From IMG/VR virus record IMGVR_UViG_2974693523_000001, positions 38,803 through 102,802 of that record: 64,000 nt of DNA, one strand, 5' to 3'. Both the position numbers and the translations under genes were made by a program. This DNA comes from a virus (taxonomy: Duplodnaviria > Heunggongvirae > Uroviricota > Caudoviricetes > Ackermannviridae). Of the stretch, positions 1 to 64,000 are shown one piece after another (the first letter of the stretch is position 1; each line of letters starts with the position of its first letter). The notes beneath the pieces were generated by a model. That model was not told where the DNA came from. It was given only the letters and a program-made list of their open reading frames with translations, and searched no databases.

Positions 1-289
1 TATTTGTTTTAGAACCCATTGAATAACCTTCAAGTGAAACGTCTGTAACACCCTCAGAAACAATAACAGCCTTTACCCAATTTGCCACTTTTCTAAATCT
101 TTCTTCTTCTGTAGCATAAGGTTCTTGAACAAGAATATTGACGTTACCCTTTGCATAAGTTCCGTTCAATCTCTTTATTTTACCATAATTATAGAAACGA
201 ATGTTTTCAAACTTGTGTGGGTGTTCAGTATTCCAAACACAGATAGCGGGTGAGTTTATTGATAGATCTAATCCAGCGACAATAGCCAT
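1..289 (-). CDS. RuvC/YqgF-like Holliday junction resolvase, partial (C-terminus beyond window edge)
   Basis: Minus-strand ATG at 289. N-terminus MAIVAGLDLSINSPAICVW matches the RuvC-fold motif (xLGxDxGxxxxGxAv). No stop before position 1. Confidence 0.35.
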   Translation of the reverse strand, partial: MAIVAGLDLSINSPAICVWNTEHPHKFENIRFYNYGKIKRLNGTYAKGNVNILVQEPYATEEERFRKVANWVKAVIVSEGVTDVSLEGYSMGSKTN

Positions 290-335
290 AAAAATGCCTT
301 ACACGTTGTTAACCATATAAGGCATATAGTTGGAT

Positions 336-1190
336 TTATACAGACATTGGGTATTTTAGTGGTCCGTGACTCTGATAACAAATAACATCAAAATCATCAG
401 TGTTGCATTTGAGAACATCATCCCAGTCTTTGATGCGAGGGTTAATCCATAGAATAGGTAAATCCATTGGCTCACGTTGAATTTGAATAAGCATTGTATC
501 ATATTGGTCCTCATAAATATGAGGATTTACAATGATATGAGTTGCTTCTGTAGGTTTATTACCTGTGATGCGCGCCATTAAACAAAGGAAAACAAACACC
601 TGAATCATGTTGAAATTTAATCCAAGAGGGACATCACATGAACGTTGATATGAGATCAGTGATAGATCTTTTTGAATTAAACTAAAATGATGTTGGTACA
701 TACATGGGCGTAGACAAGCCTTGTCAAAATCATCTGGTTTCCAGAAAGTGATGATTTCACCACGATCGTCAATACCCATTTTTAAATTTTCATAGACTTT
801 TGTGAATTGATTAACACCACCAAAGTCATGACCAATAACGCCATAGCATTTACCCATATCACCATCGCCGCGATAGTGTGGGTTGCTAGTCCAAGACGGA
901 CTAGATGCGTTTGCCAGCCATGTTTTAGTGCCTAATGCTACAAAGTCATAGGCATTATCATATCCCCTTAGATAACCGAGTAACTCGGCTACAGCTGACT
1001 TCCAAAAACTTTGACGTGTTGTATCCATTGGTAAGTTATTAAAATAAGCGCCATCTTCGGACATAACGGGATTGTACTCAAAAATAGCTTTTTTAAGTGT
1101 TAAGCATTTTTTACCCGTTCTTTCATTATGGATCCAAGTACCTTCTTGAACCAACTTACGACAAAGGTTTATATATTGATGATCAATCAT
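336..1190 (-). CDS. thyA: thymidylate synthase family enzyme (ThyA/Td-like; dUMP-specific by conserved Asn)
   Basis: Motifs MIDHQYINLCRKLVQEG (matches ThyA N-terminus), RTGKK, IITFWKPDD, PCMYQHHF (active-site Cys), YQRSCDVPLGLNFN. Start moved to the ATG at 1190, which has GGAGA upstream. Confidence 0.7.
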   Translation of the reverse strand: MIDHQYINLCRKLVQEGTWIHNERTGKKCLTLKKAIFEYNPVMSEDGAYFNNLPMDTTRQSFWKSAVAELLGYLRGYDNAYDFVALGTKTWLANASSPSWTSNPHYRGDGDMGKCYGVIGHDFGGVNQFTKVYENLKMGIDDRGEIITFWKPDDFDKACLRPCMYQHHFSLIQKDLSLISYQRSCDVPLGLNFNMIQVFVFLCLMARITGNKPTEATHIIVNPHIYEDQYDTMLIQIQREPMDLPILWINPRIKDWDDVLKCNTDDFDVICYQSHGPLKYPMSV

Positions 1191-1425
1191 GTATATTCTC
1201 CGAGGAAAATTGTGGGAGTGCATTTATGCGCTTGATACTAAATGAACCACTTTCAGCGTTCATTATAACTAAAAAATTTTCGCTATCTACATCAAGAACA
1301 AAAATAGAGGTTTTACATTGTAGAAACTTTTTATAAAGCCATTGATAAACCTGTGGTTCTGAATACATGTTTACTGAAACACTATCAGGTTTTGTTTTTA
1401 AATGTTCTATGAATTTTTCAATCAT
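1183..1425 (-). CDS. hypothetical protein
   Basis: ORF; internal ATG at 1425 preceded by GAGGAA. Track start at 1452 is TTG. Confidence 0.4.
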   Translation of the reverse strand: MIEKFIEHLKTKPDSVSVNMYSEPQVYQWLYKKFLQCKTSIFVLDVDSENFLVIMNAESGSFSIKRINALPQFSSENIHD

Positions 1426-1783
1426 TTTGTTCCTCAACATAATTAATTTCAAAAACTGTAATAGCTTTAATTATAATCTCATACCATGCAGAACGAAAAC
1501 CTGATTCATGGTATGAGAATAAATATTTATCACCATTGATGTTCACAACACCGTTTTGTAATTCACCATTATTAGAGGCAATGGTCATAAAATCAAAAGC
1601 TTTTCTATGGGTTTCATAATTGATAACAAACCAATCTTTCTTTTGTTCGATAGCGCTTTCTAATAAACTGTTAAATTCTAGGATCTGCTCCTCAGATACA
1701 TCTGTATCTCCATTGAGAATTTCTTCACAACATATCATACCAAAAGTACTGATTCTTTTTGCTACAAATTCCATTTTAGTCAC
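1418..1783 (-). CDS. hypothetical protein (121 aa)
   Basis: ORF packed tightly in a same-strand operon. Confidence 0.5.
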   Translation of the reverse strand: MTKMEFVAKRISTFGMICCEEILNGDTDVSEEQILEFNSLLESAIEQKKDWFVINYETHRKAFDFMTIASNNGELQNGVVNINGDKYLFSYHESGFRSAWYEIIIKAITVFEINYVEEQND

Positions 1784-2312
1784 CTAATTTTATTTGTCTG
1801 TCTTGAGGTCTTGAAAAAACATATGCTTCGCTTAGATTGCAATAGGTAAGAAGCCAATTCACATTACCTGTTGAAACAATCATAGGCGCATTTGAATTAC
1901 CAACACCAAGGTAAATGACATCACAAATGTTATAGAAACGGCTGTTTAGTGATATTTTTACAATGTGATCAAAATCAACAATACACTCAAGAAGAAACTC
2001 ATTAAGTTCCTTTTTCATTTTTTCCATAGGTTGATTATCTTTTAGATCATCATATGGTGTAACTACCTCACGGGGCTCGATACACATATTCATTATTTCA
2101 AAAGAATACATGAGTCGCTTCACAAGGAATTGCCCTTTACCACACTTGATGATAAATTTTGAACCAGAACCCTTATTTCTTTCTTCTATAAAATATCTAT
2201 CCAAAATAGGATAGGCAATATTAGACGTATCAATAACCGTTTTATCCCATAGACGTAAAGGTAATTGAGAACTCAATATAGATGCAAATCTGTTAAGTTT
2301 CATTTTAAACAC
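1776..2312 (-). CDS. hypothetical protein (178 aa)
   Basis: ORF in a same-strand operon; 8-nt overlap with downstream gene. Confidence 0.5.
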   Translation of the reverse strand: MFKMKLNRFASILSSQLPLRLWDKTVIDTSNIAYPILDRYFIEERNKGSGSKFIIKCGKGQFLVKRLMYSFEIMNMCIEPREVVTPYDDLKDNQPMEKMKKELNEFLLECIVDFDHIVKISLNSRFYNICDVIYLGVGNSNAPMIVSTGNVNWLLTYCNLSEAYVFSRPQDRQIKLGD

Positions 2313-2314
2313 CT

Positions 2315-2665
2315 TTAAAATATAGCTGTAATGGATGTTTCAATAAATTCTGGTGCGACCAATGTGTAACGCTCAGGGCATAGCGCATTATCAGCAGTAT
2401 AGAACGCGATATAAACAACACCATTAATAATAAAACGATGTACATAGTTGCTATGTTCTACCGCGTTTTCAATGAACCGGAATGCTTTCTCATTACCTAC
2501 GCTACAGATATCAAAAATTTCTTCTTTTTTGCGACCAACAAACATTTGTAAAAAAGCAGAACGCATTTCAAAAAATTCTTCTTTTGTTAAATCAGAATTC
2601 ATCATGACAATATTCCTATTAAAAGTTATTTTGAATACTTTAAACCAAAAATCTTCAATAAACAT
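2315..2665 (-). CDS. hypothetical protein
   Basis: ORF; track start at 2692 is GTG and lies inside a hairpin. First ATG is at 2665. Confidence 0.4.
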   Translation of the reverse strand: MFIEDFWFKVFKITFNRNIVMMNSDLTKEEFFEMRSAFLQMFVGRKKEEIFDICSVGNEKAFRFIENAVEHSNYVHRFIINGVVYIAFYTADNALCPERYTLVAPEFIETSITAIF

Positions 2666-2677
2666 CAATTTTTTAAG

Positions 2678-2706
2678 AAAAAAAAAATCCACCCCGAAGA
2701 GTGGAT
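2678..2706 (-). terminator. intrinsic terminator (hairpin ATCCAC/GTGGAT followed by U-run on minus strand)
   Basis: A10 run, 6-bp stem and loop on the plus strand equal stem plus U-run on the minus strand. Sits immediately 3' of the tRNA-like element. Confidence 0.4.
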
Positions 2707-2716
2707 TTTAATGGGT

Positions 2717-2782
2717 TGGCGAGGGCGGGAGTTGAACCCGCTGTTTAGCTGTGCGGACTAAACAAAAACCTCTATCTACGCC
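2717..2782 (-). pseudogene. degenerate tRNA-like element (intact T-arm GCGGG-TTCAACT-CCCGC and acceptor 3' strand; no canonical D/anticodon arms; possible GCA loop)
   Basis: Manual folding: the T-arm and a 7-nt acceptor 3' strand are present, but the 5' acceptor partner and D-arm are not recoverable in about 66 nt. Confidence 0.3.
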
Positions 2783-2961
2783 TTTAATTTTTTGATGGTC
2801 CAGTCAAACAATGTCCACTTTGTTAGATAGCGATATGCATCTCTATAACTTTTAAACTGTGTTGCCTTATTAATATCCAAAGTATAACAGACATCACCTG
2901 GGAAACTAACAATATATTGTCTTTCACTGTTTGCTATAACAAACATATCACACCTTTAAAA

Positions 2962-3038
2962 TGGTGGGTCTGAGGGGAATTGAACCCCTGATCCTAGAGT
3001 TATGAGCTCTCCGCTTTAGACCGCTAAGCTACAGACCC
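2962..3038 (-). tRNA. tRNA-Met (anticodon CAT; could be initiator/elongator/Ile-lysidine type)
   Basis: Manual cloverleaf: acceptor GGGTCTG/CAGACCC, D-arm GCTT-AGCGGTCTAA-AGC, anticodon stem GAGAG/CTCTA with loop CTCATAA, T-arm AGGGG-TTCAATT-CCCCT, encoded CCA. Confidence 0.85.
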
Positions 3039-3706
3039 TTATAACGTATTAACTCCTTGATAGTATCAAAAGTGTTTGTATCAAGAAGTTTGATGTGTTC
3101 GCCTCTGATGATATACAATGGTTTAGTGCAATATGCCCATTTGCATTCATCCCTTTCTGTTTTATAACCCTTAACTTCTATAAAACATTCATAAGCGGGT
3201 AAATAAAAATCAGGGAAATATAAATGAGGACTTTCTCTCCAAATATACTCTTGAGGGTGTGTTTCACCTTCCCACTCTATGTTATTAGCATCAAGCCATT
3301 TGGCTACTAATAATTCCCAGTTACCCTTTAGTTTGTGGCCTCTGTATTCGATACAATTTCTTCCACAAACATTATTGGATGAATAAGAACTAGGGTTTTC
3401 AGAAACAGCCCTTTTCATCCTTTCTGAATGAGCCTTCCTTCTTTGATCAGTCCATTCAATGTTAGAACTCGCAACACTTAATTTTTCTCTAGTATCTTGA
3501 GAAACGATACACTCACGGCCTTCCTGTTTAGCTTTAGTGAATTGATTCTGACCATTACCTCTCCTTTCACTCATAGCTTTCAACCAAGCTTCTGATTTAG
3601 GTTTTTTAGGTTTGATGTTTATGTTATTCTTGCATGCGGACTCATGCACTGCTAAACCTCCAGTGTTCCCACATGTTTTCCCACAATATTTACATTGTAG
3701 CTGCAT
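3029..3706 (-). CDS. freestanding homing-endonuclease-like protein: N-terminal Cys/His zinc finger plus C-terminal PD-(D/E)xK nuclease core
   Basis: CKYCGKTC...HESAC zinc finger; C-terminal PDFYLPAYECFIEVKG fits D...ExK. Start moved to the ATG at 3706, where the preceding GAGG is an SD. The track's N-terminal extension (3707-3826) is built from tRNA remnants. Sits between tRNA genes. Confidence 0.5.
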   Translation of the reverse strand: MQLQCKYCGKTCGNTGGLAVHESACKNNINIKPKKPKSEAWLKAMSERRGNGQNQFTKAKQEGRECIVSQDTREKLSVASSNIEWTDQRRKAHSERMKRAVSENPSSYSSNNVCGRNCIEYRGHKLKGNWELLVAKWLDANNIEWEGETHPQEYIWRESPHLYFPDFYLPAYECFIEVKGYKTERDECKWAYCTKPLYIIRGEHIKLLDTNTFDTIKELIRYKGL

Positions 3707-3711
3707 AACAA

Positions 3712-3736
3712 CCTCTAACCACTGAGCTAAGGGGCC
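3712..3736 (-). pseudogene. tRNA 5'-half remnant (GGCCCCT-TA-GCTC-AGTGGTTAGAGG)
   Basis: Perfect tRNA acceptor-plus-D-arm signature with no matching 3' half nearby. Its GAGG now serves as the SD of the endonuclease gene. Confidence 0.45.
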
Positions 3737-3806
3737 AAAATTGGGAGCGGGATGGTTGATAGCCATCAGTATGTAATCCATCATAGGCAAGGCTTTGATG
3801 CCTTGG

Positions 3807-3842
3807 GTCTGTGTGCCTAGAATCACATACCTCTCCGCTTTA
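3807..3842 (-). pseudogene. decayed tRNA-Met-like remnant
   Basis: Shares the segments gggtctg, cctaga and cctctccgcttta with the intact tRNA-Met at 2962-3038, with internal deletions. Confidence 0.35.
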
Positions 3843-4115
3843 TTCTTCTGGTTCTTTCAAACTTTGTTCTTTTGAAAGATTGTTCATAATAAAATCGAAT
3901 AAAATTTCTGTTTTGTCTACGGACCAACATTCATGCCCATTTTTCATAACAGCAACAGAAACAGGTCTTCCTTTATCATCCCAACAATTAACTTCTGTAT
4001 AACAGGCACTTTGATCAGCGTCAATATCACCGTGGACTTGCTTGAACATCCACAATAGCTTCTGTTCATCGTTCATTTCAGAAATTAACATTTTATTCAC
4101 CAAATGGTTCTTCAT
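3840..4115 (-). CDS. hypothetical protein (91 aa)
   Basis: ORF between tRNA genes. Confidence 0.4.
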   Translation of the reverse strand: MKNHLVNKMLISEMNDEQKLLWMFKQVHGDIDADQSACYTEVNCWDDKGRPVSVAVMKNGHECWSVDKTEILFDFIMNNLSKEQSLKEPEE

Positions 4116-4323
4116 AAAAACGAAGCGGGTGTTTAGAGGCCATTAGGTTCACACAAAAAGACAACTCCTTTACATCTTCATGGATAATAGCGTCAGGGTT
4201 GTTTTTGTATTCCTTGCGTTGCTCTTGTGCAACCTGTAACACAAGTTTCACAAAGCCGTAAAGTCCTTTAGCTCGGATACCTTTTCTGATGTTCTCGACC
4301 AGTTGTTGATCTAAATTTTCCAT
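4093..4323 (-). CDS. hypothetical protein (76 aa)
   Basis: Track ORF starts inside tRNA-Arg. Internal ATG at 4323 is preceded by AGAGGTG. Confidence 0.4.
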   Translation of the reverse strand: MENLDQQLVENIRKGIRAKGLYGFVKLVLQVAQEQRKEYKNNPDAIIHEDVKELSFCVNLMASKHPLRFYEEPFGE

Positions 4324-4340
4324 AAACACCTCTAAACAAA

Positions 4341-4417
4341 TGGCGCGCTGTACAGGATTCGAACCTGTGACCACAAGCTTAGAAGGCTCGTGCTCTATCC
4401 TACTGAGCTAACAGCGC
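4341..4417 (-). tRNA. tRNA-Arg (anticodon TCT)
   Basis: Manual cloverleaf: acceptor GCGCTGT/ACAGCGC, D-arm GCTC-AGTAGGATA-GAGC, anticodon stem CGAGC/GCTTG with loop CTTCTAA, T-arm ACAGG-TTCGAAT-CCTGT, discriminator G, CCA. Confidence 0.85.
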
Positions 4418-4652
4418 ATAAATTAATGAGGGTTACGCCGTCCCTCTGCTACCGCTTGCCGGCCATTACGCCTCATCAAAGTAGCCGATTTATTTTATTG
4501 AAATCCTCTTAAGTCGAATATAATAGAGCATACCTCTAAATTCTTTATAGCCATGTGCCACTCAAAAGGATTTCAATAAAGGGGCTGTTTCAAACCCCTT
4601 GGAATGGTGTGGATTAACAATCGCTGACCTGTAATTGTACAGGCACCACACG

Positions 4653-5282
4653 CTAGTTCACAGCGTCACCAATATGACTGAGTTGGTGAACGTCCCCATT
4701 GTCTAGGGCATCTCTCCACCTAAGCAAGGCTTCTTTAACTTCTTTATTACTCTGAGTCATAGCTAAACGGTAAGCATATTCAGATTTTCTTCTGCGCCAA
4801 GCATAATGAGCTTCTAACTCTCTTTCAAAAAGACCTAGATATCCACGTTTTTTATTGAATGGGTCATTACATTGCGCTTTGAACTTACCCGCTACTTTAC
4901 ACCAGCAAACACCTATGAGATATTCTCCAGAACTAGCTTTGTGATCATTTATGAACGCATTAATTTGCCTTGTCACAAACATACATGTATCAGGTGAATA
5001 TAATTTGTTCCCTACTAGCTTTAAATCTTTGTCTAGTACATAATCAAACCCATCTGTTGGGTAATTAGATTCATACCATTCAGCAAAATTTTGGTAGTGT
5101 AACCAATCACCACAAACTTCACATTCTTTATACGTTGGTTGCCTAGAATGATATTTCACGTCGTAGCATCTCTGGAGCATACTTCTCCATTTTATGTACG
5201 AATCTGTTAGAACGCCATCTTGACTCGCTTTATGACGCCCCTTTTCATAGACACCAACACCAAACAATAATTTGTTTCTCAT
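4653..5282 (-). CDS. freestanding homing-endonuclease-like protein with HNH-like region and AP2-type DNA-binding domain
   Basis: YLIGVCWCKVAGKFKAQCN..RGYLGLFERELEAHYAW fits the AP2 pattern. N-terminal GVYEKGRH...YIKWRSMLQRCY and LDKDLKLVGNKLYSPDTCMFVTRQINAF resemble phage HNH/AP2 homing endonucleases. Sits inside the tRNA cluster. Confidence 0.5.
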   Translation of the reverse strand: MRNKLLFGVGVYEKGRHKASQDGVLTDSYIKWRSMLQRCYDVKYHSRQPTYKECEVCGDWLHYQNFAEWYESNYPTDGFDYVLDKDLKLVGNKLYSPDTCMFVTRQINAFINDHKASSGEYLIGVCWCKVAGKFKAQCNDPFNKKRGYLGLFERELEAHYAWRRRKSEYAYRLAMTQSNKEVKEALLRWRDALDNGDVHQLSHIGDAVN

Positions 5283-5840
5283 AACAAATGTACTCGACGA
5301 AAACTTCTCAAAATATACTTTCTCAAATACATTTTGAGAAGTGGGTTGGGAAAATACCCACGTCCCGTCTGTCTCACGACAGTCTCAATCTAGCGGGTCT
5401 TAGGCTCCCGTTAGAAGGGTTCTGTACGGCTTGAGGGATGTAAGCCACCAGAACTAGCGAAACACAACATTTGATCGCGAAATGGCATGTTTATAGCGGT
5501 TGACTTCCCGCGACTGGCAAAACCCCAGTCCATAGAGCGTGGTATGCGTTGCCTCACTCTTTTAAGCGGTCTTAATCTTAGATGAGGAATCCGTTAGCAA
5601 CAATGTTAATCGGATTGATTAAGACCGCTTAAAAAAGACCCCTACACTAAAGGGGTGAACATAAATTTATGTCCTTTTAAAACGCACTTTATCACATCAA
5701 AACAAACTTGAAAAATTTATTTTGATGTGACCCCTATACAGGGACCACAACTGACCTCCGAATCCCAACAAAACGAGGGTCACTGGTTTGCCATGCCATG
5801 TCTTACCAGCTTTAAACACTCTTGACAAAAAGCGCTTAAA
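5283..5840. other. 558-bp structured non-coding region (multiple perfect hairpins/palindromes); candidate stable small RNA(s)
   Basis: 14-bp perfect stem aagcggtcttaatc...gattaagaccgctt (5563-5632) with an internal aatccg/cggatt stem. 14-nt palindrome acataaatttatgt. 11-bp inverted repeat tcacatcaaaa/ttttgatgtga. No credible ORF. Confidence 0.4.
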
Positions 5841-5842
5841 GA

Positions 5843-5919
5843 TGGCGTCCACAATGGGATTTGAACCCATGACCTTTCCCTTAGGAGGGGAATGCTCTAT
5901 CCAACTGAGCTACGCGGAC
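5843..5919 (-). tRNA. tRNA-Arg (anticodon CCT)
   Basis: Manual cloverleaf: acceptor GTCCGCG/TGTGGAC (two G-U pairs), D-arm GCTC-AGTTGGATA-GAGC, anticodon stem TTCCC/GGGAA with loop CTCCTAA, T-arm ATGGG-TTCAAAT-CCCAT, discriminator G, CCA. Confidence 0.75.
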
Positions 5920-5921
5920 GG

Positions 5922-6011
5922 TGGTGGGTGCAGATGGATTCGAACCATCCCGTTTCAAACCTCATTCCTCACAAGGATATGCGCGACCTCTCGCTATTAC
6001 AGTTTACACCC
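5922..6011 (-). ncRNA. 90-nt tRNA-like RNA (intact acceptor GGGTGTA/TGCACCC, T-arm GATGG-TTCGAAT-CCATC, CCA) lacking a canonical anticodon/D arm
   Basis: Manual folding: the ends are perfectly tRNA-like, but the interior 55 nt folds as a GCGA-GAGG-TCGC hairpin and gives no 5-bp/7-nt anticodon arm. Either a type-II tRNA that needs tRNAscan-SE, or a tRNA-derived stable RNA. Confidence 0.35.
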
Positions 6012-6019
6012 AAATTGAA

Positions 6020-6106
6020 CACCCCGTGCAGGATTCGAACCTGCGTCACTTTCGGTATCTCGAGCACGAGTCTCCGACTAATCTTAACCGCTAGAATGAA
6101 CGGGGT
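6020..6106 (-). ncRNA. 87-nt tRNA-like RNA (acceptor ACCCCGT/ACGGGGT, T-arm GCAGG-TTCGAAT-CCTGC, no encoded CCA) with non-canonical interior
   Basis: Manual folding: acceptor and T-arm are perfect, the D-arm is weak, and the interior forms an extended interrupted hairpin TCGG-AGA-CTCG-TGCT-CGAG-ATA-CCGA instead of an anticodon arm. Confidence 0.3.
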
Positions 6107-6322
6107 GGTTGGCGGTGAGTAATTTAGCTAACTCACCTTATCAATTTATATTATTAAAGAGCTTTTGGGTGTTTTAAGTAAGGGCGGATTTTAACCCGCC
6201 CTGTACTTTGGACGCCCCGTTAAGTAACTAAGCTGCTGTTTTTGAACTGCTTATTCCTTAACTTGAGACCATTAAAACATGCTTAATTTATGAAAGCAAC
6301 ACATTTTTAATTTTTTTTTTTG

Positions 6323-6469
6323 TTACTCGTCTTCGTCTTCCAAACCACCACTCAATTCAATGTCAGGTGATTCACAAAATGGGCAAACTTCTGGCTTTAT
6401 GTGTGAATTACAAGAAATTGAACACTCTTCGTCACAGTTTTGACAAATTATACCGTAGACAACATCCAT
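6323..6469 (-). CDS. small Cys-rich (zinc-ribbon-like) protein, 48 aa, acidic C-terminus
   Basis: Own translation: MDVVYGIICQNCDEECSISCNSHIKPEVCPFCESPDIELSGGLEDEDE. GAGGA SD lies 8 nt upstream. Absent from the ORF track (under 60 aa). Confidence 0.4.
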   Translation of the reverse strand: MDVVYGIICQNCDEECSISCNSHIKPEVCPFCESPDIELSGGLEDEDE

Positions 6470-6514
6470 CTTAATATCCTCATGATTTGTTTGATGTTAT
6501 GCGTTTAATTAGTA

Positions 6515-7051
6515 TCATTTTCCTTCTAGAAAATCAGCTTCTTTGTTTCTTCTTGATTTATAGCGATCACCAAAATTTCTAAGATTTTTTACCACTGCTA
6601 CCCAATCATGTGATGTGACCTGCTTCCAGAAATTAGGCGTTTTCTTTGATAAATCACCATACTGAAATGATACAGAAGCAATAACGGTTGCCTGTCGCTT
6701 GGTAAGCTGTTCGAAAGGTATTTTACTAACTGCATTAAATGACTTAACTAATCTGTCTATGCTCTGTTTATGCGCTACAGCGTTGATCTCTCTAGCTTGC
6801 TCCTTTGTAACTGTCAAAGGTTTTAATTTTAGAGCGTTTAATGCTGATTCTTTTTTCAAACCAACATATGGTTTTAATTTATTGGCTATTTCAGGTTTAA
6901 AAAGTTTATCCAATTCAGCGCTAGTCCTTGCACCTATGTCAAAACCTGATGCTATGGTAACACCACTTTGACTGTTCTTTGGATCCGGAACATAACCCTT
7001 TAATTCAAAACCTTCTAATTTTTCTATAAATTCAAAATCTATGTTTTTCAT
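6515..7051 (-). CDS. lysozyme-family protein (T4-lysozyme/pesticin-like fold), endolysin candidate
   Basis: N-terminal LEGFELKGYVPDPKNSQSGVTIASGFDIG fits the EG..L..Y.D...G.TIG.G pattern of GH24/pesticin-like muramidases. Position next to the tRNA cluster mirrors T4 gene e. Confidence 0.5.
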   Translation of the reverse strand: MKNIDFEFIEKLEGFELKGYVPDPKNSQSGVTIASGFDIGARTSAELDKLFKPEIANKLKPYVGLKKESALNALKLKPLTVTKEQAREINAVAHKQSIDRLVKSFNAVSKIPFEQLTKRQATVIASVSFQYGDLSKKTPNFWKQVTSHDWVAVVKNLRNFGDRYKSRRNKEADFLEGK

Positions 7052-7085
7052 TTTTCATACCCCATTGTTGAATGGGATATTTAGA

Positions 7086-7120
7086 GAAAAAAAAAAAGAC
7101 CACTTATGTGGTCTTTTTTA
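7086..7120. terminator. bidirectional intrinsic terminator (A-run, AGACCAC-TTAT-GTGGTCT, T-run)
   Basis: Perfect 7-bp stem flanked by A11 and T6; lies between convergent ends of minus-strand genes. Confidence 0.6.
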
Positions 7121-7131
7121 GGATATGAAAA

Positions 7132-7614
7132 CTATTTCAAGGCAATAATTTTTGGTTCATCACCTTTGTTTAATGCCTGACCATCTAAGCCAACAAGTTG
7201 TGGTGTTGTCACTTGCTTAATGTCTTTTTCGTTCATACCTTCTTGCACCATTTCTTCAATAAGTGCTTTGGCTTCATTACGGCGTAAACGATCTAGAGCT
7301 TCTAATGATTCGTTATTACCAACGGTTACACTACCTTCAATAGGATCAACAACGTGACAATGAGTAAGATATACGTTGTCAAAGCCTAAAAGAACCATCT
7401 GCAATTCATGCAATACCATGATTGGATGACCTGTAATGTTTGCGGAGAAGTATCCTTCAACAACACCATTATTTTCTTTTACAACCAAAAAGGATGATGA
7501 AAAATAGACATAGTAGTCACCATTTTTCATCTCAATTAAAGGTTCTTCAGAACCTTTAAAAGTTTCTTTGTATTTTTCTGCTACTTGTTGACAGAAATTC
7601 TTTCTGATATCCAT
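7132..7614 (-). CDS. hypothetical protein (160 aa)
   Basis: ORF followed by the terminator at 7086-7120. Confidence 0.5.
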   Translation of the reverse strand: MDIRKNFCQQVAEKYKETFKGSEEPLIEMKNGDYYVYFSSSFLVVKENNGVVEGYFSANITGHPIMVLHELQMVLLGFDNVYLTHCHVVDPIEGSVTVGNNESLEALDRLRRNEAKALIEEMVQEGMNEKDIKQVTTPQLVGLDGQALNKGDEPKIIALK

Positions 7615-7619
7615 TATTG

Positions 7620-8033
7620 TTACCTTTTATCAAGTGTTATAGCGGTCTTATCCATAACATAAACAAGACCTACATAGTTTAGTGCCTCACATTCTGCACA
7701 CAATTTATTTCCAAAAACAATAACTTCTCTTGAATTTTTATTTTCATAAGTTTCAAGGAAATGTTGTAATGACTTGCATTTATTGACATATAGATCGGAA
7801 ACTTCTGAATCAATAAGATATACTTCTTTTGGGTAAGCAGGCAAACACTCGTATTCTAAGCCCTCAACAACAAAAACGGCCTCATCTTTAACTTTTTTCT
7901 TAACAAATTCTCGGTAGATTTTTGTCTGATTAAATAAATCAAAATCAGGATCCGCCATAAACAAGACGCTAACCTTCATGTTATATCCTCTCAAAAACTT
8001 TTTGAATTTTGTGACTAAGTTTATCATGGTCAC
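7620..8033 (-). CDS. hypothetical protein (137 aa)
   Basis: ORF; 5-nt spacing to downstream gene. Confidence 0.5.
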   Translation of the reverse strand: MTMINLVTKFKKFLRGYNMKVSVLFMADPDFDLFNQTKIYREFVKKKVKDEAVFVVEGLEYECLPAYPKEVYLIDSEVSDLYVNKCKSLQHFLETYENKNSREVIVFGNKLCAECEALNYVGLVYVMDKTAITLDKR

Positions 8034-8090
8034 ACCAACTATATGTGTTTAGTAAACCAATTTAGTGTATCTTACATTAGGAACAACATT

Positions 8091-8843
8091 ATGAAACAAT
8101 TACCTAAAATCCCGCGCACAAGACGTTCATTTACTTGTAAAGAAGTTAAGGGTGAGATTGTTTACCAAGCTTTTAGCATGGGTATGACTTCTGTATTACT
8201 AGAAGCAAAAGAAGAATCAAACGTTGGTGTTCTCCTTACTGCATTAGAGCACGTTGTTGAAGATGTTCTTGTTAGTGATCAGGATATTAAGAAAATCCCC
8301 ATTCACATTATTGAAAAAATATTTGTTAGGGCAAGATCCATTTCATTAGGTTCTGAAATTGACCTGAATTACACCTGTAAGAAAAAGGTTGTAATTGATG
8401 AAAATACATCACATGAATGTGGTGGTAAAATGGAACTCAAACTTGACTTAGACACTGTTGATATAGTTTATAATGAAGATTTTAAAAATGTGTTTGAATT
8501 AGAAGGTGGTTATTCACTTAAACTAGGTGAACCAACCATTGACAGATTTAAGAAACTTGAAAATGTTCTTACTGGTGAGACAAAAGATCCTAAACCAACA
8601 GATATTGTCAAATTATTTTTTGAGTGCATATACACTGATGAAGAAGTTTGGTCTGTTGATGAAATTGAAGAAGAACAGTTAGACCAATTTATCAAAGATT
8701 TGGATGCAAGCGTTATGTTGAAAGTAATTACTGATTTCTACGCTAAACTTCCATATTTTGGTACAAACATAGAACTAAAATGTCCTTCATGTGGTGCGCA
8801 ACACAAAACAACATTAAGGGGCGTCCAAAACCTTTTTCAATAA
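8091..8843 (+). CDS. hypothetical protein with C-terminal CxxC motif (250 aa from ATG at 8091)
   Basis: ORF; AGGA SD before ATG 8091; C-terminal KCPSCGAQHK. Confidence 0.5.
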   Translation: MKQLPKIPRTRRSFTCKEVKGEIVYQAFSMGMTSVLLEAKEESNVGVLLTALEHVVEDVLVSDQDIKKIPIHIIEKIFVRARSISLGSEIDLNYTCKKKVVIDENTSHECGGKMELKLDLDTVDIVYNEDFKNVFELEGGYSLKLGEPTIDRFKKLENVLTGETKDPKPTDIVKLFFECIYTDEEVWSVDEIEEEQLDQFIKDLDASVMLKVITDFYAKLPYFGTNIELKCPSCGAQHKTTLRGVQNLFQ

Positions 8844-9034
8844 CCCTCTCAGATCATAGTTTGGAAGAGTTTTTTCAAATGGTTGCCAGATCTTCTGAGT
8901 GGGGTATTGATGTAGCAACATTTTATGAATTAGTCCCGTGGCATGTTTTGTCAATTATTGACATCAACATTTTCAGAAATGAAGAAAAATTAAAAGAACT
9001 TGAAAAACGAAGAAATCTTGGTGGATTGAGTTAA
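8780..9034 (+). CDS. ORF overlapping the 3' end of the upstream gene in the +1 frame (possible frameshift extension or separate small gene)
   Basis: 64-nt overlap across a T5 homopolymer (8834-8838). A strong terminator follows at 9041. Confidence 0.25.
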   Translation: MSFMWCATQNNIKGRPKPFSITLSDHSLEEFFQMVARSSEWGIDVATFYELVPWHVLSIIDINIFRNEEKLKELEKRRNLGGLS

Positions 9035-9040
9035 AACAGA

Positions 9041-9072
9041 AGAGGAGCTTTATGAAAACTCCTCTTTTTTAT
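9041..9072 (+). terminator. intrinsic terminator (AGAGGAG...CTCCTCT + T7)
   Basis: 7-bp perfect stem followed by TTTTTTT. Confidence 0.7.
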
Positions 9073-9237
9073 TAATTAAACTAAATAATTTATTAGTTAT
9101 CTTATTAATTATCTTAATACAAAAAACCTGTGATGCTTCGTCGTCAGTTAAGTTCGTTGACACTCCTTAACTTCCTCCAAAGCATCATACAAAGTAGGTT
9201 TTCAAACGACAAGCAATTTTTTTTGGGGGTTTTAAAA

Positions 9238-10320
9238 ATGAATATCTGTTCTGATTTGAAATGGTTTTTTGGTATAGTTGAGGAACATAAAAAGCCCACT
9301 CTTGCAAAAGTAAGAATTTTTGGTGTGCATAACATTGATCCTAATTTACTCCCAACAGAAAACCTACCAGAAGCATCAATAATGAAAGGGACTAACAGTT
9401 CAAACATTAATGGTCTTGGTGAAAGTACAACAGGATTATGGGAAGGAAGTTTTATATTTGGTTTTAGTATTGATGAAGCTTACACAAACATCTACATTGT
9501 GGGTACATTATCAAACAGTGACGATCTACCAAACGCGGCACAAAACAATAAAGATGAATTGATCAACTTCATAAATTCCAGTCTAACAAGCTCTGAAGGT
9601 AAGGGTACGTCATTTAAAGAACCAGAACTTAAAACTAATTTTCAATACCCATACACGGATGTCACTGTCACAAAATCAGGTCATATAAAAATAGCTGATA
9701 ACACTAATGGTCAGGAACAACTAATAGAATCGCACCGGAACGGGTCTTACAACGCTAAACATGCGTCAGGTGATGTAGTAAACAAAACAACCAACAACCT
9801 TATAGACATCGTTCTAAACGACCACAATATGTTTGTGAAAAGACATTATAGATATAGGTCGCATGGTTCTTATAGTATGAGATTGGATGGAACAAATTAC
9901 ATGCAATCAAACAGACAAGAAATTGAATCAGCAAATATTCTTTTTAAAACAAATCTTTTTGAAGTAAACGGCAACACAAATGTCTACGGAAATCTAATTG
10001 TTTCATCATCAATAACAGTTCCATTATTGAAAGTGAAAAAAATTATTTGTGATGATATTGAAGTTTCAAACATTATGTTAGGCACTGCTGCTTTTGCTAA
10101 TCAAGCTGGTATAGCTGGAGGGTTAGGTGGTGTTTCACCTGTAAAAGGTTCAAAACCTGACGTAAACATACCTTCACCTATTGCATTAGAACAAGGTGAA
10201 AAGACAAATGAAGCATCAAACAGATCTCAAGAACCAGTTACTAGAAACTGGAAGAAAGTTTTAGATAAACTAGGTCCACTAAAATCATTAGTGGTTTATT
10301 GTTTAGGTAAGAGGGATTAA
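9238..10320 (+). CDS. hypothetical structural protein (360 aa from ATG 9238), possible baseplate spike/hub partner of the gp25-like protein
   Basis: Immediately precedes and is translationally coupled to the gp25-like gene. C-terminal region has beta-rich repeats (NVYGNLIVSSSITVPLL). No enzymatic motif. Confidence 0.35.
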   Translation: MNICSDLKWFFGIVEEHKKPTLAKVRIFGVHNIDPNLLPTENLPEASIMKGTNSSNINGLGESTTGLWEGSFIFGFSIDEAYTNIYIVGTLSNSDDLPNAAQNNKDELINFINSSLTSSEGKGTSFKEPELKTNFQYPYTDVTVTKSGHIKIADNTNGQEQLIESHRNGSYNAKHASGDVVNKTTNNLIDIVLNDHNMFVKRHYRYRSHGSYSMRLDGTNYMQSNRQEIESANILFKTNLFEVNGNTNVYGNLIVSSSITVPLLKVKKIICDDIEVSNIMLGTAAFANQAGIAGGLGGVSPVKGSKPDVNIPSPIALEQGEKTNEASNRSQEPVTRNWKKVLDKLGPLKSLVVYCLGKRD

Positions 10321-10322
10321 TA

Positions 10323-10697
10323 ATGAACGATTTTGATCTAACGTTTAAGAGACATCCCATCACTGGTGATGTGGCTCAACGCAATGGTACTAATGCCATA
10401 TTACAATCGGTTAGAAACATTGTATTAACAGCATCAGGTGACTGGAAAGCTGAACAGGGTTTAGGTGTTGGTGTTTACAAATTACTTGGTGAAAACAGTA
10501 ACGGGATTCTTACATTACTTAATCTAAAAACAAAAATAAATGAACAACTATCAGATTTTGAAAAACGTATTGAGATAAAACAAGTTGACATCAAGTATAT
10601 TAATGAAGATTATGGTATTAAGATTTACATCAGTTTTATTGTTAAAAACATGTCCCAAATTCTGGAACTAACCGAAACCATAAACGTTCTAAGGTAA
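10323..10697 (+). CDS. baseplate wedge protein, GPW/gp25 family
   Basis: HPITGDV...NAILQSVRNIVLTASGDW matches the gp25/GPW core (I.QSI..IL.T..GER). Size 124 aa versus T4 gp25 at 132 aa. Confidence 0.5.
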   Translation: MNDFDLTFKRHPITGDVAQRNGTNAILQSVRNIVLTASGDWKAEQGLGVGVYKLLGENSNGILTLLNLKTKINEQLSDFEKRIEIKQVDIKYINEDYGIKIYISFIVKNMSQILELTETINVLR

Positions 10698-10702
10698 AGA
10701 AA

Positions 10703-11089
10703 ATGGATTACACAAGAATCATACTACCCATGTTTGATTTTTTATCAAAGTTTGTTGACGAACATTCTTTAAGTAGACGTTTCATAACACGTGAAGTTGA
10801 ACGTCAATTTAAGGAAATTGTTGCTGATTTAAACAGACCTAAAATAACTGATTCCTTTGAATTTAAGTTTAGTAATAAAATTTATGTGCGCATCACATTA
10901 CCCCAAGGTTTGGAGCGCAATGAGTACGACGCTATTATTAGGGAAGTTGCACACAAACAACTTCAAAAGTTACCACCTAGTATTAGTGAAAAAATTAATT
11001 ATGGATATACCCTAGTTTCTTACCAGTTGAAATTGAGTAAGTTAGAAGGGAATAAACAGAAACCTTTTGTAGGGGTTAGATGGTTATGA
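10703..11089 (+). CDS. hypothetical protein (128 aa)
   Basis: ORF coupled to the gp25-like gene. Confidence 0.45.
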   Translation: MDYTRIILPMFDFLSKFVDEHSLSRRFITREVERQFKEIVADLNRPKITDSFEFKFSNKIYVRITLPQGLERNEYDAIIREVAHKQLQKLPPSISEKINYGYTLVSYQLKLSKLEGNKQKPFVGVRWL

Positions 11090-11508
11090 TAGCAGCATTA
11101 ATCTATTTGGGTTTGATTATTTTTATTGTTGAGATTTTCTACTACTACAACCCACCACAAAAAAGATACACTGATGGTGAAGGTGATGATCTACCAACAG
11201 AAATAAGATCGTTATTCAGTGCGATCTACAACGCGCACCCAATAACAGTGACTAAAAAATCGAAGCATATATGTGACATAACATTGAAAATTGAGATGTG
11301 TCGCTTTCAGGCTTTCATAACCCAACACAAAAGAAAGATAACCATTTTTGTCTTTACGTACTCACATGAGTACATTTATGAATCAACAAACATAGAACGT
11401 AACTTGATTCTACTAAACGCACTAAATGGTCACAGTGATGACATAATTGAGATCCCTGAGGCCTACAAAAAGTTGTCTAAGTATGACAAAGTCACATATT
11501 TTAAATAA
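11080..11508 (+). CDS. hypothetical protein (142 aa), N-terminal hydrophobic segment
   Basis: ORF; ATGGTTATGA start/stop overlap with the upstream gene. Confidence 0.45.
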   Translation: MVMIAALIYLGLIIFIVEIFYYYNPPQKRYTDGEGDDLPTEIRSLFSAIYNAHPITVTKKSKHICDITLKIEMCRFQAFITQHKRKITIFVFTYSHEYIYESTNIERNLILLNALNGHSDDIIEIPEAYKKLSKYDKVTYFK

Positions 11509-11535
11509 ATAATATGTTGTTTTTCAACAACTTAT

Positions 11536-11572
11536 AAAAAAAGATTCATTTTTTTGAATCTTTTTTTATTTT
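11536..11572. terminator. bidirectional intrinsic terminator (AAGATTCA/TGAATCTT flanked by A- and T-runs)
   Basis: 8-bp stem with a T-rich loop and T7 downstream. Confidence 0.55.
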
Positions 11573-11577
11573 TTCGC

Positions 11578-11605
11578 TTGCTAGTTTCTACCATCAATGT
11601 ATTAT
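11578..11605 (+). promoter_or_regulatory. sigma70-like early promoter (-35 TTGCTA, 16-bp spacer, -10 TATTAT)
   Basis: Hexamer match and spacing; lies about 70 nt upstream of the strongly SD-led gene at 11674. Confidence 0.4.
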
Positions 11606-11673
11606 GAATTCATCAAGTGAGGGAACAGTCCCACAAACCAAAAACCCAATGTAAACCTAAAAAGGAAAACATC

Positions 11674-12171
11674 ATGAAAACTGTAATCACTAACGGCATC
11701 ATCACTATCAACTTTGACAAAAATGCTAGTATCCTTGCAAACTTCAAAAATGCTAAAGAGCAAGGTTACCCAGGTGGTAAAACTGGTTTCTTCCACCTAG
11801 TAAAAGGTGATCAACCTGAAGCAGTAGGCTTCAAAATGGTTGAAGTAAAAACCGAAGCTAAGAAAACGCTTGAAGTTGCTCGCAAAAATCTAAACATTGC
11901 AACGTTCGCTGAAGCTGAAGCGGCGATCCATGCACTAAGCACAAGCTTCACTGTTCGTCAAGGCACCAAGTATGTTTACGGTAAAGCTCGCGGAACTGAA
12001 GGTCGTGTTCAAATTACTCCTAAAGTTGACGGCGTATACCGCGTTGAATACCACGGTACTGTTGACAAAGCAACTATGGAAAAATTCAACATGGTTAGCA
12101 AGCAACAATATGTGTACGCATTCCTTAACATGGATGAAGCTAAACAGCTAATCAAACAACTCGGTATCTAA
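11674..12171 (+). CDS. hypothetical protein (166 aa), likely abundantly expressed early protein
   Basis: AAGGAAAA SD before ATG 11674; own promoter and own terminator; codon use favours cgt/ggt/aaa. Confidence 0.55.
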   Translation: MKTVITNGIITINFDKNASILANFKNAKEQGYPGGKTGFFHLVKGDQPEAVGFKMVEVKTEAKKTLEVARKNLNIATFAEAEAAIHALSTSFTVRQGTKYVYGKARGTEGRVQITPKVDGVYRVEYHGTVDKATMEKFNMVSKQQYVYAFLNMDEAKQLIKQLGI

Positions 12172-12178
12172 TCAAACT

Positions 12179-12207
12179 AGGGTGGTAAAATTACCACCCA
12201 TTTTTTA
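12179..12207 (+). terminator. intrinsic terminator (GGGTGGTAA...TTACCACCC + T6)
   Basis: 9-bp stem followed by ATTTTTT. Confidence 0.7.
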
Positions 12208-12230
12208 ATCAAACCCATAGGGGAAAGTTT

Positions 12231-12635
12231 ATGTCTAATTTACGTCAATCAGTAGAAGTCACGCTTATTACCATCCACAATCAAGTTGGTACCATCCGAG
12301 TAGAACAGAAAATTGGTGCAATGCATATTGATATTGGTGGTAAAGTCACTAACGTTGTTTGTGGTGGTCTGAGTTGTCCTGTAATTGAACGCTTACCAGT
12401 ACCGCAAACCGCAAAGCTAGACAATGTACCTGTATTCTCTTACCTTATTCTTGTAGGTCACACCGATGGCCCAGATATTAAACAGGAATATACAGAAATG
12501 CTTATTGAGCATCATTTGAAATCTTTGTTTAATTATTACAATCACTGTCGCTCTGTTATGAAAGCCGCTGGTCGTACAATGCAAGAGTTTTCTTCTGGTT
12601 ACGGACTACATGAACTAGATCTGAAAGGTGTGTAA
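12231..12635 (+). CDS. hypothetical protein (134 aa)
   Basis: ORF with GGGGAAAG SD. Confidence 0.5.
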   Translation: MSNLRQSVEVTLITIHNQVGTIRVEQKIGAMHIDIGGKVTNVVCGGLSCPVIERLPVPQTAKLDNVPVFSYLILVGHTDGPDIKQEYTEMLIEHHLKSLFNYYNHCRSVMKAAGRTMQEFSSGYGLHELDLKGV

Positions 12636-13071
12636 GATGTGGTATGTTGAATTAAAAGAAAATGGTTCTGTTTGGTATTGTGGTGCACAACAATCAACCC
12701 AATGGTGCGTAAATCCAATATCTGGTGTAACTGAGAGTGTAGAAGGTTTTTCAAGTTATAAACACTTCTGCAGTGTTGAGAATGTTGGTAAAATTTTCTC
12801 AACCCGCTTAACACCAAAAGGTGAATTATCAACCTATGTGTTTACTGAAGATCCTTTAGACCCTTTGTTAAAGAAGCTTCTTGTAATAGCATTGGCAAAA
12901 AGTTTGGAAACAGAAGCTTTTAAAGCCGCTCAGTTGTGTAGTGATTTACAAAAGCGAATGTTTAGTGTTCTCAAAAATGAAGAATACAACTCTGTTGGAT
13001 TACACGCTCCGGTTACTCTCGATAAAAGTAATTTTTCTAAATCTGTTTGGATTGCAAGGAATTGGATATGA
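12628..13071 (+). CDS. hypothetical protein (147 aa)
   Basis: ORF, overlapping stop/start. Confidence 0.5.
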   Translation: MCKMWYVELKENGSVWYCGAQQSTQWCVNPISGVTESVEGFSSYKHFCSVENVGKIFSTRLTPKGELSTYVFTEDPLDPLLKKLLVIALAKSLETEAFKAAQLCSDLQKRMFSVLKNEEYNSVGLHAPVTLDKSNFSKSVWIARNWI

Positions 13072-13739
13072 AAACTAATCTAAAGTGTGTGTATGTTACC
13101 GAATATGGTGCTCAAGGTGTTTGTAATGCTGGTGTTTCACTAGTACGTAGCCCTGATGAATATAAACAAAGTTATCTTGCTGGTACACCTCATTTAACCA
13201 ATGTGAGCTTTGACAAACTTAATGAACCAAAATATATTCTTGTTAATGAACAATTTATTGGTGTTGTCATTACAACAGAAGAAAATATTGGTGAAATGAA
13301 AAGAGTTATGCGCGAGCATATCCATACACTCATCAAAAATTCTGTGGTCAAAGCACAAGAATATAAAGATGCGGCTGTTAAGCGTCTTGAATATTTTCAA
13401 ACAAAGATGCTTCGTTTTTGTAATAGTGCAAAAATGTTAGTCTTAACTGATGAAGGTGATCTTGAGATTATTACTGATGTTGAAGTACGCGGTGATCAAT
13501 ACATTGCAAAAAGTGATTTAGCACAATGTTCACTTCGTGGTAAAATGGGTGATTTCAAGCATATGTCCCACGCCTTTTTCTTTGTAATCTGTATGCCGGA
13601 TGCACCTAATGGTGAAGTTGAAACACTATTGAGGAATTATGCTGCGGATCAAATGATAGTTCTTGCTGGTCAATACAATAAGAGTTCTGATATTGTATTA
13701 GAGCGCGCTGCTAAACTGGTGTTAGGGAATTCAAAATGA
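13047..13739 (+). CDS. hypothetical protein (230 aa)
   Basis: ORF; its last 12 codons are duplicated downstream of the next gene. Confidence 0.5.
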   Translation: MDCKELDMKTNLKCVYVTEYGAQGVCNAGVSLVRSPDEYKQSYLAGTPHLTNVSFDKLNEPKYILVNEQFIGVVITTEENIGEMKRVMREHIHTLIKNSVVKAQEYKDAAVKRLEYFQTKMLRFCNSAKMLVLTDEGDLEIITDVEVRGDQYIAKSDLAQCSLRGKMGDFKHMSHAFFFVICMPDAPNGEVETLLRNYAADQMIVLAGQYNKSSDIVLERAAKLVLGNSK

Positions 13740-14053
13740 GTACAATCAGAAACCCGCTAGAGCTTTTAGCACAAGATCCAATCCAGCTAAGCTTGGTAAG
13801 CGTCAAATCAAAACTGATGATCATCATAACCAAGCTCATCAGAGAAAAATGTTGGACACAAGCTCAAGCGGCAAAGGAATTCGGTATATCACAGCCGAGA
13901 ATTAGCGACTTAATGAATGGAAAGATTTCAAAGTTCTCCATTGATACGTTATTAGAAATTCTAGGGTATTTAGGTTATTTATTGGACATCAAATTTAACC
14001 CAGAAGATGATAGCAATCCAATAAAAATGGACATAAAAAAGACAGCGGTGTGA
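13736..14053 (+). CDS. XRE-family HTH protein, HigA-antitoxin-like (orphan; no toxin gene adjacent)
   Basis: WTQAQAAKEFGISQPRISDLMNGKISKFSIDTLLEILGYLG fits the HigA/XRE HTH signature (LTQ..LA..LGVSQPRISDL..GK...SLD.L..LL). Confidence 0.55.
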   Translation: MSTIRNPLELLAQDPIQLSLVSVKSKLMIIITKLIREKCWTQAQAAKEFGISQPRISDLMNGKISKFSIDTLLEILGYLGYLLDIKFNPEDDSNPIKMDIKKTAV

Positions 14054-14083
14054 ACGCTGTCTTAAACCATATATATATTGTTG

Positions 14084-14122
14084 AGCGCGATGCTAAACTG
14101 GTGTTAGGGAATTCAATATGAG
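14084..14122 (+). repeat. direct repeat copy of 13700-13738 (37/39 identical) flanking the HTH gene
   Basis: gagcgcgctgctaaactggtgttagggaattcaaaatgag versus gagcgcgatgctaaactggtgttagggaattcaatatgag. Confidence 0.8.
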
Positions 14123-14516
14123 AAATATTCATTTTAAACTCTTCATTATGGATCTAAAACAGTTTGAATCCTATGGTCGTGTTGTTATCCATTGTCAAAC
14201 AATGGTGTACAATAGCGGGGAATATAGAGTTAACAACTTACCCGTGATTGGTGATATGCAATTTACTGAAGATTTTGTTAGACAGAATTTCAATTGCGTT
14301 ATCAAGGATGCTTCTGAATTAGCTTTAGTGTTTATTACCCCTTTTAATAATAGCGAACCTGATGCAATTGCTAGTGGTGTAAAAGCTGAAAAGATGTTCC
14401 GTGAATTTGTAGAAATTGACATTCTTTTCAAAAAGCGTGATCTTCTCGACCAACAAAACAAAATAGGTAACAAAATTGAAGATCTTGATTTTCTATTATC
14501 AAAGGTAAGGGAATAA
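14118..14516 (+). CDS. hypothetical protein (132 aa)
   Basis: ORF starting inside the right-hand repeat copy. Confidence 0.5.
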   Translation: MRNIHFKLFIMDLKQFESYGRVVIHCQTMVYNSGEYRVNNLPVIGDMQFTEDFVRQNFNCVIKDASELALVFITPFNNSEPDAIASGVKAEKMFREFVEIDILFKKRDLLDQQNKIGNKIEDLDFLLSKVRE

Positions 14517-14517
14517 C

Positions 14518-14943
14518 ATGATCTATCAAATAAAAGCAGTATCACAAGAACAAATTAAAACATCGGATAAGGTTGTTTTTCATACTTGTGTTCTATCAAC
14601 CAATGAAAATTCAGATGGTTTTGACGGCGAGTTAAAAGTAAAATCTCAAGAAAATTCAAAGGGTTCTGTTATATATCCTTTTTATTTTAATCGTGAAAAT
14701 CTTTTGCTGATGTTGTGTAAAGTCCACGCAAACAATGATCTTATCTACATTGTTTACCCTCTTTTTGAAGGTATTGATGGGTTTTACAAAAATGACGCTA
14801 TTTGTCAAACAGTTGAGACCATGCTTAGAATGTATCTTATAGGTGCAAGGGATATTACCCTGATGAACCTAAAAGACCAATCACAATCCATCGAAAAAAC
14901 AATCGATGGGATTAAACTTGAAATTGATAAAATAAGGTTTTGA
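14518..14943 (+). CDS. hypothetical protein (141 aa)
   Basis: ORF, operon packing. Confidence 0.5.
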   Translation: MIYQIKAVSQEQIKTSDKVVFHTCVLSTNENSDGFDGELKVKSQENSKGSVIYPFYFNRENLLLMLCKVHANNDLIYIVYPLFEGIDGFYKNDAICQTVETMLRMYLIGARDITLMNLKDQSQSIEKTIDGIKLEIDKIRF

Positions 14944-15419
14944 AAATGTCTAATTTTGTTTTGTTAAGTACAAAAAATGAACGTTATCCTAATGGTTCTT
15001 TAAAAATTTATGCTGAAGTAATGCATAACAAGGTTGAAGAACAAAGGCTAACGGCTTTCAATACCGCAGGTTTGTTAGGTGTAACTAAGGAAGATTTATC
15101 CTTTACCTATCAATCTGTAATCCTTACTACTGGTGTTCCACAAACAATTGATAGAAATTCACAAAAGGGTAAAATGTTTACTATTGTACCTCTTTTGATC
15201 AATCTATGCGATTCAATTTCTACTTCATCGGATCTTGAATTAAGCACAAAACACTATTTGTATGAGTATGCAAACGTTCATTTTCTAAGTCAAATGATTG
15301 CGGCAAACAACATCCATCTATTGGAAAATTTACAATCATTACAACATCTTGAAAATATTCGTCAAGAACTTTTAAAGAAAAATAAAGAAATTCTAACAGG
15401 TTATACAAAGAAACAATAA
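14940..15419 (+). CDS. hypothetical protein (159 aa)
   Basis: ORF followed by a terminator. Confidence 0.5.
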   Translation: MKMSNFVLLSTKNERYPNGSLKIYAEVMHNKVEEQRLTAFNTAGLLGVTKEDLSFTYQSVILTTGVPQTIDRNSQKGKMFTIVPLLINLCDSISTSSDLELSTKHYLYEYANVHFLSQMIAANNIHLLENLQSLQHLENIRQELLKKNKEILTGYTKKQ

Positions 15420-15446
15420 TTTGTCTTTTTGAATTTACCATGTTAT

Positions 15447-15480
15447 AAGGGGTGTAATTATTACGCCCTTTTTATTTTTA
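15447..15480 (+). terminator. intrinsic terminator (AAGGGGTG...CGCCCTT + T-run)
   Basis: Imperfect 7-bp stem followed by TTTTATTTTT. Confidence 0.5.
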
Positions 15481-15489
15481 AGAGGTTTT

Positions 15490-16167
15490 ATGAAAATTAC
15501 TAGTGATGCAATTGCGTTGATTGATGTAATAGGTGAAGCAAATGATAAAAAATCTAAGGCTTCAATTAGTTACATTCTTTCAAAGTTTGGTAGTACCAAA
15601 AAACATATTGAAGCCTGTATGGATTCACTTAAAAAACTTGATCTTGTGAATTATCTTGTGGGTACTGGTTCATACCACCTAACTGACAAAGGTAAAAATC
15701 TTTATCAAAATACTGTTGATGTAGAAGTCGTTCTAACTGATTATACTCGATCAAAATATTTTGATGATGAATCAAGTAAGTGGGTTAAATCAAACGTTGC
15801 ACCTACTGTAGAGCTTGTTGGAGATGTGATTGCATTAAACATGCCTTACGAGGATGATGCAAAGTTAGTAGAACAGATTGTTGGACGTGGACAGGTAATC
15901 TTTAATGAAAAACTCAACGAGTGTCAATACATTATTTCTTGTCGCTTCGGTGACACCATCTATGAGTTCACACCTTCATCAGATGTGCTGGTTATTAGAC
16001 CACGTTCTATACTTGTGGATGAAATGGCACAATTTTTAGATGAAGAGATCTCAACTAAGTTTATGCAAGAACACAAGGATTTCTTCATTAATCATAAAGA
16101 ACATATACTTCAAATAAGTAATGTTTCGTTTAACTTTAATTTTTCTGATTTAAGGAAATTGTCATGA
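15490..16167 (+). CDS. hypothetical protein (225 aa)
   Basis: ORF with GAGG SD. Confidence 0.5.
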   Translation: MKITSDAIALIDVIGEANDKKSKASISYILSKFGSTKKHIEACMDSLKKLDLVNYLVGTGSYHLTDKGKNLYQNTVDVEVVLTDYTRSKYFDDESSKWVKSNVAPTVELVGDVIALNMPYEDDAKLVEQIVGRGQVIFNEKLNECQYIISCRFGDTIYEFTPSSDVLVIRPRSILVDEMAQFLDEEISTKFMQEHKDFFINHKEHILQISNVSFNFNFSDLRKLS

Positions 16168-17411
16168 CTAAAAGTGTTATTCGTGTTAGTATTGATGCCA
16201 ACAATTTTCTAATGGCTGAGCTTGCTGGTTCTGATTCATCTAGCAATAAATATACTTTAGAACGAATTAATAATGATCTTTATCTTACAACCCCTTTTGT
16301 TATGAGCCCTTTTACAAAACTCGATGGATTAATTGCTCTTGATGTTTTGGAAAATTGCTTAGCTTATATTTACCCAAAAGATTTGACTGAAGTTATTGGG
16401 TACAATGAAAAATGTGAGCGCGTTAATTTTGCAATTCGTGGACCTCATTGTCCATATGTAGAAATGCTTGCGCTTAATCCTGATATAATGACTCAAAACT
16501 ATATTCAAACTATTATTGATCTCTTGGATAATAGAAGATTTTTCTTTGATCAAAAAACGGGATTCCCAACACTCAATAGCACAGGTTTGTCAATGGCTGA
16601 GGCAAGAAAAATTAAAGCTAATGAATTGAGCATAGAAAAAACACCACAACCAGACGAAACACAAGAACCAACTCAACAAAAGTCAAATAAGGTTTTCTTA
16701 CGCTATGTGATGAGTTGCTGCGGTACAGAAGTAAGAATGGAAGAATTTGATGTATGTACAGATCATCCGTCAGGACCAAAACATTCTTCTGAGTATAGTT
16801 TCAGTGTGGTTGGCACTACTGTTTATCTTTACGCGGTTATAGCTGTTACTCTTGATGAATATGTGACTTGTGATGAGTTTATGGAAAAACTGTATAACTC
16901 TCGTAAATGGCGTAAAAATTTAATTGATATGACTCAAGGTACGCCGATTCAAAACGCTTTTTTTGGAAGTGGTGTTCGTGGTAGTTTTGGTGAAGCTGGT
17001 AAGATCCTTAATTGTTTTGGTGATTTTATTGTTGAAGGTAAAAAGAATCCAGAAGAACCACAGGAACAATCTGGTGATCTTTTCGTAAAAATTATAGGTG
17101 GGGTTGAAGGAACTTTGAAAGATGTAGGTAACATCATTAACCAAGTCAAGCAAAGTAGTCAGCTTTCACAAGCAAAAGCTATGATTAAAACACTCTTGCA
17201 TGGTATTAAAAAAGGTGAAGTTGATGTGGTTGACGTCGGTGTTGACGTGCGCGGTAAGAAATACGCCCTACGCATGAACGATCAACTAGGAGCAAGTGAT
17301 TGGCTAACTCTCCACAAAGCGAAAATCTTTATGGGTGGGAAAGTTGATGTTGGCCGTTACATTGTACCCACCGCGATGATGGAGCAATTTAAAGAAGCAT
17401 TAGGAGAATAA
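16164..17411 (+). CDS. hypothetical protein (415 aa)
   Basis: Long ORF, overlapping start/stop. Confidence 0.55.
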   Translation: MTKSVIRVSIDANNFLMAELAGSDSSSNKYTLERINNDLYLTTPFVMSPFTKLDGLIALDVLENCLAYIYPKDLTEVIGYNEKCERVNFAIRGPHCPYVEMLALNPDIMTQNYIQTIIDLLDNRRFFFDQKTGFPTLNSTGLSMAEARKIKANELSIEKTPQPDETQEPTQQKSNKVFLRYVMSCCGTEVRMEEFDVCTDHPSGPKHSSEYSFSVVGTTVYLYAVIAVTLDEYVTCDEFMEKLYNSRKWRKNLIDMTQGTPIQNAFFGSGVRGSFGEAGKILNCFGDFIVEGKKNPEEPQEQSGDLFVKIIGGVEGTLKDVGNIINQVKQSSQLSQAKAMIKTLLHGIKKGEVDVVDVGVDVRGKKYALRMNDQLGASDWLTLHKAKIFMGGKVDVGRYIVPTAMMEQFKEALGE

Positions 17412-17413
17412 TC

Positions 17414-18322
17414 ATGCCTTATCTAAACGGACAAGAACTTTTTGAAAAGACTACGGGGCAACTGGTATTCTTTGACCGTTATCTCGATAAAACAGAAATG
17501 TTGATTTCTAAAGCTGTGACATACATGCACGAATGTCCAGATTCTGGTCAATGGGAGGAGCCCGTACCATCAGTTGCGAAATATGTTGTAGCTAGAGCTG
17601 ATTACACTGGCGTCAAACCTAAAGAATGCATACCAAAGTATTTGGCTAATGACATATTAAACGCTGAAGAAAAACTGCGTAAACTTGAAGAACGTTGTGA
17701 AGCCGCTCGAAAAAATTACGTTGCGGAAAGGGAAGCCCACGCTAACACTATGAAAGAGATTACTGAGCGCGCTAAACGTCTAACACCAAAACGTAAGCGG
17801 CAGATTGAGCTTGTGCTAGCACATCTAGAAGGTGTTGATCTGTATGTCATGAACGTGGGAAGTACATCATACGCGGTCAAGCGTCTAAGTGAATTCAAAG
17901 GTGATTATGGTGCCCGAATGTTGGGACTACACGGTGACTTCAGAGACGATAATAAGAAGTACGACTGGCACATCCATCAATATTCTGATGACTCCGGTAG
18001 CTGGACGCATTGCCTAGTTGCCCAAACTATGGAAGAGCTCAAAGAAAGGGCTTTGGAGTATAAGAAGACTCTTACTTCCGGTAATGATTGGCGAAGAGTC
18101 CACTTCCTGAAGTTCTTAGTGGAAAGGTTTCAATATGAGCTTACTGATGAAGAATTATCGGCAGTGCAAAAGGCTGATAAAGAAAAGGCTGAAGCGGAAA
18201 GTAAGCAGCGTGACAAACAAATTAATTCTCTTGTCCAACAAGCTGAGATTTTGGGTTATGTACTACATCCTCTCCCTCAAGGGGCTAACCTCGCACCCAA
18301 GCGACCAGAGCAACCATATTAA
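17414..18322 (+). CDS. hypothetical protein (302 aa), coiled-coil-rich
   Basis: ORF followed by a terminator. Confidence 0.55.
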   Translation: MPYLNGQELFEKTTGQLVFFDRYLDKTEMLISKAVTYMHECPDSGQWEEPVPSVAKYVVARADYTGVKPKECIPKYLANDILNAEEKLRKLEERCEAARKNYVAEREAHANTMKEITERAKRLTPKRKRQIELVLAHLEGVDLYVMNVGSTSYAVKRLSEFKGDYGARMLGLHGDFRDDNKKYDWHIHQYSDDSGSWTHCLVAQTMEELKERALEYKKTLTSGNDWRRVHFLKFLVERFQYELTDEELSAVQKADKEKAEAESKQRDKQINSLVQQAEILGYVLHPLPQGANLAPKRPEQPY

Positions 18323-18332
18323 CTAAATTATA

Positions 18333-18358
18333 GGCGGGATAATTCCCGCCTTTCTTTT
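18333..18358 (+). terminator. intrinsic terminator (GGCGGGATAATTCCCGCC + TTTCTTTT)
   Basis: 6-bp GC stem followed by a T-run. Confidence 0.7.
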
Positions 18359-18371
18359 AGGAGAAAATATC

Positions 18372-18722
18372 ATGACCAAGATACATTCACATAAACTAAA
18401 GAAACTAGCTGTAAAATTCCTAGAGCATTGTTTTGTTGCGGTTCTGTTGAGTATTGGTTATCTTATCCATCTATTACTTGAAACAAAAAGAAATTGGAAA
18501 AATTTAAGTTTCCACCAAGTAATAATGAATGATTCTGATTTTCATGAAGACGAAATTAGTTTATTGAAGTTTATTTGGTTATTATGTAATCTTGTACCAC
18601 TAAACGGTTATTATGTATCTGTTAATCCCGTTAAGCGTGGGTTATACATTGTTAATGGTCGCATCAATCGTATTTCTTTTGAGAGTAATTTCATAAATCA
18701 AGTTAAATCAGAGGAACTATAA
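18372..18722 (+). CDS. hypothetical membrane protein (116 aa)
   Basis: ORF with an N-terminal hydrophobic helix. Confidence 0.45.
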   Translation: MTKIHSHKLKKLAVKFLEHCFVAVLLSIGYLIHLLLETKRNWKNLSFHQVIMNDSDFHEDEISLLKFIWLLCNLVPLNGYYVSVNPVKRGLYIVNGRINRISFESNFINQVKSEEL

Positions 18723-19234
18723 TGAGAGTAATAGGATGGTTGTCGTTGTTTCTAAGTTTAAACACTTGGGCTATTACAAAATGTGATGTTGATTTCACAA
18801 CGGATCAATATCACGTAATGCAGAAAGCATATGACTATGCTGAACCAAAGGGGTGGGGATTTGTTATGGCTGCCATAGCATGGCAGGAATCATCAGCTGG
18901 TGAGGATCTAGTAAGATTTGAACCACCCTATACCTATAAAGATGTTAGTCTAGGTGTATTTCAAGTTCTCCTAAAAACCGCTATGGTTCATGAGAAATGT
19001 GATAATTCAAAATGTGCGGGTAAAATCCATCAAAACTTGCTAAACGACTTCCAGTACAACGCTGATCACGCTTATCAAGTTTTAATGTTTTGGGAAAAAG
19101 TGAGGGGTAGGGGCAACATTAAAGGAATATTAATGGGATATAATGGCGGTTACAGTAACTCAGATCGTTCCAAGCATTATGCTCATAAAGTGGCTGACAA
19201 AGTTGTCTATTTGAAAAATTGTGTGAGGTTATAA
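18722..19234 (+). CDS. secreted lytic-transglycosylase-like (SLT domain) protein
   Basis: Signal-peptide-like N-terminus; AIAWQESSAGE...SLGVFQV matches the SLT catalytic ES...G.MQ motif. Confidence 0.5.
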   Translation: MRVIGWLSLFLSLNTWAITKCDVDFTTDQYHVMQKAYDYAEPKGWGFVMAAIAWQESSAGEDLVRFEPPYTYKDVSLGVFQVLLKTAMVHEKCDNSKCAGKIHQNLLNDFQYNADHAYQVLMFWEKVRGRGNIKGILMGYNGGYSNSDRSKHYAHKVADKVVYLKNCVRL

Positions 19235-19425
19235 TGGTTTACGTTGCTGGTGAATACTCACTCATTTTTGTTAGTTTAATGGTTGTTTTTAATATGTTAC
19301 CTCTGCTCGACTATACAAGGTTCTTCATGAACGTTTGTTTGGTTATGTTGTACATGATTGGATTAATGAATAACGTCCACGAATTATTGTTTAATGTTTC
19401 TGGGACTGTTTTTATTGGAGAATAA
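19234..19425 (+). CDS. small hydrophobic membrane protein (63 aa)
   Basis: ATG at 19234 with GAGGT SD, overlapping TAATG with the upstream gene. Two predicted TM helices. Confidence 0.35.
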   Translation: MVYVAGEYSLIFVSLMVVFNMLPLLDYTRFFMNVCLVMLYMIGLMNNVHELLFNVSGTVFIGE

Positions 19426-19426
19426 A

Positions 19427-19945
19427 ATGGAAAATGAACAATTTATCACTTCTAAGGGTCTTGTTGTTATTAAAGGTGATTTGATAAAAGCCTATGTTAA
19501 TGATGATGTAAGTGAAATAGGTCATGGTGTTAACTGTCATTTTGTTGGCGCTGGATTTGCAGCTTTACTCGAAGAAGCTATTTACGAAAAACATGGTGTT
19601 AACTGTTACACCCAATTCAGAAATGAGCGTCACATTGTTGGTGAAGTAGTAGATCAACCCATTTTTAGTGATGTTATTTTCCATATGGTGACGCAACCAC
19701 AGCCTGGGCCATATGCGCGTTTAGACGCTATAGAGACATGTCTACGCAAGATCATTTTAAATCGTTACGTTAGCAGCATTAATATCCCATTTATCGGTGG
19801 TGGTATTGGTGGTCTGCCTGCTGATAAGGTTCTTATGTTATTAAACAAAATGGCTTCTGAGTTCAAAGAAAATCAAAAATGTTTAGTTCTTTGGTTACTA
19901 CCAGAATTCTACAACACTGCGAAATTATTCTATAAGGTGAAGTAA
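19427..19945 (+). CDS. Macro-domain (ADP-ribose binding/processing) protein
   Basis: GDLIKAYVNDDV..HGVNCHFVGAGFAALLEE and IPFIGGGIGGLP fit the macro pattern GD(I/L)T..VDAIVNAAN..GGGV and G.GI.G.P. Start moved to ATG 19427, which has GGAGA upstream. Confidence 0.45.
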   Translation: MENEQFITSKGLVVIKGDLIKAYVNDDVSEIGHGVNCHFVGAGFAALLEEAIYEKHGVNCYTQFRNERHIVGEVVDQPIFSDVIFHMVTQPQPGPYARLDAIETCLRKIILNRYVSSINIPFIGGGIGGLPADKVLMLLNKMASEFKENQKCLVLWLLPEFYNTAKLFYKVK

Positions 19946-20616
19946 TGAGTACAATTTTTGATTGTAAAGGTGGTGGTACCAACCAATTGGTCACACTGGA
20001 TACCGAAACACTTTCTAAATGGAGTGATGCTGTTGTATTGAGTATTGGGGTAACTGGTGGTGATATTACAATACCCACAACATTCAATGAATTAATTGAA
20101 AGTGGTTCATTCATTAAACTAGACGCAAAAGACCAATCTATTTTAGGAAGAAAAACATCCCCTGATACAGTTGATTGGTGGCGCAAACAATCACAAGAGA
20201 ACAAAATTGCTAGTTTCTACCCATGTGAAAATGATATTAAAATTTCACAATTAAAGGGTATTCTAATCAAAAAATTTGAAGAACTATGCGGTACGGGTAA
20301 TAGAGTCTATGCAGATCGTAATCTTTTTGATTTTTCCAAACTCCAACATATGTTTGAAGAAACACTGAAAACTGAAATTCCGTGGGATTATCATAATCTT
20401 TTTGATTTTGCAACTATGTTTAAAAGTTGGGGTGTTGGTCGTTACGCATCAATTTTTCCAAATGATATTCCTCCACGATTCGGATTCATATACCATGATC
20501 CTCTACATGATGCTGCACTGGACTGGTTAAGAACCCAACATGCTTTAGTGAAAATTGGTGTTCTTGACTTTGGTGAAGAATACAAGTTCAATGGGTTGTT
20601 TTATGAAAAACTATGA
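19945..20616 (+). CDS. DEDDh 3'-5' exonuclease (T4 DexA-like)
   Basis: LVTLDTETL (Exo I DxE motif) and YHDPLHDAALDW (Exo III H...D motif). Confidence 0.55.
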   Translation: MSTIFDCKGGGTNQLVTLDTETLSKWSDAVVLSIGVTGGDITIPTTFNELIESGSFIKLDAKDQSILGRKTSPDTVDWWRKQSQENKIASFYPCENDIKISQLKGILIKKFEELCGTGNRVYADRNLFDFSKLQHMFEETLKTEIPWDYHNLFDFATMFKSWGVGRYASIFPNDIPPRFGFIYHDPLHDAALDWLRTQHALVKIGVLDFGEEYKFNGLFYEKL

Positions 20617-20803
20617 GATAAGATCCAACAATCAAGGAAAAACTGTAGGTATTTACAGAAGATCTGATGGTTCACCGGTTGTTGTTCGTAATTTTAGTTG
20701 GTTTTCAAATAACTCATTAACGTCTGCAACCAAAGAACTTAATGAAATAATGGAAATTTTAGAACAGGAGAAGGAATATGAACAACAAAGAAACTCAAAA
20801 TAA
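20600..20803 (+). CDS. hypothetical protein (67 aa)
   Basis: ORF from ATG 20600; overlaps the upstream gene end. Confidence 0.35.
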   Translation, partial: FMKNYEIRSNNQGKTVGIYRRSDGSPVVVRNFSWFSNNSLTSATKELNEIMEILEQEKEYEQQRNSK

Positions 20804-20854
20804 GTCACCAAATTTACCTAAATCTCGTTCGTTTGGGCGCCCAAGAGGGTAGTC

Positions 20855-21250
20855 ATGAAACTATCCAAAACAACACTATCCAATACCCTGATTTGGATAT
20901 ATCTTAATCAAAACACAAAATTCCAACGCAAGGAAGTCCTCCAAGCGTTGGAGAATCATTTTATTTGCCTACCTGATGGTAAAATAGCCTTAACCAAATC
21001 AGGGCTTCTAATGCTGTCTACAGCGAATTCTCCCATATGGGATACATACACATTTCTAGAAAAACATGGGTATTTTATAGATGTTACCCCTACCAATAGG
21101 GATACCATTGTATTCAGACATTCAACACTACCATTAGACGATAGTTTGTCTTTAGTTGTTTTTCAAAACCTTACTTCGTTATATGATAAGAACAATAAAC
21201 TTATTAACAAATACGTTATTCTTAAGAGGCTGAAAAATGCTAACCAATGA
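20855..21250 (+). CDS. hypothetical protein (131 aa)
   Basis: ORF. Confidence 0.45.
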   Translation: MKLSKTTLSNTLIWIYLNQNTKFQRKEVLQALENHFICLPDGKIALTKSGLLMLSTANSPIWDTYTFLEKHGYFIDVTPTNRDTIVFRHSTLPLDDSLSLVVFQNLTSLYDKNNKLINKYVILKRLKNANQ

Positions 21251-21695
21251 AGAACAAATAAAGAAAATTATTGATGATCTAGGTCAACAAGCTTTGGTCA
21301 GTACCAAGAAAATGGAATATACCCAGTTTGTTATCAACAAACAGCCTTCCGTAAATGCACATAGTTACATGATCAAATTGACCCAGCCATTCTCTGGTGA
21401 TGAACTAAAACTTGTTGTGAAAATTGCAATAGCTAACATTTTTTCATATTGTGAGTCAGTAACTGACGTTGTTAATGATCTCAAAGATGTTCTTGAATCT
21501 GATGCCGCTCTAACTATGATTGAGTTGGATATGAAAAATGATATGACTGTTCTTTATTTTGGTAATCATAAAACTGTTTTTTATTCAATAAACACATATA
21601 ACAACAATGTTAATTTATTGAAGGAATATCCATTATCCCCTTACACCATTTCACAAATGCTTTCATTTTGTGCTGGTTCTCAGTTGGTACAATAA
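21237..21695 (+). CDS. hypothetical protein (152 aa)
   Basis: ORF. Confidence 0.45.
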   Translation: MLTNEEQIKKIIDDLGQQALVSTKKMEYTQFVINKQPSVNAHSYMIKLTQPFSGDELKLVVKIAIANIFSYCESVTDVVNDLKDVLESDAALTMIELDMKNDMTVLYFGNHKTVFYSINTYNNNVNLLKEYPLSPYTISQMLSFCAGSQLVQ

Positions 21696-21696
21696 T

Positions 21697-22161
21697 ATGG
21701 TTACATTAGAGAAAATTAGACAAAAATTCCCTGAACATTATCGCGTAACTTTTGGCTTTCAAGAAAGTGATTTTGAGGTTTTGGATAATAGTGACAAATT
21801 CTTACCTTTAATGATCAGTCCAGAACTTCTTACAAACATACATCTATCTTCAACACCACTTTTGAAAAATAGTGATGTAGTTGGCATTGTTCATAGTCCA
21901 GAAGTTTTACCACAAAATGAAAATTTTGTTGGTATACCTTGTAGATTTTCATTTAATGTTAATGAAACAATTGACAAGGCATTAGTCAAACAACTTCTTA
22001 ACATAAGATTTATCATCAGTAATATGGGTGGACCAAATAGATTGATTGGGTTTTATGTATTTGAAAATAAAACTAAAACTAAAGAAATGCCAGTAAAGGA
22101 ATTAGCTGCGTTTAGACTAGCATTAATGAATTTAAACAAAGGGAATAAAAATGGTTGTTAG
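21697..22161 (+). CDS. hypothetical protein
   Basis: ORF from ATG 21697, right after the upstream stop. Confidence 0.45.
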   Translation: MVTLEKIRQKFPEHYRVTFGFQESDFEVLDNSDKFLPLMISPELLTNIHLSSTPLLKNSDVVGIVHSPEVLPQNENFVGIPCRFSFNVNETIDKALVKQLLNIRFIISNMGGPNRLIGFYVFENKTKTKEMPVKELAAFRLALMNLNKGNKNGC

Positions 22162-22390
22162 TATTATTGATGCACTGAATCAAATTAGTTTGACCAACAT
22201 AAAGTATCAAATTCTAAACAAAGCGCTTACCAAAGCGAACAAGAAGCGCAACCACACCGAGATCACTCTGGTTACTGATGTAACACCCAACCAGTTGATT
22301 AGTAATGAACGTGTAGGTGTTATTGTTTGGATGGACAGATCAGAATATCAAAAAATAATTGATTATGTTAATGCTGGAGGTGAGAAATGA
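22151..22390 (+). CDS. hypothetical protein (79 aa)
   Basis: ORF. Confidence 0.4.
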   Translation: MVVSIIDALNQISLTNIKYQILNKALTKANKKRNHTEITLVTDVTPNQLISNERVGVIVWMDRSEYQKIIDYVNAGGEK

Positions 22391-22875
22391 AAACACATCT
22401 TTTAAAAGGCACGGGCTGTAAAGTACGAAACGAATCTGAGTATGGTATTGCCGTAGGGATCTATTTGGCTGCAGGTTGTTCTATCTGGCCGTGGCATAAA
22501 GGATGGCAAGGGCTACCAGAAGGTGAAGACCATATTGTGATCTCGTGGGAACCTCGCGGTATCATGGCTCAGGCTGGTTGTCCCAAACAAGTTTTTGAAA
22601 ATATTATGGAACTAATCTATGAGTTCCAACGCAAGGTAGATACGATGTGTGTTATACGTGTTTATCTACACGACGATAAAATTCTATATCTTGCGCGCGG
22701 TGTTGGTAAAAATGAACCGTTTATGCTTACCTCTGTTTACTCAGAAGCTTGGCAAATGGATCGGACTTGTGCTGAGCAAACTATGAAAAGTCTCGAAGAA
22801 TATTCAAAGAAACGCGATCTATACAGGGATTTGACGGTAGTTCCTCTAATGTGGGTTGAAGAATATGGATACTAA
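22387..22875 (+). CDS. hypothetical protein (162 aa)
   Basis: ORF, ATGA overlap. Confidence 0.45.
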   Translation: MKTHLLKGTGCKVRNESEYGIAVGIYLAAGCSIWPWHKGWQGLPEGEDHIVISWEPRGIMAQAGCPKQVFENIMELIYEFQRKVDTMCVIRVYLHDDKILYLARGVGKNEPFMLTSVYSEAWQMDRTCAEQTMKSLEEYSKKRDLYRDLTVVPLMWVEEYGY

Positions 22876-23275
22876 CAACGACAAGGCTCAAGATTTGATT
22901 GCCGCCCTAGAGTGGGAAAAGAGTCTTAAGCGCGAGCATACGGTTGATGAGGTTTTGAAGACTGAAAAAGACCGTTGTATTACCATCGGGTTCGTTGACG
23001 CCCTATGCGGGCATAAGACGGATATTAGAAACTTACTAGCCCGCATTGATGAGGAGACTAGAGCCATATCAGAAATGACCAGAAGCGGTGAAGTCACCAC
23101 GGTTCTGATCACTAACTCGCGTGGTTCAATTAAGTTAGAAGTTAATGGTTCTGAGCCACTAGTATTCATTGATGAAGCAGAAGTTCCATCTAACTTAGAA
23201 ACCCTACGTCGTGAAGCCCGACGCCTAGATCGCGAGCTGTTAGAGAAGGAGCGTAAGTTATGGAAGCGGAAATGA
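22856..23275 (+). CDS. hypothetical coiled-coil protein (139 aa)
   Basis: ORF. Confidence 0.45.
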   Translation: MKNMDTNNDKAQDLIAALEWEKSLKREHTVDEVLKTEKDRCITIGFVDALCGHKTDIRNLLARIDEETRAISEMTRSGEVTTVLITNSRGSIKLEVNGSEPLVFIDEAEVPSNLETLRREARRLDRELLEKERKLWKRK

Positions 23276-23529
23276 AAATAGTATTAGCCCAAGAAGAAGA
23301 TATCTATTGTCCAACATCTACCCTACCCCCTAAAGTGTGCCCGACGTGCGGGGGCAAGTCTGGAACCAGATCAGGGCACAGTACGATGGATTGTGTCAAC
23401 AACATGAAGAACCTTCTTCGTTTGACCTACACGTATATTGAAGCGACAGAGGAACATACTAACGCGGGTGAGAAAATCCGTTCACGTATGCTAGACAAGC
23501 TCAAAAACTTCAACCCTAACAAGGGGTGA
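23260..23529 (+). CDS. small zinc-ribbon protein (89 aa)
   Basis: CPTSTLPPKVCPTCGG...DCV: two Cys pairs. Confidence 0.4.
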   Translation: MEAEMKIVLAQEEDIYCPTSTLPPKVCPTCGGKSGTRSGHSTMDCVNNMKNLLRLTYTYIEATEEHTNAGEKIRSRMLDKLKNFNPNKG

Positions 23530-23591
23530 TCACTTTACAGCCGCGCATTTTCAAATTAATATGACCCTGAATAATTTCGGGGTTTTATTTT

Positions 23592-24233
23592 ATGAATATT
23601 TTTTATCTCTCACACAATGTTGAAGAATGCGCCCGCCATATGATTGACAAGCATATTGTCAAAATGCCGCTTGAGTCTATGCAGCTACTTTCAACAGCCG
23701 TTAGGCTTACTGTAGGCGTTTCTAAACCCTTTGTTGATGACACTGGCGCCACGCATTATGTTAACGTCTTAGAGGGTGAGAGAGTTCTGTTTGCGGATGT
23801 GTGCGTAGCGCATTACGCCGACGGCTCAACCAAGCGCATCACATTACGCCACGACAGCAAACTTCCCAAACATGTGATCGCACTTGATTTCATTAAGCAG
23901 AAGCCTTATTACGATCCAGAAACTCAGCGGGCGTTGGCTATAAGCCATGTCAACCATCCCTCTAATGTATGGGTTCGACAGTCTATACAGAATTTTAATT
24001 GGCTTAAGGATTTGACACTTGCAATGGAGTGTGAATGGAAGCTTAGGTATGCGCATCCAGAACACGTAAGACATAAATCAGTACAGTTGCTTGACGTAAT
24101 GCCGCAACCGATTCTAAACGATTCTGGCTTTACTCAACCGACTCCGGCGATGCCAGACAAATACAAGGTTGAAGGTGATAGCATCGCTTCTTATTGGAAT
24201 TATTACCGCGCTGAAAAATTGTTGTTGCAATAG
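23592..24233 (+). CDS. hypothetical protein (213 aa); weak resemblance to pyrimidine-dimer DNA glycosylase (DenV) N-terminus
   Basis: N-terminal LSHNVEECARHMIDKHIVKMPLES loosely resembles T4 endonuclease V's [20 protein letters not shown]. The rest is unrelated, so this is tentative. Confidence 0.3.
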   Translation: MNIFYLSHNVEECARHMIDKHIVKMPLESMQLLSTAVRLTVGVSKPFVDDTGATHYVNVLEGERVLFADVCVAHYADGSTKRITLRHDSKLPKHVIALDFIKQKPYYDPETQRALAISHVNHPSNVWVRQSIQNFNWLKDLTLAMECEWKLRYAHPEHVRHKSVQLLDVMPQPILNDSGFTQPTPAMPDKYKVEGDSIASYWNYYRAEKLLLQ

Positions 24234-24292
24234 TTGTTTTTTCAATATACTATGAATTTAACTTCTTAAGGCAAACTATAAGGAAAGCCAAA
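24225..24292 (+). promoter_or_regulatory. promoter (-35 TTGCAA, 17 bp, -10 TACTAT) plus conserved 5'UTR cassette CTTAAGGCAAAC-TAAAGGAAAGCCAAAATGAA
   Basis: The same UTR and SD block is found at 32906-32941 and 33240-33274. Confidence 0.45.
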
Positions 24293-24577
24293 ATGAACCA
24301 GTACAACAAAGCAATCATCAAAGCGGCAGTCGCTCAAGGCTATTGGTTATCAGTAGCGGATGAAGAGGGTGTTATCCTAACCCGTACCCAAAACGTCGAA
24401 GCGGTTGAGACCCACGTTGATGACGTGGATGAAGCTGTGGTGATCGTGCGCGCTAACAATGACGGCGTATTCACAAAAATCGGCTGTTTATATTTTGCTG
24501 ATAGTGAAATGTATGACTACACGGCCAATGACTTCATTGAGCGTATTGTTCAATCAGTGCAAGACACTCGTCTATAA
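24293..24577 (+). CDS. hypothetical protein (94 aa)
   Basis: ORF led by the conserved UTR cassette. Confidence 0.5.
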   Translation: MNQYNKAIIKAAVAQGYWLSVADEEGVILTRTQNVEAVETHVDDVDEAVVIVRANNDGVFTKIGCLYFADSEMYDYTANDFIERIVQSVQDTRL

Positions 24578-24588
24578 GGAGTACAGTC

Positions 24589-25062
24589 ATGGAAAAGGTA
24601 TGTGTAGCAGTTGACCACAAACACGACGATTCTAACGGCGCGTACAGCATCTTTTATATGTGGGATGGCAAGGAAGTTTCCACAGAAGGTGGTATGTACT
24701 CCGGTTTAGCTTACAATCACTATTCGGTAGACGCTTCTGAAGAACAAATCAAGGCGGCTAGTGATTACATGCGTGAAACTGCTGAAGAGGGGTATGCCTA
24801 CAACAGAAACGCAAATTGTTTTCGTGGTGATTACACTTATATTGGATGTGTTGTTAAGCTGGCGCGCTCACGCAAAGCCCCGAACAACACTGAACTAGAA
24901 GTGATTGATTATATTGATCGCTTTTACAATAAAAAGTTCCACAGTTGGGTAGAAGCTAAAATTGTTGTTCAGAATTCTGATGGCAACACATACTATGTTT
25001 CTGTGGGTTGTATTAAGGAAGTTGTGAAAGGTGTTAAGGAATTGCCTTATTGGGTGAAATAA
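24589..25062 (+). CDS. hypothetical protein (157 aa)
   Basis: ORF followed by a terminator. Confidence 0.5.
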   Translation: MEKVCVAVDHKHDDSNGAYSIFYMWDGKEVSTEGGMYSGLAYNHYSVDASEEQIKAASDYMRETAEEGYAYNRNANCFRGDYTYIGCVVKLARSRKAPNNTELEVIDYIDRFYNKKFHSWVEAKIVVQNSDGNTYYVSVGCIKEVVKGVKELPYWVK

Positions 25063-25089
25063 TAGGTCTGTTATCAGAATAAAAAAGAA

Positions 25090-25120
25090 AAGAGCGGCTA
25101 AAGCTGCTCTTTTTTGTTTG
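25090..25120. terminator. intrinsic terminator (AGAGCGGC-TAAA-GCTGCTCT + T5), A-run upstream so potentially bidirectional
   Basis: Hairpin plus TTTTTGTTT. Confidence 0.55.
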
Positions 25121-25231
25121 TTGTAATAATAGTCAGTAACTATCTGTTACCTAACTTAACCCCATTGACACAGTAGACACACTACAACCTACATTATCTG
25201 TTGCAATTTCAGTACTTGTTTTAAGACCTTC

Positions 25232-25573
25232 TTAGTAACGTGGATAAACACAAACAATGAGTTCTCTGTTAGCAGACAACCCAGATGATGTGAACTTATA
25301 CTTACCACCTACAATTCTGGTAGATGGAATTTTGGTTGATTCAGTTGTTGTGAATGGTGAACCTTCTAACGGTTCCCATGCGGTTTCTTCAAAGCAAATT
25401 TGTTTTTCAACTGATATTGTTACACCACCCGTAGAAGCGGGGACAACATGGGTTAGGGTGTCAGTTGAAGGATCGCGTTCAAATACACCCCATTCAATAT
25501 AGAGTTCAGCAATTTCTGGGTTGATTTGGATTACTTTTTCGGGGTTTGTGTTTGTTAGATAAATCTTTTGCAT
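25232..25573 (-). CDS. hypothetical protein (113 aa)
   Basis: Lone minus-strand ORF in a plus-strand block. Confidence 0.4.
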   Translation of the reverse strand: MQKIYLTNTNPEKVIQINPEIAELYIEWGVFERDPSTDTLTHVVPASTGGVTISVEKQICFEETAWEPLEGSPFTTTESTKIPSTRIVGGKYKFTSSGLSANRELIVCVYPRY

Positions 25574-25676
25574 GATATAAACCTCTTGTTACGTTTGTTC
25601 TATTTAGTGAAAAGTTTACTTCGTTGTTGATTCATGTTATGTTGATGCAAATTAATCCCAACTAGGAATTTTCAAA

Positions 25677-26657
25677 ATGTCTAAAGAAGATCTAAACAAA
25701 ATCAAAGAATCAAAACCAAGTGAGGTTACTGCGGCTCAATTACGAAGCCTCTACAACAACATTCTCACCCGAACTGATGAAGCAAACAGAACAATCGGTT
25801 CAAAAATGAAAATGATTGATTTTGATGAAACTCAAAAAGAAGTTCAAAAGGCTTACGTTACTATCTCTCGCATGTCACGAAAAGAAAGTCGTGTAGGTAG
25901 TTTTCTTTCAAAAATTTTGCCTGATGCAGCATTTAATAAACTATACGATAAAGCTGCCGAAGAGTCTGTTAACGGTAAAACGGTTTTGGAAATTTCCAAT
26001 AATCTCATTAAAAGTGTTGAAGAACGCCGTCAGCGTGTAGAAAACATTTATGGCGATCTTGTAGATTTGCACAATAGTATTGTCGCAGCTCATAAAGAAC
26101 TTAATGCAGTTATTGAAGGTATTGATGAGCATTTGGATGAATTTGATCCCGTTGAGCGAGTGAAAATGATTGCACTTAAGAGTGAAATGCTACTCACGTC
26201 ACAAGCGCACGAAGACAATATCATTACATCGAAGGGTACGATTAAGACGGCAGAAAACGCCTTAATGTTGTATTCAGGCATGATTCCAAGTATCCGCGCC
26301 CAGATCAACGATGGTCTGTCTATTCGTAGCGCACTAAAAGAGCTTGAGAACATGACAGAAATCACAGAACAAATTACTGAATTGTGTAATGCTGTGCGTG
26401 AAGATAACCGAGCTGTAATGACACAACAACTAATGACAACACTTGATAAAACAGTTATTAGTGAAAAACAAATTCAGCGGCTTGTTAGCAACCAAAATGA
26501 ACAAGCAAAACTTCACAAACAGCTATCCGAACAAATTCAACTTGTAAATAATCGTCGTGAAAACATGGTTAATAAGCTGCAACAACTTGGCGAGACATCA
26601 AAAGTAAAAACAGCATTGTTGAATAATAAGGATGTGTTTGATGGATACGGTTGCTAA
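25677..26657 (+). CDS. hypothetical coiled-coil protein (326 aa)
   Basis: ORF with AGGAAT SD. Confidence 0.5.
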   Translation: MSKEDLNKIKESKPSEVTAAQLRSLYNNILTRTDEANRTIGSKMKMIDFDETQKEVQKAYVTISRMSRKESRVGSFLSKILPDAAFNKLYDKAAEESVNGKTVLEISNNLIKSVEERRQRVENIYGDLVDLHNSIVAAHKELNAVIEGIDEHLDEFDPVERVKMIALKSEMLLTSQAHEDNIITSKGTIKTAENALMLYSGMIPSIRAQINDGLSIRSALKELENMTEITEQITELCNAVREDNRAVMTQQLMTTLDKTVISEKQIQRLVSNQNEQAKLHKQLSEQIQLVNNRRENMVNKLQQLGETSKVKTALLNNKDVFDGYGC

Positions 26658-27471
26658 CGTACGACAACAAAGAATTTCAGCAATAAAACATATTGTTCCT
26701 GAACCTACTGAATTTCAAAAAAGTTGTTTAGAACCAGCATCCTATTACAAGGATGTTTGGTTCAACTATAGACAAAATTTGAAAAATTCTTGTTACAAAC
26801 CTTCACCTAATGGTTTTGCAATGCTAGAAAAACATGAATTAGGTACATCAGGAAGACAACTTGGTGAAACATTGTACCGATTGCAAATAATCAAAATTTG
26901 TGAAGAACTGATGTGGGCAAAGTTTATTGAATCTAGTATGTTATCTTCTGTAATGGCTTTATCCATGGCGTATAAAAAACAGAATGATTCAATCTGTAAT
27001 ATTTTATTCCCTATTTCAACCAATTCAGATATTTATGGTCTTGCCAATGATTCACGTATTGATATTCTTGATGTTTATGGATTAACAAATTTTAAGAATG
27101 CAATTCACAATATTGTGAATGATAAAACAAAGGATTTAGAAAAACCTAGTAAGGAAAAATCTGAATACATTTTCAAAATGTGTGTTGGTGCGGCCAGAGC
27201 GTATGGATTTGATAATTCTGATTCTGATTTCTTTACATTAATTTCGGCTATAGGTAACATCAGAACGTCTGATGAAGAGATCTGGAAATTCTGTATCACT
27301 TACATGTTTGAAATAATCATTGGTGCGTACTTAACAATGGTAAGAGATAGAAAATGGGGTGTTTCTTATTCTTCTAAGGCTATTGTTCTAACAGATGCAG
27401 AAAACATACCTACAACACTAAGAAAATACTTTGTTGGTATTTCTTCCGAACCTTTGTTTTACTGCTCGTGA
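26632..27471 (+). CDS. hypothetical protein (279 aa)
   Basis: ORF. Confidence 0.5.
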   Translation: MCLMDTVANVRQQRISAIKHIVPEPTEFQKSCLEPASYYKDVWFNYRQNLKNSCYKPSPNGFAMLEKHELGTSGRQLGETLYRLQIIKICEELMWAKFIESSMLSSVMALSMAYKKQNDSICNILFPISTNSDIYGLANDSRIDILDVYGLTNFKNAIHNIVNDKTKDLEKPSKEKSEYIFKMCVGAARAYGFDNSDSDFFTLISAIGNIRTSDEEIWKFCITYMFEIIIGAYLTMVRDRKWGVSYSSKAIVLTDAENIPTTLRKYFVGISSEPLFYCS

Positions 27472-28037
27472 GGATTAATAAAATGGCTATTTTTAGTTCT
27501 GCAGATATGGAAGATATGAACCAAAAACAACCAAGAAGATTAAACGTTGTTGATAAGGTTGAGTTGATAGGTGTTGGCTATGAATCAATTCTAGACCTAC
27601 ACATCATTAAATCCCATACAGAGGATATGGATCGCATCCTTGGTCTCCCTAATGGCGTTGAACATATTCAAGTAAGAATAAAGGATGTTTTGTTTCAGTA
27701 TGATGAAAAACATAAAAAATTAATAGTATCACCAAGAAACTCCAACACAATGTTTTTCAATTCAAAAATTGAAGTCTATAAAGAAATTGTTTCTCTAATG
27801 GATCAGTGGATGAAATCACTAACAACCCCAGACACTGAAACCCTAATAGAAGTGGCATCACAAATTGCAAAACAATCAATTGAACAACACTTAAAAATCT
27901 TCACTCAAAGTCTTATCAAATTAACTGATACATTAGAGAAATCAAACGTTGTATTATCGGGGATGAATGATCTTGCTAAGAAAGCAGAATGCATTCGAAA
28001 AGATTTTGATTCTATAGGTTCTTTATTTAAGGATTAG
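27468..28037 (+). CDS. hypothetical protein (189 aa)
   Basis: ORF. Confidence 0.5.
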   Translation: MRINKMAIFSSADMEDMNQKQPRRLNVVDKVELIGVGYESILDLHIIKSHTEDMDRILGLPNGVEHIQVRIKDVLFQYDEKHKKLIVSPRNSNTMFFNSKIEVYKEIVSLMDQWMKSLTTPDTETLIEVASQIAKQSIEQHLKIFTQSLIKLTDTLEKSNVVLSGMNDLAKKAECIRKDFDSIGSLFKD

Positions 28038-28039
28038 TT

Positions 28040-28363
28040 ATGAATACCGCAGCTATGCTCTATATTAATCACGGTCAGGCCAGATTTATGTTGAAAAAGA
28101 AATCAATTATTAAAATCATGGCTGGTTTTAAAAATGGTGTGGATAAAAGTAAACCCGCAATTGGCATCAAGTATGAAAACTCGCATAGCGAACTACAGAT
28201 AATTTTCGATGAAGACTATACCGCCGATGTGGTTGCCAAAATTCGTGATAAGCTTGTTAAACTCACTAGAAATACTTGGTGGTCATCAACGATCAATATA
28301 GACAACTTTATTAAAGAAGTATTGGCTGAAAAACAATTACAGGAGCAATCCAATGAAAACTAA
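28040..28363 (+). CDS. hypothetical protein (107 aa)
   Basis: ORF. Confidence 0.45.
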   Translation: MNTAAMLYINHGQARFMLKKKSIIKIMAGFKNGVDKSKPAIGIKYENSHSELQIIFDEDYTADVVAKIRDKLVKLTRNTWWSSTINIDNFIKEVLAEKQLQEQSNEN

Positions 28364-28613
28364 ACTAGTGGTTTTAGGCAAACACTTTACCGAGCGTATC
28401 TATATTGATGACATTGATTATATTCAAGAAGTTTCATCTGATGCTAATGGTAAACCAAAAGTTAAGTTACAGATTCAAAACGATAGTGGTGGCGGCTATT
28501 ATGATACTTTTATTCTATTTTCGGGTGAATCTAATAAAGATGAATTTCTAAGACAAGTTCAATGTCTAATGTGTAATCCTACAGGTGCGGTGCATTATTT
28601 TGAATTGATATAA
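28353..28613 (+). CDS. hypothetical protein (86 aa)
   Basis: ORF. Confidence 0.45.
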   Translation: MKTKLVVLGKHFTERIYIDDIDYIQEVSSDANGKPKVKLQIQNDSGGGYYDTFILFSGESNKDEFLRQVQCLMCNPTGAVHYFELI

Positions 28614-28647
28614 ATCACTTGTATCTATTAGGTTTTCAGTGTAATTT

Positions 28648-28677
28648 AGCCCCATAATGATCAAAAGGGGCTTTTTT
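28648..28677 (+). terminator. intrinsic terminator (AGCCCC...GGGGCT + T6)
   Basis: 6-bp GC stem, 13-nt loop, TTTTTT. Confidence 0.55.
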
Positions 28678-29001
28678 ATGAAACTTAAACATGGTATCCC
28701 CACCACATCAAGCATGGGTGCAATGTTAGCGCGCACAGGTGTGAGTGGACGTTCATTCTTAATGTCAATTACCTACGGTCAAGAGCGCCACCGCGTAGCG
28801 GGTAAATTTAACGCGCTTATCATTCGTGATGGTAAACACTGGCAAAGTGATTTCGAAACGCTAGAGAATCGTCTGTCTGAATTAACAGAAGGTCTTCAGC
28901 TTCGTCTAGTGAACCAACCAAACGGTATGAAGCACGGGTTAGCTCTGGTTTGTAACCCGCGCTTCAATGAAGGATTTCAAAATGGAGAATCCAATGTCTA
29001 G
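28678..29001 (+). CDS. hypothetical protein (107 aa from ATG 28678)
   Basis: ORF; start placed after the terminator. Confidence 0.45.
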   Translation: MKLKHGIPTTSSMGAMLARTGVSGRSFLMSITYGQERHRVAGKFNALIIRDGKHWQSDFETLENRLSELTEGLQLRLVNQPNGMKHGLALVCNPRFNEGFQNGESNV

Positions 29002-29920
29002 TCTTGTTAATAAAATTGTTGGTTTATTTTATGAAAAACCATCAACCCATTATATTGAACACACTATGGAAACTCATCTTAGTGTGAGTGTTAGTGAAAC
29101 TATCAAAACCCAAATGCAAAAGGGTCGTGATAAGGGTTATCACTCTTGGTGGCATAACCAACGTTGCACTAAAGAAGATCTTCATCTATCACTCCAGAAT
29201 GCTGTAGACCGCGGTGATTATTCAACCGCTATGATCTTTTCAGCTATGTTAGAGTTCCGTGCCAAACACGAACTGGAACAGGTTGTTGTAAACCCGTTTG
29301 AAATTCTTTCGCAAACAAAATTTGTTCTTAACCGATTGCGCGTAAACATGTATTCGGATAATTTAGAATATCTTCAGCATGTATATGAAGCTTATATCCT
29401 TAATCAAGATTCAATGATTAGTGATGATTTTGTTATGGATAATGGTGAAACAACCTTTGCTGATATGCTTGTGACTAAACTTATTGAGAACAAACTATTA
29501 GCAAAGCCGTATCATATCATTTTTGTTGGGGTTCCACATACCGCAAATGATCTAACACTTACGGGTAATTGGGATGTTATTCCTCAAGGTGAAGTCTATC
29601 CAGTTGAAGAAGATCGGATGATAATTGATCATTCAGGTATTGAATATCATATTGATGATTCTATTTCAACATTTATCTTCCAAAAATCTACAGAAGGTGC
29701 AAATGTTGTTTTGGGTGGTCATAATCTACCTTACTTTATTGATGTTCTGTGTGATGATGGTAGAAAGAATGATCTGTACCTAGTGTACACTGGTGACACT
29801 AACGACCGTGAAAGTGTTTTCAATAAAAATAAATATGTCTTTATGGGAAAACACAAATTAACAGAAACAAAAAACAAATATTCTTTCCGAGGTGAACCAT
29901 GTCAAGCAGTATTTCTATAA
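28994..29920 (+). CDS. hypothetical protein (308 aa)
   Basis: ATG 28994 with GGAGA SD; 8-nt overlap with the upstream gene. Confidence 0.5.
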   Translation: MSSLVNKIVGLFYEKPSTHYIEHTMETHLSVSVSETIKTQMQKGRDKGYHSWWHNQRCTKEDLHLSLQNAVDRGDYSTAMIFSAMLEFRAKHELEQVVVNPFEILSQTKFVLNRLRVNMYSDNLEYLQHVYEAYILNQDSMISDDFVMDNGETTFADMLVTKLIENKLLAKPYHIIFVGVPHTANDLTLTGNWDVIPQGEVYPVEEDRMIIDHSGIEYHIDDSISTFIFQKSTEGANVVLGGHNLPYFIDVLCDDGRKNDLYLVYTGDTNDRESVFNKNKYVFMGKHKLTETKNKYSFRGEPCQAVFL

Positions 29921-30762
29921 ACACTGAAAAGAAACTAGAAAAGTTTCTTAAATCATATCATAAAGGCGTTGATGCCGAGGGTATGGTAAAAGCTCTTTCA
30001 GACGATGTTGTCTCAATTGAGTTTGTAATTGGCGATCCTATTCTAGCGGGATATTTGACGGCTACGAAGAACACCGTACCTCAACTACCCCAACGGAATC
30101 TAACAATTTCCATCAAACCATCTAGTAACGTTACCGCGACTTACGGTTACGTGAAGAATGGCGCTTGTGGTCAATTCAGAAACGTTTTCAAACTATACGA
30201 AAACTATTTTGGTCCTAGCAATACATTTTTTGTTCTTAAAATGACGAATGAACAAACTGTAGAAGTGCCTGCAATAATGTTTATGAATTATCTGTTAGGT
30301 ATTGTATGGAATGAGACTGTCAACAACTTTCTTGTGTCGAAGTTAGTTTATCAATCAAGAAATATCTTTAGTCGTTATTCATCAATGCTTGCTGGTTATA
30401 TCATTTGTTTGTTCTTTAAAAATTTACCAGCAGAAACATTTGTTTTTGGTTTAAGAAAAGTTGAATACAAAAATCAAAACGTATTGGGTAGTTTCGAACT
30501 GTATGTTACATCATATAATAGAACTGATGTATTCACACACGAAAAATATCTTAAGAATTTTTCTGATAATACATGTCTGTTAGTTGATGTTGGTTCAGGT
30601 AGTTTCTTTGTCAATGTAACCCGTGACAATGTAAACAACGCTATTTTTGGTGTTAATATTGACAAACACGGGTTTACTGAGGATTTCTATTTTTCTTTGT
30701 CTGATTATACAGATAATAAAAATGACATCCTTAATGAAGTACGTAATTCATTTAGTTTTTAG
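29899..30762 (+). CDS. hypothetical protein (287 aa)
   Basis: ORF. Confidence 0.5.
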   Translation: MSSSISINTEKKLEKFLKSYHKGVDAEGMVKALSDDVVSIEFVIGDPILAGYLTATKNTVPQLPQRNLTISIKPSSNVTATYGYVKNGACGQFRNVFKLYENYFGPSNTFFVLKMTNEQTVEVPAIMFMNYLLGIVWNETVNNFLVSKLVYQSRNIFSRYSSMLAGYIICLFFKNLPAETFVFGLRKVEYKNQNVLGSFELYVTSYNRTDVFTHEKYLKNFSDNTCLLVDVGSGSFFVNVTRDNVNNAIFGVNIDKHGFTEDFYFSLSDYTDNKNDILNEVRNSFSF

Positions 30763-30773
30763 AGGGATGTGAC

Positions 30774-31127
30774 ATGGCGGTTGCTATTGGTGTTCTTATT
30801 TTTGTAATTGTGTCTATTATTATATCACTTACACTAGCCAGATTTATGGCTACTGTTAAGCGTGATACAAAGTTATTGATCGGTCTTATTGACTTAAAAT
30901 TTGATGATCCAGAAGTCAAAAATGTAATTGTTTTTTCTAAACAAAATTCTATGTCTGGTAGATTTATTGTGGAGGAACTTGGTGAAGTAGGTATTCCCGT
31001 TGAGGATTACTTTCTAACTGATACATCCATAAGAACAGATATAGAAGAACATGTTAGTAAACTTGGTTATAAAATTCATTTTGAATTTGACGGAAAGTTT
31101 TTAGATCATCTACGAATTTATAAATAG
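30774..31127 (+). CDS. hypothetical membrane-anchored protein (117 aa)
   Basis: N-terminal TM helix. Confidence 0.45.
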   Translation: MAVAIGVLIFVIVSIIISLTLARFMATVKRDTKLLIGLIDLKFDDPEVKNVIVFSKQNSMSGRFIVEELGEVGIPVEDYFLTDTSIRTDIEEHVSKLGYKIHFEFDGKFLDHLRIYK

Positions 31128-31205
31128 TTTTTTCATTAAGTTTTATTGAAGTAAATTATTCTTGAACTGCCCAAGTGGGCTTCCAACAACAAACGGAGTT
31201 ACACA

Positions 31206-32849
31206 ATGTTCTCTTTAATTTTAACGATTTTGTTCATCGGTCTGGCGGTGGTAGTACCGTTCCTAGCACCGAACAAGTTTGCCAAGGTTGGCGCTGCTGT
31301 AGGCTTCGGTCTACTAGCCTTTGTTACTATGGCAATGACATCAGTTATTTCAATTCAAAAAGATCACATTGGTTTGAAGTATCGTTCTATTTTGGCTACT
31401 AACCTTCCAGCTGGGCGCATTATGATGCCCCGTGATGAAGAAGGCACCATTTACAAAGGTCCCCAACCAGATTGGTTCACCGAGGGTACGTACTTTATCC
31501 CATTTGTGAACGTGTTCTTCGATATTAAAGAAGTTCCAAAGGTTGAAGTTCCACCTAACCATTATCTGAAACTTGTTGCCCGTGACGGTAAAGATCTACC
31601 GAAGGGTGAAACAATGGCTCCCGAGTGGACTGGTTCATTTGAAGACATGCTTAGCCCAACTTCATTCCTGAACGGCGGTGGCTACAAAGGTTCTCAGCTG
31701 ACAGTTCTACCCCCTGGAAAATACGCCATCAATACGGATTTTTGGGTGGTTTCTCTAGGCAAGGCAACTGAAATCGAAACTGGTCAAGTGGGTGTTGTGC
31801 GCTCAAATGTGGCAAGCGGTCGTGTTGAGTGTCCTAAAGTAACCCAAACAGGTTCGGCACAAATTCAAGCAACGCTAGTCCCTCGTGGTTGCCGTGGTGT
31901 ATGGGCTGAGTCTCTAGAGCCTAACAAGTATTACCTACACGATGACGCCTACAAAGTAACGATCATGTCTACACGCGCTACTTCATGGGTCTATGCAGGC
32001 GGATACAAACGTCGTACTATTTCTCTAACAGTGGGAAATGATGGTTCTATTATTCAAGAACCAGATACAACGGCAGTTGGTTATGAGCCATCTAAACACG
32101 CTGGTCAAGCAGTTATCGCTAAAACTAACGATGGTCAAGAAGTACCAATCGAAATCCGTTTGCAAGCGCAAGTTCAGGCTAATAGCGCTTCGCGGGTGGT
32201 TGCTGGTGTGGGTGATTTAACTGCGGTTGAAGATCGTGTGGTTGCGCCTATTGTTAATGACATTGTGAGACAGATTGCAGCAACGGAAACCGCTTTGAAT
32301 TTGATGTCTAAACGCCAAACAATCATTGAAGCTCTTGAAAAAGCTGTTATTCCAGAAGCTGCTAAAGCGGGTGTGACAGTGACTGAAGTGCGTATCGATG
32401 ACATTGTTATTCCACCAGAAGTAACGCTCCCACAACGTCGTACCACACTAGCGACAAGTTTGGCAGCAACTTACAAACAAGAGAAAGCAGCCGCTGAAGC
32501 GCGTAAAGATTCAGAGAATGCTATTGCAGTAGCTAACCAACAAGGCACGATCGTTGCTGCACAAATGGCTCGTGACGCTGCCAAGCTGTACGGTGAAGGT
32601 GAGCGTGATCGTCTGGTCGCGGTTGCCGCAGGTCAGAAAGCTCAACTGGATGTTATTGGTCGTGAGAAAACAGTGGAACTACAAATGTTTGAGCGCTTGA
32701 TGCAAGCTGTTGAGAAGAACCCAAGTATTATCAAGGTTCCGGTCATTAGTGTGCAAGGTGGCAACGGTGGTTCATTGGAAGGTGCGGCGGCTGTGCTTGG
32801 TGCAAGCAGCAACATCGGTCAGTTCATCGGTAACACCAGTTCAAAATAA
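31206..32849 (+). CDS. SPFH/band-7 (flotillin/HflK-like) membrane protein, 547 aa
   Basis: Two N-terminal TM helices, then a prohibitin-like core (IQKDHIGLKYRS...) and a long Ala/Gln/Glu-rich C-terminal coiled coil. Architecture typical of SPFH proteins. Confidence 0.5.
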   Translation: MFSLILTILFIGLAVVVPFLAPNKFAKVGAAVGFGLLAFVTMAMTSVISIQKDHIGLKYRSILATNLPAGRIMMPRDEEGTIYKGPQPDWFTEGTYFIPFVNVFFDIKEVPKVEVPPNHYLKLVARDGKDLPKGETMAPEWTGSFEDMLSPTSFLNGGGYKGSQLTVLPPGKYAINTDFWVVSLGKATEIETGQVGVVRSNVASGRVECPKVTQTGSAQIQATLVPRGCRGVWAESLEPNKYYLHDDAYKVTIMSTRATSWVYAGGYKRRTISLTVGNDGSIIQEPDTTAVGYEPSKHAGQAVIAKTNDGQEVPIEIRLQAQVQANSASRVVAGVGDLTAVEDRVVAPIVNDIVRQIAATETALNLMSKRQTIIEALEKAVIPEAAKAGVTVTEVRIDDIVIPPEVTLPQRRTTLATSLAATYKQEKAAAEARKDSENAIAVANQQGTIVAAQMARDAAKLYGEGERDRLVAVAAGQKAQLDVIGREKTVELQMFERLMQAVEKNPSIIKVPVISVQGGNGGSLEGAAAVLGASSNIGQFIGNTSSK

Positions 32850-32863
32850 TTCTAAAATTATTT

Positions 32864-32941
32864 TTCAAAAGGGGCTTGCAAAGGCCTCTTTTTCATTTTA
32901 TAGTGAACTCAACTTAAGGCAAACACTAAAGGAAAGCCAAA
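32864..32941 (+). promoter_or_regulatory. terminator-promoter-UTR cassette (hairpin AAAAGGGGCTTGCAAAGGCCTCTTTTT; -35 TTGCAA inside the hairpin, -10 TATAGT; conserved UTR)
   Basis: Own inspection. The same module recurs upstream of 33275 and 34842. Confidence 0.5.
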
Positions 32942-33184
32942 ATGAAAGTACAAGAAGCACACAAAAACAATTTTATTAATATTGTTAATAAGGGTTATCT
33001 ACTTTGTGTAACAGATAGCATGGGTAAAACATTACTTAAACCCACAAACATCGTAGATTCTGTTATTATTGTTGTTGAAAATAATAGATATTCAGACGTT
33101 TGGGCATACGATCCTAATAGAACGGGACAACGTTCAAAATATAAACATTTAAATCAGTATGTGACATCAATTCAAAGTAGTTAA
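32942..33184 (+). CDS. hypothetical protein (80 aa)
   Basis: ORF behind the cassette. Confidence 0.45.
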   Translation: MKVQEAHKNNFINIVNKGYLLCVTDSMGKTLLKPTNIVDSVIIVVENNRYSDVWAYDPNRTGQRSKYKHLNQYVTSIQSS

Positions 33185-33196
33185 TAAAATTATTTT

Positions 33197-33274
33197 TCAA
33201 AAGGGGGCTTTTCAAAGTCCCTTTTTCGTTTTATTATGATCTAAACTTAAGGCAAACACTAAAGGAAAGCCAAA
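33197..33274 (+). promoter_or_regulatory. second copy of the terminator-promoter-UTR cassette (-10 TATTAT)
   Basis: Sequence similarity to 32864-32941. Confidence 0.45.
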
Positions 33275-33481
33275 ATGAACGCTCTAGAAATTGCTAATGA
33301 AGTCCTAACTGAAATGAACGTAATCATTCCTGTTGAACTTGTTAACGCTGCGGGCTTTACCAACTTGAAAGAGATGGTGATGCACAACGCAACAACCCGC
33401 CGTCTTTTTGTTGGAATGTTTGTTGAACGCTGTGGTTCAAATGATGCTGCTATTGAACTTCTACAAAGCTGGAGCGCGTAA
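33275..33481 (+). CDS. hypothetical protein (68 aa)
   Basis: ORF behind the cassette. Confidence 0.45.
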   Translation: MNALEIANEVLTEMNVIIPVELVNAAGFTNLKEMVMHNATTRRLFVGMFVERCGSNDAAIELLQSWSA

Positions 33482-33672
33482 TGGAATACATTGTACAAGG
33501 AAGTTTTGAAACTATCCTATTGGTGGATGGTTTGGCCATTAATCTGATAACCGGAGAGATATGTGATGTTAATGTGGATTCTGGACACTCTACTCATGTT
33601 TGCAGCACTGTTCTGTGTGCTTGCTGTGGTAGTAGTGATAATGCGGATAACGTTCTGCTATCGCGGGATTAA
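33481..33672 (+). CDS. hypothetical Cys-rich small protein (63 aa)
   Basis: ORF; conflicts with the overlapping 33566 ORF, and only one is likely real over 33563-33672. Confidence 0.25.
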   Translation: MEYIVQGSFETILLVDGLAINLITGEICDVNVDSGHSTHVCSTVLCACCGSSDNADNVLLSRD

Positions 33673-33823
33673 GCGCATAAAACGCATGATTGCGCGCAAT
33701 GGCGTTCCTGATTTATGTTGCTGTGGTGATATTCGTGATAATCACGGGTGGGGTACAGGTCATGCATTTGTAAGTCAGGATGATTACTTTTTTCAAAATG
33801 CTTCTAAACATTACAGAGTGTAG
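33566..33823 (+). CDS. small membrane protein (TM helix plus Cys-rich cytoplasmic tail)
   Basis: ATG 33566; strongly hydrophobic helix LMFAALFCVLAVVVVIM. Confidence 0.35.
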   Translation: MLMWILDTLLMFAALFCVLAVVVVIMRITFCYRGIKRIKRMIARNGVPDLCCCGDIRDNHGWGTGHAFVSQDDYFFQNASKHYRV

Positions 33824-33831
33824 TTAATATC

Positions 33832-34029
33832 ATGGATAATGAAATTCTATTTTGGTTACAAATTCTTTACTATGGGGTAAGTGGTGGCTTAGTCTTTCTG
33901 ATATTTCTAGCCTTTCGTAATGTCGTAAGGAAAAAGGATATGCGTTCTTTCGTTCTTTTTCTGGCAATGTTAGCAATTTATATCAATATGGTGTTGCTCA
34001 CTCACAAAGTCTCAGGGGGTGCGTTGTGA
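33832..34029 (+). CDS. small membrane protein (65 aa, two TM helices)
   Basis: ORF, hydrophobic. Confidence 0.4.
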   Translation: MDNEILFWLQILYYGVSGGLVFLIFLAFRNVVRKKDMRSFVLFLAMLAIYINMVLLTHKVSGGAL

Positions 34030-34278
34030 GAGACTGGAGCATCAAAAGAAAGGTGATGGCGGTGATTGGCGTCTCCGCCTATTTGTTTATGGTAGGTCAT
34101 ATGTTCTATCAATACATTGGGTGAAATATGGAAGACTTGAAAATTGTTATACAGGGTTTGAAGTATTGGAAGTGTTGGAAGTGTTGGAAGGATTTGACAT
34201 GGCGCGGTCGCGTTGGATTAGTTACCCTAACGTCAATAGTCTTGGCCCAGGTTGTGATCGTGGTGTCGGTGGTGTACT

Positions 34279-34578
34279 ATGGCTCAAACCTCTAATATAA
34301 AACGTCTGTCCTGTCATAAAGTAAAAGGTAACCCCTATTACCTACTGACTATAATCCACAACGGTGGTGAGCTAGGGTATTACCTAGAGGAGCATATGGT
34401 CAAGGAATTTGGTTTAACCCATTCGGTGGACGCGCTTTTGAACCTTATGGGTGGGCTTTCTTTTATCACAGAAAATCTACCTAGAGAAGAAGTTGAGAAG
34501 TGTGAAATGGAATTAGACTTACTGACGCAAGCTAGGGAATTTATTGGTTCTAAGCGAGTTTTAGAGAGGACTTTTTAA
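34279..34578 (+). CDS. hypothetical protein (99 aa)
   Basis: ORF. Confidence 0.4.
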   Translation: MAQTSNIKRLSCHKVKGNPYYLLTIIHNGGELGYYLEEHMVKEFGLTHSVDALLNLMGGLSFITENLPREEVEKCEMELDLLTQAREFIGSKRVLERTF

Positions 34579-34761
34579 ATGGTTGTTGCTATAGCGTTTC
34601 TTCTTCTTTATGTTTCTGCTCTATTTTATGTAGCGGGTGTAATAAATAACAATATTCTGTTGGGTTTAGTTGCTGTTCTTGTTGGTTTATTGGACGTTTG
34701 GTTTGTGTTGGACCCAGAGTTCTTTGGCTTTGTGATACCTGTGGAAACTATTTGTAATTAA
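34579..34761 (+). CDS. small membrane protein (60 aa, two TM helices)
   Basis: ORF, hydrophobic. Confidence 0.4.
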   Translation: MVVAIAFLLLYVSALFYVAGVINNNILLGLVAVLVGLLDVWFVLDPEFFGFVIPVETICN

Positions 34762-34764
34762 TTT

Positions 34765-34803
34765 TGAAAGGGGCTTGCATTAGCCTCTTTTTCATTTTAA
34801 TAT
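34765..34803 (+). promoter_or_regulatory. third copy of the terminator hairpin plus promoter (-35 TTGCAT, 17 bp, -10 TAATAT)
   Basis: Similarity to 32864-32904. Confidence 0.45.
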
Positions 34804-34841
34804 GACCTCATCAAGTAAACATTTGGCCTCAGGAGGCTACC

Positions 34842-35207
34842 ATGAAAACTAGAATTCTACTCACCGTAATGGCATCAGCAATTTCTTTCAACGCTTTTTC
34901 TGCTTCTGGTACTCAAGTCGAGCCACGTATGATCCCAGAATTCGCGGGTTATATCGACGGTATTGCGCATCTATGTCCGGAAAATGAAGAAATTCTTCGT
35001 ATCCAAGAGAAGTCGTTTTTGGCTGGTATCACGCGTGATTACCGCGAGGGCTCAGTACAAGAGCGCGTATATAACACTAACTTCAAAACAACTTCAGAAT
35101 CCAAGTTCATTACTTGTGAAGAATTTGTGAAGTATCTTGACAAACAAGAGAAAATTCTAGACAAGTTCATTGAAAAGTACACTATGTTCAACACTGCAAA
35201 ACGATAG
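34842..35207 (+). CDS. secreted/periplasmic protein with signal peptide (121 aa)
   Basis: MKTRILLTVMASAISFNAFSASG has a signal peptide with an AXA-like site; GGAGG SD. Confidence 0.5.
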   Translation: MKTRILLTVMASAISFNAFSASGTQVEPRMIPEFAGYIDGIAHLCPENEEILRIQEKSFLAGITRDYREGSVQERVYNTNFKTTSESKFITCEEFVKYLDKQEKILDKFIEKYTMFNTAKR

Positions 35208-35218
35208 ATAGGTGAATC

Positions 35219-35497
35219 ATGTCTAAACAAAGTAAAGAGGCGGGTCTAGAGTTTATCATTGCTAAACTCAAAGAAGCTTGGAAAGAACTACTGTTCACGG
35301 ATCGTGCATCGCTTGCCCGTGGCACAGCCGCCCTTCAAGACGCTCGCAGTCGTATTGTAAACCACTACGACATTGACGTTGATCATGACCTACCGTTTGA
35401 ATTTGTCCAGCTGAGTTTGGCTTGTGGCTACGCGGAAGATCGTGATTATGGAAATGCTGTTAAGCATTTAAGACAAATTTTGAATGGAATGAATTAG
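35219..35497 (+). CDS. hypothetical protein (92 aa)
   Basis: ORF. Confidence 0.45.
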   Translation: MSKQSKEAGLEFIIAKLKEAWKELLFTDRASLARGTAALQDARSRIVNHYDIDVDHDLPFEFVQLSLACGYAEDRDYGNAVKHLRQILNGMN

Positions 35498-35504
35498 GTG
35501 TGTT

Positions 35505-35759
35505 ATGCTCGAACATATAGCTAAAAGATTCAATGCGAATGCACGTCGTAAACATTTCCTTAATCGTATCGTTAATCACATTGAAAAAGGTGAGCGTCGT
35601 CAAGCGCTGAACGTGCTTGAAAAGGGTGTGCGTGGGCGCTATTATACTGGATTGCCGCGCGCAGAACGTCCTCTAATCCTTCTTTGTGTTTGGTTGGTAG
35701 ATATGGGAAAACCAGAGAAGGCGCTAGTGTTAATTAAACGCATGGTTGAGGAATCATAA
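35505..35759 (+). CDS. hypothetical protein (84 aa)
   Basis: ORF. Confidence 0.45.
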   Translation: MLEHIAKRFNANARRKHFLNRIVNHIEKGERRQALNVLEKGVRGRYYTGLPRAERPLILLCVWLVDMGKPEKALVLIKRMVEES

Positions 35760-35760
35760 A

Positions 35761-35985
35761 ATGTGCCAAGTTATTATTGATAATGTCCCGGACATAATTG
35801 CCAAAATTGAAGAAGGTGCATGGAACTTTGCACAATGGGATCTTGAAGCATTGATCTCCAGTTGTGAAATTACTCCATTACAGGCTGATAAATTGAAAAA
35901 CGCAAAAGCTGATTTGATTGTAGGTCGTGGTGATGTTTGTATTTCAAAACTGAATGCTATTCTTAGTGAATGTCAGTATCTATAG
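35761..35985 (+). CDS. hypothetical protein (74 aa)
   Basis: ATG 35761 right after the upstream stop. Confidence 0.4.
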   Translation: MCQVIIDNVPDIIAKIEEGAWNFAQWDLEALISSCEITPLQADKLKNAKADLIVGRGDVCISKLNAILSECQYL

Positions 35986-35995
35986 GTGGAACATG

Positions 35996-37717
35996 CAATG
36001 TAAATGTGGTGGGGATTGTCCTACAGATATTGAAAAATTTACGGTGAAGCAGGTAGATGAATGTCTATCTGTTTCACATCCTTTGAAGCCTATATCATTA
36101 CCAGCAACGTTAAGATCTGGTGTATGTAAAGCGTGTGGTCGTCGTTCACTATCGTTTTATTACGAGGCTAATGGTGTTAAACTAACCGAACTAGTTAAGG
36201 CATCTAAAACTAGTCCTAAACCGAAATCAAATGCAAAACCATTATGGGGAAAACCAATAATGAATCAGAATATCAATCCCAATTTTGACATCATTTCTAA
36301 ATTTGTTGAAGAATTAACTTCTGCAAAAGGTGGTGACAAAAAGATCGTTCTTCAGAACTATGCTAATAATGCTGACGTTTTCCGTTACATTAAGTTGGTT
36401 CTTGATCCGTCTCTAACACTTTATCAAAAACTTGATGACAAAATGCGTCAACCTTTTGGACAGTTTTCAAAGCCTGCAATTACCATACCATCATTGGATA
36501 ATGGTCTTATTGCAATTCTTGAATTCTTGCGTCTAAAAGCTATTGCAAAAGAAACCCGTGGTGATAACGGGTTAGCTCTATTCCGTTGTGTCTATACATT
36601 GGTCCCAAAACAATACCATAATCTTATTGATTGCTTTGTTCTGCGTAACCTAAAAGCGGGTGCAGGTGCAAAAACAATCAACTCTGTTGTACCTAAAACA
36701 GTGATGGAAATTGGTTATCAACGCTGTGAATCAGGCACAAAACAAATGATTCAACAGATCATTGATCAAGAAGGTGAAGTGTATATTCAGGAAAAAGAAG
36801 ACGGTATGTTCCTGAATGCGGTAACTGATAAGGATGGATTGATCGTTGATTTTTATTCTCGCTCAGGTAACATTCTAAAGTCAAAGAGCTTGAGTAAAGT
36901 TGCCATGGAAATAGAAGTACAAGAATTCTGTTCTAAAGTTCTTCTTGGTGAGTGTCTAGTTTTTGAAAATGGTCTATTACTTGACCGTAAAACAGGTAAT
37001 GGATTATTGAACAGTATTATTCAAACCGGTGAAGATATTGGTGATGAATACGAAATTGTTTATATGGTTTGGGACTATGTTGAGCGCGAAACATGGGAAG
37101 CGGCGCGCAACAATAAAGAAACCAAAGCATTGCTGAATGATCCTGTTCACCGTTACACCCCATACAGCTACAACTACGAAACACTGGAACTCATTTTTAG
37201 TGGTTGTAAAAACGTGAAACATGTTTGGAATAAACGTGTTACTGATGTTTCTGAAGCCATTTCTATCTTCAAGGATATTCTAAAACGTGGTGGTGAGGGT
37301 ATTGTTGCAAAAAGTCCAAAAAACTATTGGTTTGATGGAACATCACAAACAATGCTCAAATTCAAGGCTGTCATTGAAGCAGACTTTATTTGTGTTGGTG
37401 TTAATGAAGCCGATGCAAATGGTAAGTATGCGGGAATGGTTGGTTCTCTTGAAATGGAATCACATGACGGTTTAATCAGATTTGGTTGCTCCGGTATGAC
37501 AGATGAATTCCGCAAAGAAGTTACTGAAAATCCTCAGTCATTTATTGGTGGTGTTTTTGCTGTTAAGTTTAACCAGATCATTACCAATGAAACTGATCCT
37601 AGTATATTCTCAGTAACGTTTCCTCGTTTAGCTAGTGAAAAACGCTTGGATAAACTAGAAGCAAATACATATGATGAAGTAATTAAGATCATTGAATCTT
37701 ATTTTGAATCTCTGTAA
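35996..37717 (+). CDS. ATP-dependent polynucleotide ligase (nucleotidyltransferase superfamily) with N-terminal zinc finger
   Basis: Motif I KEDG (IQEKEDGMFLNAV), motif IV/V EGIVAKSPKNYWFDG...MLKFK, N-terminal CKCGGDCP...CKACG. AGGTGG SD before ATG 35996. Confidence 0.55.
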   Translation, partial: QCKCGGDCPTDIEKFTVKQVDECLSVSHPLKPISLPATLRSGVCKACGRRSLSFYYEANGVKLTELVKASKTSPKPKSNAKPLWGKPIMNQNINPNFDIISKFVEELTSAKGGDKKIVLQNYANNADVFRYIKLVLDPSLTLYQKLDDKMRQPFGQFSKPAITIPSLDNGLIAILEFLRLKAIAKETRGDNGLALFRCVYTLVPKQYHNLIDCFVLRNLKAGAGAKTINSVVPKTVMEIGYQRCESGTKQMIQQIIDQEGEVYIQEKEDGMFLNAVTDKDGLIVDFYSRSGNILKSKSLSKVAMEIEVQEFCSKVLLGECLVFENGLLLDRKTGNGLLNSIIQTGEDIGDEYEIVYMVWDYVERETWEAARNNKETKALLNDPVHRYTPYSYNYETLELIFSGCKNVKHVWNKRVTDVSEAISIFKDILKRGGEGIVAKSPKNYWFDGTSQTMLKFKAVIEADFICVGVNEADANGKYAGMVGSLEMESHDGLIRFGCSGMTDEFRKEVTENPQSFIGGVFAVKFNQIITNETDPSIFSVTFPRLASEKRLDKLEANTYDEVIKIIESYFESL

Positions 37718-37723
37718 TTCCGT

Positions 37724-37756
37724 TTGCCCCTTTTAATTAAGGGGCGTTTCTCTTGT
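37724..37756 (+). terminator. intrinsic terminator (GCCCC-TTTTAATTAA-GGGGC + GTTTCTCTT)
   Basis: Hairpin followed by a T-rich tract. Confidence 0.5.
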
Positions 37757-37766
37757 GTGGTGTATT

Positions 37767-38444
37767 ATGTCATACGAATTAACTGATTTCGATAAAATTG
37801 AATTAGAAGATTCCTTTATTACTTACCAAATATGGGAGGGAATACGCTCTCATTTTGCATATGATAAATATAATTGGGAAGATTACGGCCCAAAATCAAA
37901 CCTGAAATTTGAAAATTATATGAATCATAAACATAGGATGCACTTCCTAAAACTTCATAGACGTTTCAAAGGTAAGCGTGGTGAATTAACTGCTCATATT
38001 GCCGCTAATTTTATGGTTAATCCAAAATTCTTCATAATGTCAGCTTTGTCAAAAGAAGCTTTTAAAAATGCTCTTGAATATAACGCAATATTTGAAGACT
38101 TTGAGTTAAACTTTAGACAGTGGGTTATGGTTAATATTCCTGTTATCATGCAAGAGCATAATGTTACCAGCTTTATGGAGCTGATTAGAGTAAAGGAATA
38201 TGATGAGCCTTGGCTTTTATCAGCTATTAGTAATAACGATGTACCAGAGTGGTTTGCTGTCGGTTTAGACTTGATGATCAACTACCGAGTTAGATACAAT
38301 GAAGCATACAGTGAACATTTTGTATGGCAGGGTAATAGTAAGCGCATTTCAAAACTTTTACCTTGGTTCCCGTTTAATGATGCAGAAATAAATTCGTTGC
38401 GAGTTTGGCTAACAAAATTCCTAAAAGAAAAGGGGCTTAATTAA
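37767..38444 (+). CDS. hypothetical protein (225 aa)
   Basis: ORF from ATG 37767. Confidence 0.5.
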   Translation: MSYELTDFDKIELEDSFITYQIWEGIRSHFAYDKYNWEDYGPKSNLKFENYMNHKHRMHFLKLHRRFKGKRGELTAHIAANFMVNPKFFIMSALSKEAFKNALEYNAIFEDFELNFRQWVMVNIPVIMQEHNVTSFMELIRVKEYDEPWLLSAISNNDVPEWFAVGLDLMINYRVRYNEAYSEHFVWQGNSKRISKLLPWFPFNDAEINSLRVWLTKFLKEKGLN

Positions 38445-38458
38445 GCCCCTGTTTTTAT
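38427..38458. terminator. bidirectional intrinsic terminator (AAAAGGGGCTTAATTAAGCCCCTGTTTTT) between convergent genes
   Basis: Perfect 8-bp stem flanked by A- and T-runs. Confidence 0.65.
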
Positions 38459-40164
38459 TATGGTAGGACCAATGCTCTTTGTGGTCCTCCAAAATCACTG
38501 TCTGAATAATCAACAGTGTATATTTTATCGTTATTATAGTTGTGCTGGACGTTGCTAGAGTTACTTGAGTTTTGTTGTATTATGGGTGAATTAGTTGGGT
38601 TAGGTGTAGAATCAAACACTGACATCTTTTCAGTGTTCTCTTTATCCCTGTCTATTAAATTTTGCATCATGCGTTTTTGTGCTGCTTCCATTTGTGCGTC
38701 AAAACGCTCTAATTCTTCTGGTGTTGCTGTATCAAGTTCTATTGGATCAATACCAGTATCTGGGTCAGTTTCTCTTAAACTACTTCTATATCCACCAACT
38801 TGACGGAGCATTGTTTCTTTCCCAGGAGTCCAATCTGGTAGCCAATCTACTAAATCCATTATTTTACCAAGCATGTCATCAAACATACCTATAAAAAAGT
38901 TGTTTAATACATCACCTACAGTGGCAATTTTTTCATGTAATGCATCCAAAGCGGCTTGTTTTACCACTGACATTCTTTCTTCAGCTTTTTCTACCAAGTT
39001 CATATTTGCCACAGTGTTAACAGCATCACGGATCATTCCCTTAACGTTTTCATATATAATTCCTGGGATGTCAACAAGATCAGTACCTAAACCTATACCG
39101 TCAAATGCTTGACCAAGATACCCAGTAATGTGATTAAGAATATCAACTGGGTATTGGAGTATATTTCTTGTGATTGTTCTTATTGTTTCACCTACATTGG
39201 TTTCAAAACCAAGTAAGTCGGCACCAAGATCAAACAGATCACCAACACTTCCTAATAGTTGCATTGCACCAGCTTGAAGACGCTCGGCAATGGTTACGTC
39301 AGTTTTACCTAAAATTTCTTTAGCGTCAAAGAAACCCATACCAAATTCAATTACAACCGCAGCAAGAGCAAGTGGTCCAACCTTTAAGAAATTCAATGCT
39401 TTCTTTAACATAGGTACAACCGCGCCGAAAGCCAACATTGATGCCAATGCACCGCTCATACCACCAAGTACAGACGACATTAAATTATCCAACATGCCTT
39501 TCTTTTCTTCTATTTCTTTTGGCATTGTTGTACTTGATGTTGATTCAAATTCTGGATTGTTTTCAGTTTGTTGTAAGCTAAGAAGATCAGCTTCTGCTTG
39601 ACGCTGTAATTCAGCTTCAACCATCAACTGTCTCTGTTCCTGTAACTCTTTAAGAATAGGATTGTCAACATCCCAAACGCGCAAAAGTTCATAAAGAACA
39701 TCTAATTGACGATTATTAACATCCAAAATTTTATCAGAATAATCATTGCTCTCGCGCTGTAATTCCTGAGATGTATCATTTTCTATCTCAGGTTCTGAAA
39801 CTTGTTTTAATGTTTCTAATTCTTTTCGAAGTAATTCAATTTGCTCGTTTCTATCCTTGGATGCATCAGCATCAATTTTTTCCCTATACGCTTGCTGTTT
39901 CTCATAAATTGAGCGCAACGCTGCAAACATAGGGCTTGCTGAAGTAGCTGCCGCGATCATTGCACCCGTATTTGGTTTCAACGATGCCATGAGCGTTCTA
40001 GACACATCCTTAAATGTGCTATTAATCTGTTCATTGATGCTTGCGCCTTGTTTAGCAAATTCATCAATATTTTTTGAAATTCTAGAGATGTCGTCAGACG
40101 TAACGTCACGGCCTTTAGCCTTAGCGACGCGCATTTCATCAAGAATTTTAGAAATGTCAGCCAT
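38458..40164 (-). CDS. coiled-coil/Gly-hydrophobic-rich 568-aa protein, tape-measure-like (T4 gp29-size) candidate
   Basis: Long coiled-coil N-terminus, central Gly/Ala/Met-rich hydrophobic block (LGGMSGALASMLAFGAVVPMLKKALNFLKVGPLALAAVVIEFGMGFF). Size is close to T4 gp29 (590 aa). Last gene of a 4-gene minus-strand operon. Confidence 0.35.
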   Translation of the reverse strand: MADISKILDEMRVAKAKGRDVTSDDISRISKNIDEFAKQGASINEQINSTFKDVSRTLMASLKPNTGAMIAAATSASPMFAALRSIYEKQQAYREKIDADASKDRNEQIELLRKELETLKQVSEPEIENDTSQELQRESNDYSDKILDVNNRQLDVLYELLRVWDVDNPILKELQEQRQLMVEAELQRQAEADLLSLQQTENNPEFESTSSTTMPKEIEEKKGMLDNLMSSVLGGMSGALASMLAFGAVVPMLKKALNFLKVGPLALAAVVIEFGMGFFDAKEILGKTDVTIAERLQAGAMQLLGSVGDLFDLGADLLGFETNVGETIRTITRNILQYPVDILNHITGYLGQAFDGIGLGTDLVDIPGIIYENVKGMIRDAVNTVANMNLVEKAEERMSVVKQAALDALHEKIATVGDVLNNFFIGMFDDMLGKIMDLVDWLPDWTPGKETMLRQVGGYRSSLRETDPDTGIDPIELDTATPEELERFDAQMEAAQKRMMQNLIDRDKENTEKMSVFDSTPNPTNSPIIQQNSSNSSNVQHNYNNDKIYTVDYSDSDFGGPQRALVLP

Positions 40165-40165
40165 G

Positions 40166-41356
40166 TTACACCTCTTTGAATAGTGAATCTTTTATTATTT
40201 CACAACTTGTTGTATATTCTTTTGTTGTAAAAGTTCTCTTGATGTTAGTTAGTAGATATCTTCCTCTAATAAACGTTTCTGGATACTTTTTACCATCAAT
40301 TGTCACTTCTGTATTAATTGGGTCAAATTCATAAACGTAACCTACTCTCAGGTGATCGCCCGCTAGGGTTACAAACTTAAATCCAAATTGGTCCAATATC
40401 TGCACAAAGTAATCCCGATAAACTTTAAAAGAGTGTGAATTATCATCAAGTTTACCTTGCCAAACAATAGCCGAATCTTGTAACATGTACGGGATTTTGT
40501 TTTTCTCTAAAGTGGGTACGCTATTGAAAATTGATTCGTAACTGGTACTTACTTTTTCACAACTTTTATTTCTTGGGTCAAAGAAAAATTGGTTTCTGTT
40601 TGGTAGTGATTTTGCTAATTCATGATGGTTAAATGTATTGCGCTTAAACTCTAGTTTTCTTATTGTAAACAATTGTCTAAGACCATCATCATCAGTTAAA
40701 CCCAATGGCTCATAGTAAAATTTACCTGAACTAGGCAGTGACAATAACTCACCAATTGACTTGAAGTTATAACCCTCAACATCTTCATAAAATAGGAAAG
40801 GTGTTTTGTCTAAACCATATGCGCGTGAACAAGCCCATCTAATTCCAGTTAATGGAGAACAATAAGGCATTGCTGAAGTTTGTTTATTATTGATTGTTGA
40901 AATACCCACACTAATTTTCTTTTCTGTTTGTGTGTATTTCAATAAAGTTTTTACCAAAGAACCATAATCACCGTTAAAAGGTATACTGTATGTTTTCTGT
41001 GAATCAATAAATGCTTCTTCTGTAATAAGTTGATAGCGTATGGCTGCAGCCATGTTCATTTGTATTTGCTCGCCATGACACTTGACAACATATTTCAATT
41101 CTGTTGTTTTGTCCATACCAGCGTTTTTGTATTTTATGGTAATAAGTTCACCACCAAAAATGGCTTGGTTGAAGCGAATATTAGATGGATCACCAACGAT
41201 AAGATTACCTGTTGATGTCATTTGGAACAATGAATGGTAAATATTCATTTCTATCAGAAAGTCTTTAATATCCCACTCATTACCATAACGATCGGTAAGC
41301 GTCAATTTAATTATTTCAAAGTGGTTTGATGGGGTAAAACCTATGTTATTAGCCAT
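40166..41356 (-). CDS. putative baseplate hub protein (gp27-size, 396 aa)
   Basis: Size match to T4 gp27 (391 aa) and operon context; weak N-terminal pattern similarity. Confidence 0.3.
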   Translation of the reverse strand: MANNIGFTPSNHFEIIKLTLTDRYGNEWDIKDFLIEMNIYHSLFQMTSTGNLIVGDPSNIRFNQAIFGGELITIKYKNAGMDKTTELKYVVKCHGEQIQMNMAAAIRYQLITEEAFIDSQKTYSIPFNGDYGSLVKTLLKYTQTEKKISVGISTINNKQTSAMPYCSPLTGIRWACSRAYGLDKTPFLFYEDVEGYNFKSIGELLSLPSSGKFYYEPLGLTDDDGLRQLFTIRKLEFKRNTFNHHELAKSLPNRNQFFFDPRNKSCEKVSTSYESIFNSVPTLEKNKIPYMLQDSAIVWQGKLDDNSHSFKVYRDYFVQILDQFGFKFVTLAGDHLRVGYVYEFDPINTEVTIDGKKYPETFIRGRYLLTNIKRTFTTKEYTTSCEIIKDSLFKEV

Positions 41357-41885
41357 TGAATTTTACCTCTATTTCATCAACAACTTGTTGGACGTAAGCT
41401 TCTAAAAGAACTTTTATGTTTCTTTTCTTATCGTTCATTGCATAGGCATGTTCCAAATAAGTGACGGGTTTTAGACTAAAACGTGAAATGATAAGGCTAT
41501 CACTCTCATTTTCTAAACCCCACAAATACTTGAGTCCTCTTATATCAGTTTTTGTTCCGCGTGAATCAACATAATGTGAAATTGAGTGGGGATTAATAAA
41601 TGATTCTTCAAGTTCTTTATTGATAGCCGATTTGGATTTAGGCCATTGTTCTTCTAGACTGTGAATATCATTCATTAAGAAAATAAGATAAAAATATTCA
41701 CTATCACCATAATAGCGTTGAGCAATATCGCGAGGATCCTCACCATCACCTATTTCGTATGGTAAATAACAAAGCGGATTGTTTTTGATCTCGGGTTTGA
41801 TGCCTACTCTTCTAGTCAAATTGGTCACTTTGACATAAGAGCCATCCAAATATTGCATCCAACGAGCTGGTATTACATCAAGCAT
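41349..41885 (-). CDS. putative baseplate hub component (gp28-size, 178 aa)
   Basis: Size match to T4 gp28 (177 aa); operon context only. Confidence 0.25.
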   Translation of the reverse strand: MLDVIPARWMQYLDGSYVKVTNLTRRVGIKPEIKNNPLCYLPYEIGDGEDPRDIAQRYYGDSEYFYLIFLMNDIHSLEEQWPKSKSAINKELEESFINPHSISHYVDSRGTKTDIRGLKYLWGLENESDSLIISRFSLKPVTYLEHAYAMNDKKRNIKVLLEAYVQQVVDEIEVKFNG

Positions 41886-41896
41886 GATTTAACCCC

Positions 41897-42859
41897 TTAA
41901 AAAGTATCTTCATCATCAGTAAATCTACCTTTATGAAGTTGTTCCATTTCGGTAAATGTTAATGAAAGTTTTATGGCTGGAAGTGAGTTGTCTTCTCTAT
42001 TAACGTTATATTCACCATCTGGTGTGTAGTCAACCGACGCATTAGTTAGAGCACAAGTGGATAATCGGTGTAACCATACGTTCCTCTTTGCTGTGCCGTC
42101 ATCATCAATATACATAAACGTTATATCAAATGTTGAAGGTCTTAAGAAATATGCAGAACCTTCAGCTCTGTATTTATATTCAGGGTATTGGTGAAACTTA
42201 AAACGTCTTACAATAGATCTAGCAACTTGCATTTCTTCAGAGCTTCTTGGAGTAAATTTGAAACTTACTGAAAAATCCCTATTACCTACACCTTTGAATA
42301 AAACCTCAACGAATGGATTTGTCAAAGTACCTGTATAAAATTCTATCGCGTCTGCCGCGTTAATAGGTGTTAATGCTTGTACCGCACCACCAATCATTCT
42401 TTTTAGTTCTTCACTAACTGTATTTTTCACATCACCTAGAGTAATGTTTTCAAAGTTACCATATGCTTGGATTGCCCTACCAGCTAAACCCAAACCTGAC
42501 GCACCCCATTGAACACCATAATTTGTAGTTATTGATGAAGGCATATGCAATGCAATTGACTCAGTTGATCTTACGTTTCTGGTACCTGCATAGCGTGATA
42601 TTGAGCCCGCTGCTGACTGGTTAACAACAGGTGATTTAAAAGGTGATTCTACGTCGTTCTCTGTGCGTCTTTTAGCTGTTTTAAACCTAGTACCTTGGAT
42701 AGTGTTTATATTAAACAAAATAAAGTGGCCGTGACCACCATCACTACTAAAGAGATCTCTTGGATAAACTAATTGGGCATCCTTCTGGGTATCACCTTTC
42801 AGTTTCTTTATCTCTTTTTCTGTTTCTGTTGATTGAGTAATTTCTTTAGGGATAGCCAT
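41897..42859 (-). CDS. putative baseplate/tail-tube junction protein (gp54/gp48/tube-fold-like, 320 aa)
   Basis: C-terminal ...LPAIKLSLTFTEMEQL resembles tail-tube-family C-termini. 320 aa equals T4 gp54. Confidence 0.3.
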   Translation of the reverse strand: MAIPKEITQSTETEKEIKKLKGDTQKDAQLVYPRDLFSSDGGHGHFILFNINTIQGTRFKTAKRRTENDVESPFKSPVVNQSAAGSISRYAGTRNVRSTESIALHMPSSITTNYGVQWGASGLGLAGRAIQAYGNFENITLGDVKNTVSEELKRMIGGAVQALTPINAADAIEFYTGTLTNPFVEVLFKGVGNRDFSVSFKFTPRSSEEMQVARSIVRRFKFHQYPEYKYRAEGSAYFLRPSTFDITFMYIDDDGTAKRNVWLHRLSTCALTNASVDYTPDGEYNVNREDNSLPAIKLSLTFTEMEQLHKGRFTDDEDTF

Positions 42860-42910
42860 AATGTAAACCTCTAAACTAGATATTGATTATTTAGTCTTTA
42901 TGGGGTTCAC

Positions 42911-43516
42911 ATGGCTTACAATTATTTTCAGGGTTATTACCACCCAAAAAATCCTCAAAAGTATGAATTTCCTAGCGGTCCTAAGAAAATTTATCCATAC
43001 CATAGATCAGGTCTTGAATTTTCAGCTTTCAAATGGTGTGATACTAACAGCAATGTTATTTCTTGGTCAAATGAAAGAGTTGTAATCCCTTACATAAGTC
43101 CAGTTGATGGAAAAAGACATAATTATTTTATGGATTTGAAAATAACTGTTAAGACTTCTGAAACCACAGTAAAAACGGTGTTGGTTGAGATCAAGCCAAT
43201 AGCGCAAACAAAAGAACCACAACGACGTGGTAGGCCGGAAACATATTTGGAAGCATGTCGTACATATGCAGTCAATAAAGCTAAATGGGCAGCGGCGGAA
43301 GCGTATGCAAAGAGTCAGGGTTTTGGGTTCATTATCTGGACTGAACACGAATTAATTGAAGGTTATCAAAATGATGCTGAGTTAAAACAGCGTATGAGAG
43401 AACATCAGAAGAAAGTCAGACAAGAAAAAGAAATGAATAACGTAAGAAGACAAAGAGCCCGCGCAATGGCTAAGGCTCTCAAGGATAGAATAAAATCAGA
43501 TATTAACATTTCTTAA
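42911..43516 (+). CDS. T7 endonuclease I-family junction-resolving nuclease with basic C-terminal tail
   Basis: RSGLEFSAFKW...VVIPYISPVDGKRHNYFMDLKI...LVEIKP parallels T7 gp3's SGLEDKV...VPYVIP...YTPDFLL...VETKG catalytic E/D/E/K layout. Confidence 0.5.
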   Translation: MAYNYFQGYYHPKNPQKYEFPSGPKKIYPYHRSGLEFSAFKWCDTNSNVISWSNERVVIPYISPVDGKRHNYFMDLKITVKTSETTVKTVLVEIKPIAQTKEPQRRGRPETYLEACRTYAVNKAKWAAAEAYAKSQGFGFIIWTEHELIEGYQNDAELKQRMREHQKKVRQEKEMNNVRRQRARAMAKALKDRIKSDINIS

Positions 43517-44558
43517 CTTCATTAAAGCGGGTTTCAGCAACAATCCCCTTGAAAATGTTATTCCTTATGATGTTAAGAACTTCTTTAATACCCCTATTTT
43601 TTACCATGTCATTTATATCTTTTTCATACACGTTCTCAGGGAAGAGAACTACACGTTTATTAGCTTCTATAATTTTTGAAATACCCCGACACACTTCACT
43701 ATTTCTATACTGATTATCAGGTATGTAAATATCACCGTCAAATTTTAATAGATTGGCGTCAGCAGTTGCCACACAATTAGGAATAAACAAACTATCAATT
43801 GGACCTTCAACAACCAACTTAGGTTTTGAAAAATCCAATCTTTCTAACCCAAAAGTTTTTTCAGTGTTTTTTGTCTTTTTACAAGTTAGATAGCGAAGTT
43901 TTGCATCAGCTTGAAATGAACGTCCCTGAATAACTTGGATCTTACCTGTGGTCCCATAAAACGGTATAACTAGACGTGGTTCATCATTGATTAATTTCTT
44001 TACTGGTTCTGTTTCCTCTGGATCAAAAGATTCACAAGTCTTTTTCCAGTCATTTGTAAACCAGAACAAATCAATTGCAAAATTAGGTAAGTTACGACCT
44101 ATTACATATTTCTTAGCGTAATGATCGTCAGGTAAATCCTTTAATCTAACCATTGTTTCAAATACAGGATCTGTTACTGTTTGTGTTGGTTTAAACAAAG
44201 GCATTGGTCTAGCTTTTATAGCTTTAGCCCTTTGCTCTTCTTGTTCTATTTGATCAATGGTTTTTCTTTGTCGTTGACCATCAGCTGACTGTTTAAATTG
44301 CTCAAAGAAATACTCGTCAGCTAATAAATTATTAACGTTTCTTAAGAACGTCCCCATTCTTGCATTACGCAATACATCACAGTTATGGCAATAGTAATGA
44401 TAAGCATCAGTTTCATTTCTATAAATCAAATAACCACGGCGCTTCTTAGTATCATTACAAAATGGACATGAAAAACGGGCGAGACCTCCACGCTCCCACC
44501 CGAATCTTTCCAAATTTCCTGCGACTCTCTGAATAAAGTCTTCGTCAACTTCCCGCAT
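43503..44558 (-). CDS. DNA primase (T4 gp61-like; zinc ribbon plus TOPRIM)
   Basis: CPFCNDTKKRRGYLIY...YHYYCHNC zinc ribbon as in gp61; central acidic TOPRIM-like region. Confidence 0.5.
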   Translation of the reverse strand: MREVDEDFIQRVAGNLERFGWERGGLARFSCPFCNDTKKRRGYLIYRNETDAYHYYCHNCDVLRNARMGTFLRNVNNLLADEYFFEQFKQSADGQRQRKTIDQIEQEEQRAKAIKARPMPLFKPTQTVTDPVFETMVRLKDLPDDHYAKKYVIGRNLPNFAIDLFWFTNDWKKTCESFDPEETEPVKKLINDEPRLVIPFYGTTGKIQVIQGRSFQADAKLRYLTCKKTKNTEKTFGLERLDFSKPKLVVEGPIDSLFIPNCVATADANLLKFDGDIYIPDNQYRNSEVCRGISKIIEANKRVVLFPENVYEKDINDMVKNRGIKEVLNIIRNNIFKGIVAETRFNEVKKC

Positions 44559-44567
44559 TGAATTACC

Positions 44568-45305
44568 TTAATTTGTGTAATTTCTTATAATGTCATGAAC
44601 TTGGTGTATCTCGGTATCAGTTAATAATACGCCCATAACCTTCTCAATGTTAGTCATTGGTGTAATAACTTGCTCACTTGTGTTATCTTTAGCGAACGCC
44701 TTAGATATAAAAGTGATATCTGATACAACTTCAGGTCTATTGATCAATTTAGCCATTTCTTGTGATGGCATTAGATCACCATCAACACAAATTTCATCAA
44801 CTGCATTAACAAAATTCAAAATATGTTCTAGCATATTGTTAACTTCTTTGCCATAACGAACATTCTTGTTGAACTGCTTACCACGGAACATCATATAAAC
44901 AGCCTGAGGACTCATGTTACTCATAATGTTTACTGGGTAAATAAAGTTACCTGAGAATCCTGGGTATAGCTTCATAGCAATACAGATGAGTCTTATAGAC
45001 TTTTTGTGATATTCCTCAGTTAACTCATAAGGATCATGTTCACTCTTCTGGAACAATAGCACAGAGAAAGGGGTGTATGTTAGCTCACTGAGATACATCA
45101 AATCAATAACTCGATTCTTGATGTGGGTCAAAAATAAAGAAGTTGTTATAGAGAACATAGTGTTTTTCCTTAATAACCATTCATTGACTTTATATCGCTG
45201 AACAATAAACAATACCACATATTTTATTAGGTTATACAACATATTGCCCAGAAACCCAGAAATTGCTGCCACTACTAGTGTGACCTCAATAGAAGTTGTA
45301 TTCAT
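44568..45305 (-). CDS. hypothetical membrane-anchored protein (245 aa)
   Basis: ORF with N-terminal TM helix. Confidence 0.45.
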   Translation of the reverse strand: MNTTSIEVTLVVAAISGFLGNMLYNLIKYVVLFIVQRYKVNEWLLRKNTMFSITTSLFLTHIKNRVIDLMYLSELTYTPFSVLLFQKSEHDPYELTEEYHKKSIRLICIAMKLYPGFSGNFIYPVNIMSNMSPQAVYMMFRGKQFNKNVRYGKEVNNMLEHILNFVNAVDEICVDGDLMPSQEMAKLINRPEVVSDITFISKAFAKDNTSEQVITPMTNIEKVMGVLLTDTEIHQVHDIIRNYTN

Positions 45306-45312
45306 TTGCTAT

Positions 45313-45447
45313 CCTTAAACTTCATGTCGGTCATAAAACAAAGAAGTTGTTTAAAGAAGTTGTTTGTGGGAGAACACTATGTTCTCCCTAAACTTCGTGT
45401 CGGTCAAAAACAAAGAAGTTGTTTAAAGAAGTTGTTTAAAGAAGTTG
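45313..45447. repeat. iteron-like region: two ~55-bp direct repeats (45313-45366, 45388-45447) each holding 2-3 tandem 13/14-mers AGAAGTTGTTTAA, separated by an 8-bp-stem palindrome GGGAGAAC-ACTAT-GTTCTCCC
   Basis: Own inspection of the intergenic sequence. Confidence 0.8.
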
Positions 45448-45450
45448 CGT

Positions 45451-46497
45451 TCATTTCACCGCCTTGAAAGTTTCTCGCATGGCTGAAACCACTTGATGTA
45501 ATGCAGCCCCGCAGTCAAGACCTTCCATTACCGTATTGTAGACCGCTTGGTAAGTTAAACCTGCTTCTTCAAGGAACATTTCAACCATATCTTTCTTATC
45601 CCTTGGACTCATCCAAGGTTCATTAAATGTGCTTAGAATGTAATAAGTGACGCTCTTAGGACTGAACGGAGTTTTAGTTGTGTCTACTTCGAATAGCTGG
45701 TTGTAATAAGCCAGCTCATCTTCGCGTAGTTTGCGCGGGAGCTCCGTTGCCGTTGAGGTCCCAACATTTACGCCCGCAGTAATAACGTTGATTTCACCTT
45801 TCTTAACACCACAGTGATCAACAAGATTTTTCAGCATTTCATGAGAAATATCGCTCTTTCCTTGAGCACCAGTATGTTTGAATGCCTCTAAGTCAAACTT
45901 AGGCAAACAGTCAGAAGGCATTGGTTGGACTTCAGTTAATTCTTTAGCAATTTGCTCACTGCCGAATGCAATACAATCGCGGGCTTTCACAGAAGCACCA
46001 ATATCAACACCGGAGCGAATCTGTTCAACTTCTTCATGTGAAAATAAAGGCCAGCGCGCACCATAACCTAGTTCAGTAGGTTCGTACTTGAATCGGAGTT
46101 GCATTGAGTTGCGTAGCTGTTCCTCTTGGCGCACTAGAACTTCTTCAGGTACGTTGTGGACGTCGGTATTACCGTGACGATTTTCCAACACCAAACTAAT
46201 AAACATGTGGCCATGACGCTCAGCATACTCTTGGTATACGCGAACATCACTTTCACGCGTTGATGTGTTATGCACCACGACACCACTCAGGTGGGGGTTC
46301 TGGAGCAGAGCCAGACAGCGTTCCTGACACCACGCATGAGCCAACACGGTCTTCTTAGGATCGTATTGATAGTTGCCTTCGCTATCCGTGAAATAATCAT
46401 CAGCCGCTACAATACCAAAACCGAAACGTTCAAACATTTTAGCGAGGGTTGTTTTGCCCGCGCCGCTGACTGCGCGCAAGAAAATTAAGCTTTTCAT
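45451..46497 (-). CDS. P-loop kinase, dNMP-kinase (T4 gp1)-like N-terminal domain with extra ~150-aa C-terminal domain
   Basis: MKSLIFLRAVSGAGKTTLAKMF..AADDYF resembles T4 gp1's MKLIFLSGVKRSGKDTTADFIM. Start set to ATG 46497. Confidence 0.45.
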   Translation of the reverse strand: MKSLIFLRAVSGAGKTTLAKMFERFGFGIVAADDYFTDSEGNYQYDPKKTVLAHAWCQERCLALLQNPHLSGVVVHNTSTRESDVRVYQEYAERHGHMFISLVLENRHGNTDVHNVPEEVLVRQEEQLRNSMQLRFKYEPTELGYGARWPLFSHEEVEQIRSGVDIGASVKARDCIAFGSEQIAKELTEVQPMPSDCLPKFDLEAFKHTGAQGKSDISHEMLKNLVDHCGVKKGEINVITAGVNVGTSTATELPRKLREDELAYYNQLFEVDTTKTPFSPKSVTYYILSTFNEPWMSPRDKKDMVEMFLEEAGLTYQAVYNTVMEGLDCGAALHQVVSAMRETFKAVK

Positions 46498-46804
46498 TTT
46501 TGTATGTCCCATTGGTTAGTTCGAATTTATCACAAATTTCAACGGCTTTGCTGTCAAGCCAAACCATCACTTCTTCTGGCGTTAACGCCATAAATTTAAA
46601 GGTAACCCAATCCCAGCCAATACCGCCGCTGGAGTTGCGTGTAATCACTCGCACCGATGCATGGTACTTATTGCTACCGACATGATAAACAATTTGTCCC
46701 ACACGCTTACCAGCCGCACTAATGTGGAAATTGCGACTTGTGCGATACTTTTCAACGGCCTTAGCAACGTATTTGAATTTGGTTACCATAATACGTTTAG
46801 TCAT
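46439..46804 (-). CDS. hypothetical basic protein (121 aa)
   Basis: ORF; 58-nt overlap with the downstream gene leaves the end uncertain. Confidence 0.35.
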   Translation of the reverse strand: MTKRIMVTKFKYVAKAVEKYRTSRNFHISAAGKRVGQIVYHVGSNKYHASVRVITRNSSGGIGWDWVTFKFMALTPEEVMVWLDSKAVEICDKFELTNGTYKNEKLNFLARSQRRGQNNPR

Positions 46805-46805
46805 A

Positions 46806-47243
46806 TTAAATCTCTTCAGAATTAATTTGTTCTAAAACTTGTTCAACTTGTTCAACAAGTTTTGAGATCATTACCCAACGATCTTCATTTTTATAAAGAA
46901 GTCCTTCAGCACGGGCAACACAGAATTTACTAGCTGTTTTCTCTACTGGGAAAAATTTGCTGTAACCAATATTTGGTAGCAAGTCGTAAAATGCTGCCGA
47001 ACGGATTCGGTTAAACTCAAAGAAGTTGTCGATAATTTCTTTACCTAGGTCAAAACTACCAAAGTTAAGTTCCGGACCGCACTCAGGGATCACAATAAGT
47101 GTACTAGGTTCCCCATCAACAACCTGAACATCAAAATTTTCAATTTGATCGCGTTTAGCTAAAACCGCGCGCATATAAGAAACAAAGTCAACGCCGTTTT
47201 CTTTGATGTACTTAACTAGGATTGGGTTTACTTGAATTTTCAT
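46806..47243 (-). CDS. hypothetical protein (145 aa)
   Basis: ORF. Confidence 0.45.
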   Translation of the reverse strand: MKIQVNPILVKYIKENGVDFVSYMRAVLAKRDQIENFDVQVVDGEPSTLIVIPECGPELNFGSFDLGKEIIDNFFEFNRIRSAAFYDLLPNIGYSKFFPVEKTASKFCVARAEGLLYKNEDRWVMISKLVEQVEQVLEQINSEEI

Positions 47244-47291
47244 TTGGCTTTCCTTATAGTTTGCCGTTGAACTAAGAGGGATACTAAAGTG

Positions 47292-47320
47292 AAAAAGGGG
47301 CTAATGCAAGCCCCTTTTTG
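47292..47320. terminator. bidirectional intrinsic terminator (AAAAAGGGGCTAATGCAAGCCCCTTTTT)
   Basis: Perfect 7-bp stem flanked by A5 and T5. Confidence 0.65.
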
Positions 47321-47324
47321 AAAA

Positions 47325-48038
47325 TTATTTATATTTTTCCAAAATAAATTTTCTTAAACCTTCAGTAAATGCCCAACACGCTTGCCCATAAGGATCTGAA
47401 ACCCACTTAACTCTATTATTACCATATTGTTCAGACGCCTTTTCTTCACTGTATTCTGCGCAATCAATACAGATTGGATAACCATGATCAACATCTAAAG
47501 AATCACAAAACGAATGCATTAGAATAGAGGCAGCTTTTTTCTGAAATTCGGTCATACCACCATAATTTACAAAATAAGCACAAAGACCAGATCCAGAAGA
47601 AAAACCACAGAATAAAACACCTTGAAGTTCTTTGTCAACCTTACTTTGATCACTAATTCGTGTCAAGAATTCACGTCTATCTAAAAGTAAATCCAATGAA
47701 GTTACTATGTCTTCTGAAATAAGTTTGATGCAATGATCATTCAAAAGAGTTTTCATTAATGATCTGCCCAGATTACGAATATAGGCATCCCTTGCACTCA
47801 TATCCATTAATGTATGAACTTTTCTTGTAAGTTTTAGAATACGTGCTTGGATAAACTCACTTTCTTGTGTTTCGATTCCCAATCTTGTATTAGACAATGC
47901 ATTAGACAAAGAAATTAGACGGAGTAAATGAGTGTCACTAAGTTTATTATTCTTAATGTCACTAAAAACCGAAATTAGATGTTTATCAATTTCTTGAGAA
48001 ACACTTTTGAGTGTTTTATCAAATATTTCTGATTTCAT
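47325..48038 (-). CDS. paralog family member 1 (237 aa), unknown function
   Basis: Shares SGLC...FC...YPICIDC...KWVSDPYGQACWAF motif series with the four genes upstream. Confidence 0.55.
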   Translation of the reverse strand: MKSEIFDKTLKSVSQEIDKHLISVFSDIKNNKLSDTHLLRLISLSNALSNTRLGIETQESEFIQARILKLTRKVHTLMDMSARDAYIRNLGRSLMKTLLNDHCIKLISEDIVTSLDLLLDRREFLTRISDQSKVDKELQGVLFCGFSSGSGLCAYFVNYGGMTEFQKKAASILMHSFCDSLDVDHGYPICIDCAEYSEEKASEQYGNNRVKWVSDPYGQACWAFTEGLRKFILEKYK

Positions 48039-48060
48039 GTTAGTACCTATTAACCAAAAG

Positions 48061-48801
48061 TTAAAAAGTTGAAGGAGTAGAAATTGTCAAAAACTCACTT
48101 TCCAAATACTTTTTGAAATTGATTACATGCTCCCAGCGCGCTTGACCATAATCACTTGAATCCCACTTCAACAAGTTTGTATCAAATTGTCTTTCTGCTT
48201 CTCTAGCATCGTAATTACCCAAACAAATTGGATAGAAAGTATCCACTTTTAAATTACGGCAATATTCTTTGTGAAGACGGCTGACAACACCATTTTCAAA
48301 AACTGTGATACCTTTTGTTTTTTCACTAATGTAGCTACAGAAACCGGATGTAATGTTACAATCCAAAACATTCACATAATTTAACTTTTTGATTTCTTTA
48401 TCTTTTAACAAGTCACTTATTTCAGTGATTACACCACGGTTTTCTAACAGTTTATCAACTAATTGAATGGAATAGTTAATACCATATCGATTGTTAGCTG
48501 CTACATTACCAAGCGCAACCATCAAAGAGTGATACAGATTTTTAGTAAACCCACTAAAAATTAAAATATCATCAATTGACTTAACATCAATAGAAATTTT
48601 TTCTAAAGTTTTAGCAACTATATTTGATACTTCGAGTCTAAATTCCGATCTATGACCATAAAACAGTGCATTATCTTTCAGACATCTAAGAAGACATTTT
48701 AGTTCATCTACATTTTCTTTATCAAATTCTACGTCTTTTAGAGCTAAGAATTCATTCTCTAGCATTTGCGCAAAAGAATCTACTTGTGTAATTGTGAGCA
48801 T
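48061..48801 (-). CDS. paralog family member 2 (246 aa)
   Basis: SGFCSYI...YPICLGNYDA...KWDSSDYGQARWEHV. Confidence 0.55.
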   Translation of the reverse strand: MLTITQVDSFAQMLENEFLALKDVEFDKENVDELKCLLRCLKDNALFYGHRSEFRLEVSNIVAKTLEKISIDVKSIDDILIFSGFTKNLYHSLMVALGNVAANNRYGINYSIQLVDKLLENRGVITEISDLLKDKEIKKLNYVNVLDCNITSGFCSYISEKTKGITVFENGVVSRLHKEYCRNLKVDTFYPICLGNYDAREAERQFDTNLLKWDSSDYGQARWEHVINFKKYLESEFLTISTPSTF

Positions 48802-49538
48802 TATTTCACCTCATCTTCAACATCAATAAATGATAGGAAATCTTCAATAAATTTCCAGCGCGCTTGACCATAATCACCTTTATCCCATTTAGGTTCTTTA
48901 CAGTATAGTTGCTCAGCAATCTTTTTATTGTATTCACCAACACAAACGGGGAAAACGTTACTGACATTGATTTTCTTACAGTAAGTGTGAAGAAGACGCT
49001 CAAAGATTTTGTACTCTAATGAAGAATCTAAATAATTCTCTACGGCTTCACACATACCACAATTAAGTGAAAGTGTACCATCAATAAACCAAATTTGTTT
49101 ATCTTCATCGTAAGCCCCACAAAATTCGGATTTAGATGCGTACTTAATGATCAACTTCTTATTGCCTAAAATAGTTCCGATACAGTGGATAACGGTACTG
49201 CGAATGTGATATGAATGAAGGCCTAACTTTGATACATAATCTTCCAAAATAGAACCAGTCCGGATCATAGCGTGTTGAATTTGTCTAAATTCATCATAAT
49301 TGAGTTGTTGTAAAGTTATTTTTTCAAAAAATTTGTAAATGAATTGATTAATAGTACCCTCACAATGTTTAAATCTTTCATCTATTGGGATAGAAGATGA
49401 CTCTGTGAACATTGTATATATGTACACAATATGATGGTAATTTTTGATAGAATCAGAGTAAAGATTTTCATCTTTTATCAACTCTTTTAAGTCTGTAAAA
49501 TAATTTTCAATAATTATTGAAACGTTTTTGGTGTTCAT
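48801..49538 (-). CDS. paralog family member 3 (245 aa)
   Basis: NCGMCEAV...FPVCVGEY...KWDKGDYGQARWKFI. Confidence 0.55.
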   Translation of the reverse strand: MNTKNVSIIIENYFTDLKELIKDENLYSDSIKNYHHIVYIYTMFTESSSIPIDERFKHCEGTINQFIYKFFEKITLQQLNYDEFRQIQHAMIRTGSILEDYVSKLGLHSYHIRSTVIHCIGTILGNKKLIIKYASKSEFCGAYDEDKQIWFIDGTLSLNCGMCEAVENYLDSSLEYKIFERLLHTYCKKINVSNVFPVCVGEYNKKIAEQLYCKEPKWDKGDYGQARWKFIEDFLSFIDVEDEVK

Positions 49539-50272
49539 TTTTGTGCCTCAATTTGTTGAAATTTGTTAAAGATGAAATTATAGAAATTTTCTACCATTTT
49601 CCAACGCGCAGCCCCATAGGGATCTGAACCCCACTTGAGAACTGAGCCATGGTATTGTTTTTCTGGTGCATCACCACAAGCGCTGACAGGATAGTTTGGG
49701 CTTAAATTATTAGCTTCACAAAATTGTGAAAATAGTGTATCCGCAAGATCGCGAAATACATCGTCTTGAGAGCTTTTAAATCTTTTATCAAAAAACTTAC
49801 ACAGACCAGAAGTTAGATCTAAAGCGCCGTTACGCATGTAGAAATCAATATCATCTCCTAATTTAGTTAATCCAGATAACTTATCACACGTTTTAATAAT
49901 ATCATGTTTATTTCTTAAGAGTAGATAAACCGTTGCTTTAATATTGTTCAACATGACCTTATTGTTAAGTGAAACCTTAACAAGATAACGATTTAAGATA
50001 ACTGACAATTCTCTACAGGATGATGAAAAATCCAAGTATTGTTCTGCATTTTCAAACTTTGTGTTGTCCTTCAAATACTCAATAATTGGTGTGGCAGCGC
50101 AGTTGACTTCACTCTCAAGGTTAAGATCACCGCAAACAAGACACTTTAATGGTTCGTGGCGTAGATAATTTGCAGTGATTATCAATTTGTTGATTGTTTC
50201 TATGTGGACAATATGATTGTCAGCTGTACGGACTAAATCACCTAGATGATTAAACAATTCATTTTTGTTCAT
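49535..50272 (-). CDS. paralog family member 4 (245 aa)
   Basis: SGLCKFF...YPVSACGDA...KWGSDPYGAARWKMV. Confidence 0.55.
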   Translation of the reverse strand: MNKNELFNHLGDLVRTADNHIVHIETINKLIITANYLRHEPLKCLVCGDLNLESEVNCAATPIIEYLKDNTKFENAEQYLDFSSSCRELSVILNRYLVKVSLNNKVMLNNIKATVYLLLRNKHDIIKTCDKLSGLTKLGDDIDFYMRNGALDLTSGLCKFFDKRFKSSQDDVFRDLADTLFSQFCEANNLSPNYPVSACGDAPEKQYHGSVLKWGSDPYGAARWKMVENFYNFIFNKFQQIEAQK

Positions 50273-50317
50273 GAGATTTTCCTATTAAAGTTTATCAAAC
50301 CTAACCACAATAAAGTG

Positions 50318-50345
50318 AAAAAGGGGTTTTGTAAACCCCTTTTTG
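50318..50345. terminator. bidirectional intrinsic terminator (AAAAAGGGGTTTTGTAAACCCCTTTTT)
   Basis: Hairpin flanked by A- and T-runs; near-copy of the 47292 terminator. Confidence 0.6.
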
Positions 50346-50349
50346 AAGA

Positions 50350-50721
50350 TTAACCTTGGTTTAACTCCCAAGCACCTAACATGAATTCAAACGCTTTTGC
50401 TTTCCATTTTTCATTAATGAATCCGTGCCCGTTAGGTCTTCCCGAATAGACAAGCCAAGCATAATCATGGCTATAATTAAACTGGTATTCAACTGGCTCA
50501 CTATCCTTCTGTAACCAAATTTTTGTTAGATTAGGGAATCTTGGTGTATCTTCAAGAATACTTACGTGTTCACAAAGAACAATCATACCCCGTTTGACAC
50601 CAAGTAATTCTAATTGTTCATTAGATTCATGAACTTCAGCAAAAAATTTCTCACCTATTTGAATATAGGCTGCATTGGCATCAAACATTTTTTGACTCCG
50701 CTTTTTCAACAATGTAATCAC
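50350..50721 (-). CDS. hypothetical protein (123 aa) embedded in the paralog array; possibly a truncated/diverged relative
   Basis: C-terminal ...GHGFINEKWKAKAFEFM loosely echoes the paralogs' PYG.ARW.F tail. Confidence 0.4.
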   Translation of the reverse strand: MITLLKKRSQKMFDANAAYIQIGEKFFAEVHESNEQLELLGVKRGMIVLCEHVSILEDTPRFPNLTKIWLQKDSEPVEYQFNYSHDYAWLVYSGRPNGHGFINEKWKAKAFEFMLGAWELNQG

Positions 50722-51451
50722 GTAGCTCTTTTACAAAATTCCAGCGCGCTTCACCATACGGGGTTCTTCCCCACTTGATATGATTTTTATTCCACTCAAA
50801 AGAACCACTAGTCCATCTAGTTGAAAGAGTAACTGGGAACACACGATGATAACCTTTTTCAGTACAGAAAAGTGAAATAAGTATATCAGCAATCTCACGA
50901 TCATTCCCACTAAGTCTTTCATCAAAAACATGACACAAACCAGCGGTCAGTTTGACTGTATCATATGAAAAACTTATTGCTGAGGTGCGATATCTTTTAC
51001 TATCTTCATAGAATTCAGCTTTTGAAATATTGGAGCAGAATTCTTCTATTCCCTGCCTTAAGGATAACAATCTATCGAGAACTTTAATAATGTATTCAGT
51101 TCCAAAATAAATACCATACTGATTAACAATCCTTTGACAGTAGCTATTAACCATTTTTGAAACTTTGGTAATCACCGAAATAGAATCTTTAACCGTTTTA
51201 CAATCAACAAGAAAATCATTAATTATCTCTTTGAGTTGTACGGCATATTCATTATATTCTGGTAATTCGTTATAGAATTGAACTGGATCTGTAGACCATT
51301 CCTGTACTTGTTCCTTAAGTAACAGAATTTTTTCATATTGTTCTTTTGTTTGGTTTCTAAAACAATCAGTATTTAGAGTGTTTCTGAAATCTCTAACAGT
51401 GTCAGAAACTTTAGCATTTAACCCAGGTTGTTCAATGTTTATTGTGATCAT
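50681..51451 (-). CDS. paralog family member 5 (256 aa)
   Basis: AGLCHVF...FPVTLSTRW...KWGRTPYGEARWNFV. Confidence 0.55.
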   Translation of the reverse strand: MITINIEQPGLNAKVSDTVRDFRNTLNTDCFRNQTKEQYEKILLLKEQVQEWSTDPVQFYNELPEYNEYAVQLKEIINDFLVDCKTVKDSISVITKVSKMVNSYCQRIVNQYGIYFGTEYIIKVLDRLLSLRQGIEEFCSNISKAEFYEDSKRYRTSAISFSYDTVKLTAGLCHVFDERLSGNDREIADILISLFCTEKGYHRVFPVTLSTRWTSGSFEWNKNHIKWGRTPYGEARWNFVKELRDYIVEKAESKNV

Positions 51452-51460
51452 GTTATACCC

Positions 51461-52066
51461 TTAATGATTATTAAACTTAACAACGTTACAAGAACCTTTT
51501 AAGATTTCAGGTTTTTCAAAAACTTCATTCACATTTATCACTTCACCCGCTTGACTAGCCATTACTAGTTGTCTATATGCCGAGTAAAGATAATCCATAT
51601 GACCTTTTTCATTACACTGATCAAAGAAGAATTCAATAGTATCTTTTTCCTTTTTGTTTAGCAACCCATCATTCCTTTTTAGGTATGCTGATTTATGCAC
51701 AAGACAGCGTATAAGGGAGGGAACATGAGTTTGCTTCACTGTTGCATTGTTTGTTACTTCAAGCAAACCCCATCGTTCTGGTAGCTCATCAACGCTTATT
51801 AAACCTTTCGGCGCAATATAAAATCTGTAATGACCTACACCCCGAGACGGATCCTTTCTGTGTGGTTTTGTTTTATCCTTTAAGAAATCACTTCTGGTAG
51901 CTTTTGCTTCAATGTTGATCATCACACCTGCACGATAAGCTGCAACATCCACAATTTCCCTTGTTGTTGCGCATTTATGCTCTTTAAAGACTGCACCACA
52001 ATTCATTTGATTAGTTGCATACTTTGCCGCTATCATTACTAATTCTTCATGACTAAACATAATCAC
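51461..52066 (-). CDS. PD-(D/E)xK nuclease, VRR-NUC-like
   Basis: IVDVAAYRAGVMINIEAKAT fits D-x(n)-E-x-K. Immediately downstream of Dam, overlapping it by 14 nt. Confidence 0.4.
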   Translation of the reverse strand: MIMFSHEELVMIAAKYATNQMNCGAVFKEHKCATTREIVDVAAYRAGVMINIEAKATRSDFLKDKTKPHRKDPSRGVGHYRFYIAPKGLISVDELPERWGLLEVTNNATVKQTHVPSLIRCLVHKSAYLKRNDGLLNKKEKDTIEFFFDQCNEKGHMDYLYSAYRQLVMASQAGEVINVNEVFEKPEILKGSCNVVKFNNH

Positions 52067-52904
52067 TCTCCATTAATATAATCTTATGTTTTTTCGCAAG
52101 CTCCTTGAACAAAAATACATCAACATTTTTGATAGCGATCATTTCACGAACTGGTTTCCTACCACTAGCATCACATGACACAGAACGTCTAGCCATATAA
52201 CAGAATACCTTAAACCCTGCATCCTTATACAGATTAATGATTTCTGGCTCGTATGAATTGGTTGTAACTGTAGGACAAACAACATTTTCTAATGATTTGG
52301 CCAGTTTAACTTGGTCTTCATAAGTGAATGTGGTTTGGGAGTAACTTACAAAGGTTTTGAAATAAGGTGGGTCAACAAACAATAAATCATTAACCAAAGA
52401 CATATTAATGACATTAACAAAATCATCAATAATAAACTGATAATTTTCAATCCATTTTTGATGCGAGCGAAGATTACCTCTTATGTTTGGTGATTTTATA
52501 TTACCAAATGGGGTGTTAAATCCAGTCTTTTTAGAAAAACGACATAACCCGTTATAGCACGTCATAATGAGGTAGTAAAAATATTGTGCTTTTAGTACAT
52601 CACTCTGGCTGCTAATTCCATAAGGTGTTTGATTAAACAAATCACGAATATGTTCATAATTTTCCTTCGTATTTGTTATGTCAATATCCATATACAACCC
52701 ATTTTGCTTGATTTGTGTCCAGAAATTGATCACGTCGCGGGAGTTATCGTTAAGAATTGCTCGCTTAGGGTGTATGGCTAACGTAACTGAACACCCTCCA
52801 CAAAATGGTTCAACAACGCCTTCTAGTTTTAGACAACGATGTAATTCTCTAAGAAATGTGGTGATCCAACGTTTACCGCCTACCCATTTAATTGGTGGTT
52901 GCAT
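52053..52904 (-). CDS. dam: DNA adenine methyltransferase (Dam family, GATC-type)
   Basis: N-terminal KWVGGKR (SAM-binding) and catalytic DPPY (LFVDPPYF). Confidence 0.7.
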   Translation of the reverse strand: MQPPIKWVGGKRWITTFLRELHRCLKLEGVVEPFCGGCSVTLAIHPKRAILNDNSRDVINFWTQIKQNGLYMDIDITNTKENYEHIRDLFNQTPYGISSQSDVLKAQYFYYLIMTCYNGLCRFSKKTGFNTPFGNIKSPNIRGNLRSHQKWIENYQFIIDDFVNVINMSLVNDLLFVDPPYFKTFVSYSQTTFTYEDQVKLAKSLENVVCPTVTTNSYEPEIINLYKDAGFKVFCYMARRSVSCDASGRKPVREMIAIKNVDVFLFKELAKKHKIILMESDYV

Positions 52905-52917
52905 AGATTTTCCTCGT

Positions 52918-52943
52918 AAAAAAGCCCCTATAATATGGGGCTT
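52918..52943 (-). terminator. intrinsic terminator on minus strand (AAGCCCCATATTATAGGGGCTTTTTT)
   Basis: 7-bp stem plus U6 when read on the minus strand, downstream of phoH. Confidence 0.6.
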
Positions 52944-52969
52944 AAATTAGCATAATTGAGTATTGTGAA

Positions 52970-53833
52970 CTAAATGTTCTCGAATTCAAAAATCTCAATC
53001 ATTAAGCGTGTAATTCCACTTCGCACACAATGTTCTTTCTTGAATTCGATAATAGGTACAATAATTTCCCAAGGTTCTGGTTCGCCACCATCATTGATCT
53101 TTTGCTGAATGCGTTTGTTTGATGCATCAATAGCCTTAACAAAGCGCATAAATGGCGAGCCTTTAATGCGTTCGTTCTCTTGCCTTACATCGCCATTAAG
53201 GAAAACCTTTGACGTCTCACCCGCACGAGTAGACAGATTCTTAAGTTGTTCGAGTGTCATTTCCTGACACTCTTCACCTAGAATAACTGTATCATCCCAC
53301 GATGAACCTTTAATGCTTTCTAGTTCGCGCATACGCACAGCACCAGTGGCTAAAAGGTAGTTATAGAAACCATCACTACCTGATGGTGTTCTACATGTTT
53401 TCTTAATGTTATCAAGAATAGGACTTAACCAAGGCAGGAGTTTTTCTTGTTCAGTTCCGGGATTGAAACCTGTTGAGTGGCCTGTTGGAACTGGTGAACG
53501 TGTTAGAATGGCTTTAGAGATTGGGGAGTGGGGACTTGCAATTAATCTTACCATTGCAGCCGCTTCACAAAATGATTTAGCTGTACCTGCGGGACCTATT
53601 GCAATAACCAAAGGTGCATCTAAACAAGCATTGAACAGATCTGCTTGGGCATCATTCAATGGGATAAATGGCTCAAACTTCATACCACCTTTTGCATAAC
53701 TATCCCATTCATGCGCTTGTTCATCTGCTTTTTTTACACGGTCAGATTTATTGCCTTTAGATTGTGGGGCCATACTTGGTTTCCTTATCATTTTAGTAGA
53801 GAGGAGGAGCTTTCGCCCCTCATTCTTCTTCAT
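52970..53833 (-). CDS. phoH: PhoH-like ATPase
   Basis: Walker A AIGPAGTAKSF and PhoH-like downstream blocks (LATGAVRMRELE...ILGEECQ). Confidence 0.6.
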   Translation of the reverse strand: MKKNEGRKLLLSTKMIRKPSMAPQSKGNKSDRVKKADEQAHEWDSYAKGGMKFEPFIPLNDAQADLFNACLDAPLVIAIGPAGTAKSFCEAAAMVRLIASPHSPISKAILTRSPVPTGHSTGFNPGTEQEKLLPWLSPILDNIKKTCRTPSGSDGFYNYLLATGAVRMRELESIKGSSWDDTVILGEECQEMTLEQLKNLSTRAGETSKVFLNGDVRQENERIKGSPFMRFVKAIDASNKRIQQKINDGGEPEPWEIIVPIIEFKKEHCVRSGITRLMIEIFEFENI

Positions 53834-53967
53834 CTGATTCTTGCTTTTTCTTTTTCAAGAGACCAGTTGTTGCCATGTCACCAGTTGTTGACGTAGGCGC
53901 TTCAGATTCTTCTAAATCACTTTTGTTTTCATGAGTTAAAAGAAATTCTTTGAATCTACCCATAGGA

Positions 53968-54723
53968 TTAACCTTGCTTTTCAATGATCTTGTTAGCTAG
54001 TCTTTCCTTACTTTTATCCTTAACACCAAAAGAATTACCAATTTCACGGACTTCTTCCATTTCCATTGCCATTAATTGGTCAAAGGTGTACTTGGTTACT
54101 TCTTCAGTTTCAGTTGGTTGCTCAACTTCAGTTTGTTCTACGACTTCTTCAGTTTCAGTTGGTTGCTCAACTTCAGTTTCAACTTCAACCTTAGTTTCTG
54201 ACTCAGTTGTTTCTGTTGGCCAGTATGATTCTTCATCTGATTCAACATTTTGGGTAGGTATTAAATGTGCGGGTGGTGTTGGAATTAGATCAGCACCTGA
54301 AGGCAAATCACCATGCACCATGTCTTCTGGCATCACGGGCAAAGCTCCAGGGAATTCACTTTGTAATTGAACTGTTTCTTGCGGTATAAACTTTTCTTCT
54401 ACAAATGTTTGTGGTTGTGAATTGAAATCTTCAACACCAAACACAACAAGAGGAGAAAAATGTTCAAAGCCGTACTTGTTTACAGTTTCAGCCCAGTATT
54501 TTGGGACATATTTATCAACTTCATTACTAACAATTTCATTACCTTCTGAAGTTAAGAAATTTTCATAAAGAATTTGATCTAAACCAAAGATTTCATAAGA
54601 GATAGAAAACCCCTTATTATCAAAACAGTTAGGGACTGCCCATCCATATTTTGTGGCAAAAGCAATACCTTCACGCGGTTGTGGTCTTGTATTCAAGTAC
54701 AATTGTATTGATTGATTGTTCAT
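53968..54723 (-). CDS. hypothetical protein with acidic tandem repeat (TEVEQPTETEEV x2) and Rho-N/SAP-like C-terminal helix-hairpin
   Basis: In-frame DNA tandem repeat at about 54090-54176; C-terminal FDQLMAMEMEEVREIGNSFGVKDKSKERLANKII resembles the Rho N-terminal domain. Confidence 0.45.
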   Translation of the reverse strand: MNNQSIQLYLNTRPQPREGIAFATKYGWAVPNCFDNKGFSISYEIFGLDQILYENFLTSEGNEIVSNEVDKYVPKYWAETVNKYGFEHFSPLVVFGVEDFNSQPQTFVEEKFIPQETVQLQSEFPGALPVMPEDMVHGDLPSGADLIPTPPAHLIPTQNVESDEESYWPTETTESETKVEVETEVEQPTETEEVVEQTEVEQPTETEEVTKYTFDQLMAMEMEEVREIGNSFGVKDKSKERLANKIIEKQG

Positions 54724-54734
54724 GATTAATTACC

Positions 54735-55589
54735 TTATTTGTGAATCCAGTTATCTAGCTTTAATTGGTTGATATAACTAGGGAGATCATGTTTTGGGGA
54801 CCAACCTAATTCTCTAACCGCATCAGTGTGTAATTTTGCACTCATCCGGTTACCCATTCGCTCAGGTTTGAATTTAATTTCACCACCAAACATAGTGGCA
54901 ACATCCAAAATAGAGTAATTGTCTTGATGTCCTATACCATATAGATCACCACTACCATGCTTTCCTACGCGAATAAGACCATCAACAATGTCACTAACAT
55001 GCGTAAAGTTACGCTCTTGATTTCCTGGGAGTGTAACGTTAAGTGGTTTACCCCTGAACATGTTGCTTCTAAAGATACCAATAACGGTACCATAGCGCCC
55101 ATTTGATATTTCTCTAGGACCATAAACGTTGTAGAAATAAGTGATTGCATAATCTATGTCATACCACTTTGCATACTCTTTTAGAGTTTCAACGTTTTGG
55201 GATTTTGATAAAGAATATGGTGAAGTTGCATCACCGAACGCTGTACTACTTCCCGCATATACAATTTTCGCACCAATATCACGAACATAATTAAAGACCG
55301 TTCTGGTACCCACAACATTAGATTGGAAAACTTTATCAACATCATCAAAACTTTCTTCAACGCGCGAATACTCACCTAAATGAAAAATAATATCAGGTGT
55401 TATTTCGAGTTGATAAATTTCAAATGTATGCATATGATGATATGTGACACCACTCACATGGTTATTCATACTACCAGTGGAATAATTATCAAGACTATGT
55501 ACTTCATAACCTTCATTAACTAAAGCTTCACATAAATGGGAGCCAATAAATCCAGCCCCACCCGTTACCAATACAACTTGCTTTTTCAT
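54735..55589 (-). CDS. NAD-dependent nucleotide-sugar epimerase/dehydratase (SDR; UDP-glucuronate decarboxylase/4-epimerase-like)
   Basis: Rossmann VLVTGGAGFIGSHL, catalytic YxxxK region (YSLSKSQ), 284 aa. Confidence 0.65.
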   Translation of the reverse strand: MKKQVVLVTGGAGFIGSHLCEALVNEGYEVHSLDNYSTGSMNNHVSGVTYHHMHTFEIYQLEITPDIIFHLGEYSRVEESFDDVDKVFQSNVVGTRTVFNYVRDIGAKIVYAGSSTAFGDATSPYSLSKSQNVETLKEYAKWYDIDYAITYFYNVYGPREISNGRYGTVIGIFRSNMFRGKPLNVTLPGNQERNFTHVSDIVDGLIRVGKHGSGDLYGIGHQDNYSILDVATMFGGEIKFKPERMGNRMSAKLHTDAVRELGWSPKHDLPSYINQLKLDNWIHK

Positions 55590-56860
55590 TAGTCTTTACC
55601 TGTAATATCACGAGAATAAACGTTAGTTGTTCCGCAGTACATTTCAAGCCTATCATCAACTCGGTTAGCGACAATAACATCTGTCATTTGACCAAACTGT
55701 TTTAGATTTTTGATGACTTTACAACCCATATATTCATTTTCTGTAATGCTAGGATCATAAATAACAATGTAATCTAAAACATCTTTACCAATTTTTTGAA
55801 GTTCTTTAATTAAATGAGAAGATGGAGACTCACGGTGATTGTCAGAACCCGCTTTCATAGCTAGTAAATAGATGCCAATGCGTTGATACCCATAACTAAG
55901 AATATCGTTTGCTATGAATTTAATGCGTGAGTCATTTGATGCAACAATGGCATTAATGATGTCTCTTGGGATTAGTGTATTCGGCTCTCCGTTAAACGTA
56001 GACGCTAATTGTTTTGTGTCCTTGGGGAAACAATAACCACCGTAACCAAACGACGGGTTAGCATACATGGAGCCGATTCTGCGATCACTTGTAACACCTG
56101 CCATAATATCAGATGATTTAAGTTCGTTTTCCAATGCAAAACTATCAAGTTCATTAAAAAATGCTACACGCATGGCAAGGTATGCGTTTGAAAACATTTT
56201 AACTGATTCAGCCGACTGAGTTGACATTTTTAAGCATTTAACTTCACTTGAATTGACACAAGCATTTTTCATCATACTAATATAAAGATTAGCAATTTCA
56301 GTTTGGTCATAAATGTTATCATAACCAATTATAATTCGGTCTGGGTTTCGGTTATCAAGAAATGCTTGACCCTCACGAAGAAATTCAGGTGAAAACATAA
56401 TATCAACACCTGTATCAGCTGATAATTTACCGCAATAACCAATAGGGATAGTTGACTTAATGACAATATTTGCATCTGGTTTAACTTTAAGAACGTCTGC
56501 AACCACTTTTTCAATAATTGATGTGTCAAATGATTGTGTTTCTGTATTGTAATTGGTGGGCACACAAACCATAACAAAATCAGAATCAGTAACAGCGCTT
56601 GATATATCAGTGGTTGCTGACAGACATTTCGTAATATCCTTACGATTTGTTTCCATAAGACGATCTGCAATTTTATCACGTACTGGTAAAATACCACTAT
56701 TGATCATCTTGACACGTTCTTCATTAATATCATTAACCACAACATTATGGTTATATTTGCTGTTGTTATAAGCTAAGAGAACAGCCATTGCAGAACCAAC
56801 ATAACCACTACCAATAATTGCAATTTTCATAGGAGTATCCTTTTGTTTAACAGTGTGCAA
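55589..56860 (-). CDS. ugd: UDP-glucose 6-dehydrogenase (UDP-glucose/GDP-mannose dehydrogenase family)
   Basis: N-terminal MKIAIIGSGYVGSAMAVLLA Rossmann and catalytic GGYCFPKDT. 423 aa. Confidence 0.7.
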   Translation of the reverse strand: MHTVKQKDTPMKIAIIGSGYVGSAMAVLLAYNNSKYNHNVVVNDINEERVKMINSGILPVRDKIADRLMETNRKDITKCLSATTDISSAVTDSDFVMVCVPTNYNTETQSFDTSIIEKVVADVLKVKPDANIVIKSTIPIGYCGKLSADTGVDIMFSPEFLREGQAFLDNRNPDRIIIGYDNIYDQTEIANLYISMMKNACVNSSEVKCLKMSTQSAESVKMFSNAYLAMRVAFFNELDSFALENELKSSDIMAGVTSDRRIGSMYANPSFGYGGYCFPKDTKQLASTFNGEPNTLIPRDIINAIVASNDSRIKFIANDILSYGYQRIGIYLLAMKAGSDNHRESPSSHLIKELQKIGKDVLDYIVIYDPSITENEYMGCKVIKNLKQFGQMTDVIVANRVDDRLEMYCGTTNVYSRDITGKD

Positions 56861-56895
56861 ACTATAGCAATTTTATCTTCATAAACATATTTAGA

Positions 56896-56924
56896 AAACA
56901 AAAACGGGGCAAAAAGCCCCGTCT
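56896..56924 (-). terminator. intrinsic terminator on minus strand (GACGGGGCTTTTTGCCCCGTTTTTGTTTT)
   Basis: 7-bp GC stem plus U-run, downstream of the 644-aa gene. Confidence 0.6.
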
Positions 56925-56940
56925 TAATTAACAACATTTA

Positions 56941-58875
56941 TTAATGTTTGTCAGCTTCACTAGTAGCGAAAGCACCTTTAGAATCAGCACGGATTTTACC
57001 ACTATGATACGCAATGGTTACATCCTCAGAAACGTAGTATTTACAACAACGAATCTTACGAGCGTTGTAATCTTGTGGGATAGCAACAATGTCAGCTGGA
57101 CTTAATTTTGCGCGCATGATCTTACTGTCAACCTTTGAGTAACCAGACATACGATTAACGTAATCCAACGAACAAACGTGAAGACCTTGAGTACATGTGG
57201 CTGATGTACTTGGATCTATTTTTGAACGGTCCATGTAAACAGTAGAACCAACAGAGTTGTCAATCTTATTAGTGTAATCATCACGATAGAACTTGTTAAC
57301 CGCTTTATAAACGTATAGATCACCGTCTTCACAGATCTGAACATCACCAAACTTCATAAAGTGTGGGATCCGTTCAATAATATCATCCAGTGGGTTTTGG
57401 AACATCTTCTGAATAAAGTTATCCAATGCATTTAGAGCGGCATAATCACCCAACTCGAGTAGGTGTTCAACTCGGTTTTGAATAATTGAAATTGATGGAT
57501 GTACTTTTACATCTTTAATCTTAATTACAATACCTTCACCTACACTGTATTTGAAGTGAATACCTTCATAAGCAGAAATGTCTTTAATACCTTGAGCGGC
57601 AAGGAACGCGGCGTTATTATCACCCATAACTAAACAGCGATAGACCTCGTCATACCCTGTACTTCCTTTGGTCACAGTGATTTGTTTACCACTTTCCAAT
57701 TCAATCATTTGAATCTGTGTGGCTGTTGAGAATACGCGATAACCACCACCTGATTGAGGTACCAAGTCCTTATTATCACAACTCATACGCTTCTGATAAA
57801 CTTTTTCACTAACTTTAATAAGCAATTGCTCATTATTGCGTTGAGTTTTTGTAACATCAACCTCGGTTAGATCATAGCTTTTATCAGCAATATCACGAAT
57901 GATAAATTCTTTGATGATATTTGAATCAGGGCTAATTTCAATAGTATTACCTTCGCGATCAATAAATTGACCTAGTGTTTCCGCTTGTAGAATGATCTTT
58001 AAATCGTATGCAAAACCACTAGCAAATTCACAAGCAACAACCTCACTTTCGTTATCCAATTCTACTTCATCACCTAACAGAAGTAAGGTTTGGATATGCT
58101 CTAGTTTAATGCTGTCAACATTTTTCAATAGTTTAGAGCAATCAACTACGACTGTTTTTAAGTCGTTTTGTGAAACAACAAAATAGTTACGATTAATTGA
58201 GCGATCTTCAATATTCGTATCTTCACTGTTTTTAAAGATAAAAATTGTCCCAGGCATCATATCTTTAAGGATTTGTTTACTTACGGCAAGTGATGCAATT
58301 TCACCTTCTTTAAAGTATTCAATTTTCAAAGCCATAAGTTTGTCTAGCTTATTACGACTCCAACCTAATTCATCCATATACTGTTGTTTTGTTTTAACAC
58401 CAGTTTTGATATTCTCTTGGATTTCAATTAAGGTTTCAGGTGGGATTTCAGTAAAATCACCTTTTTTAGCCGTTGCCAAAACATCTTTAAATCTATCAAG
58501 ATTTTCAGGTTTAGAAGCAAAGTTGTTGAAATCCATACGGCCTTGCTCAATAAGTATTTCTAAACGATACTTACTAGGGATATTATATTTTTTCATTATC
58601 CCAGGACGTGAAAGACGTTCTGTATTTACGCCTTCATAATCCATATAAACCTTAACCGCAAGCCCATCAGGGATTTTGCTTTCTACAGGTTTTTCTTTTT
58701 CGGTTACAGAGGTTTTTTCAAACTTCTCTTTTGCGCGAGGTACCAACAGGCACGTTTTATACATAGACAAACCAATACGACCTTTGATTTGTTCCCTTGT
58801 CAGACCTTGTTGGACATACTCAAAAATTCTTTTTAGAAGATCTAAATCTTCCATTTCTTTAATAAACACTGGCAT
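56941..58875 (-). CDS. hypothetical protein (644 aa), co-oriented with the GHKL gene
   Basis: Long ORF with no recognisable motif; own terminator. Confidence 0.5.
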   Translation of the reverse strand: MPVFIKEMEDLDLLKRIFEYVQQGLTREQIKGRIGLSMYKTCLLVPRAKEKFEKTSVTEKEKPVESKIPDGLAVKVYMDYEGVNTERLSRPGIMKKYNIPSKYRLEILIEQGRMDFNNFASKPENLDRFKDVLATAKKGDFTEIPPETLIEIQENIKTGVKTKQQYMDELGWSRNKLDKLMALKIEYFKEGEIASLAVSKQILKDMMPGTIFIFKNSEDTNIEDRSINRNYFVVSQNDLKTVVVDCSKLLKNVDSIKLEHIQTLLLLGDEVELDNESEVVACEFASGFAYDLKIILQAETLGQFIDREGNTIEISPDSNIIKEFIIRDIADKSYDLTEVDVTKTQRNNEQLLIKVSEKVYQKRMSCDNKDLVPQSGGGYRVFSTATQIQMIELESGKQITVTKGSTGYDEVYRCLVMGDNNAAFLAAQGIKDISAYEGIHFKYSVGEGIVIKIKDVKVHPSISIIQNRVEHLLELGDYAALNALDNFIQKMFQNPLDDIIERIPHFMKFGDVQICEDGDLYVYKAVNKFYRDDYTNKIDNSVGSTVYMDRSKIDPSTSATCTQGLHVCSLDYVNRMSGYSKVDSKIMRAKLSPADIVAIPQDYNARKIRCCKYYVSEDVTIAYHSGKIRADSKGAFATSEADKH

Positions 58876-58944
58876 GATATTTCCTCAAACTAATGGGAGT
58901 AGGTGGTCTGACATATAATATCAAACCACCAATTAGTGAATAAA

Positions 58945-61900
58945 CTAAATTTCGTCGTCTGTATCCGCTAAAGCATCAATTACATCAACTACGAAATTAT
59001 AAACAACTTCAGTCTCGTCGTTACTTTGTGAAAGAACGGTATATTTGTAGAACAATCTTAAATCATCGGATTCTAGATATTTTTCAAGTATATCCTCAAT
59101 TTCATAAAGTGCTGACTTGATAGGTTTATTACAAACACTAGACTTTGAATATTCTCTAATAGATTTAGCAATCTCAGTTCTTAAATTATAATTAGAGATG
59201 TAACAAACACCACTATCAATCCAATCTCTAATAAGTTGATTTTCATAATGATTAGGTATCATGTTTGCTCTTCGATAAACTTCTTCATATTCAAGACGTT
59301 TTGTTAGTTTCCGCAACACATTTTTTTCGGAGAAATTATCGGATTTATTAATACCAAAACGCGAAGTAAATGGGGTAAAGATATCTAAGTAAGACTCCCA
59401 GAATTTATAAATTCTTTGATAATGGCGCTCTAACTTAACAACTTCACTATTTTGAGAAGCAATTTCTAATAGATATGCACCAACTTTTAAATCTCTATGT
59501 GATTTTGTAGGTCTAAACTTATCATAAGATTTTTTGAAACATTGCTTATGATAAGATAACTGTTGTTCCGTAAATGAATTAGGAACATACAAATTAGCGG
59601 TTGACATAAATTTAAAGTCTTTCACTAAATCATGTTTGTTAGGTTGAATATTATAAATTTCGCGGGTTTTATTAGAGATAATAGTATCAATAAGTTTTGA
59701 AACACCTAGAGAAATACATGTATCCAACATTTCTTTAAGAGGTACAAAAACTTCTTTGTGTTCCTCAAAGAATTTTCTTCCAACAACACGTACCCCGATA
59801 ACACGCTCATGATAAGAACTTTTGATTAGATCTAATTCATCAGAATATTGTTTAATACCTTTTATCTCAAGATTGATAGTCGATACACTGTTGATCTTTT
59901 TACCTAAGTTTGAATCTTCATGTATCTCGTGACCACGCAAATAAACAAACGGTATTTGTTTGTTTTCATTTTGTGCTTCTTTGATCCACTCCATAAGCTT
60001 TTCACCTGAGATAGGGCACCATTTATGATGCTCAATAACGGTAATACCCTTTAACTTCTTGATATTCTCAAGAGTGATTTCCTCAGGTTTTATGGCAATA
60101 TTATCAACGTGATAGATCTCAGCACCTACAGACTCAAAATATTCGCGTAAAAATGCATAGACTTTGAAGCTTGTGTCACGGTTCATTAAAACTTTATTAA
60201 AGCAATCATTTGCAAGAACTTTTAAATGTTCACTAACACGTACCTCATAAAGTTCAAAAGACTTTTCTTTTATTTCTTCTTCAGTTGGTAAAATATCCAT
60301 CAAATCAGTTTCTTGACGATCTCTGATTAATGACATTCTAGCATCTATTAGAAACTCTTCGGGTTTTGGTGCAAAAGTATATCCAAATTTTTCTTTTAAT
60401 GTGCCGCTATAAAATGCATCTTCAATATCGGTAGCAAATTTTTCTTTAGATATACCGTACACTTTATTGAGTATTAATGACGTTAGCTTACCATCTATAG
60501 TGATTGGTGTTAGATAAGGATAGTATCGGTTTGTTTTATCTACTTGTGATAATTGTGATACAAGATTTGAATACAGTTCTTGAGCCTTTTTAAGTGCCCC
60601 TTGACCATCCATAAAAACAAAATAGTTTTTGTATGGTGTGCCATCAGATCTGAATTGCGGGTAGATATATTTTGTGTCAATATCGTATCGACAATATTTA
60701 CTTAGTGAAAAATCACGACCTTCGGCATAACCATATTCAGTAATTTGTTTACTAGAACCAAAATTAACGTGATTCCCCATAAACTCAACACCCAACATAT
60801 CACACATATAGGTCGTCGGATTTACACAGGTATCTTCCTCAATTACTGCTTGTGTAGGTAGATAATCACGAAGAATTTCAGTGTTGAACATTGTTTTAAG
60901 TTTTTCAAAGTTTTTGATCTTCTCAAAAATATTGTTCCCAATACGATACGTTTTAAGAAATTCAGTTACTTTATTTACCGCTTCACCAAGAACATCCTCT
61001 AAAACCCTGATAGTGTGTTGATCATATTCAAGGTCTTCACGTGAAGGTTGCATATTTACTTGGCCAATATCAAAGAACGTGTAGGTATCACGTTGTAGAC
61101 ACTGAAAGAAGTGTGAAATATCATACGACAACATGTTTATATCAATAGGATAAACAACACCACCTTGAACGGCATAGTGACGACCGGTACCACCAGAGGT
61201 AATATAAGTGTTATGGAAATAACTAACAAAATCAGGTTTTCTTACAATAACTTTCTTATTAGTGAATAAATAAGGTGTGTCAAAGAAACGCATAACTTTA
61301 GAAAGAGCTGAACTAAATTTCTCAATACGATCAACTGTTACTGGTACGCGAACAGTCATACCGTTATATTCTTGCCCTTTGACCATTGGGATGGGTTTAG
61401 GTAAACCATATTCATCACACGAAATTAATTCGGCTGTTGGCATACGCTGCGAATCTTCATAAATAAAGATAATGTATTTTTCACCATTAAAGCGTGTTTC
61501 AACTGTATATGAATCAGAGATAGTTGAAGGTGATTTTGCACCCAGTCCAAACCCACCAATTTGTGAATTGTCATCATCCTTAGGACTGTCAAATAGTGTG
61601 GTGTACATACCACCAGACCAAATAACCTTACCATTAGGACCAAACAAGTACATTTCTTCAGGTTTTGTCATTAACGCTCTTTCTTCTTCTGAAGCGTTAA
61701 TATAATCTTGATTGAATAAAGGTAGTCCAAGAATTTTTTCAAGTGGTAGACCAACACCAAAATCCTCACATTCGAAATAAGGTTCTTTTTCGGTTGGTAC
61801 GTGAAGATTAAATGGTTTATTGAAAGGTGCAAGCCACTCAAGTTCTTTATTGTTTTCAAAATAAAGCTTGTTAGCGTAAACGCTTTGAGTGTGAGAGACC

Positions 61901-62109
61901 GACATAGAGGGACGATGTTTTTGATCTCGTAGTTTATGTGCATCAACACAATTTGACACTAATTCACGCGCCACAGCCTCTTCTTTGTATCGATACAGTG
62001 TATCAACCAATGTGCGAATTGTTTTTGCTGTAGCCTTAATTTTAAAACCTACACCACCAAGCATTTGATCTGAGTTGACGAATCCAGAATTAGGGGTATT
62101 AAATTTCAT
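58945..62109 (-). CDS. 1054-aa protein with N-terminal GHKL (Hsp90/MORC-type, HATPase_c_3-like) ATPase domain; remaining ~800 aa unassigned
   Basis: Bergerat N-box ELVSNCVDAHK (compare Hsp90's ELISNASDALDK) and G2-box IGGFGLGAKS...YTVETRF (compare Hsp90's IGQFGVGFYS...VTVTSK and MORC's FGNGFKS). No TOPRIM EGDSA motif. Confidence 0.5.
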   Translation of the reverse strand: MKFNTPNSGFVNSDQMLGGVGFKIKATAKTIRTLVDTLYRYKEEAVARELVSNCVDAHKLRDQKHRPSMSVSHTQSVYANKLYFENNKELEWLAPFNKPFNLHVPTEKEPYFECEDFGVGLPLEKILGLPLFNQDYINASEEERALMTKPEEMYLFGPNGKVIWSGGMYTTLFDSPKDDDNSQIGGFGLGAKSPSTISDSYTVETRFNGEKYIIFIYEDSQRMPTAELISCDEYGLPKPIPMVKGQEYNGMTVRVPVTVDRIEKFSSALSKVMRFFDTPYLFTNKKVIVRKPDFVSYFHNTYITSGGTGRHYAVQGGVVYPIDINMLSYDISHFFQCLQRDTYTFFDIGQVNMQPSREDLEYDQHTIRVLEDVLGEAVNKVTEFLKTYRIGNNIFEKIKNFEKLKTMFNTEILRDYLPTQAVIEEDTCVNPTTYMCDMLGVEFMGNHVNFGSSKQITEYGYAEGRDFSLSKYCRYDIDTKYIYPQFRSDGTPYKNYFVFMDGQGALKKAQELYSNLVSQLSQVDKTNRYYPYLTPITIDGKLTSLILNKVYGISKEKFATDIEDAFYSGTLKEKFGYTFAPKPEEFLIDARMSLIRDRQETDLMDILPTEEEIKEKSFELYEVRVSEHLKVLANDCFNKVLMNRDTSFKVYAFLREYFESVGAEIYHVDNIAIKPEEITLENIKKLKGITVIEHHKWCPISGEKLMEWIKEAQNENKQIPFVYLRGHEIHEDSNLGKKINSVSTINLEIKGIKQYSDELDLIKSSYHERVIGVRVVGRKFFEEHKEVFVPLKEMLDTCISLGVSKLIDTIISNKTREIYNIQPNKHDLVKDFKFMSTANLYVPNSFTEQQLSYHKQCFKKSYDKFRPTKSHRDLKVGAYLLEIASQNSEVVKLERHYQRIYKFWESYLDIFTPFTSRFGINKSDNFSEKNVLRKLTKRLEYEEVYRRANMIPNHYENQLIRDWIDSGVCYISNYNLRTEIAKSIREYSKSSVCNKPIKSALYEIEDILEKYLESDDLRLFYKYTVLSQSNDETEVVYNFVVDVIDALADTDDEI

Positions 62110-62175
62110 GGTAATCCTCTAAAATTAAATAAAATAACAAGAAATTATGATTACAATAACACAAAAATATTCATA

Positions 62176-62200
62176 ATAAAAACCCGCACTAGGCGGGCAT
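62176..62200 (-). terminator. intrinsic terminator on minus strand (GCCCGCCTAGTGCGGGTTTTTATT)
   Basis: Stem plus U5 downstream of the gene at 62216-62731. Confidence 0.55.
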
Positions 62201-62215
62201 TTTATGAATATTTAA

Positions 62216-62731
62216 TTACTTCATATTTGGTGGTAAAATTAAACCAGATTCTTCATCAGGTTTTTCATCACCAAACATTTTAATTAGTCTATCTTCAACA
62301 CTAATCTTTTCAGATTCTTCGAAATCCAAATCTAAAGAAACACGTTCTTCAACTAATTTTGGTGGTGTGTAAATTTTACGATCAATAACTTCAACTTCAT
62401 CCTCACCATTAGTCTGTTTAACCCTGAAGCTCATGACTGGTTGTCCTTCATCACCAAGTTGTAGAATATGCTCAAAGCGTACACGAACATTTTCTTCCCA
62501 AATCTTTTCCTGATCTTCTACTTTTTCCGCTGTTAGATCATTTGCTAAGCGAGTGAAAAATACATCAAGTGTAAGCATATCAAAAACAGGCTTAACAGTT
62601 AGATCAACAAATTGAACTTGACTAAGATTAATACTTTCCAAACCAAGATAACCACGGACATTGGTTAGGAAATGATTTAGTCTTTCTTCATTAATATTAA
62701 AAGTTAATTGCATTGTTTTATCCTCAATCAC
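62216..62731 (-). CDS. hypothetical acidic protein (171 aa), downstream of the helicase (loader/accessory candidate by position)
   Basis: ORF, overlaps the helicase stop by 8 nt. Confidence 0.45.
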   Translation of the reverse strand: MIEDKTMQLTFNINEERLNHFLTNVRGYLGLESINLSQVQFVDLTVKPVFDMLTLDVFFTRLANDLTAEKVEDQEKIWEENVRVRFEHILQLGDEGQPVMSFRVKQTNGEDEVEVIDRKIYTPPKLVEERVSLDLDFEESEKISVEDRLIKMFGDEKPDEESGLILPPNMK

Positions 62732-64000
62732 TACTAAAATTCCAATTCAATACGCTATCAGCTTCACTCAAACTGGCGTTTTTCTTGACCATGGTTTGGA
62801 GTTCTTCTTTACGTATTTTATCGGATATTGATGTTGTTTGCTCATCCATAGGCTGGATAAGACTATTACTGAATTTTTGCATACTGTTATCCAGACTTAA
62901 TCTGAATGTTCGCATTTTATCCTTGTCATCGTAACGACTCTTAGTTTGAGTAGCCGTACATTGTTTTAGCAATACGTCTGCTTCTTCCCTGCCTAGAACG
63001 AGCATAAAGTCAGCAACCTTAGGAATACTAATCGCATCAGCAACATCGCCTGTCTTTGCATTTAGACCGTCTTGTTTGTCACGTTGTAACTGCATCGCAG
63101 TCCAAACAGGTACATCAAATTCAAAGCCTAAACTACGAAACTCACGAGCAACTGAACCGAAATAGGTGTTTGTATTACCTATCATATGGATTGGTAGTCG
63201 GTTACTAATAGCTTCTGTAATGTAGTCAATTACAATGAGATCTGGTTTTACACCATATTTCATGTAAATTTCTTTGATGTAATGTCTAAAGTGACCTATA
63301 TGCGCAGTTCCAGGAGCATATTCTTTAATGAATAGTTGACCTGAGCATTTCCTTCGTTTTTTATCAACCGCTGCCAAATACTCTGGTTTAGTTAATTTTT
63401 CCAAACGATCAAAATCCATACCAAGCATCCTAGCATCGGTACGGTGACGGATTTTCTTCTCTTGTATTTCTAGGGTAAAATAAAAAACGTTTTTACCCAT
63501 TTCAACTTGTTCTGCTGCTCTATCAATCAACCAAGTGGTTTTACCCACGTTGATACCTGCCAAAACAACATTTAGGGATTTTGTTTCAACACCACCTCTA
63601 GTAATAACATTCATATAACTTATGTCATCACCAAAAGGTAATTTAACCCCCTCAACATTCATTTCATCATAATGCTTTCCAGCCATTTCCCAATAAATAT
63701 GACCTAGGTCTTCTTTAAATGAGATGCTGAGTGCATCCTGAAACAACTCAGGTAAAATATTAGGATCTCCATCCTTTTCTTCACCTGCATATATTCTTGA
63801 AGCTTTTCTTACCGCGTTTGCTAATGCACGATCCCGAGCCCATCCTTCAGTCTCTTTTATAAGCCAATCATAATGTTCGTTACCGGCTTCCATGTCAGTA
63901 ACAATTGATAAAGCTTCATTATAAATAGATTCCGAAAGTTTAGAACGCTCTAATTTAACCACCAGAACTTCTGGGGTTGGGGCTATACCATACTCATTAA
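62724..64000 (-). CDS. DnaB-family replicative helicase C-terminal (RecA-like) domain, gp41-like; 5' end beyond window
   Basis: Walker A LNVVLAGINVGKTTWL, DnaB-like H2/H3 (DLIVIDYITE). The reading frame stays open from 63962 to the window edge, so the gene is 5'-partial. Confidence 0.55.
   Translation of the reverse strand, partial: NEYGIAPTPEVLVVKLERSKLSESIYNEALSIVTDMEAGNEHYDWLIKETEGWARDRALANAVRKASRIYAGEEKDGDPNILPELFQDALSISFKEDLGHIYWEMAGKHYDEMNVEGVKLPFGDDISYMNVITRGGVETKSLNVVLAGINVGKTTWLIDRAAEQVEMGKNVFYFTLEIQEKKIRHRTDARMLGMDFDRLEKLTKPEYLAAVDKKRRKCSGQLFIKEYAPGTAHIGHFRHYIKEIYMKYGVKPDLIVIDYITEAISNRLPIHMIGNTNTYFGSVAREFRSLGFEFDVPVWTAMQLQRDKQDGLNAKTGDVADAISIPKVADFMLVLGREEADVLLKQCTATQTKSRYDDKDKMRTFRLSLDNSMQKFSNSLIQPMDEQTTSISDKIRKEELQTMVKKNASLSEADSVLNWNFSSD

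What the first reader, a model, noticed from the sequence alone, without database searches (positions are those of the whole stretch)
53968..62109. Giant GHKL (Hsp90/MORC-type) ATPase protein plus 644-aa partner next to a phage-encoded UDP-sugar pathway
The 1054-aa ORF starts with a clear Bergerat-fold ATPase. The N-box is ELVSNCVDAH and the G2 box is IGGFGLGAKS followed by YTVETRF. This is closer to Hsp90 and MORC/HATPase_c_3 than to GyrB or T4 gp39, and there is no TOPRIM EGDSA motif. About 800 residues follow with no recognisable domain. It is co-oriented with a 644-aa unknown gene. Directly downstream are UDP-glucose 6-dehydrogenase and an SDR epimerase/decarboxylase (a UDP-GlcA to UDP-Xyl/Ara-type route), then a protein with an acidic repeat and a Rho-N-like domain. 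Such a large Hsp90/MORC-like ATPase is not a T4 gene I recognise. The neighbourhood suggests either a glycan or DNA-hypermodification module, or a novel chaperone or anti-defence machine.
Basis: partly seen in the sequence, partly recalled or inferred. Interest (0 to 1): 0.8.

Follow-up and report, generated by a model that had tools for sequence, protein, structure and literature searches.

The report
Classic phage rIIA/rIIB gene pair
The "giant Hsp90-like ATPase plus partner" is the Vibrio phage Kuja version of rIIA and rIIB, the long-known phage gene pair that protects infection against abortive-infection defences, and the neighbouring sugar genes are an unrelated lineage-specific insertion.

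Summary
The window is Vibrio cholerae phage vB_VchM_Kuja (Ackermannviridae), 100% identical.

The 1054-aa protein is rIIA. PHROG RIIA families match at 3e-86 and 1e-70, and T4 rIIA matches at BLASTP 4e-24. The 644-aa protein is rIIB. PHROG RIIB matches at 2e-52, and T4 rIIB matches at 5e-32 with 40% identity. RefSeq already names both genes.

The rIIA N-terminus is a GHKL ATPase closest to Hsp90/HtpG. The N-box, G1 and G2 boxes are invariant in 44 homologues. The top 50 Foldseek hits are all Hsp90 family. Against HtpG, hhalign gives 98% probability and E 3e-13, far above GyrB, MutL or T4 gp39. An invariant PSRE loop aligns with the Hsp90 middle-domain catalytic arginine, and there is no TOPRIM domain. 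A GHKL head with a variable C-terminus is already published for rIIA.

The UDP-glucose dehydrogenase and SDR genes lie behind a strong terminator after rIIB. They are absent from that slot in two relatives, so they are not coupled to the ATPase.

Most likely function: an ATP-driven counter-defence module against Rex-like abortive infection, as shown for five divergent rII modules. The mechanism is unsolved. Verdict: already known, low interest.

The parts
58945..62109 (-). rIIA gene (1054 aa), whole ORF
   Evidence: phrog_3661 RIIA 3e-86 and phrog_612 RIIA 1e-70. BLASTP to T4 rIIA 4e-24. RefSeq product 'RIIA lysis inhibitor'. tblastn finds 2358 phage records matching the N-domain.
61330..62052 (-). 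rIIA GHKL (Bergerat) ATP-binding domain, aa ~20-260. N-box ELVSNCVDAH is at 61936-61965. G1 box DFGVG is at 61750-61764. G2 box GGFGLG is at 61540-61557. A 65-residue stretch lies between G1 and G2, where GHKL proteins carry the ATP lid.
   Evidence: Motif residues are invariant in 44 homologues. AF2 pLDDT is mostly above 90 here. Top Foldseek hits are Hsp90/TRAP1/GRP94 at 1e-11. Profile against PDB gives HtpG at 2.7e-18. 20 of 44 homologues hit Pfam HATPase_c and HATPase_c_3.
60910..61329 (-). rIIA second domain, aa ~261-400, Hsp90-middle-like. It carries the invariant PSRE loop at 61036-61047, with R357 at 61039-61041.
   Evidence: R357 is invariant and E358 nearly so. hhalign in greedy mode aligns Kuja 15-401 to HtpG 2-381 and places PSRE on HtpG VSRE (R336). 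An independent local alignment gives the same register, score 19.2 against shuffles 11.0±1.9, 0 of 100 reaching it. Foldseek TM-score is 0.55, normalised to the 365-residue TRAP1 chain 4z1i_A.
58948..60909 (-). rIIA lineage-variable C-terminal region, aa ~401-1054. It has mixed alpha/beta and helical domains and no transmembrane segment.
   Evidence: No Pfam hit. Homologous over Kuja aa ~359-800 to the C-regions of a second group of rIIA proteins (P0008-P0015; named ones are Vibrio phages) at 97.9%, E 4e-13. No similarity to the T4-like group beyond ~70 aa. Full-length relatives are few: VPALA and SUMAE at 39% identity, and P0002-P0007. pLDDT is mostly 60-90. Maximum KD19 hydropathy is 1.2.
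56941..58875 (-). rIIB gene (644 aa), whole ORF
   Evidence: phrog_3803 RIIB 2e-52. BLASTP to T4 rIIB 5e-32, 40% identity over aa 487-620. Pfam PF26926 Phage_T4_rIIB is precomputed on the 99%-identical P0045. RefSeq product 'RIIB lysis inhibitor'.
58336..58875 (-). rIIB N-terminal region, aa 1-180: three small helical, HTH-like modules
56968..57750 (-). rIIB conserved C-terminal module, aa ~376-636. Invariant residues: G517, D531, N539, G542, C560, G563, L564, H565, Y571, P592, V596, K606, R608.
62182..62198 (-). Terminator-like hairpin followed by a T-run, upstream of rIIA. It closes the helicase/171-aa ORF unit.
56901..56925 (-). Strong intrinsic-terminator-like hairpin (10-bp stem, 6 GC pairs, T-run) starting 15 nt after the rIIB stop codon. 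It separates rIIA-rIIB from the sugar genes.
55589..56830 (-). UDP-glucose 6-dehydrogenase-type gene (413 aa). It is a neighbour and not part of the rII module.
   Evidence: TIGR03026 scores 291 bits against a cutoff of 190. PDB UDP-glucose 6-dehydrogenases match at 6e-88. Only 37 of 50,697 phage records have a homologue. The gene is absent from this slot in VPALA and L005. It is present in the near-identical relative L006.
54735..55589 (-). Extended-SDR nucleotide-sugar epimerase/dehydratase-family gene (284 aa). It overlaps the dehydrogenase gene by 1 nt and belongs to the inserted cassette.
   Evidence: Pfam Epimerase 3e-40. No NCBIfam equivalog cutoff is reached. The best PDB matches tie between UDP-glucose 4-epimerase at 6e-28 and UDP-glucuronate decarboxylase at 6e-27.
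53968..54723 (-). Acidic 251-aa protein with a C-terminal DUF7440 motif. In relatives it is the conserved gene directly downstream of rIIB.
   Evidence: DUF7440 1e-9. Orthologues lie directly after rIIB in VPALA (3e-23) and L005 (2e-56).

Best explanation
[quoted passage not shown] They form a two-gene unit bracketed by intrinsic terminators.

rIIA is an Hsp90-like GHKL ATPase. Its Bergerat ATP-binding domain has the catalytic Glu (E49), the Mg-binding Asn (N53), the adenine-contacting Asp (D116), glycine-rich G1 and G2 loops, and a 65-residue G1-G2 stretch where the ATP lid lies. A second domain follows. Its invariant PSRE arginine (R357) most likely completes the active site, as the Hsp90 middle-domain arginine does. 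A ~650-residue lineage-variable C-terminal region comes last.

rIIB combines HTH-like N-terminal modules with the widely conserved rIIB C-terminal module.

By homology with T4 and four other tested phages, the pair most likely acts to keep infection productive in hosts that carry Rex-like abortive-infection systems, which depolarise the membrane. rIIA would supply an ATP-driven clamp or remodelling activity, and the variable parts would set target specificity.

Shown here: identity of the genes, the fold and motifs, the operon structure, and independence from the sugar genes.

Inferred: ATP hydrolysis, the role of R357, the counter-defence role in Vibrio, and any rIIA-rIIB complex.
For: Identity:
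- The window is 100% identical to NC_048827, where the genes are named RIIA and RIIB.
- PHROG RIIA at 3e-86 and RIIB at 2e-52.
- T4 rIIA BLASTP 4e-24 and T4 rIIB 5e-32.
- PF26926 Phage_T4_rIIB on a 99%-identical protein.

GHKL and Hsp90-like character:
- Invariant N-box, G1 and G2 residues.
- 20 of 44 homologues hit HATPase_c or HATPase_c_3.
- The AF2 N-region has pLDDT above 90.
- Foldseek top 50 are all Hsp90 family, E 1e-11.
- The best 60 profile hits in PDB are all Hsp90 family.
- hhalign against HtpG gives 98%, E 3e-13; GyrB, MutL and gp39 score far lower.
- PSRE aligns with HtpG VSRE.

Operon structure:
- Terminators at 62198-62182 and 56925-56901.
- rIIA-rIIB adjacency is conserved in VPALA, L005 and L006.

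Function from the literature:
- rIIA combines an N-terminal GHKL domain with a highly variable C-terminus and is a counter-defence protein (PMC7824862).
- Knockdown of divergent rII modules in T4, MM02, EdH4, SUSP1 and N4 sensitises the phages to lambda RexAB (PMC11879866).
- Transposon insertions in T4 rIIA and rIIB are depleted on RexAB hosts (bioRxiv 2025.11.20.689424).
- RIIB alone triggers CARD-gasdermin systems (PMC10312443).
Against: - No Rex-like system was identified or tested for V. cholerae, and no experiment exists for Kuja.
- The Kuja proteins do not reach Pfam thresholds for HATPase_c or any HTH model themselves.
- The R357-to-Hsp90-arginine equivalence rests on a greedy hhalign extension, a z~4 local alignment against a single sequence, and Foldseek superpositions whose residue pairs I could not inspect. 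A middle-domain profile alone finds no Hsp90 in PDB sequences.
- The C-terminal 650 aa of rIIA and the conserved rIIB module have no assignable function or solved fold.
- The molecular mechanism of rII remains unknown even in T4.
- Iyer et al. interpret rIIB as a transcription factor.
Confidence: 0.9

Rival explanations
1. rIIB is a specific transcription factor, through its HTH domains, that modulates phage transcription with host state. rIIA is its ATPase partner. The rII phenotype would then be regulatory rather than a direct block of a defence effector.
For: - Iyer et al. 2021 list rIIB among phage-specific transcription factors.
- 29 of 62 rIIB homologues carry Pfam HTH domains.
Against: - The most conserved part of rIIB is the C-terminal module, not the HTH. 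Many of the 6885 related clusters match only that module.
- Published work describes T4 rII as countering RexAB.
- RIIB alone triggers gasdermin systems and is toxic.
- The Kuja HTH-like modules do not match any HTH model by sequence.
Confidence: 0.15
2. The pair is a general membrane-integrity or lysis-timing function, as the database label 'lysis inhibitor' implies, and not a dedicated counter-defence system.
For: - The T4 RefSeq note reads 'membrane integrity protector; mutants give rapid lysis on various lysogenic strains'.
- PHROGs place the families in the category 'lysis'.
Against: - rII genes are dispensable without Rex in five phages and needed with it.
- HIDEN-SEQ finds them conditionally essential only with RexAB.
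- Neither Kuja protein has a hydrophobic segment compatible with a membrane span. Maximum KD19 hydropathy is 1.2.
Confidence: 0.12
3. One reading: the ATPase, its partner and the UDP-sugar enzymes form one module for glycan synthesis or DNA hypermodification.
For: The genes are co-oriented and adjacent in Kuja. The near-identical contig L006 also has the dehydrogenase after rIIB.
Against: - A 10-bp-stem terminator lies between rIIB and the dehydrogenase gene.
- VPALA and L005 keep the order helicase, rIIA, rIIB, DUF7440, PhoH without the sugar genes.
- The dehydrogenase occurs in only 37 of 50,697 phage records, whereas rIIA occurs in 2358.
- No glycosyltransferase is annotated in the window.
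Confidence: 0.03
4. It is a fused or degenerate type II topoisomerase ATPase subunit.
For: Its ATP-binding domain is a GHKL (Bergerat) fold. By established classification, GyrB and the type II topoisomerase ATPase subunits are GHKL proteins too.
Against: - No EGDSA or TOPRIM motif, and no Pfam Toprim hit.
- hhalign against GyrB gives 34% and against T4 gp39 0.8%, compared with 98% against HtpG.
- All top structural hits are Hsp90 family.
Confidence: 0.01

Closest known systems
Bacteriophage T4 rIIA / rIIB (the rII locus)
   Same: - The rIIA N-terminal ~350 aa is homologous (25% identity, E 4e-24), with identical N-box, G1 and G2 logic and the PSRE loop.
- The rIIB C-terminal module is 40% identical (E 5e-32).
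- The two genes are adjacent and co-oriented, with rIIA first.
- The locus lies near replication genes.
   Different: - Kuja rIIA is 1054 aa against 725. It has two insertions in the ATPase domain relative to T4 and a C-terminal region with no detectable similarity to the T4-like group.
- Kuja rIIB is 644 aa against 312. It has three HTH-like modules and an extra middle region.
- The host is Vibrio, and the defence system countered is unknown.
Other large rIIA proteins: VPALA, SUMAE, and a second group of Vibrio-phage and metagenomic rIIAs (P0008-P0015)
   Same: - VPALA and SUMAE match over 90% of the length at 39% identity.
- Synteny is the same: helicase, small ORF, rIIA, rIIB, DUF7440, PhoH.
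- The second group (P0008-P0015, 868-972 aa) shares the N-domain at 100% probability and part of the C-region at 97.9%.
- Phages annotated with rIIA in Salmonella, Escherichia and Dickeya match the N-domain at ~37% identity.
   Different: - Only the Kuja lineage carries the UDP-sugar cassette after rIIB.
- The last ~250 aa of Kuja rIIA are shared only with the closest relatives.
Hsp90 family (HtpG, TRAP1, GRP94, Hsp90)
   Same: - It is the best structural and profile match for rIIA aa ~15-400.
- Shared features: the N-box with catalytic Glu, the DxGxG and GxxGxG loops, and a following domain with an SRE arginine loop aligned to HtpG R336.
   Different: - Sequence identity is 10-16% in the Foldseek alignments.
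- Full-length TM-scores are only 0.32-0.39, normalised to the target.
- The rIIA C-terminal 650 aa are not demonstrably related to the Hsp90 middle and C-terminal domains.
- No chaperone activity is known for rIIA. It resembles Hsp90 but is not a member of the family.
Other GHKL ATPases (GyrB/type II topoisomerase, MutL, MORC, sacsin)
   Same: The Bergerat fold and its motifs are shared.
   Different: - hhalign similarity is much weaker: GyrB 34%, MutL 43%, T4 gp39 0.8%.
- There is no TOPRIM domain.
- Sacsin appears only below threshold.
- MORC was not tested directly.

Membership tests
GHKL (Bergerat-fold) ATPase superfamily | Motif I / N-box, ExxxNxxD, with catalytic Glu and Mg-binding Asn | tested here: met
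   E49-LVS-N53-CV-D56. All three residues are invariant in 44 homologues.
GHKL (Bergerat-fold) ATPase superfamily | Motif II / G1 box DxGxG and Motif III / G2 box GxxGxG | tested here: met
   D116-F-G-V-G120 and G185-G-F-G-L-G190. The D and G positions are invariant.
GHKL (Bergerat-fold) ATPase superfamily | Bergerat alpha/beta sandwich fold | tested here: met
   AF2 model with pLDDT above 90 for most of aa 30-400. 253 PDB matches at E<=1e-3, and the top 50 are all Hsp90 family.
GHKL (Bergerat-fold) ATPase superfamily | Significant match to curated HATPase_c-type models | tested here: inconclusive
   The Kuja protein itself has no Pfam hit. 20 of 44 homologues hit HATPase_c_3 and HATPase_c, best 8.6e-11. 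The family profile hits HtpG at 2.7e-18.
GHKL (Bergerat-fold) ATPase superfamily | ATP binding and hydrolysis | not testable with these tools
   This needs a biochemical assay of the wild type against E49A, D116N and R357A.
Phage rIIA family | Homology to T4 rIIA and to rIIA family profiles | tested here: met
   BLASTP 4e-24 to T4 rIIA. phrog_3661 at 3e-86 and phrog_612 at 1e-70.
Phage rIIA family | Architecture: N-terminal GHKL domain plus a variable C-terminal region (Iyer et al. 2021) | tested here: met
   N-domains align at 100% probability between groups. The C-region aligns at 97.9% with one group and not at all with the T4-like group.
Phage rIIA family | Adjacent, co-oriented rIIB gene | tested here: met
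   rIIB starts 69 nt downstream of rIIA. The same arrangement is seen in VPALA, L005 and L006.
Phage rIIB family | Conserved C-terminal rIIB module (Pfam PF26926 Phage_T4_rIIB) | tested here: met
   T4 rIIB matches at 5e-32 with 40% identity. phrog_3803 at 2e-52. PF26926 is precomputed on the 99%-identical P0045. The model is not in the local Pfam copy.
rII counter-defence function (anti-RexAB) | The genes are dispensable on naive hosts and required on hosts with a Rex-type abortive-infection system | not testable with these tools
   This is shown for T4, MM02, EdH4, SUSP1 and N4 only. There are no data for Kuja or Vibrio.
Hsp90 family proper | Middle-domain catalytic arginine loop (SRE) completing the ATPase site | tested here: inconclusive
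   The invariant PSRE aligns with HtpG VSRE (R336) in greedy hhalign and in a local alignment with 0 of 100 shuffles reaching its score. The middle-domain profile alone finds no Hsp90 in PDB sequences.
Hsp90 family proper | Full N-M-C architecture with a C-terminal dimerisation domain | tested here: not met
   Full-length TM-scores are 0.32-0.39, normalised to the target, with rmsd 14-24 Å. The C-terminal 650 aa show no sequence relation to Hsp90.
Type II topoisomerase ATPase subunit | TOPRIM domain / EGDSA motif after the GHKL and transducer domains | tested here: not met
   The motif is absent. There is no Toprim Pfam hit. hhalign against GyrB gives 34% and against T4 gp39 0.8%.

The most novel reading that the evidence does not exclude
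Probability: 0.3. Interest if true: 0.45.

Novelty: already known. Interest (0 to 1): 0.15.

Why it matters
For the scan, it matters mainly as a correction. A high-interest 'novel giant Hsp90/MORC ATPase' is the textbook rII locus, and it is already labelled in RefSeq.

The molecular mechanism of rIIA/rIIB is still unknown about 70 years after its discovery. The analysis gives that problem some concrete handles:
- The ATPase head is Hsp90-like rather than topoisomerase- or MutL-like.
- There is a candidate catalytic arginine to mutate.
- The conserved rIIB module has a confidently predicted fold with no solved relative.

The UDP-glucose dehydrogenase plus SDR cassette is a rare, lineage-specific auxiliary insertion in a cholera phage. 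It could affect host surface sugars, and it should be studied separately from rII.

Tried and rejected
- Pfam on both proteins gave no hit. NCBIfam gave only a sub-threshold sacsin hit. PADLOC gave nothing meaningful.
- Single-sequence PDB searches were weak: HtpG at E 0.32 for rIIA, and only chance antibody hits for rIIB.
- The search for related loci in IMG/VR with rIIB found no confirmed relative.
- The word-indexed homologue search for rIIB returned only 3 proteins because of the candidate cap. The exhaustive representative search replaced it.
- phrog_609 matches both rIIA and rIIB, which suggested fused rIIA-rIIB proteins. None of the 196 fetched proteins carries both modules, so the fusion hint stays unverified.
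- The middle-domain profile A4 against PDB sequences found no Hsp90.
- TRF found no DNA-level tandem repeat behind the acidic protein repeat.
- Literature searches for rIIA with Hsp90 or GHKL were swamped by Fc-gamma-RIIA papers. Only Iyer et al. 2021 was relevant.
- The sigma-70 promoter scan found fewer sites than the shuffles (28 against 43.6), so no promoter was assigned.
- Rejected hypotheses: a topoisomerase fusion, and functional coupling to the sugar genes.

Full report
**Identity of the window.** Window 53968-62109 is 100% identical to Vibrio phage vB_VchM_Kuja (MN718199 / NC_048827, record 92770-100911). Kuja is a 148-kb Ackermannviridae (Kujavirus) phage of V. cholerae O1 El Tor. 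The original GenBank record calls the two large genes hypothetical. RefSeq calls them 'RIIA lysis inhibitor' and 'RIIB lysis inhibitor', and UniRef names the large one 'RIIA protein'.

**Check of the observation.** All five minus-strand ORFs are present.
- In the 1054-aa protein, ELVSNCVDAH is at aa 49-58, IGGFGLGAKS at aa 184-193 and YTVETRF at aa 201-207.
- A G1 box, DFGVG, is at aa 116-120, and there is no EGDSA-type motif.
- The downstream genes are a nucleotide-sugar dehydrogenase and an extended SDR. The dehydrogenase passes TIGR03026 above its cutoff and matches PDB UDP-glucose 6-dehydrogenases at 6e-88. The SDR matches Pfam Epimerase at 3e-40.
- The 251-aa protein carries a duplicated acidic peptide and a C-terminal DUF7440 match at 1e-9, not Rho_N.

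**What the two large genes are.**
- PHROGs assigns the 1054-aa protein to RIIA families (3e-86 and 1e-70) through aa 1-~420. It assigns the 644-aa protein to RIIB families (2e-52) through aa ~390-636.
- Direct BLASTP to T4 proteins gives rIIA at 4e-24 (Kuja 21-366 against T4 19-287) and rIIB at 5e-32 (40% identity over Kuja 487-620).
- A 99%-identical rIIB from a public assembly carries the precomputed Pfam family PF26926, Phage_T4_rIIB.
- tblastn finds the rIIA N-domain in 2358 of 50,697 phage records. An exhaustive HMMER search finds the rIIB C-module in 6885 representative clusters.

This is therefore the classical rII locus and not an unknown gene pair.

**Anatomy of rIIA.**
- In an alignment of 44 homologues, E49, N53 and D56 (N-box), D116, G118 and G120 (G1), G185, G188 and G190 (G2), and R357 are invariant. 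E358 is nearly invariant.
- The Kuja protein has no Pfam hit of its own. Relative to T4 rIIA it carries two insertions within the ATPase domain, which may be why. Even so, 20 of 44 homologues match HATPase_c and HATPase_c_3.
- The full-length AF2 model has mean pLDDT 78.8, and most of aa 30-400 is above 90.
- Its 50 best Foldseek hits in PDB are all Hsp90-family chains (TRAP1, GRP94, Hsp90, HtpG; E ~1e-11). The TM-score is 0.55 when normalised to the 365-residue TRAP1 chain 4z1i_A.
- A profile of the family hits HtpG at 2.7e-18, and the best 60 PDB sequences are all Hsp90 family.
- hhalign of the aa 1-420 profile scores 102.6 against HtpG (98%, E 3e-13). It scores 38.4 against GyrB, 39.2 against MutL and 21.3 against T4 gp39.

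In greedy mode, the HtpG alignment runs from Kuja 15 to 401 and places the invariant PSRE on HtpG VSRE (R336). From established Hsp90 knowledge, R336 is the middle-domain arginine that contacts the ATP gamma-phosphate. A separate local alignment of the aa 262-400 profile to HtpG 226-414 gives the same register. Its score is 19.2 against 11.0±1.9 for shuffles, and 0 of 100 shuffles reach it. I regard the R357 equivalence as moderately supported, because the middle-domain profile alone does not retrieve Hsp90 from PDB sequences.

The remaining ~650 residues are folded (pLDDT mostly 60-90) and have no transmembrane segment. Over Kuja aa ~359-800 they are related to the C-regions of a second group of rIIA proteins (P0008-P0015; the named ones come from other Vibrio phages) at 97.9% and E 4e-13. 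They show no similarity to the T4-like group beyond ~70 aa. [quoted passage not shown] At 1054 aa, Kuja rIIA is at the large end of a 677-1125 aa range.

**Anatomy of rIIB.**
- The AF2 model has pLDDT 81. It shows three small helical bundles in aa 1-180, a beta-rich middle region, and the conserved module at aa ~376-636.
- The invariant residues of that module are G517, D531, N539, G542, C560, G563, L564, H565, Y571, P592, V596, K606 and R608.
- Foldseek finds no PDB relative; the best E is 0.3.
- 29 of 62 homologues carry Pfam HTH domains. This agrees with Iyer et al., who treat rIIB as an HTH protein.

**Relation to the sugar genes.**
- A 10-bp-stem, GC-rich hairpin with a T-run starts 15 nt after the rIIB stop codon, at 56925-56901. 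A second terminator-like hairpin, at 62198-62182, precedes rIIA. rIIA-rIIB therefore looks like a discrete transcription unit.
- In Vibrio phage VPALA, and in a metagenomic relative (L005), the order is UvsX/RecA, helicase, small ORF, rIIA, rIIB, DUF7440 protein, PhoH. Neither carries the sugar genes.
- Only the near-identical contig L006 shares the dehydrogenase after rIIB, at 94% identity.
- Dehydrogenase homologues occur in just 37 phage records.

The cassette is a Kuja-lineage insertion and is not a partner of the ATPase. The SDR cannot be assigned a reaction. Its best PDB matches tie between UDP-glucose 4-epimerase and UDP-glucuronate decarboxylase, and no NCBIfam equivalog cutoff is met.

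**Mechanism.** The following are established for other phages.
- rIIA and rIIB are dispensable on naive hosts.
- They are required on hosts expressing lambda RexAB, which aborts infection by membrane depolarisation. This holds for five divergent rII modules with under 40% identity (PMC11879866). It is confirmed by transposon sequencing in T4.
- RIIB alone is toxic and triggers CARD-gasdermin systems (PMC10312443).

How rII acts is not known. From the anatomy, I infer that rIIA is an ATP-driven, probably dimerising, GHKL clamp of the Hsp90 type. Its variable C-region, together with rIIB, would provide target specificity. In Kuja the target would be an unidentified Vibrio abortive-infection system.

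Rivals are a regulatory (transcription factor) role for rIIB and a general membrane or lysis-timing role. The topoisomerase reading and the sugar-module reading are rejected.

**Verdict.** The feature is already known and already annotated, so interest is low. What remains of interest is the unsolved rII mechanism and the lineage-specific sugar cassette.

Noticed in passing
window 47325-51451 (minus strand): A tandem array of five paralogous ~240-aa genes: 47325-48038, 48061-48801, 48801-49538, 49535-50272 and 50681-51451. They share a C-terminal motif, roughly (F/Y)P(V/I)C...KW..(D/T)PYG.ARW. All are annotated hypothetical.
   Followed up: no
window 54735-56830: The UDP-glucose dehydrogenase plus extended-SDR cassette is a Kuja-lineage insertion between rIIB and the DUF7440 gene. 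It is absent from VPALA and L005 and present in L006. Dehydrogenase homologues occur in only 37 of 50,697 phage records. The SDR reaction is unassigned, and no glycosyltransferase is annotated in the window.
   Followed up: partly
[not shown]
   Followed up: no
PHROG family phrog_609 (matched by window 58945-62109 and 56941-58875): One 1055-position profile labelled RIIB matches the rIIA ATPase region at profile positions 98-337 and the rIIB C-module at positions 782-1048. This hints that fused rIIA-rIIB polypeptides exist. None was found among the 196 fetched proteins.
   Followed up: partly
window 62216-62731 (minus strand): A small ORF (listed as 171 aa from a GTG start, annotated as 165 aa) lies between the gp41-like helicase and rIIA. 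An ORF of similar size (160-166 aa) sits in the same position in VPALA, L005 and L006; sequence similarity was not checked. It has no family match and is separated from rIIA by a terminator-like hairpin.
   Followed up: no
window 2962-5919 (minus strand): Three tRNA genes, Met-CAT, Arg-TCT and Arg-CCT, are interleaved with an endonuclease gene and an HNH endonuclease gene.
   Followed up: no
window 53968-54723: This acidic 251-aa protein has a duplicated EVEQPTETEEV peptide and a C-terminal DUF7440 motif. In relatives it is the conserved gene immediately downstream of rIIB, and its function is unknown. There is no Pfam Rho_N hit.
   Followed up: partly

Follow-up and report, generated by a model that had tools for sequence, protein, structure and literature searches.

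Why a lytic phage should carry its own genes for an activated sugar acid, and where the resulting sugar is placed, are the questions raised by a gene pair in the 64,000-nucleotide stretch of DNA analysed here (referred to as the window). The window matches Vibrio phage vB_VchM_Kuja (Ackermannviridae; NC_048827/MN718199) at 100% identity. Kuja is in culture, infects pandemic Vibrio cholerae O1 El Tor as a lytic phage and is considered for phage therapy, and its GenBank record already annotates the pair as a UDP-glucose dehydrogenase (Ugd) and a wcaG nucleotide-sugar epimerase. A preliminary description of the locus proposed that the two enzymes together could make UDP-glucuronate and a decarboxylated or epimerised nucleotide sugar, serving either hypermodification of DNA bases or remodelling of host surface glycans. 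Sugars on phage DNA decide escape from restriction, CRISPR and glycosylase defences, and also which modification-dependent nucleases kill the phage. Our literature search found no paper on the sugar genes or the DNA of Kuja. The evidence presented below makes the Ugd-SDR pair a probable, predicted sugar-donor module for glycosylation of the phage DNA.

Both open reading frames exist on the minus strand where the preliminary description had placed them. The Ugd gene (gp100; 55589..56830) encodes 413 aa and the gene of the extended short-chain dehydrogenase/reductase (SDR; gp101, wcaG; 54735..55589) encodes 284 aa, and the motifs that had been quoted for them were all found (GGYCFPKD in Ugd; GGAGFIGSHL and Y125-S-L-S-K129 in the SDR). 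The genes had been described as lying back to back; they are in fact arranged head-to-tail, not convergently, with one base shared by the stop codon of Ugd and the start codon of the SDR gene (TAATG), and constitute a translationally coupled two-gene unit. The longest Ugd open reading frame (55589-56860) has a TTG start. The real start is almost certainly the ATG at 56830, as annotated in GenBank, since an AAGGA ribosome-binding site, read from the sequence (56838..56842, minus strand), lies 7 nt upstream of it and the TTG at 56860 falls within the untranslated leader, immediately behind a TGcTATAGT extended -10-like element. This element (56861..56869, minus strand), noticed by eye, is a possible promoter element for the Ugd-SDR unit and was not among the reports of a two-hexamer promoter scan. 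Further upstream, an intrinsic-terminator-like hairpin behind rIIB (56901..56925, minus strand; 10-bp stem with 6 GC pairs, followed by a T-run) sets the unit apart from rIIB. Downstream, gp102 (53968..54723, minus strand), whose acidic, repeat-containing product has DUF7440 at its C-terminus, starts 12 nt past the stop codon of the SDR gene, with which it probably shares a transcript. This tight spacing is, together with the one-base overlap and the upstream terminator, an operon-like sign. For the genes specific to Kuja that follow the pair (gp106, gp107 and gp109-112), PHROG and Pfam searches gave no informative match. The product of gp105 is Dam-like and may place 6mA in the DNA.

To judge from its sequence, gp100 is an intact UDP-glucose 6-dehydrogenase that has kept all the catalytic residues. 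It matches the three UDPG_MGDP_dh domains of Pfam (PF03721, E=1.7e-35; PF00984, E=1.2e-22; PF03720, E=6.1e-10), all over the gathering scores and in a complete layout of N-terminal NAD-binding, central and C-terminal UDP-binding domains, and it scores 291 bits with the nucleotide-sugar dehydrogenase model TIGR03026 of NCBIfam (cut-off 189.8). The solved Ugd structures 7kws and 3pln match it at E=6e-88, and in the alignment to 7kws the motifs GSGYVG, KSTIP, SPEFLREG, VKMFSNAYLA and GGYCFPKD are all conserved. The residues checked were the Cys of GGxCxxKD, the Lys and Asn of VKxFxN, the Thr of KST, the Glu of PEFLxEG and the GxGxxG motif, with catalytic roles that we take to be those of the Streptococcus pyogenes UGDH. 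The substrate would be UDP-Glc, since the best matches are Ugd proteins and the models for ManNAc, GDP-Man and GlcNAc dehydrogenases scored far lower. The enterobacterial Ugd equivalog PRK15057 scored 319.8 against a cut-off of 757, and the nearest homologs outside Kuja are bacterial proteins of 388 aa that are 46% identical.

The SDR matches PF01370 (E=2.9e-40) and carries the Rossmann motif T9-GGAGFIGS and the catalytic residues S114/S115, Y125 and K129. Its AlphaFold model (pLDDT 91.6) has its best structural matches among UDP-hexose 4-epimerases (GalE structures, TM 0.87-0.89), and the top 12 Foldseek matches are UDP-hexose/UDP-HexNAc 4-epimerases or epimerase-annotated homologs; for this enzyme, as for Ugd, the family assignment of the preliminary description was right. 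None of the curated equivalog models was reached by the SDR, which scored 69 bits with the galE model TIGR01179 (cut-off 262) and 81 bits with the 4,6-dehydratase model TIGR01181 (cut-off 365). Compared with Thermotoga GalE, moreover, 14 residues are deleted between the catalytic Ser and Tyr, a deletion predicted to reshape the sugar pocket. Because of the galE score and of this deletion, the SDR is said here to work like a 4-epimerase and is not placed in a named epimerase family. It has the Ser/Tyr/Lys triad of the 4-epimerases without extra acid/base residues: the T-D-E pair of 4,6-dehydratases (RmlB/GMD) was sought and S114-S115-T116 was found instead, with no Glu or Asp-Glu behind the catalytic Ser. 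The signature of UDP-glucuronate decarboxylases (UXS/ArnA) was also sought, and neither its Glu nor its Arg is present in the SDR. The position of the Glu in the T-S-E motif is an invariant Thr (T116) among 30 members of the SDR family, which comprises proteins of ~288 aa that are 55-61% identical, and the position aligned with R277 of hUXS1 is Ala in Kuja and variable across the family. The SDR probably acts on UDP-GlcA in the manner of a 4-epimerase, with UDP-galacturonate as the favoured product and a decarboxylated pentose as the main alternative.

That alternative, which retains the same pathway and target, is the likeliest of those considered: after C4 oxidation the beta-keto acid would lose CO2 to give UDP-xylose or UDP-4-keto-pentose, and a pentose would be placed on the DNA. 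It is general SDR chemistry that 4-keto-uronates decarboxylate readily, and with the profile of the SDR family, human UDP-xylose synthase reaches the level of the best epimerases (1.5e-38 versus 2.5e-38, which is nearly equal). Pentose-modified phage DNA, besides, exists (PMC12838424, PMC13326640). Decarboxylation, one of the two options of the preliminary description, is nevertheless not favoured, because the Glu of UXS/ArnA is missing and the Arg is not conserved, and the top structural matches are 4-epimerases; we regard it as possible, if rather doubtful.

A third protein had been drawn into the pathway by the preliminary description as an enzyme that could also hydroxymethylate, namely the thymidylate synthase (TS) homolog gp044 at the other end of the window (336..1190, minus strand; PF00303, E=4.9e-61). 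In this superfamily (E. coli numbering), D143 is diagnostic of hydroxymethylases, D177 of dCMP specificity and N169 of 5hodCMP synthases (PMC13326640). The residues found in gp044, L143, C146, D169 and N177, together with the C-terminus, are those of a canonical TS, its motif being L-R-P-C at the site at which the dU-hydroxymethyltransferase of phage ViI has D-M-I-C, and the protein is 55-63% identical to the products of TS genes of N4-like and T5-like phages. On these diagnostic residues and this relatedness a hydroxymethylase function was rejected, and gp044 looks like a canonical dTMP-forming TS that is outside the sugar pathway. Since no other TS-superfamily open reading frame was found in the Kuja genome with tblastn, phmmer or hmmsearch, a hydroxymethyl acceptor route is unsupported. 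The protein gp090 was also considered as a TS, because its position resembles that of thyA in ViI, but it is a homolog of ViI 062c and no TS. TET/JBP enzymes and hmU kinases were not found by Pfam scans of 67 hypothetical proteins of Kuja, and no hydroxymethylase, 5-hydroxy-pyrimidine synthase or TET enzyme is recognisable in this phage. For the ViI dU-hydroxymethyltransferase, 5-HMUDK (PF18748), gp160 (PF18723) and PLP enzyme, tblastn on the whole Kuja genome rendered no match better than E=0.6, and the PF18748 and PF18723 models, which do recognise the ViI proteins, recognised none of the Kuja proteins scanned. This lack of the 5-hmdU pathway genes of the Ackermannviridae makes a different modification plausible in Kuja.

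A glycosyltransferase partner, for which a search of the genome had been proposed, was found outside the window, ~62 kb from the Ugd-SDR pair. The genes gp032 and gp033 encode tandem paralogs, 63% identical to each other, of the PF20691 family (TAGT, TET-associated glycosyltransferase; E=4e-31 and 1e-33; 109 and 117 bits; cut-off 27.5), which also match PHROG 842 ("beta-glucosyl-HMC-alpha-glucosyltransferase"). With a WL(F/M)DDN motif (GT-A DxD-type), a maximum hydropathy of 1.1 and no hydrophobic segment, both read as soluble GT-A-type glycosyltransferases; both have an additional basic domain at the N-terminus. The T2/T6 beta-glucosyl-HMC alpha-glucosyltransferase belongs to PF20691, a family whose characterised members act on DNA (PMC13216743, PMC13390438), while the function of the "solitary" TAGT homologs is still called undefined (PMC13216743). 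Close homologs of the Kuja proteins adjoin genes for DNA polymerase, RNR, dUTPase or C5 DNA methylase on phage-sized contigs, and a census of neighbours at 80 TAGT loci rendered for the most part genes for portal, terminase and replication proteins from small phages, and no clue to the acceptor.

Given the distance of 62 kb, the linkage of TAGT to the Ugd-SDR pair in Kuja is drawn by analogy only, with uncultured phages. In 10 of the 15 IMG/VR viral contigs that encode an SDR at least 47% identical to that of Kuja, a TAGT gene is located within ~1.1 kb upstream of the SDR gene, mostly directly adjacent to it. The viral loci containing both TAGT and SDR genes are 13 and represent at least 11 lineages (between-lineage SDR identity, 33-69%); a Ugd-like open reading frame is also present in nine of them, including one (L020) in which Ugd is full-length and the order is TAGT-Ugd-SDR. 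Examples of contigs with TAGT, SDR and Ugd are 3300021437_000020 (62 kb) and 3300043470_001091 (35 kb). The cassettes sit among genes for PolB, clamp, clamp loader, dCMP deaminase, DNA ligase, ThyX and dUTPase. The fact that the closest viral relatives of the SDR stand beside TAGT in at least 11 lineages indicates that the Ugd-SDR pair likely supplies a new sugar decoration of DNA. A search for an acceptor-making gene common to Kuja and the cassette contigs rendered only TAGT, Ugd, SDR and replication genes. In a scan of a genome collection with the SDR alignment, the generic Rossmann pattern dominated and two of 80 loci were true family members.

It could also be the case that the pair is an auxiliary metabolic cassette, taken over from the O-antigen or capsule locus of a bacterium, that acts on the host envelope, not on DNA. 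Such a cassette could drain UDP-glucose or supply UDP-GlcA/GalA and so alter envelope glycans, resulting in superinfection exclusion or in less adsorption of progeny to debris. The closest homologs of both Ugd and the SDR are bacterial; the two genes are adjacent, and in the same order, in polysaccharide loci of Marinomonas (L004) and of an Oceanospirillaceae MAG (L101), both marine gammaproteobacteria; the pair was inserted downstream of rIIB in a particular lineage and is missing from K352 and Kuttervirus; and the SDR and Ugd genes of many cyanophages are usually read in this way. However, Pfam scans of 67 hypothetical proteins of Kuja showed no membrane-associated glycosyltransferase, flippase, polymerase or lipid-carrier enzyme, the only glycosyltransferases of this phage are the soluble TAGT proteins, and among viruses the nearest relatives of the SDR are tied to TAGT in replication modules, not to envelope genes. 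Of the two roles put forward in the preliminary description, DNA hypermodification has gained from the TAGT partner in Kuja and from the linkage of the SDR family to TAGT and Ugd-like genes; for the surface-glycan role, which is considered unlikely, the scans gave no sign.

Less likely still is a plain UDP-glucose/UDP-galactose (or UDP-GlcNAc) 4-epimerase function of the SDR that is independent of Ugd, the two genes being mere neighbours. Besides the GalE-type structural matches, this would be consistent with the three TAGT-SDR viral loci that have no Ugd at all (L197, L200 and L227) and with the three of five bacterial family loci that have no Ugd nearby. Against it stand the one-base overlap of the genes in Kuja, the Ugd or Ugd-like neighbours in nine of the 13 viral cassettes and in two of the five bacterial loci, where the adjacency argues that the SDR uses the product of Ugd, and the low galE score and Ser-Tyr deletion described above.

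Phage-encoded glycosyltransferases that decorate capsids are known. That TAGT fed by Ugd and the SDR glycosylates proteins of the virion, other phage proteins or a small molecule, as the undetectable acceptor-base pathway of Kuja and the undefined function of solitary TAGT homologs (PMC13216743) would allow, is nonetheless improbable, since the characterised PF20691 members act on DNA (PMC13216743, PMC13390438) and TAGT genes and cassettes are found among replication and nucleotide-metabolism genes or beside DNA methylases, not in structural modules.

In the preferred reading, DNA glycosylation, Ugd would oxidise host UDP-glucose to UDP-glucuronate with two NAD+, as its strong homology and intact catalytic residues suggest. 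The SDR would then transiently oxidise C4 of UDP-GlcA and return the hydride to the other face, giving most likely UDP-galacturonate, because the enzyme has none of the acid/base residues of decarboxylases and dehydratases. As gene linkage in other phages points to, this product may be the donor for gp032 and/or gp033, which, to go by the role of the family in T2/T6 and by its genomic company, would glycosylate the phage DNA after replication and protect it from host nucleases. Against this reading count the failure of the searches to find in Kuja an enzyme that would put a hydroxyl acceptor on a base, the distance of the TAGT genes from the pair and the undefined function of solitary TAGT homologs. 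So do the three TAGT-SDR viral loci with no Ugd and the short Ugd-like open reading frames, missing the UDP-binding domain, of most of the others, which imply that the SDR may not depend on UDP-GlcA. To the pathway as a whole we give about an even chance.

The sugars known on phage DNA are glucose, gentiobiose, arabinose, galactose/glucose chains, GlcNAc and an undefined pentose, and we know of no description of a glycosidically linked uronic acid. We tentatively propose, as the less probable outcome, that Kuja and at least 11 uncultured T4-like lineages place a uronic acid, or else a pentose made from it, on their DNA through TAGT fed by phage Ugd and SDR, with an acceptor that in Kuja is made by no known hydroxymethylase, 5-hydroxylase or TET enzyme. 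If this were true, a uronic acid would bring more negative charge into the major groove, with effects on packaging, sequencing and enzyme recognition; Kuja would have a new acceptor-making route or would glycosylate a canonical base directly; and one lineage of Ackermannviridae would have traded an amino-ether thymidine modification for a sugar-acid modification. The recurrent TAGT-SDR-Ugd cassette would moreover be a concrete handle on the role of many solitary TAGT homologs. Should the prediction of DNA glycosylation fail, the pair would be an ordinary captured polysaccharide cassette.

Among known systems, the TAGT of T2/T6 (PF20691; glucosyl/gentiobiosyl-hmC DNA) has the GT-A family, solubility and the DxD-like motif in common with gp032 and gp033, for which a UDP-sugar as donor and DNA as a post-replicative target are likewise expected. 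The T-even phages use host UDP-glucose as donor and an acceptor made by dCMP hydroxymethylase, whereas in Kuja a hydroxymethylase and an alpha- or beta-GT are missing, TAGT is present in two copies, and enzymes of the phage itself would make a donor other than glucose. Precedents for phage-made sugar nucleotides in DNA decoration are the Ugd of Bacillus phage SP-15 (PMC5977210) and the UDP-arabinose of RB69/DLP3 (PMC13326640), SP-15 being the only match of our literature search for a phage Ugd connected with DNA modification. The SP-15 enzyme (gene 146), thought to supply uronic acid for DNA decoration (PMC5977210), is 30% identical to Kuja Ugd and is encoded in a cluster that resembles those for teichoic acid and contains further transferases; the DNA of that phage carries glucose and phosphoglucuronolactone on dihydroxypentyluracil, the uronate being phosphodiester-linked, an hmU synthase is present, and a TAGT or an SDR of the Kuja family has not been reported in it. 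The arabinosyl-5-hydroxycytosine phages RB69 and DLP3 and the hexosyl-5hoC phage RL38JI also combine a nucleotide-sugar pathway of their own with DNA glycosyltransferases (PMC13326640), but they employ an isomerase/kinase/phosphatase/pyrophosphorylase route or a mutase and other glycosyltransferase families, and their 5hodCMP synthase is a TS homolog with D169N, a position at which the Kuja TS keeps D169. Salmonella phage ViI, with the 5-NeOmdU pathway that is a hallmark of the Ackermannviridae, belongs to the same family as Kuja and shares with it the dNMP kinase and dUTPase_2 genes, and differs in the four modification proteins searched for above, which are not detectable in Kuja.

At the level of the enzymes, the Bacillus cereus UDP-glucuronate 4-epimerase (6zld) and human UXS1 have the extended-SDR fold, the NAD+-binding motif, the Ser/Tyr/Lys triad and the expected substrate, UDP-GlcA, in common with the Kuja SDR, which is only ~25% identical to them, is ~40 residues shorter with the Ser-Tyr loop deleted, and has a family-specific HLGEY-RVE-S motif and no UXS Glu. 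Closest in organisation are the bacterial O-antigen/capsule pairs (L004 and L101), which share with Kuja both families, the order of the genes and their tight spacing (Ugd 41-43% and SDR 51-55% identical). They differ in lacking TAGT and in being embedded among Wzx/Wzy, GT2/GT4 and initiating transferases, and such pairs are the likely evolutionary source of the pair in Kuja.

Over positions 54000-58000 the window is 100% identical to Vibrio phage vB_VchM_Kuja (NC_048827/MN718199), a 148,180-bp member of the Ackermannviridae, genus Kujavirus, that infects Vibrio cholerae O1 El Tor; subtracting 38,802 from a record position gives the window position. The existing record annotates gp100 as a UDP-glucose dehydrogenase (here Ugd) and gp101 as a wcaG nucleotide-sugar epimerase (here SDR), and no paper on either protein or on the DNA chemistry of Kuja was found in the literature searched. 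Both ORFs, which a preliminary description had connected with DNA hypermodification or host glycans, are present on the minus strand with matching Pfam domains and every motif quoted for them. The SDR (54735-55589) has 284 aa (PF01370, E=2.9e-40). Ugd carries three UDPG_MGDP_dh domains; its longest ORF opens at TTG 56860, inside the leader, and its start was taken as ATG 56830. Directly 3' of rIIB on the minus strand lies a strong terminator-like hairpin (56925-56901; 10-bp stem and T-run), followed by a TGcTATAGT element, an AAGGA ribosome-binding site and ATG 56830. The TGcTATAGT element, read by eye and not reported by a tool, is a putative promoter element of the Ugd-SDR unit, and the hairpin is predicted to set Ugd, the SDR, gp102 and the following genes apart as their own transcription unit. 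The Ugd stop and SDR start overlap by one base (TAATG) and gp102 starts 12 nt past the SDR stop, which argues for a tight unit, probably with translational coupling.

Probably co-transcribed with the SDR, gp102 (53968-54723, minus strand) combines long acidic repeats rich in Thr and Glu (VEQPTETEEV) with a C-terminal DUF7440, which resembles a helix-extended-helix nucleic-acid-binding motif. Further along the same strand are gp105, a Dam-like D12 N6-adenine methyltransferase (52053-52904), and an overlapping 199-aa PHROG 631 protein (51461-52060) weakly resembling 'DNA repair protein' families. Neither is found in Salmonella phage ViI, a member of the family with 5-NeOmdU thymidine hypermodification, and Kuja DNA is in any case likely to be adenine-methylated, judging from gp105. 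A few genes downstream of the pair, an orphan array of four tandem paralogous ORFs of ca. 237-246 aa (gp112-gp109; 47325-50272, minus strand) has no Pfam family, PHROG family or ViI homolog.

The predicted conversion of UDP-Glc to UDP-GlcA by Ugd is well supported by homology. The protein scores 291 bits with NCBIfam TIGR03026 (cut-off 189.8) and far lower with models for ManNAc, GlcNAc and GDP-Man dehydrogenases, and over its whole length it aligns with solved bacterial enzymes (7kws and 3pln, E~6e-88; 1dli, 2e-80), keeping the catalytic Cys motif, the Lys/Asn segment, KST, PEFLREG and GxGxxG. Its closest relatives outside Kuja are bacterial 388-aa enzymes (43-47% identity). The SDR belongs to a large family of ca. 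280-295 aa proteins (55-61% identity), none of them characterised, that occur in metagenomes, candidate-phyla bacteria, Methylotenera and Marinomonas; no NCBIfam equivalog model reaches its cut-off. Among solved folds, its confident AlphaFold model (pLDDT 91.6) comes nearest to UDP-hexose and UDP-HexNAc 4-epimerases (TM 0.85-0.89), and human UDP-xylose synthase ranks just below; the family profile gives UXS1 and Thermotoga GalE the same score. S114-S115-T116, Y125 and K129 of the catalytic centre are invariant across the family, the Glu that UXS and ArnA carry two residues past the catalytic Thr is a Thr, and the active-site comparison showed no Asp-Glu pair of the 4,6-dehydratases. Compared with Thermotoga GalE, the Ser-Tyr loop lacks 14 residues, and an HLGEY-RVE-S motif is peculiar to the family. 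From these residues and the model we conclude that the SDR probably works like a 4-epimerase, assignable to no named epimerase family. UDP-GalA would be its best candidate product, at slightly under even odds; UDP-Xyl or a 4-keto-pentose is a less probable one, and something else is the remaining alternative. Decarboxylation by the SDR is possible, and a pathway that includes it, though less probable, would be compatible with the chain of reactions proposed below.

The search for a glycosyltransferase partner that the preliminary description had suggested led to two genes outside the window, gp032 and gp033 (record 30264-31604 and 31594-32952, minus strand; locus L007), tandem paralogs with 63% identity that match the TET-associated glycosyltransferase family (TAGT, PF20691; E=4e-31 and 1e-33). 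Both have a WL(F/M)DDN motif and a basic N-terminal extension of ca. 140 aa, and neither has a hydrophobic segment. The family, of GT-A fold, includes the T2/T6 enzyme that adds a second glucose to glucosyl-hmC DNA, as well as 'solitary' members of undefined function in many phages (PMC13216743, PMC13390438). The two genes adjoin a DNA end-protector gene; unrelated small genes occupy the matching position in ViI. Relatives of gp033 were found in only 23 phage records, none of them from Ackermannviridae other than Kuja, and the best 120 in a large protein collection all lie on contigs of at most 414 kb, mostly phage-sized. Among three sampled TAGT neighbourhoods, DNA polymerase III, helicase and ligase occur in one, RNR, dUTPase and primase in another, and a C5 DNA methylase, a Dam-like methylase and ThyX in the third. 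A 77-kb ENA metagenome contig (L262, 10001-16097) apparently holds another kind of DNA-modification module built on a TAGT: downstream of a close TAGT homolog come genes for a C5 DNA methylase, a NADAR protein, a Dam-like methylase and ThyX, and upstream of it is one for serine hydroxymethyltransferase.

Three scans of IMG/VR (initial, TAGT-seeded and SDR-family-seeded) linked these glycosyltransferases to the SDR. In L010, from the first scan, a TAGT (E=5e-42), an SDR 53% identical to that of Kuja and a Ugd-like ORF follow one another, co-directional and overlapping, between PolB and dCMP deaminase, clamp and clamp loader genes. The TAGT-seeded scan yielded L020, with the order exonuclease, TAGT, full-length Ugd (42% identical), SDR (57%), ThyX, dUTPase_2 and PolB. 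Among the 80 loci of the SDR-seeded scan, a TAGT lies at most ca. 1.1 kb upstream, mostly as immediate neighbour, in 8 of the 13 whose SDR is at least 47% identical to Kuja's, but in only 3 of the 67 with 36-44% identity. L010 and L020 bring the TAGT-linked share of the close viral relatives to 10 of 15. A Ugd-like ORF is also present in 9 of the 13 TAGT+SDR loci, among which SDR identities are 33-69% (two near-duplicate pairs excepted), so that at least 11 lineages retain the linkage. As in Kuja, TAGT copies stand in tandem (two or three) at several loci, and further neighbours include DNA ligase, a DenV-like glycosylase, terminase and a small cytidylyltransferase-like ORF. A recurrent Ugd-like protein is short (ca. 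273-304 aa; L010 6143-7057, L194 6746-7591, also L181, L187, L188 and L189), with a partial NAD domain and the central domain, lacking the C-terminal UDP-binding domain. The 134-aa cytidylyltransferase-like ORF of L194 (7588-7992), between the Ugd-like gene and the SDR, hints that some cassettes may activate a further substrate. This linkage pattern is as would be expected if the SDR makes the TAGT donor, and would place the module with DNA metabolism, not the cell envelope.

A Marinomonas polysaccharide locus (L004; Ugd 41% identical to Kuja's) and an Oceanospirillaceae MAG (L101; 43%) have the same Ugd-to-SDR order, with gaps of 2-5 nt, and three other bacterial SDR-family loci have no Ugd nearby, so the association is frequent, not obligatory. 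TAGT genes are absent from all of the bacterial Ugd-SDR loci. In a set of 50,697 phage records, Kuja alone has the pair (runners-up, SDR 37% and Ugd 41% identity) and no other Ackermannviridae has either gene; in the related Vibrio phage K352, as in a Kuttervirus, small unrelated genes lie 3' of rIIB. Taken together, these phage comparisons identify the pair as a lineage-specific insertion. That it is a metabolic cassette aimed at the host, as the polysaccharide locus could suggest, is unlikely beside the viral cassettes. That the SDR is a plain GalE with no relation to Ugd is more doubtful still: the 4-epimerase folds and the unpaired bacterial loci are consistent with it, the overlapping genes in Kuja and the recurrent Ugd-like ORFs argue against it.

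As to the acceptor, the thymidylate synthase homolog at 336-1190, put forward earlier as a possible hydroxymethylase, retains L143, C146, D169 and N177 (E. coli numbering) and the TS C-terminus. In PMC13326640, N177 is given as the determinant of dUMP specificity, D169N as the mark of 5-hydroxy-dCMP synthases, and residue 143 as correlating with whether a methyl or a hydroxymethyl product is made; residue 143 is Asp in the ViI dU-hydroxymethyltransferase. With canonical residues at 143, 169 and 177, and greatest similarity to the enzymes of N4-like and T5-like phages (55-63% identity), the hydroxymethylase link was rejected. No second TS-superfamily ORF exists among 492 stop-to-stop ORFs of Kuja. 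Comparison of the whole genome with ViI (L098-L100) found no homolog of dU-hmt, 5-HMUDK, gp160 or the PLP enzyme, and Pfam models, which do detect the ViI proteins in ViI, found neither those families nor TET/JBP nor a further glycosyltransferase among 67 Kuja hypothetical proteins; dNMP kinase and dUTPase_2 are kept. Kuja has therefore lost or never had the thymidine hypermodification that is the hallmark of the family, contradicting a review statement that its genes are Ackermannviridae-wide, and, with a canonical TS only and no TET/JBP, no known hydroxylated-pyrimidine route is visible. Either the acceptor comes from an unrecognised protein (of the 118 Kuja ORFs with 140 aa or more, 58 lack a ViI homolog), or the TAGT uses a different nucleophile, or its target is not DNA; this last option agrees with the missing route but, given the family function and gene neighbourhood, is the least probable of the rival readings.

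We propose that Ugd converts host UDP-Glc to UDP-GlcA, that the SDR would convert this, most probably to UDP-GalA, and that one or both TAGT paralogs would transfer the sugar to replicated phage DNA. The complete chain has, in our estimate, about an even chance of being correct; the TAGT partners and the conserved viral cassette have strengthened the idea of DNA hypermodification. Ugd and SDR genes are individually known, and what we rate as new is the proposed Ugd/SDR-TAGT module, a coupling with no description in the literature searched. Among phages that encode sugar-nucleotide synthesis to decorate their DNA, RB69 and DLP3 (arabinose) and RL38JI (galactofuranose) are established cases (PMC13326640) and SP-15, with glucuronate, is a proposed one (PMC5977210); in phage Thanatos a UDP-xylose pyrophosphorylase has been linked to a pentose-cytosine (PMC12838424).
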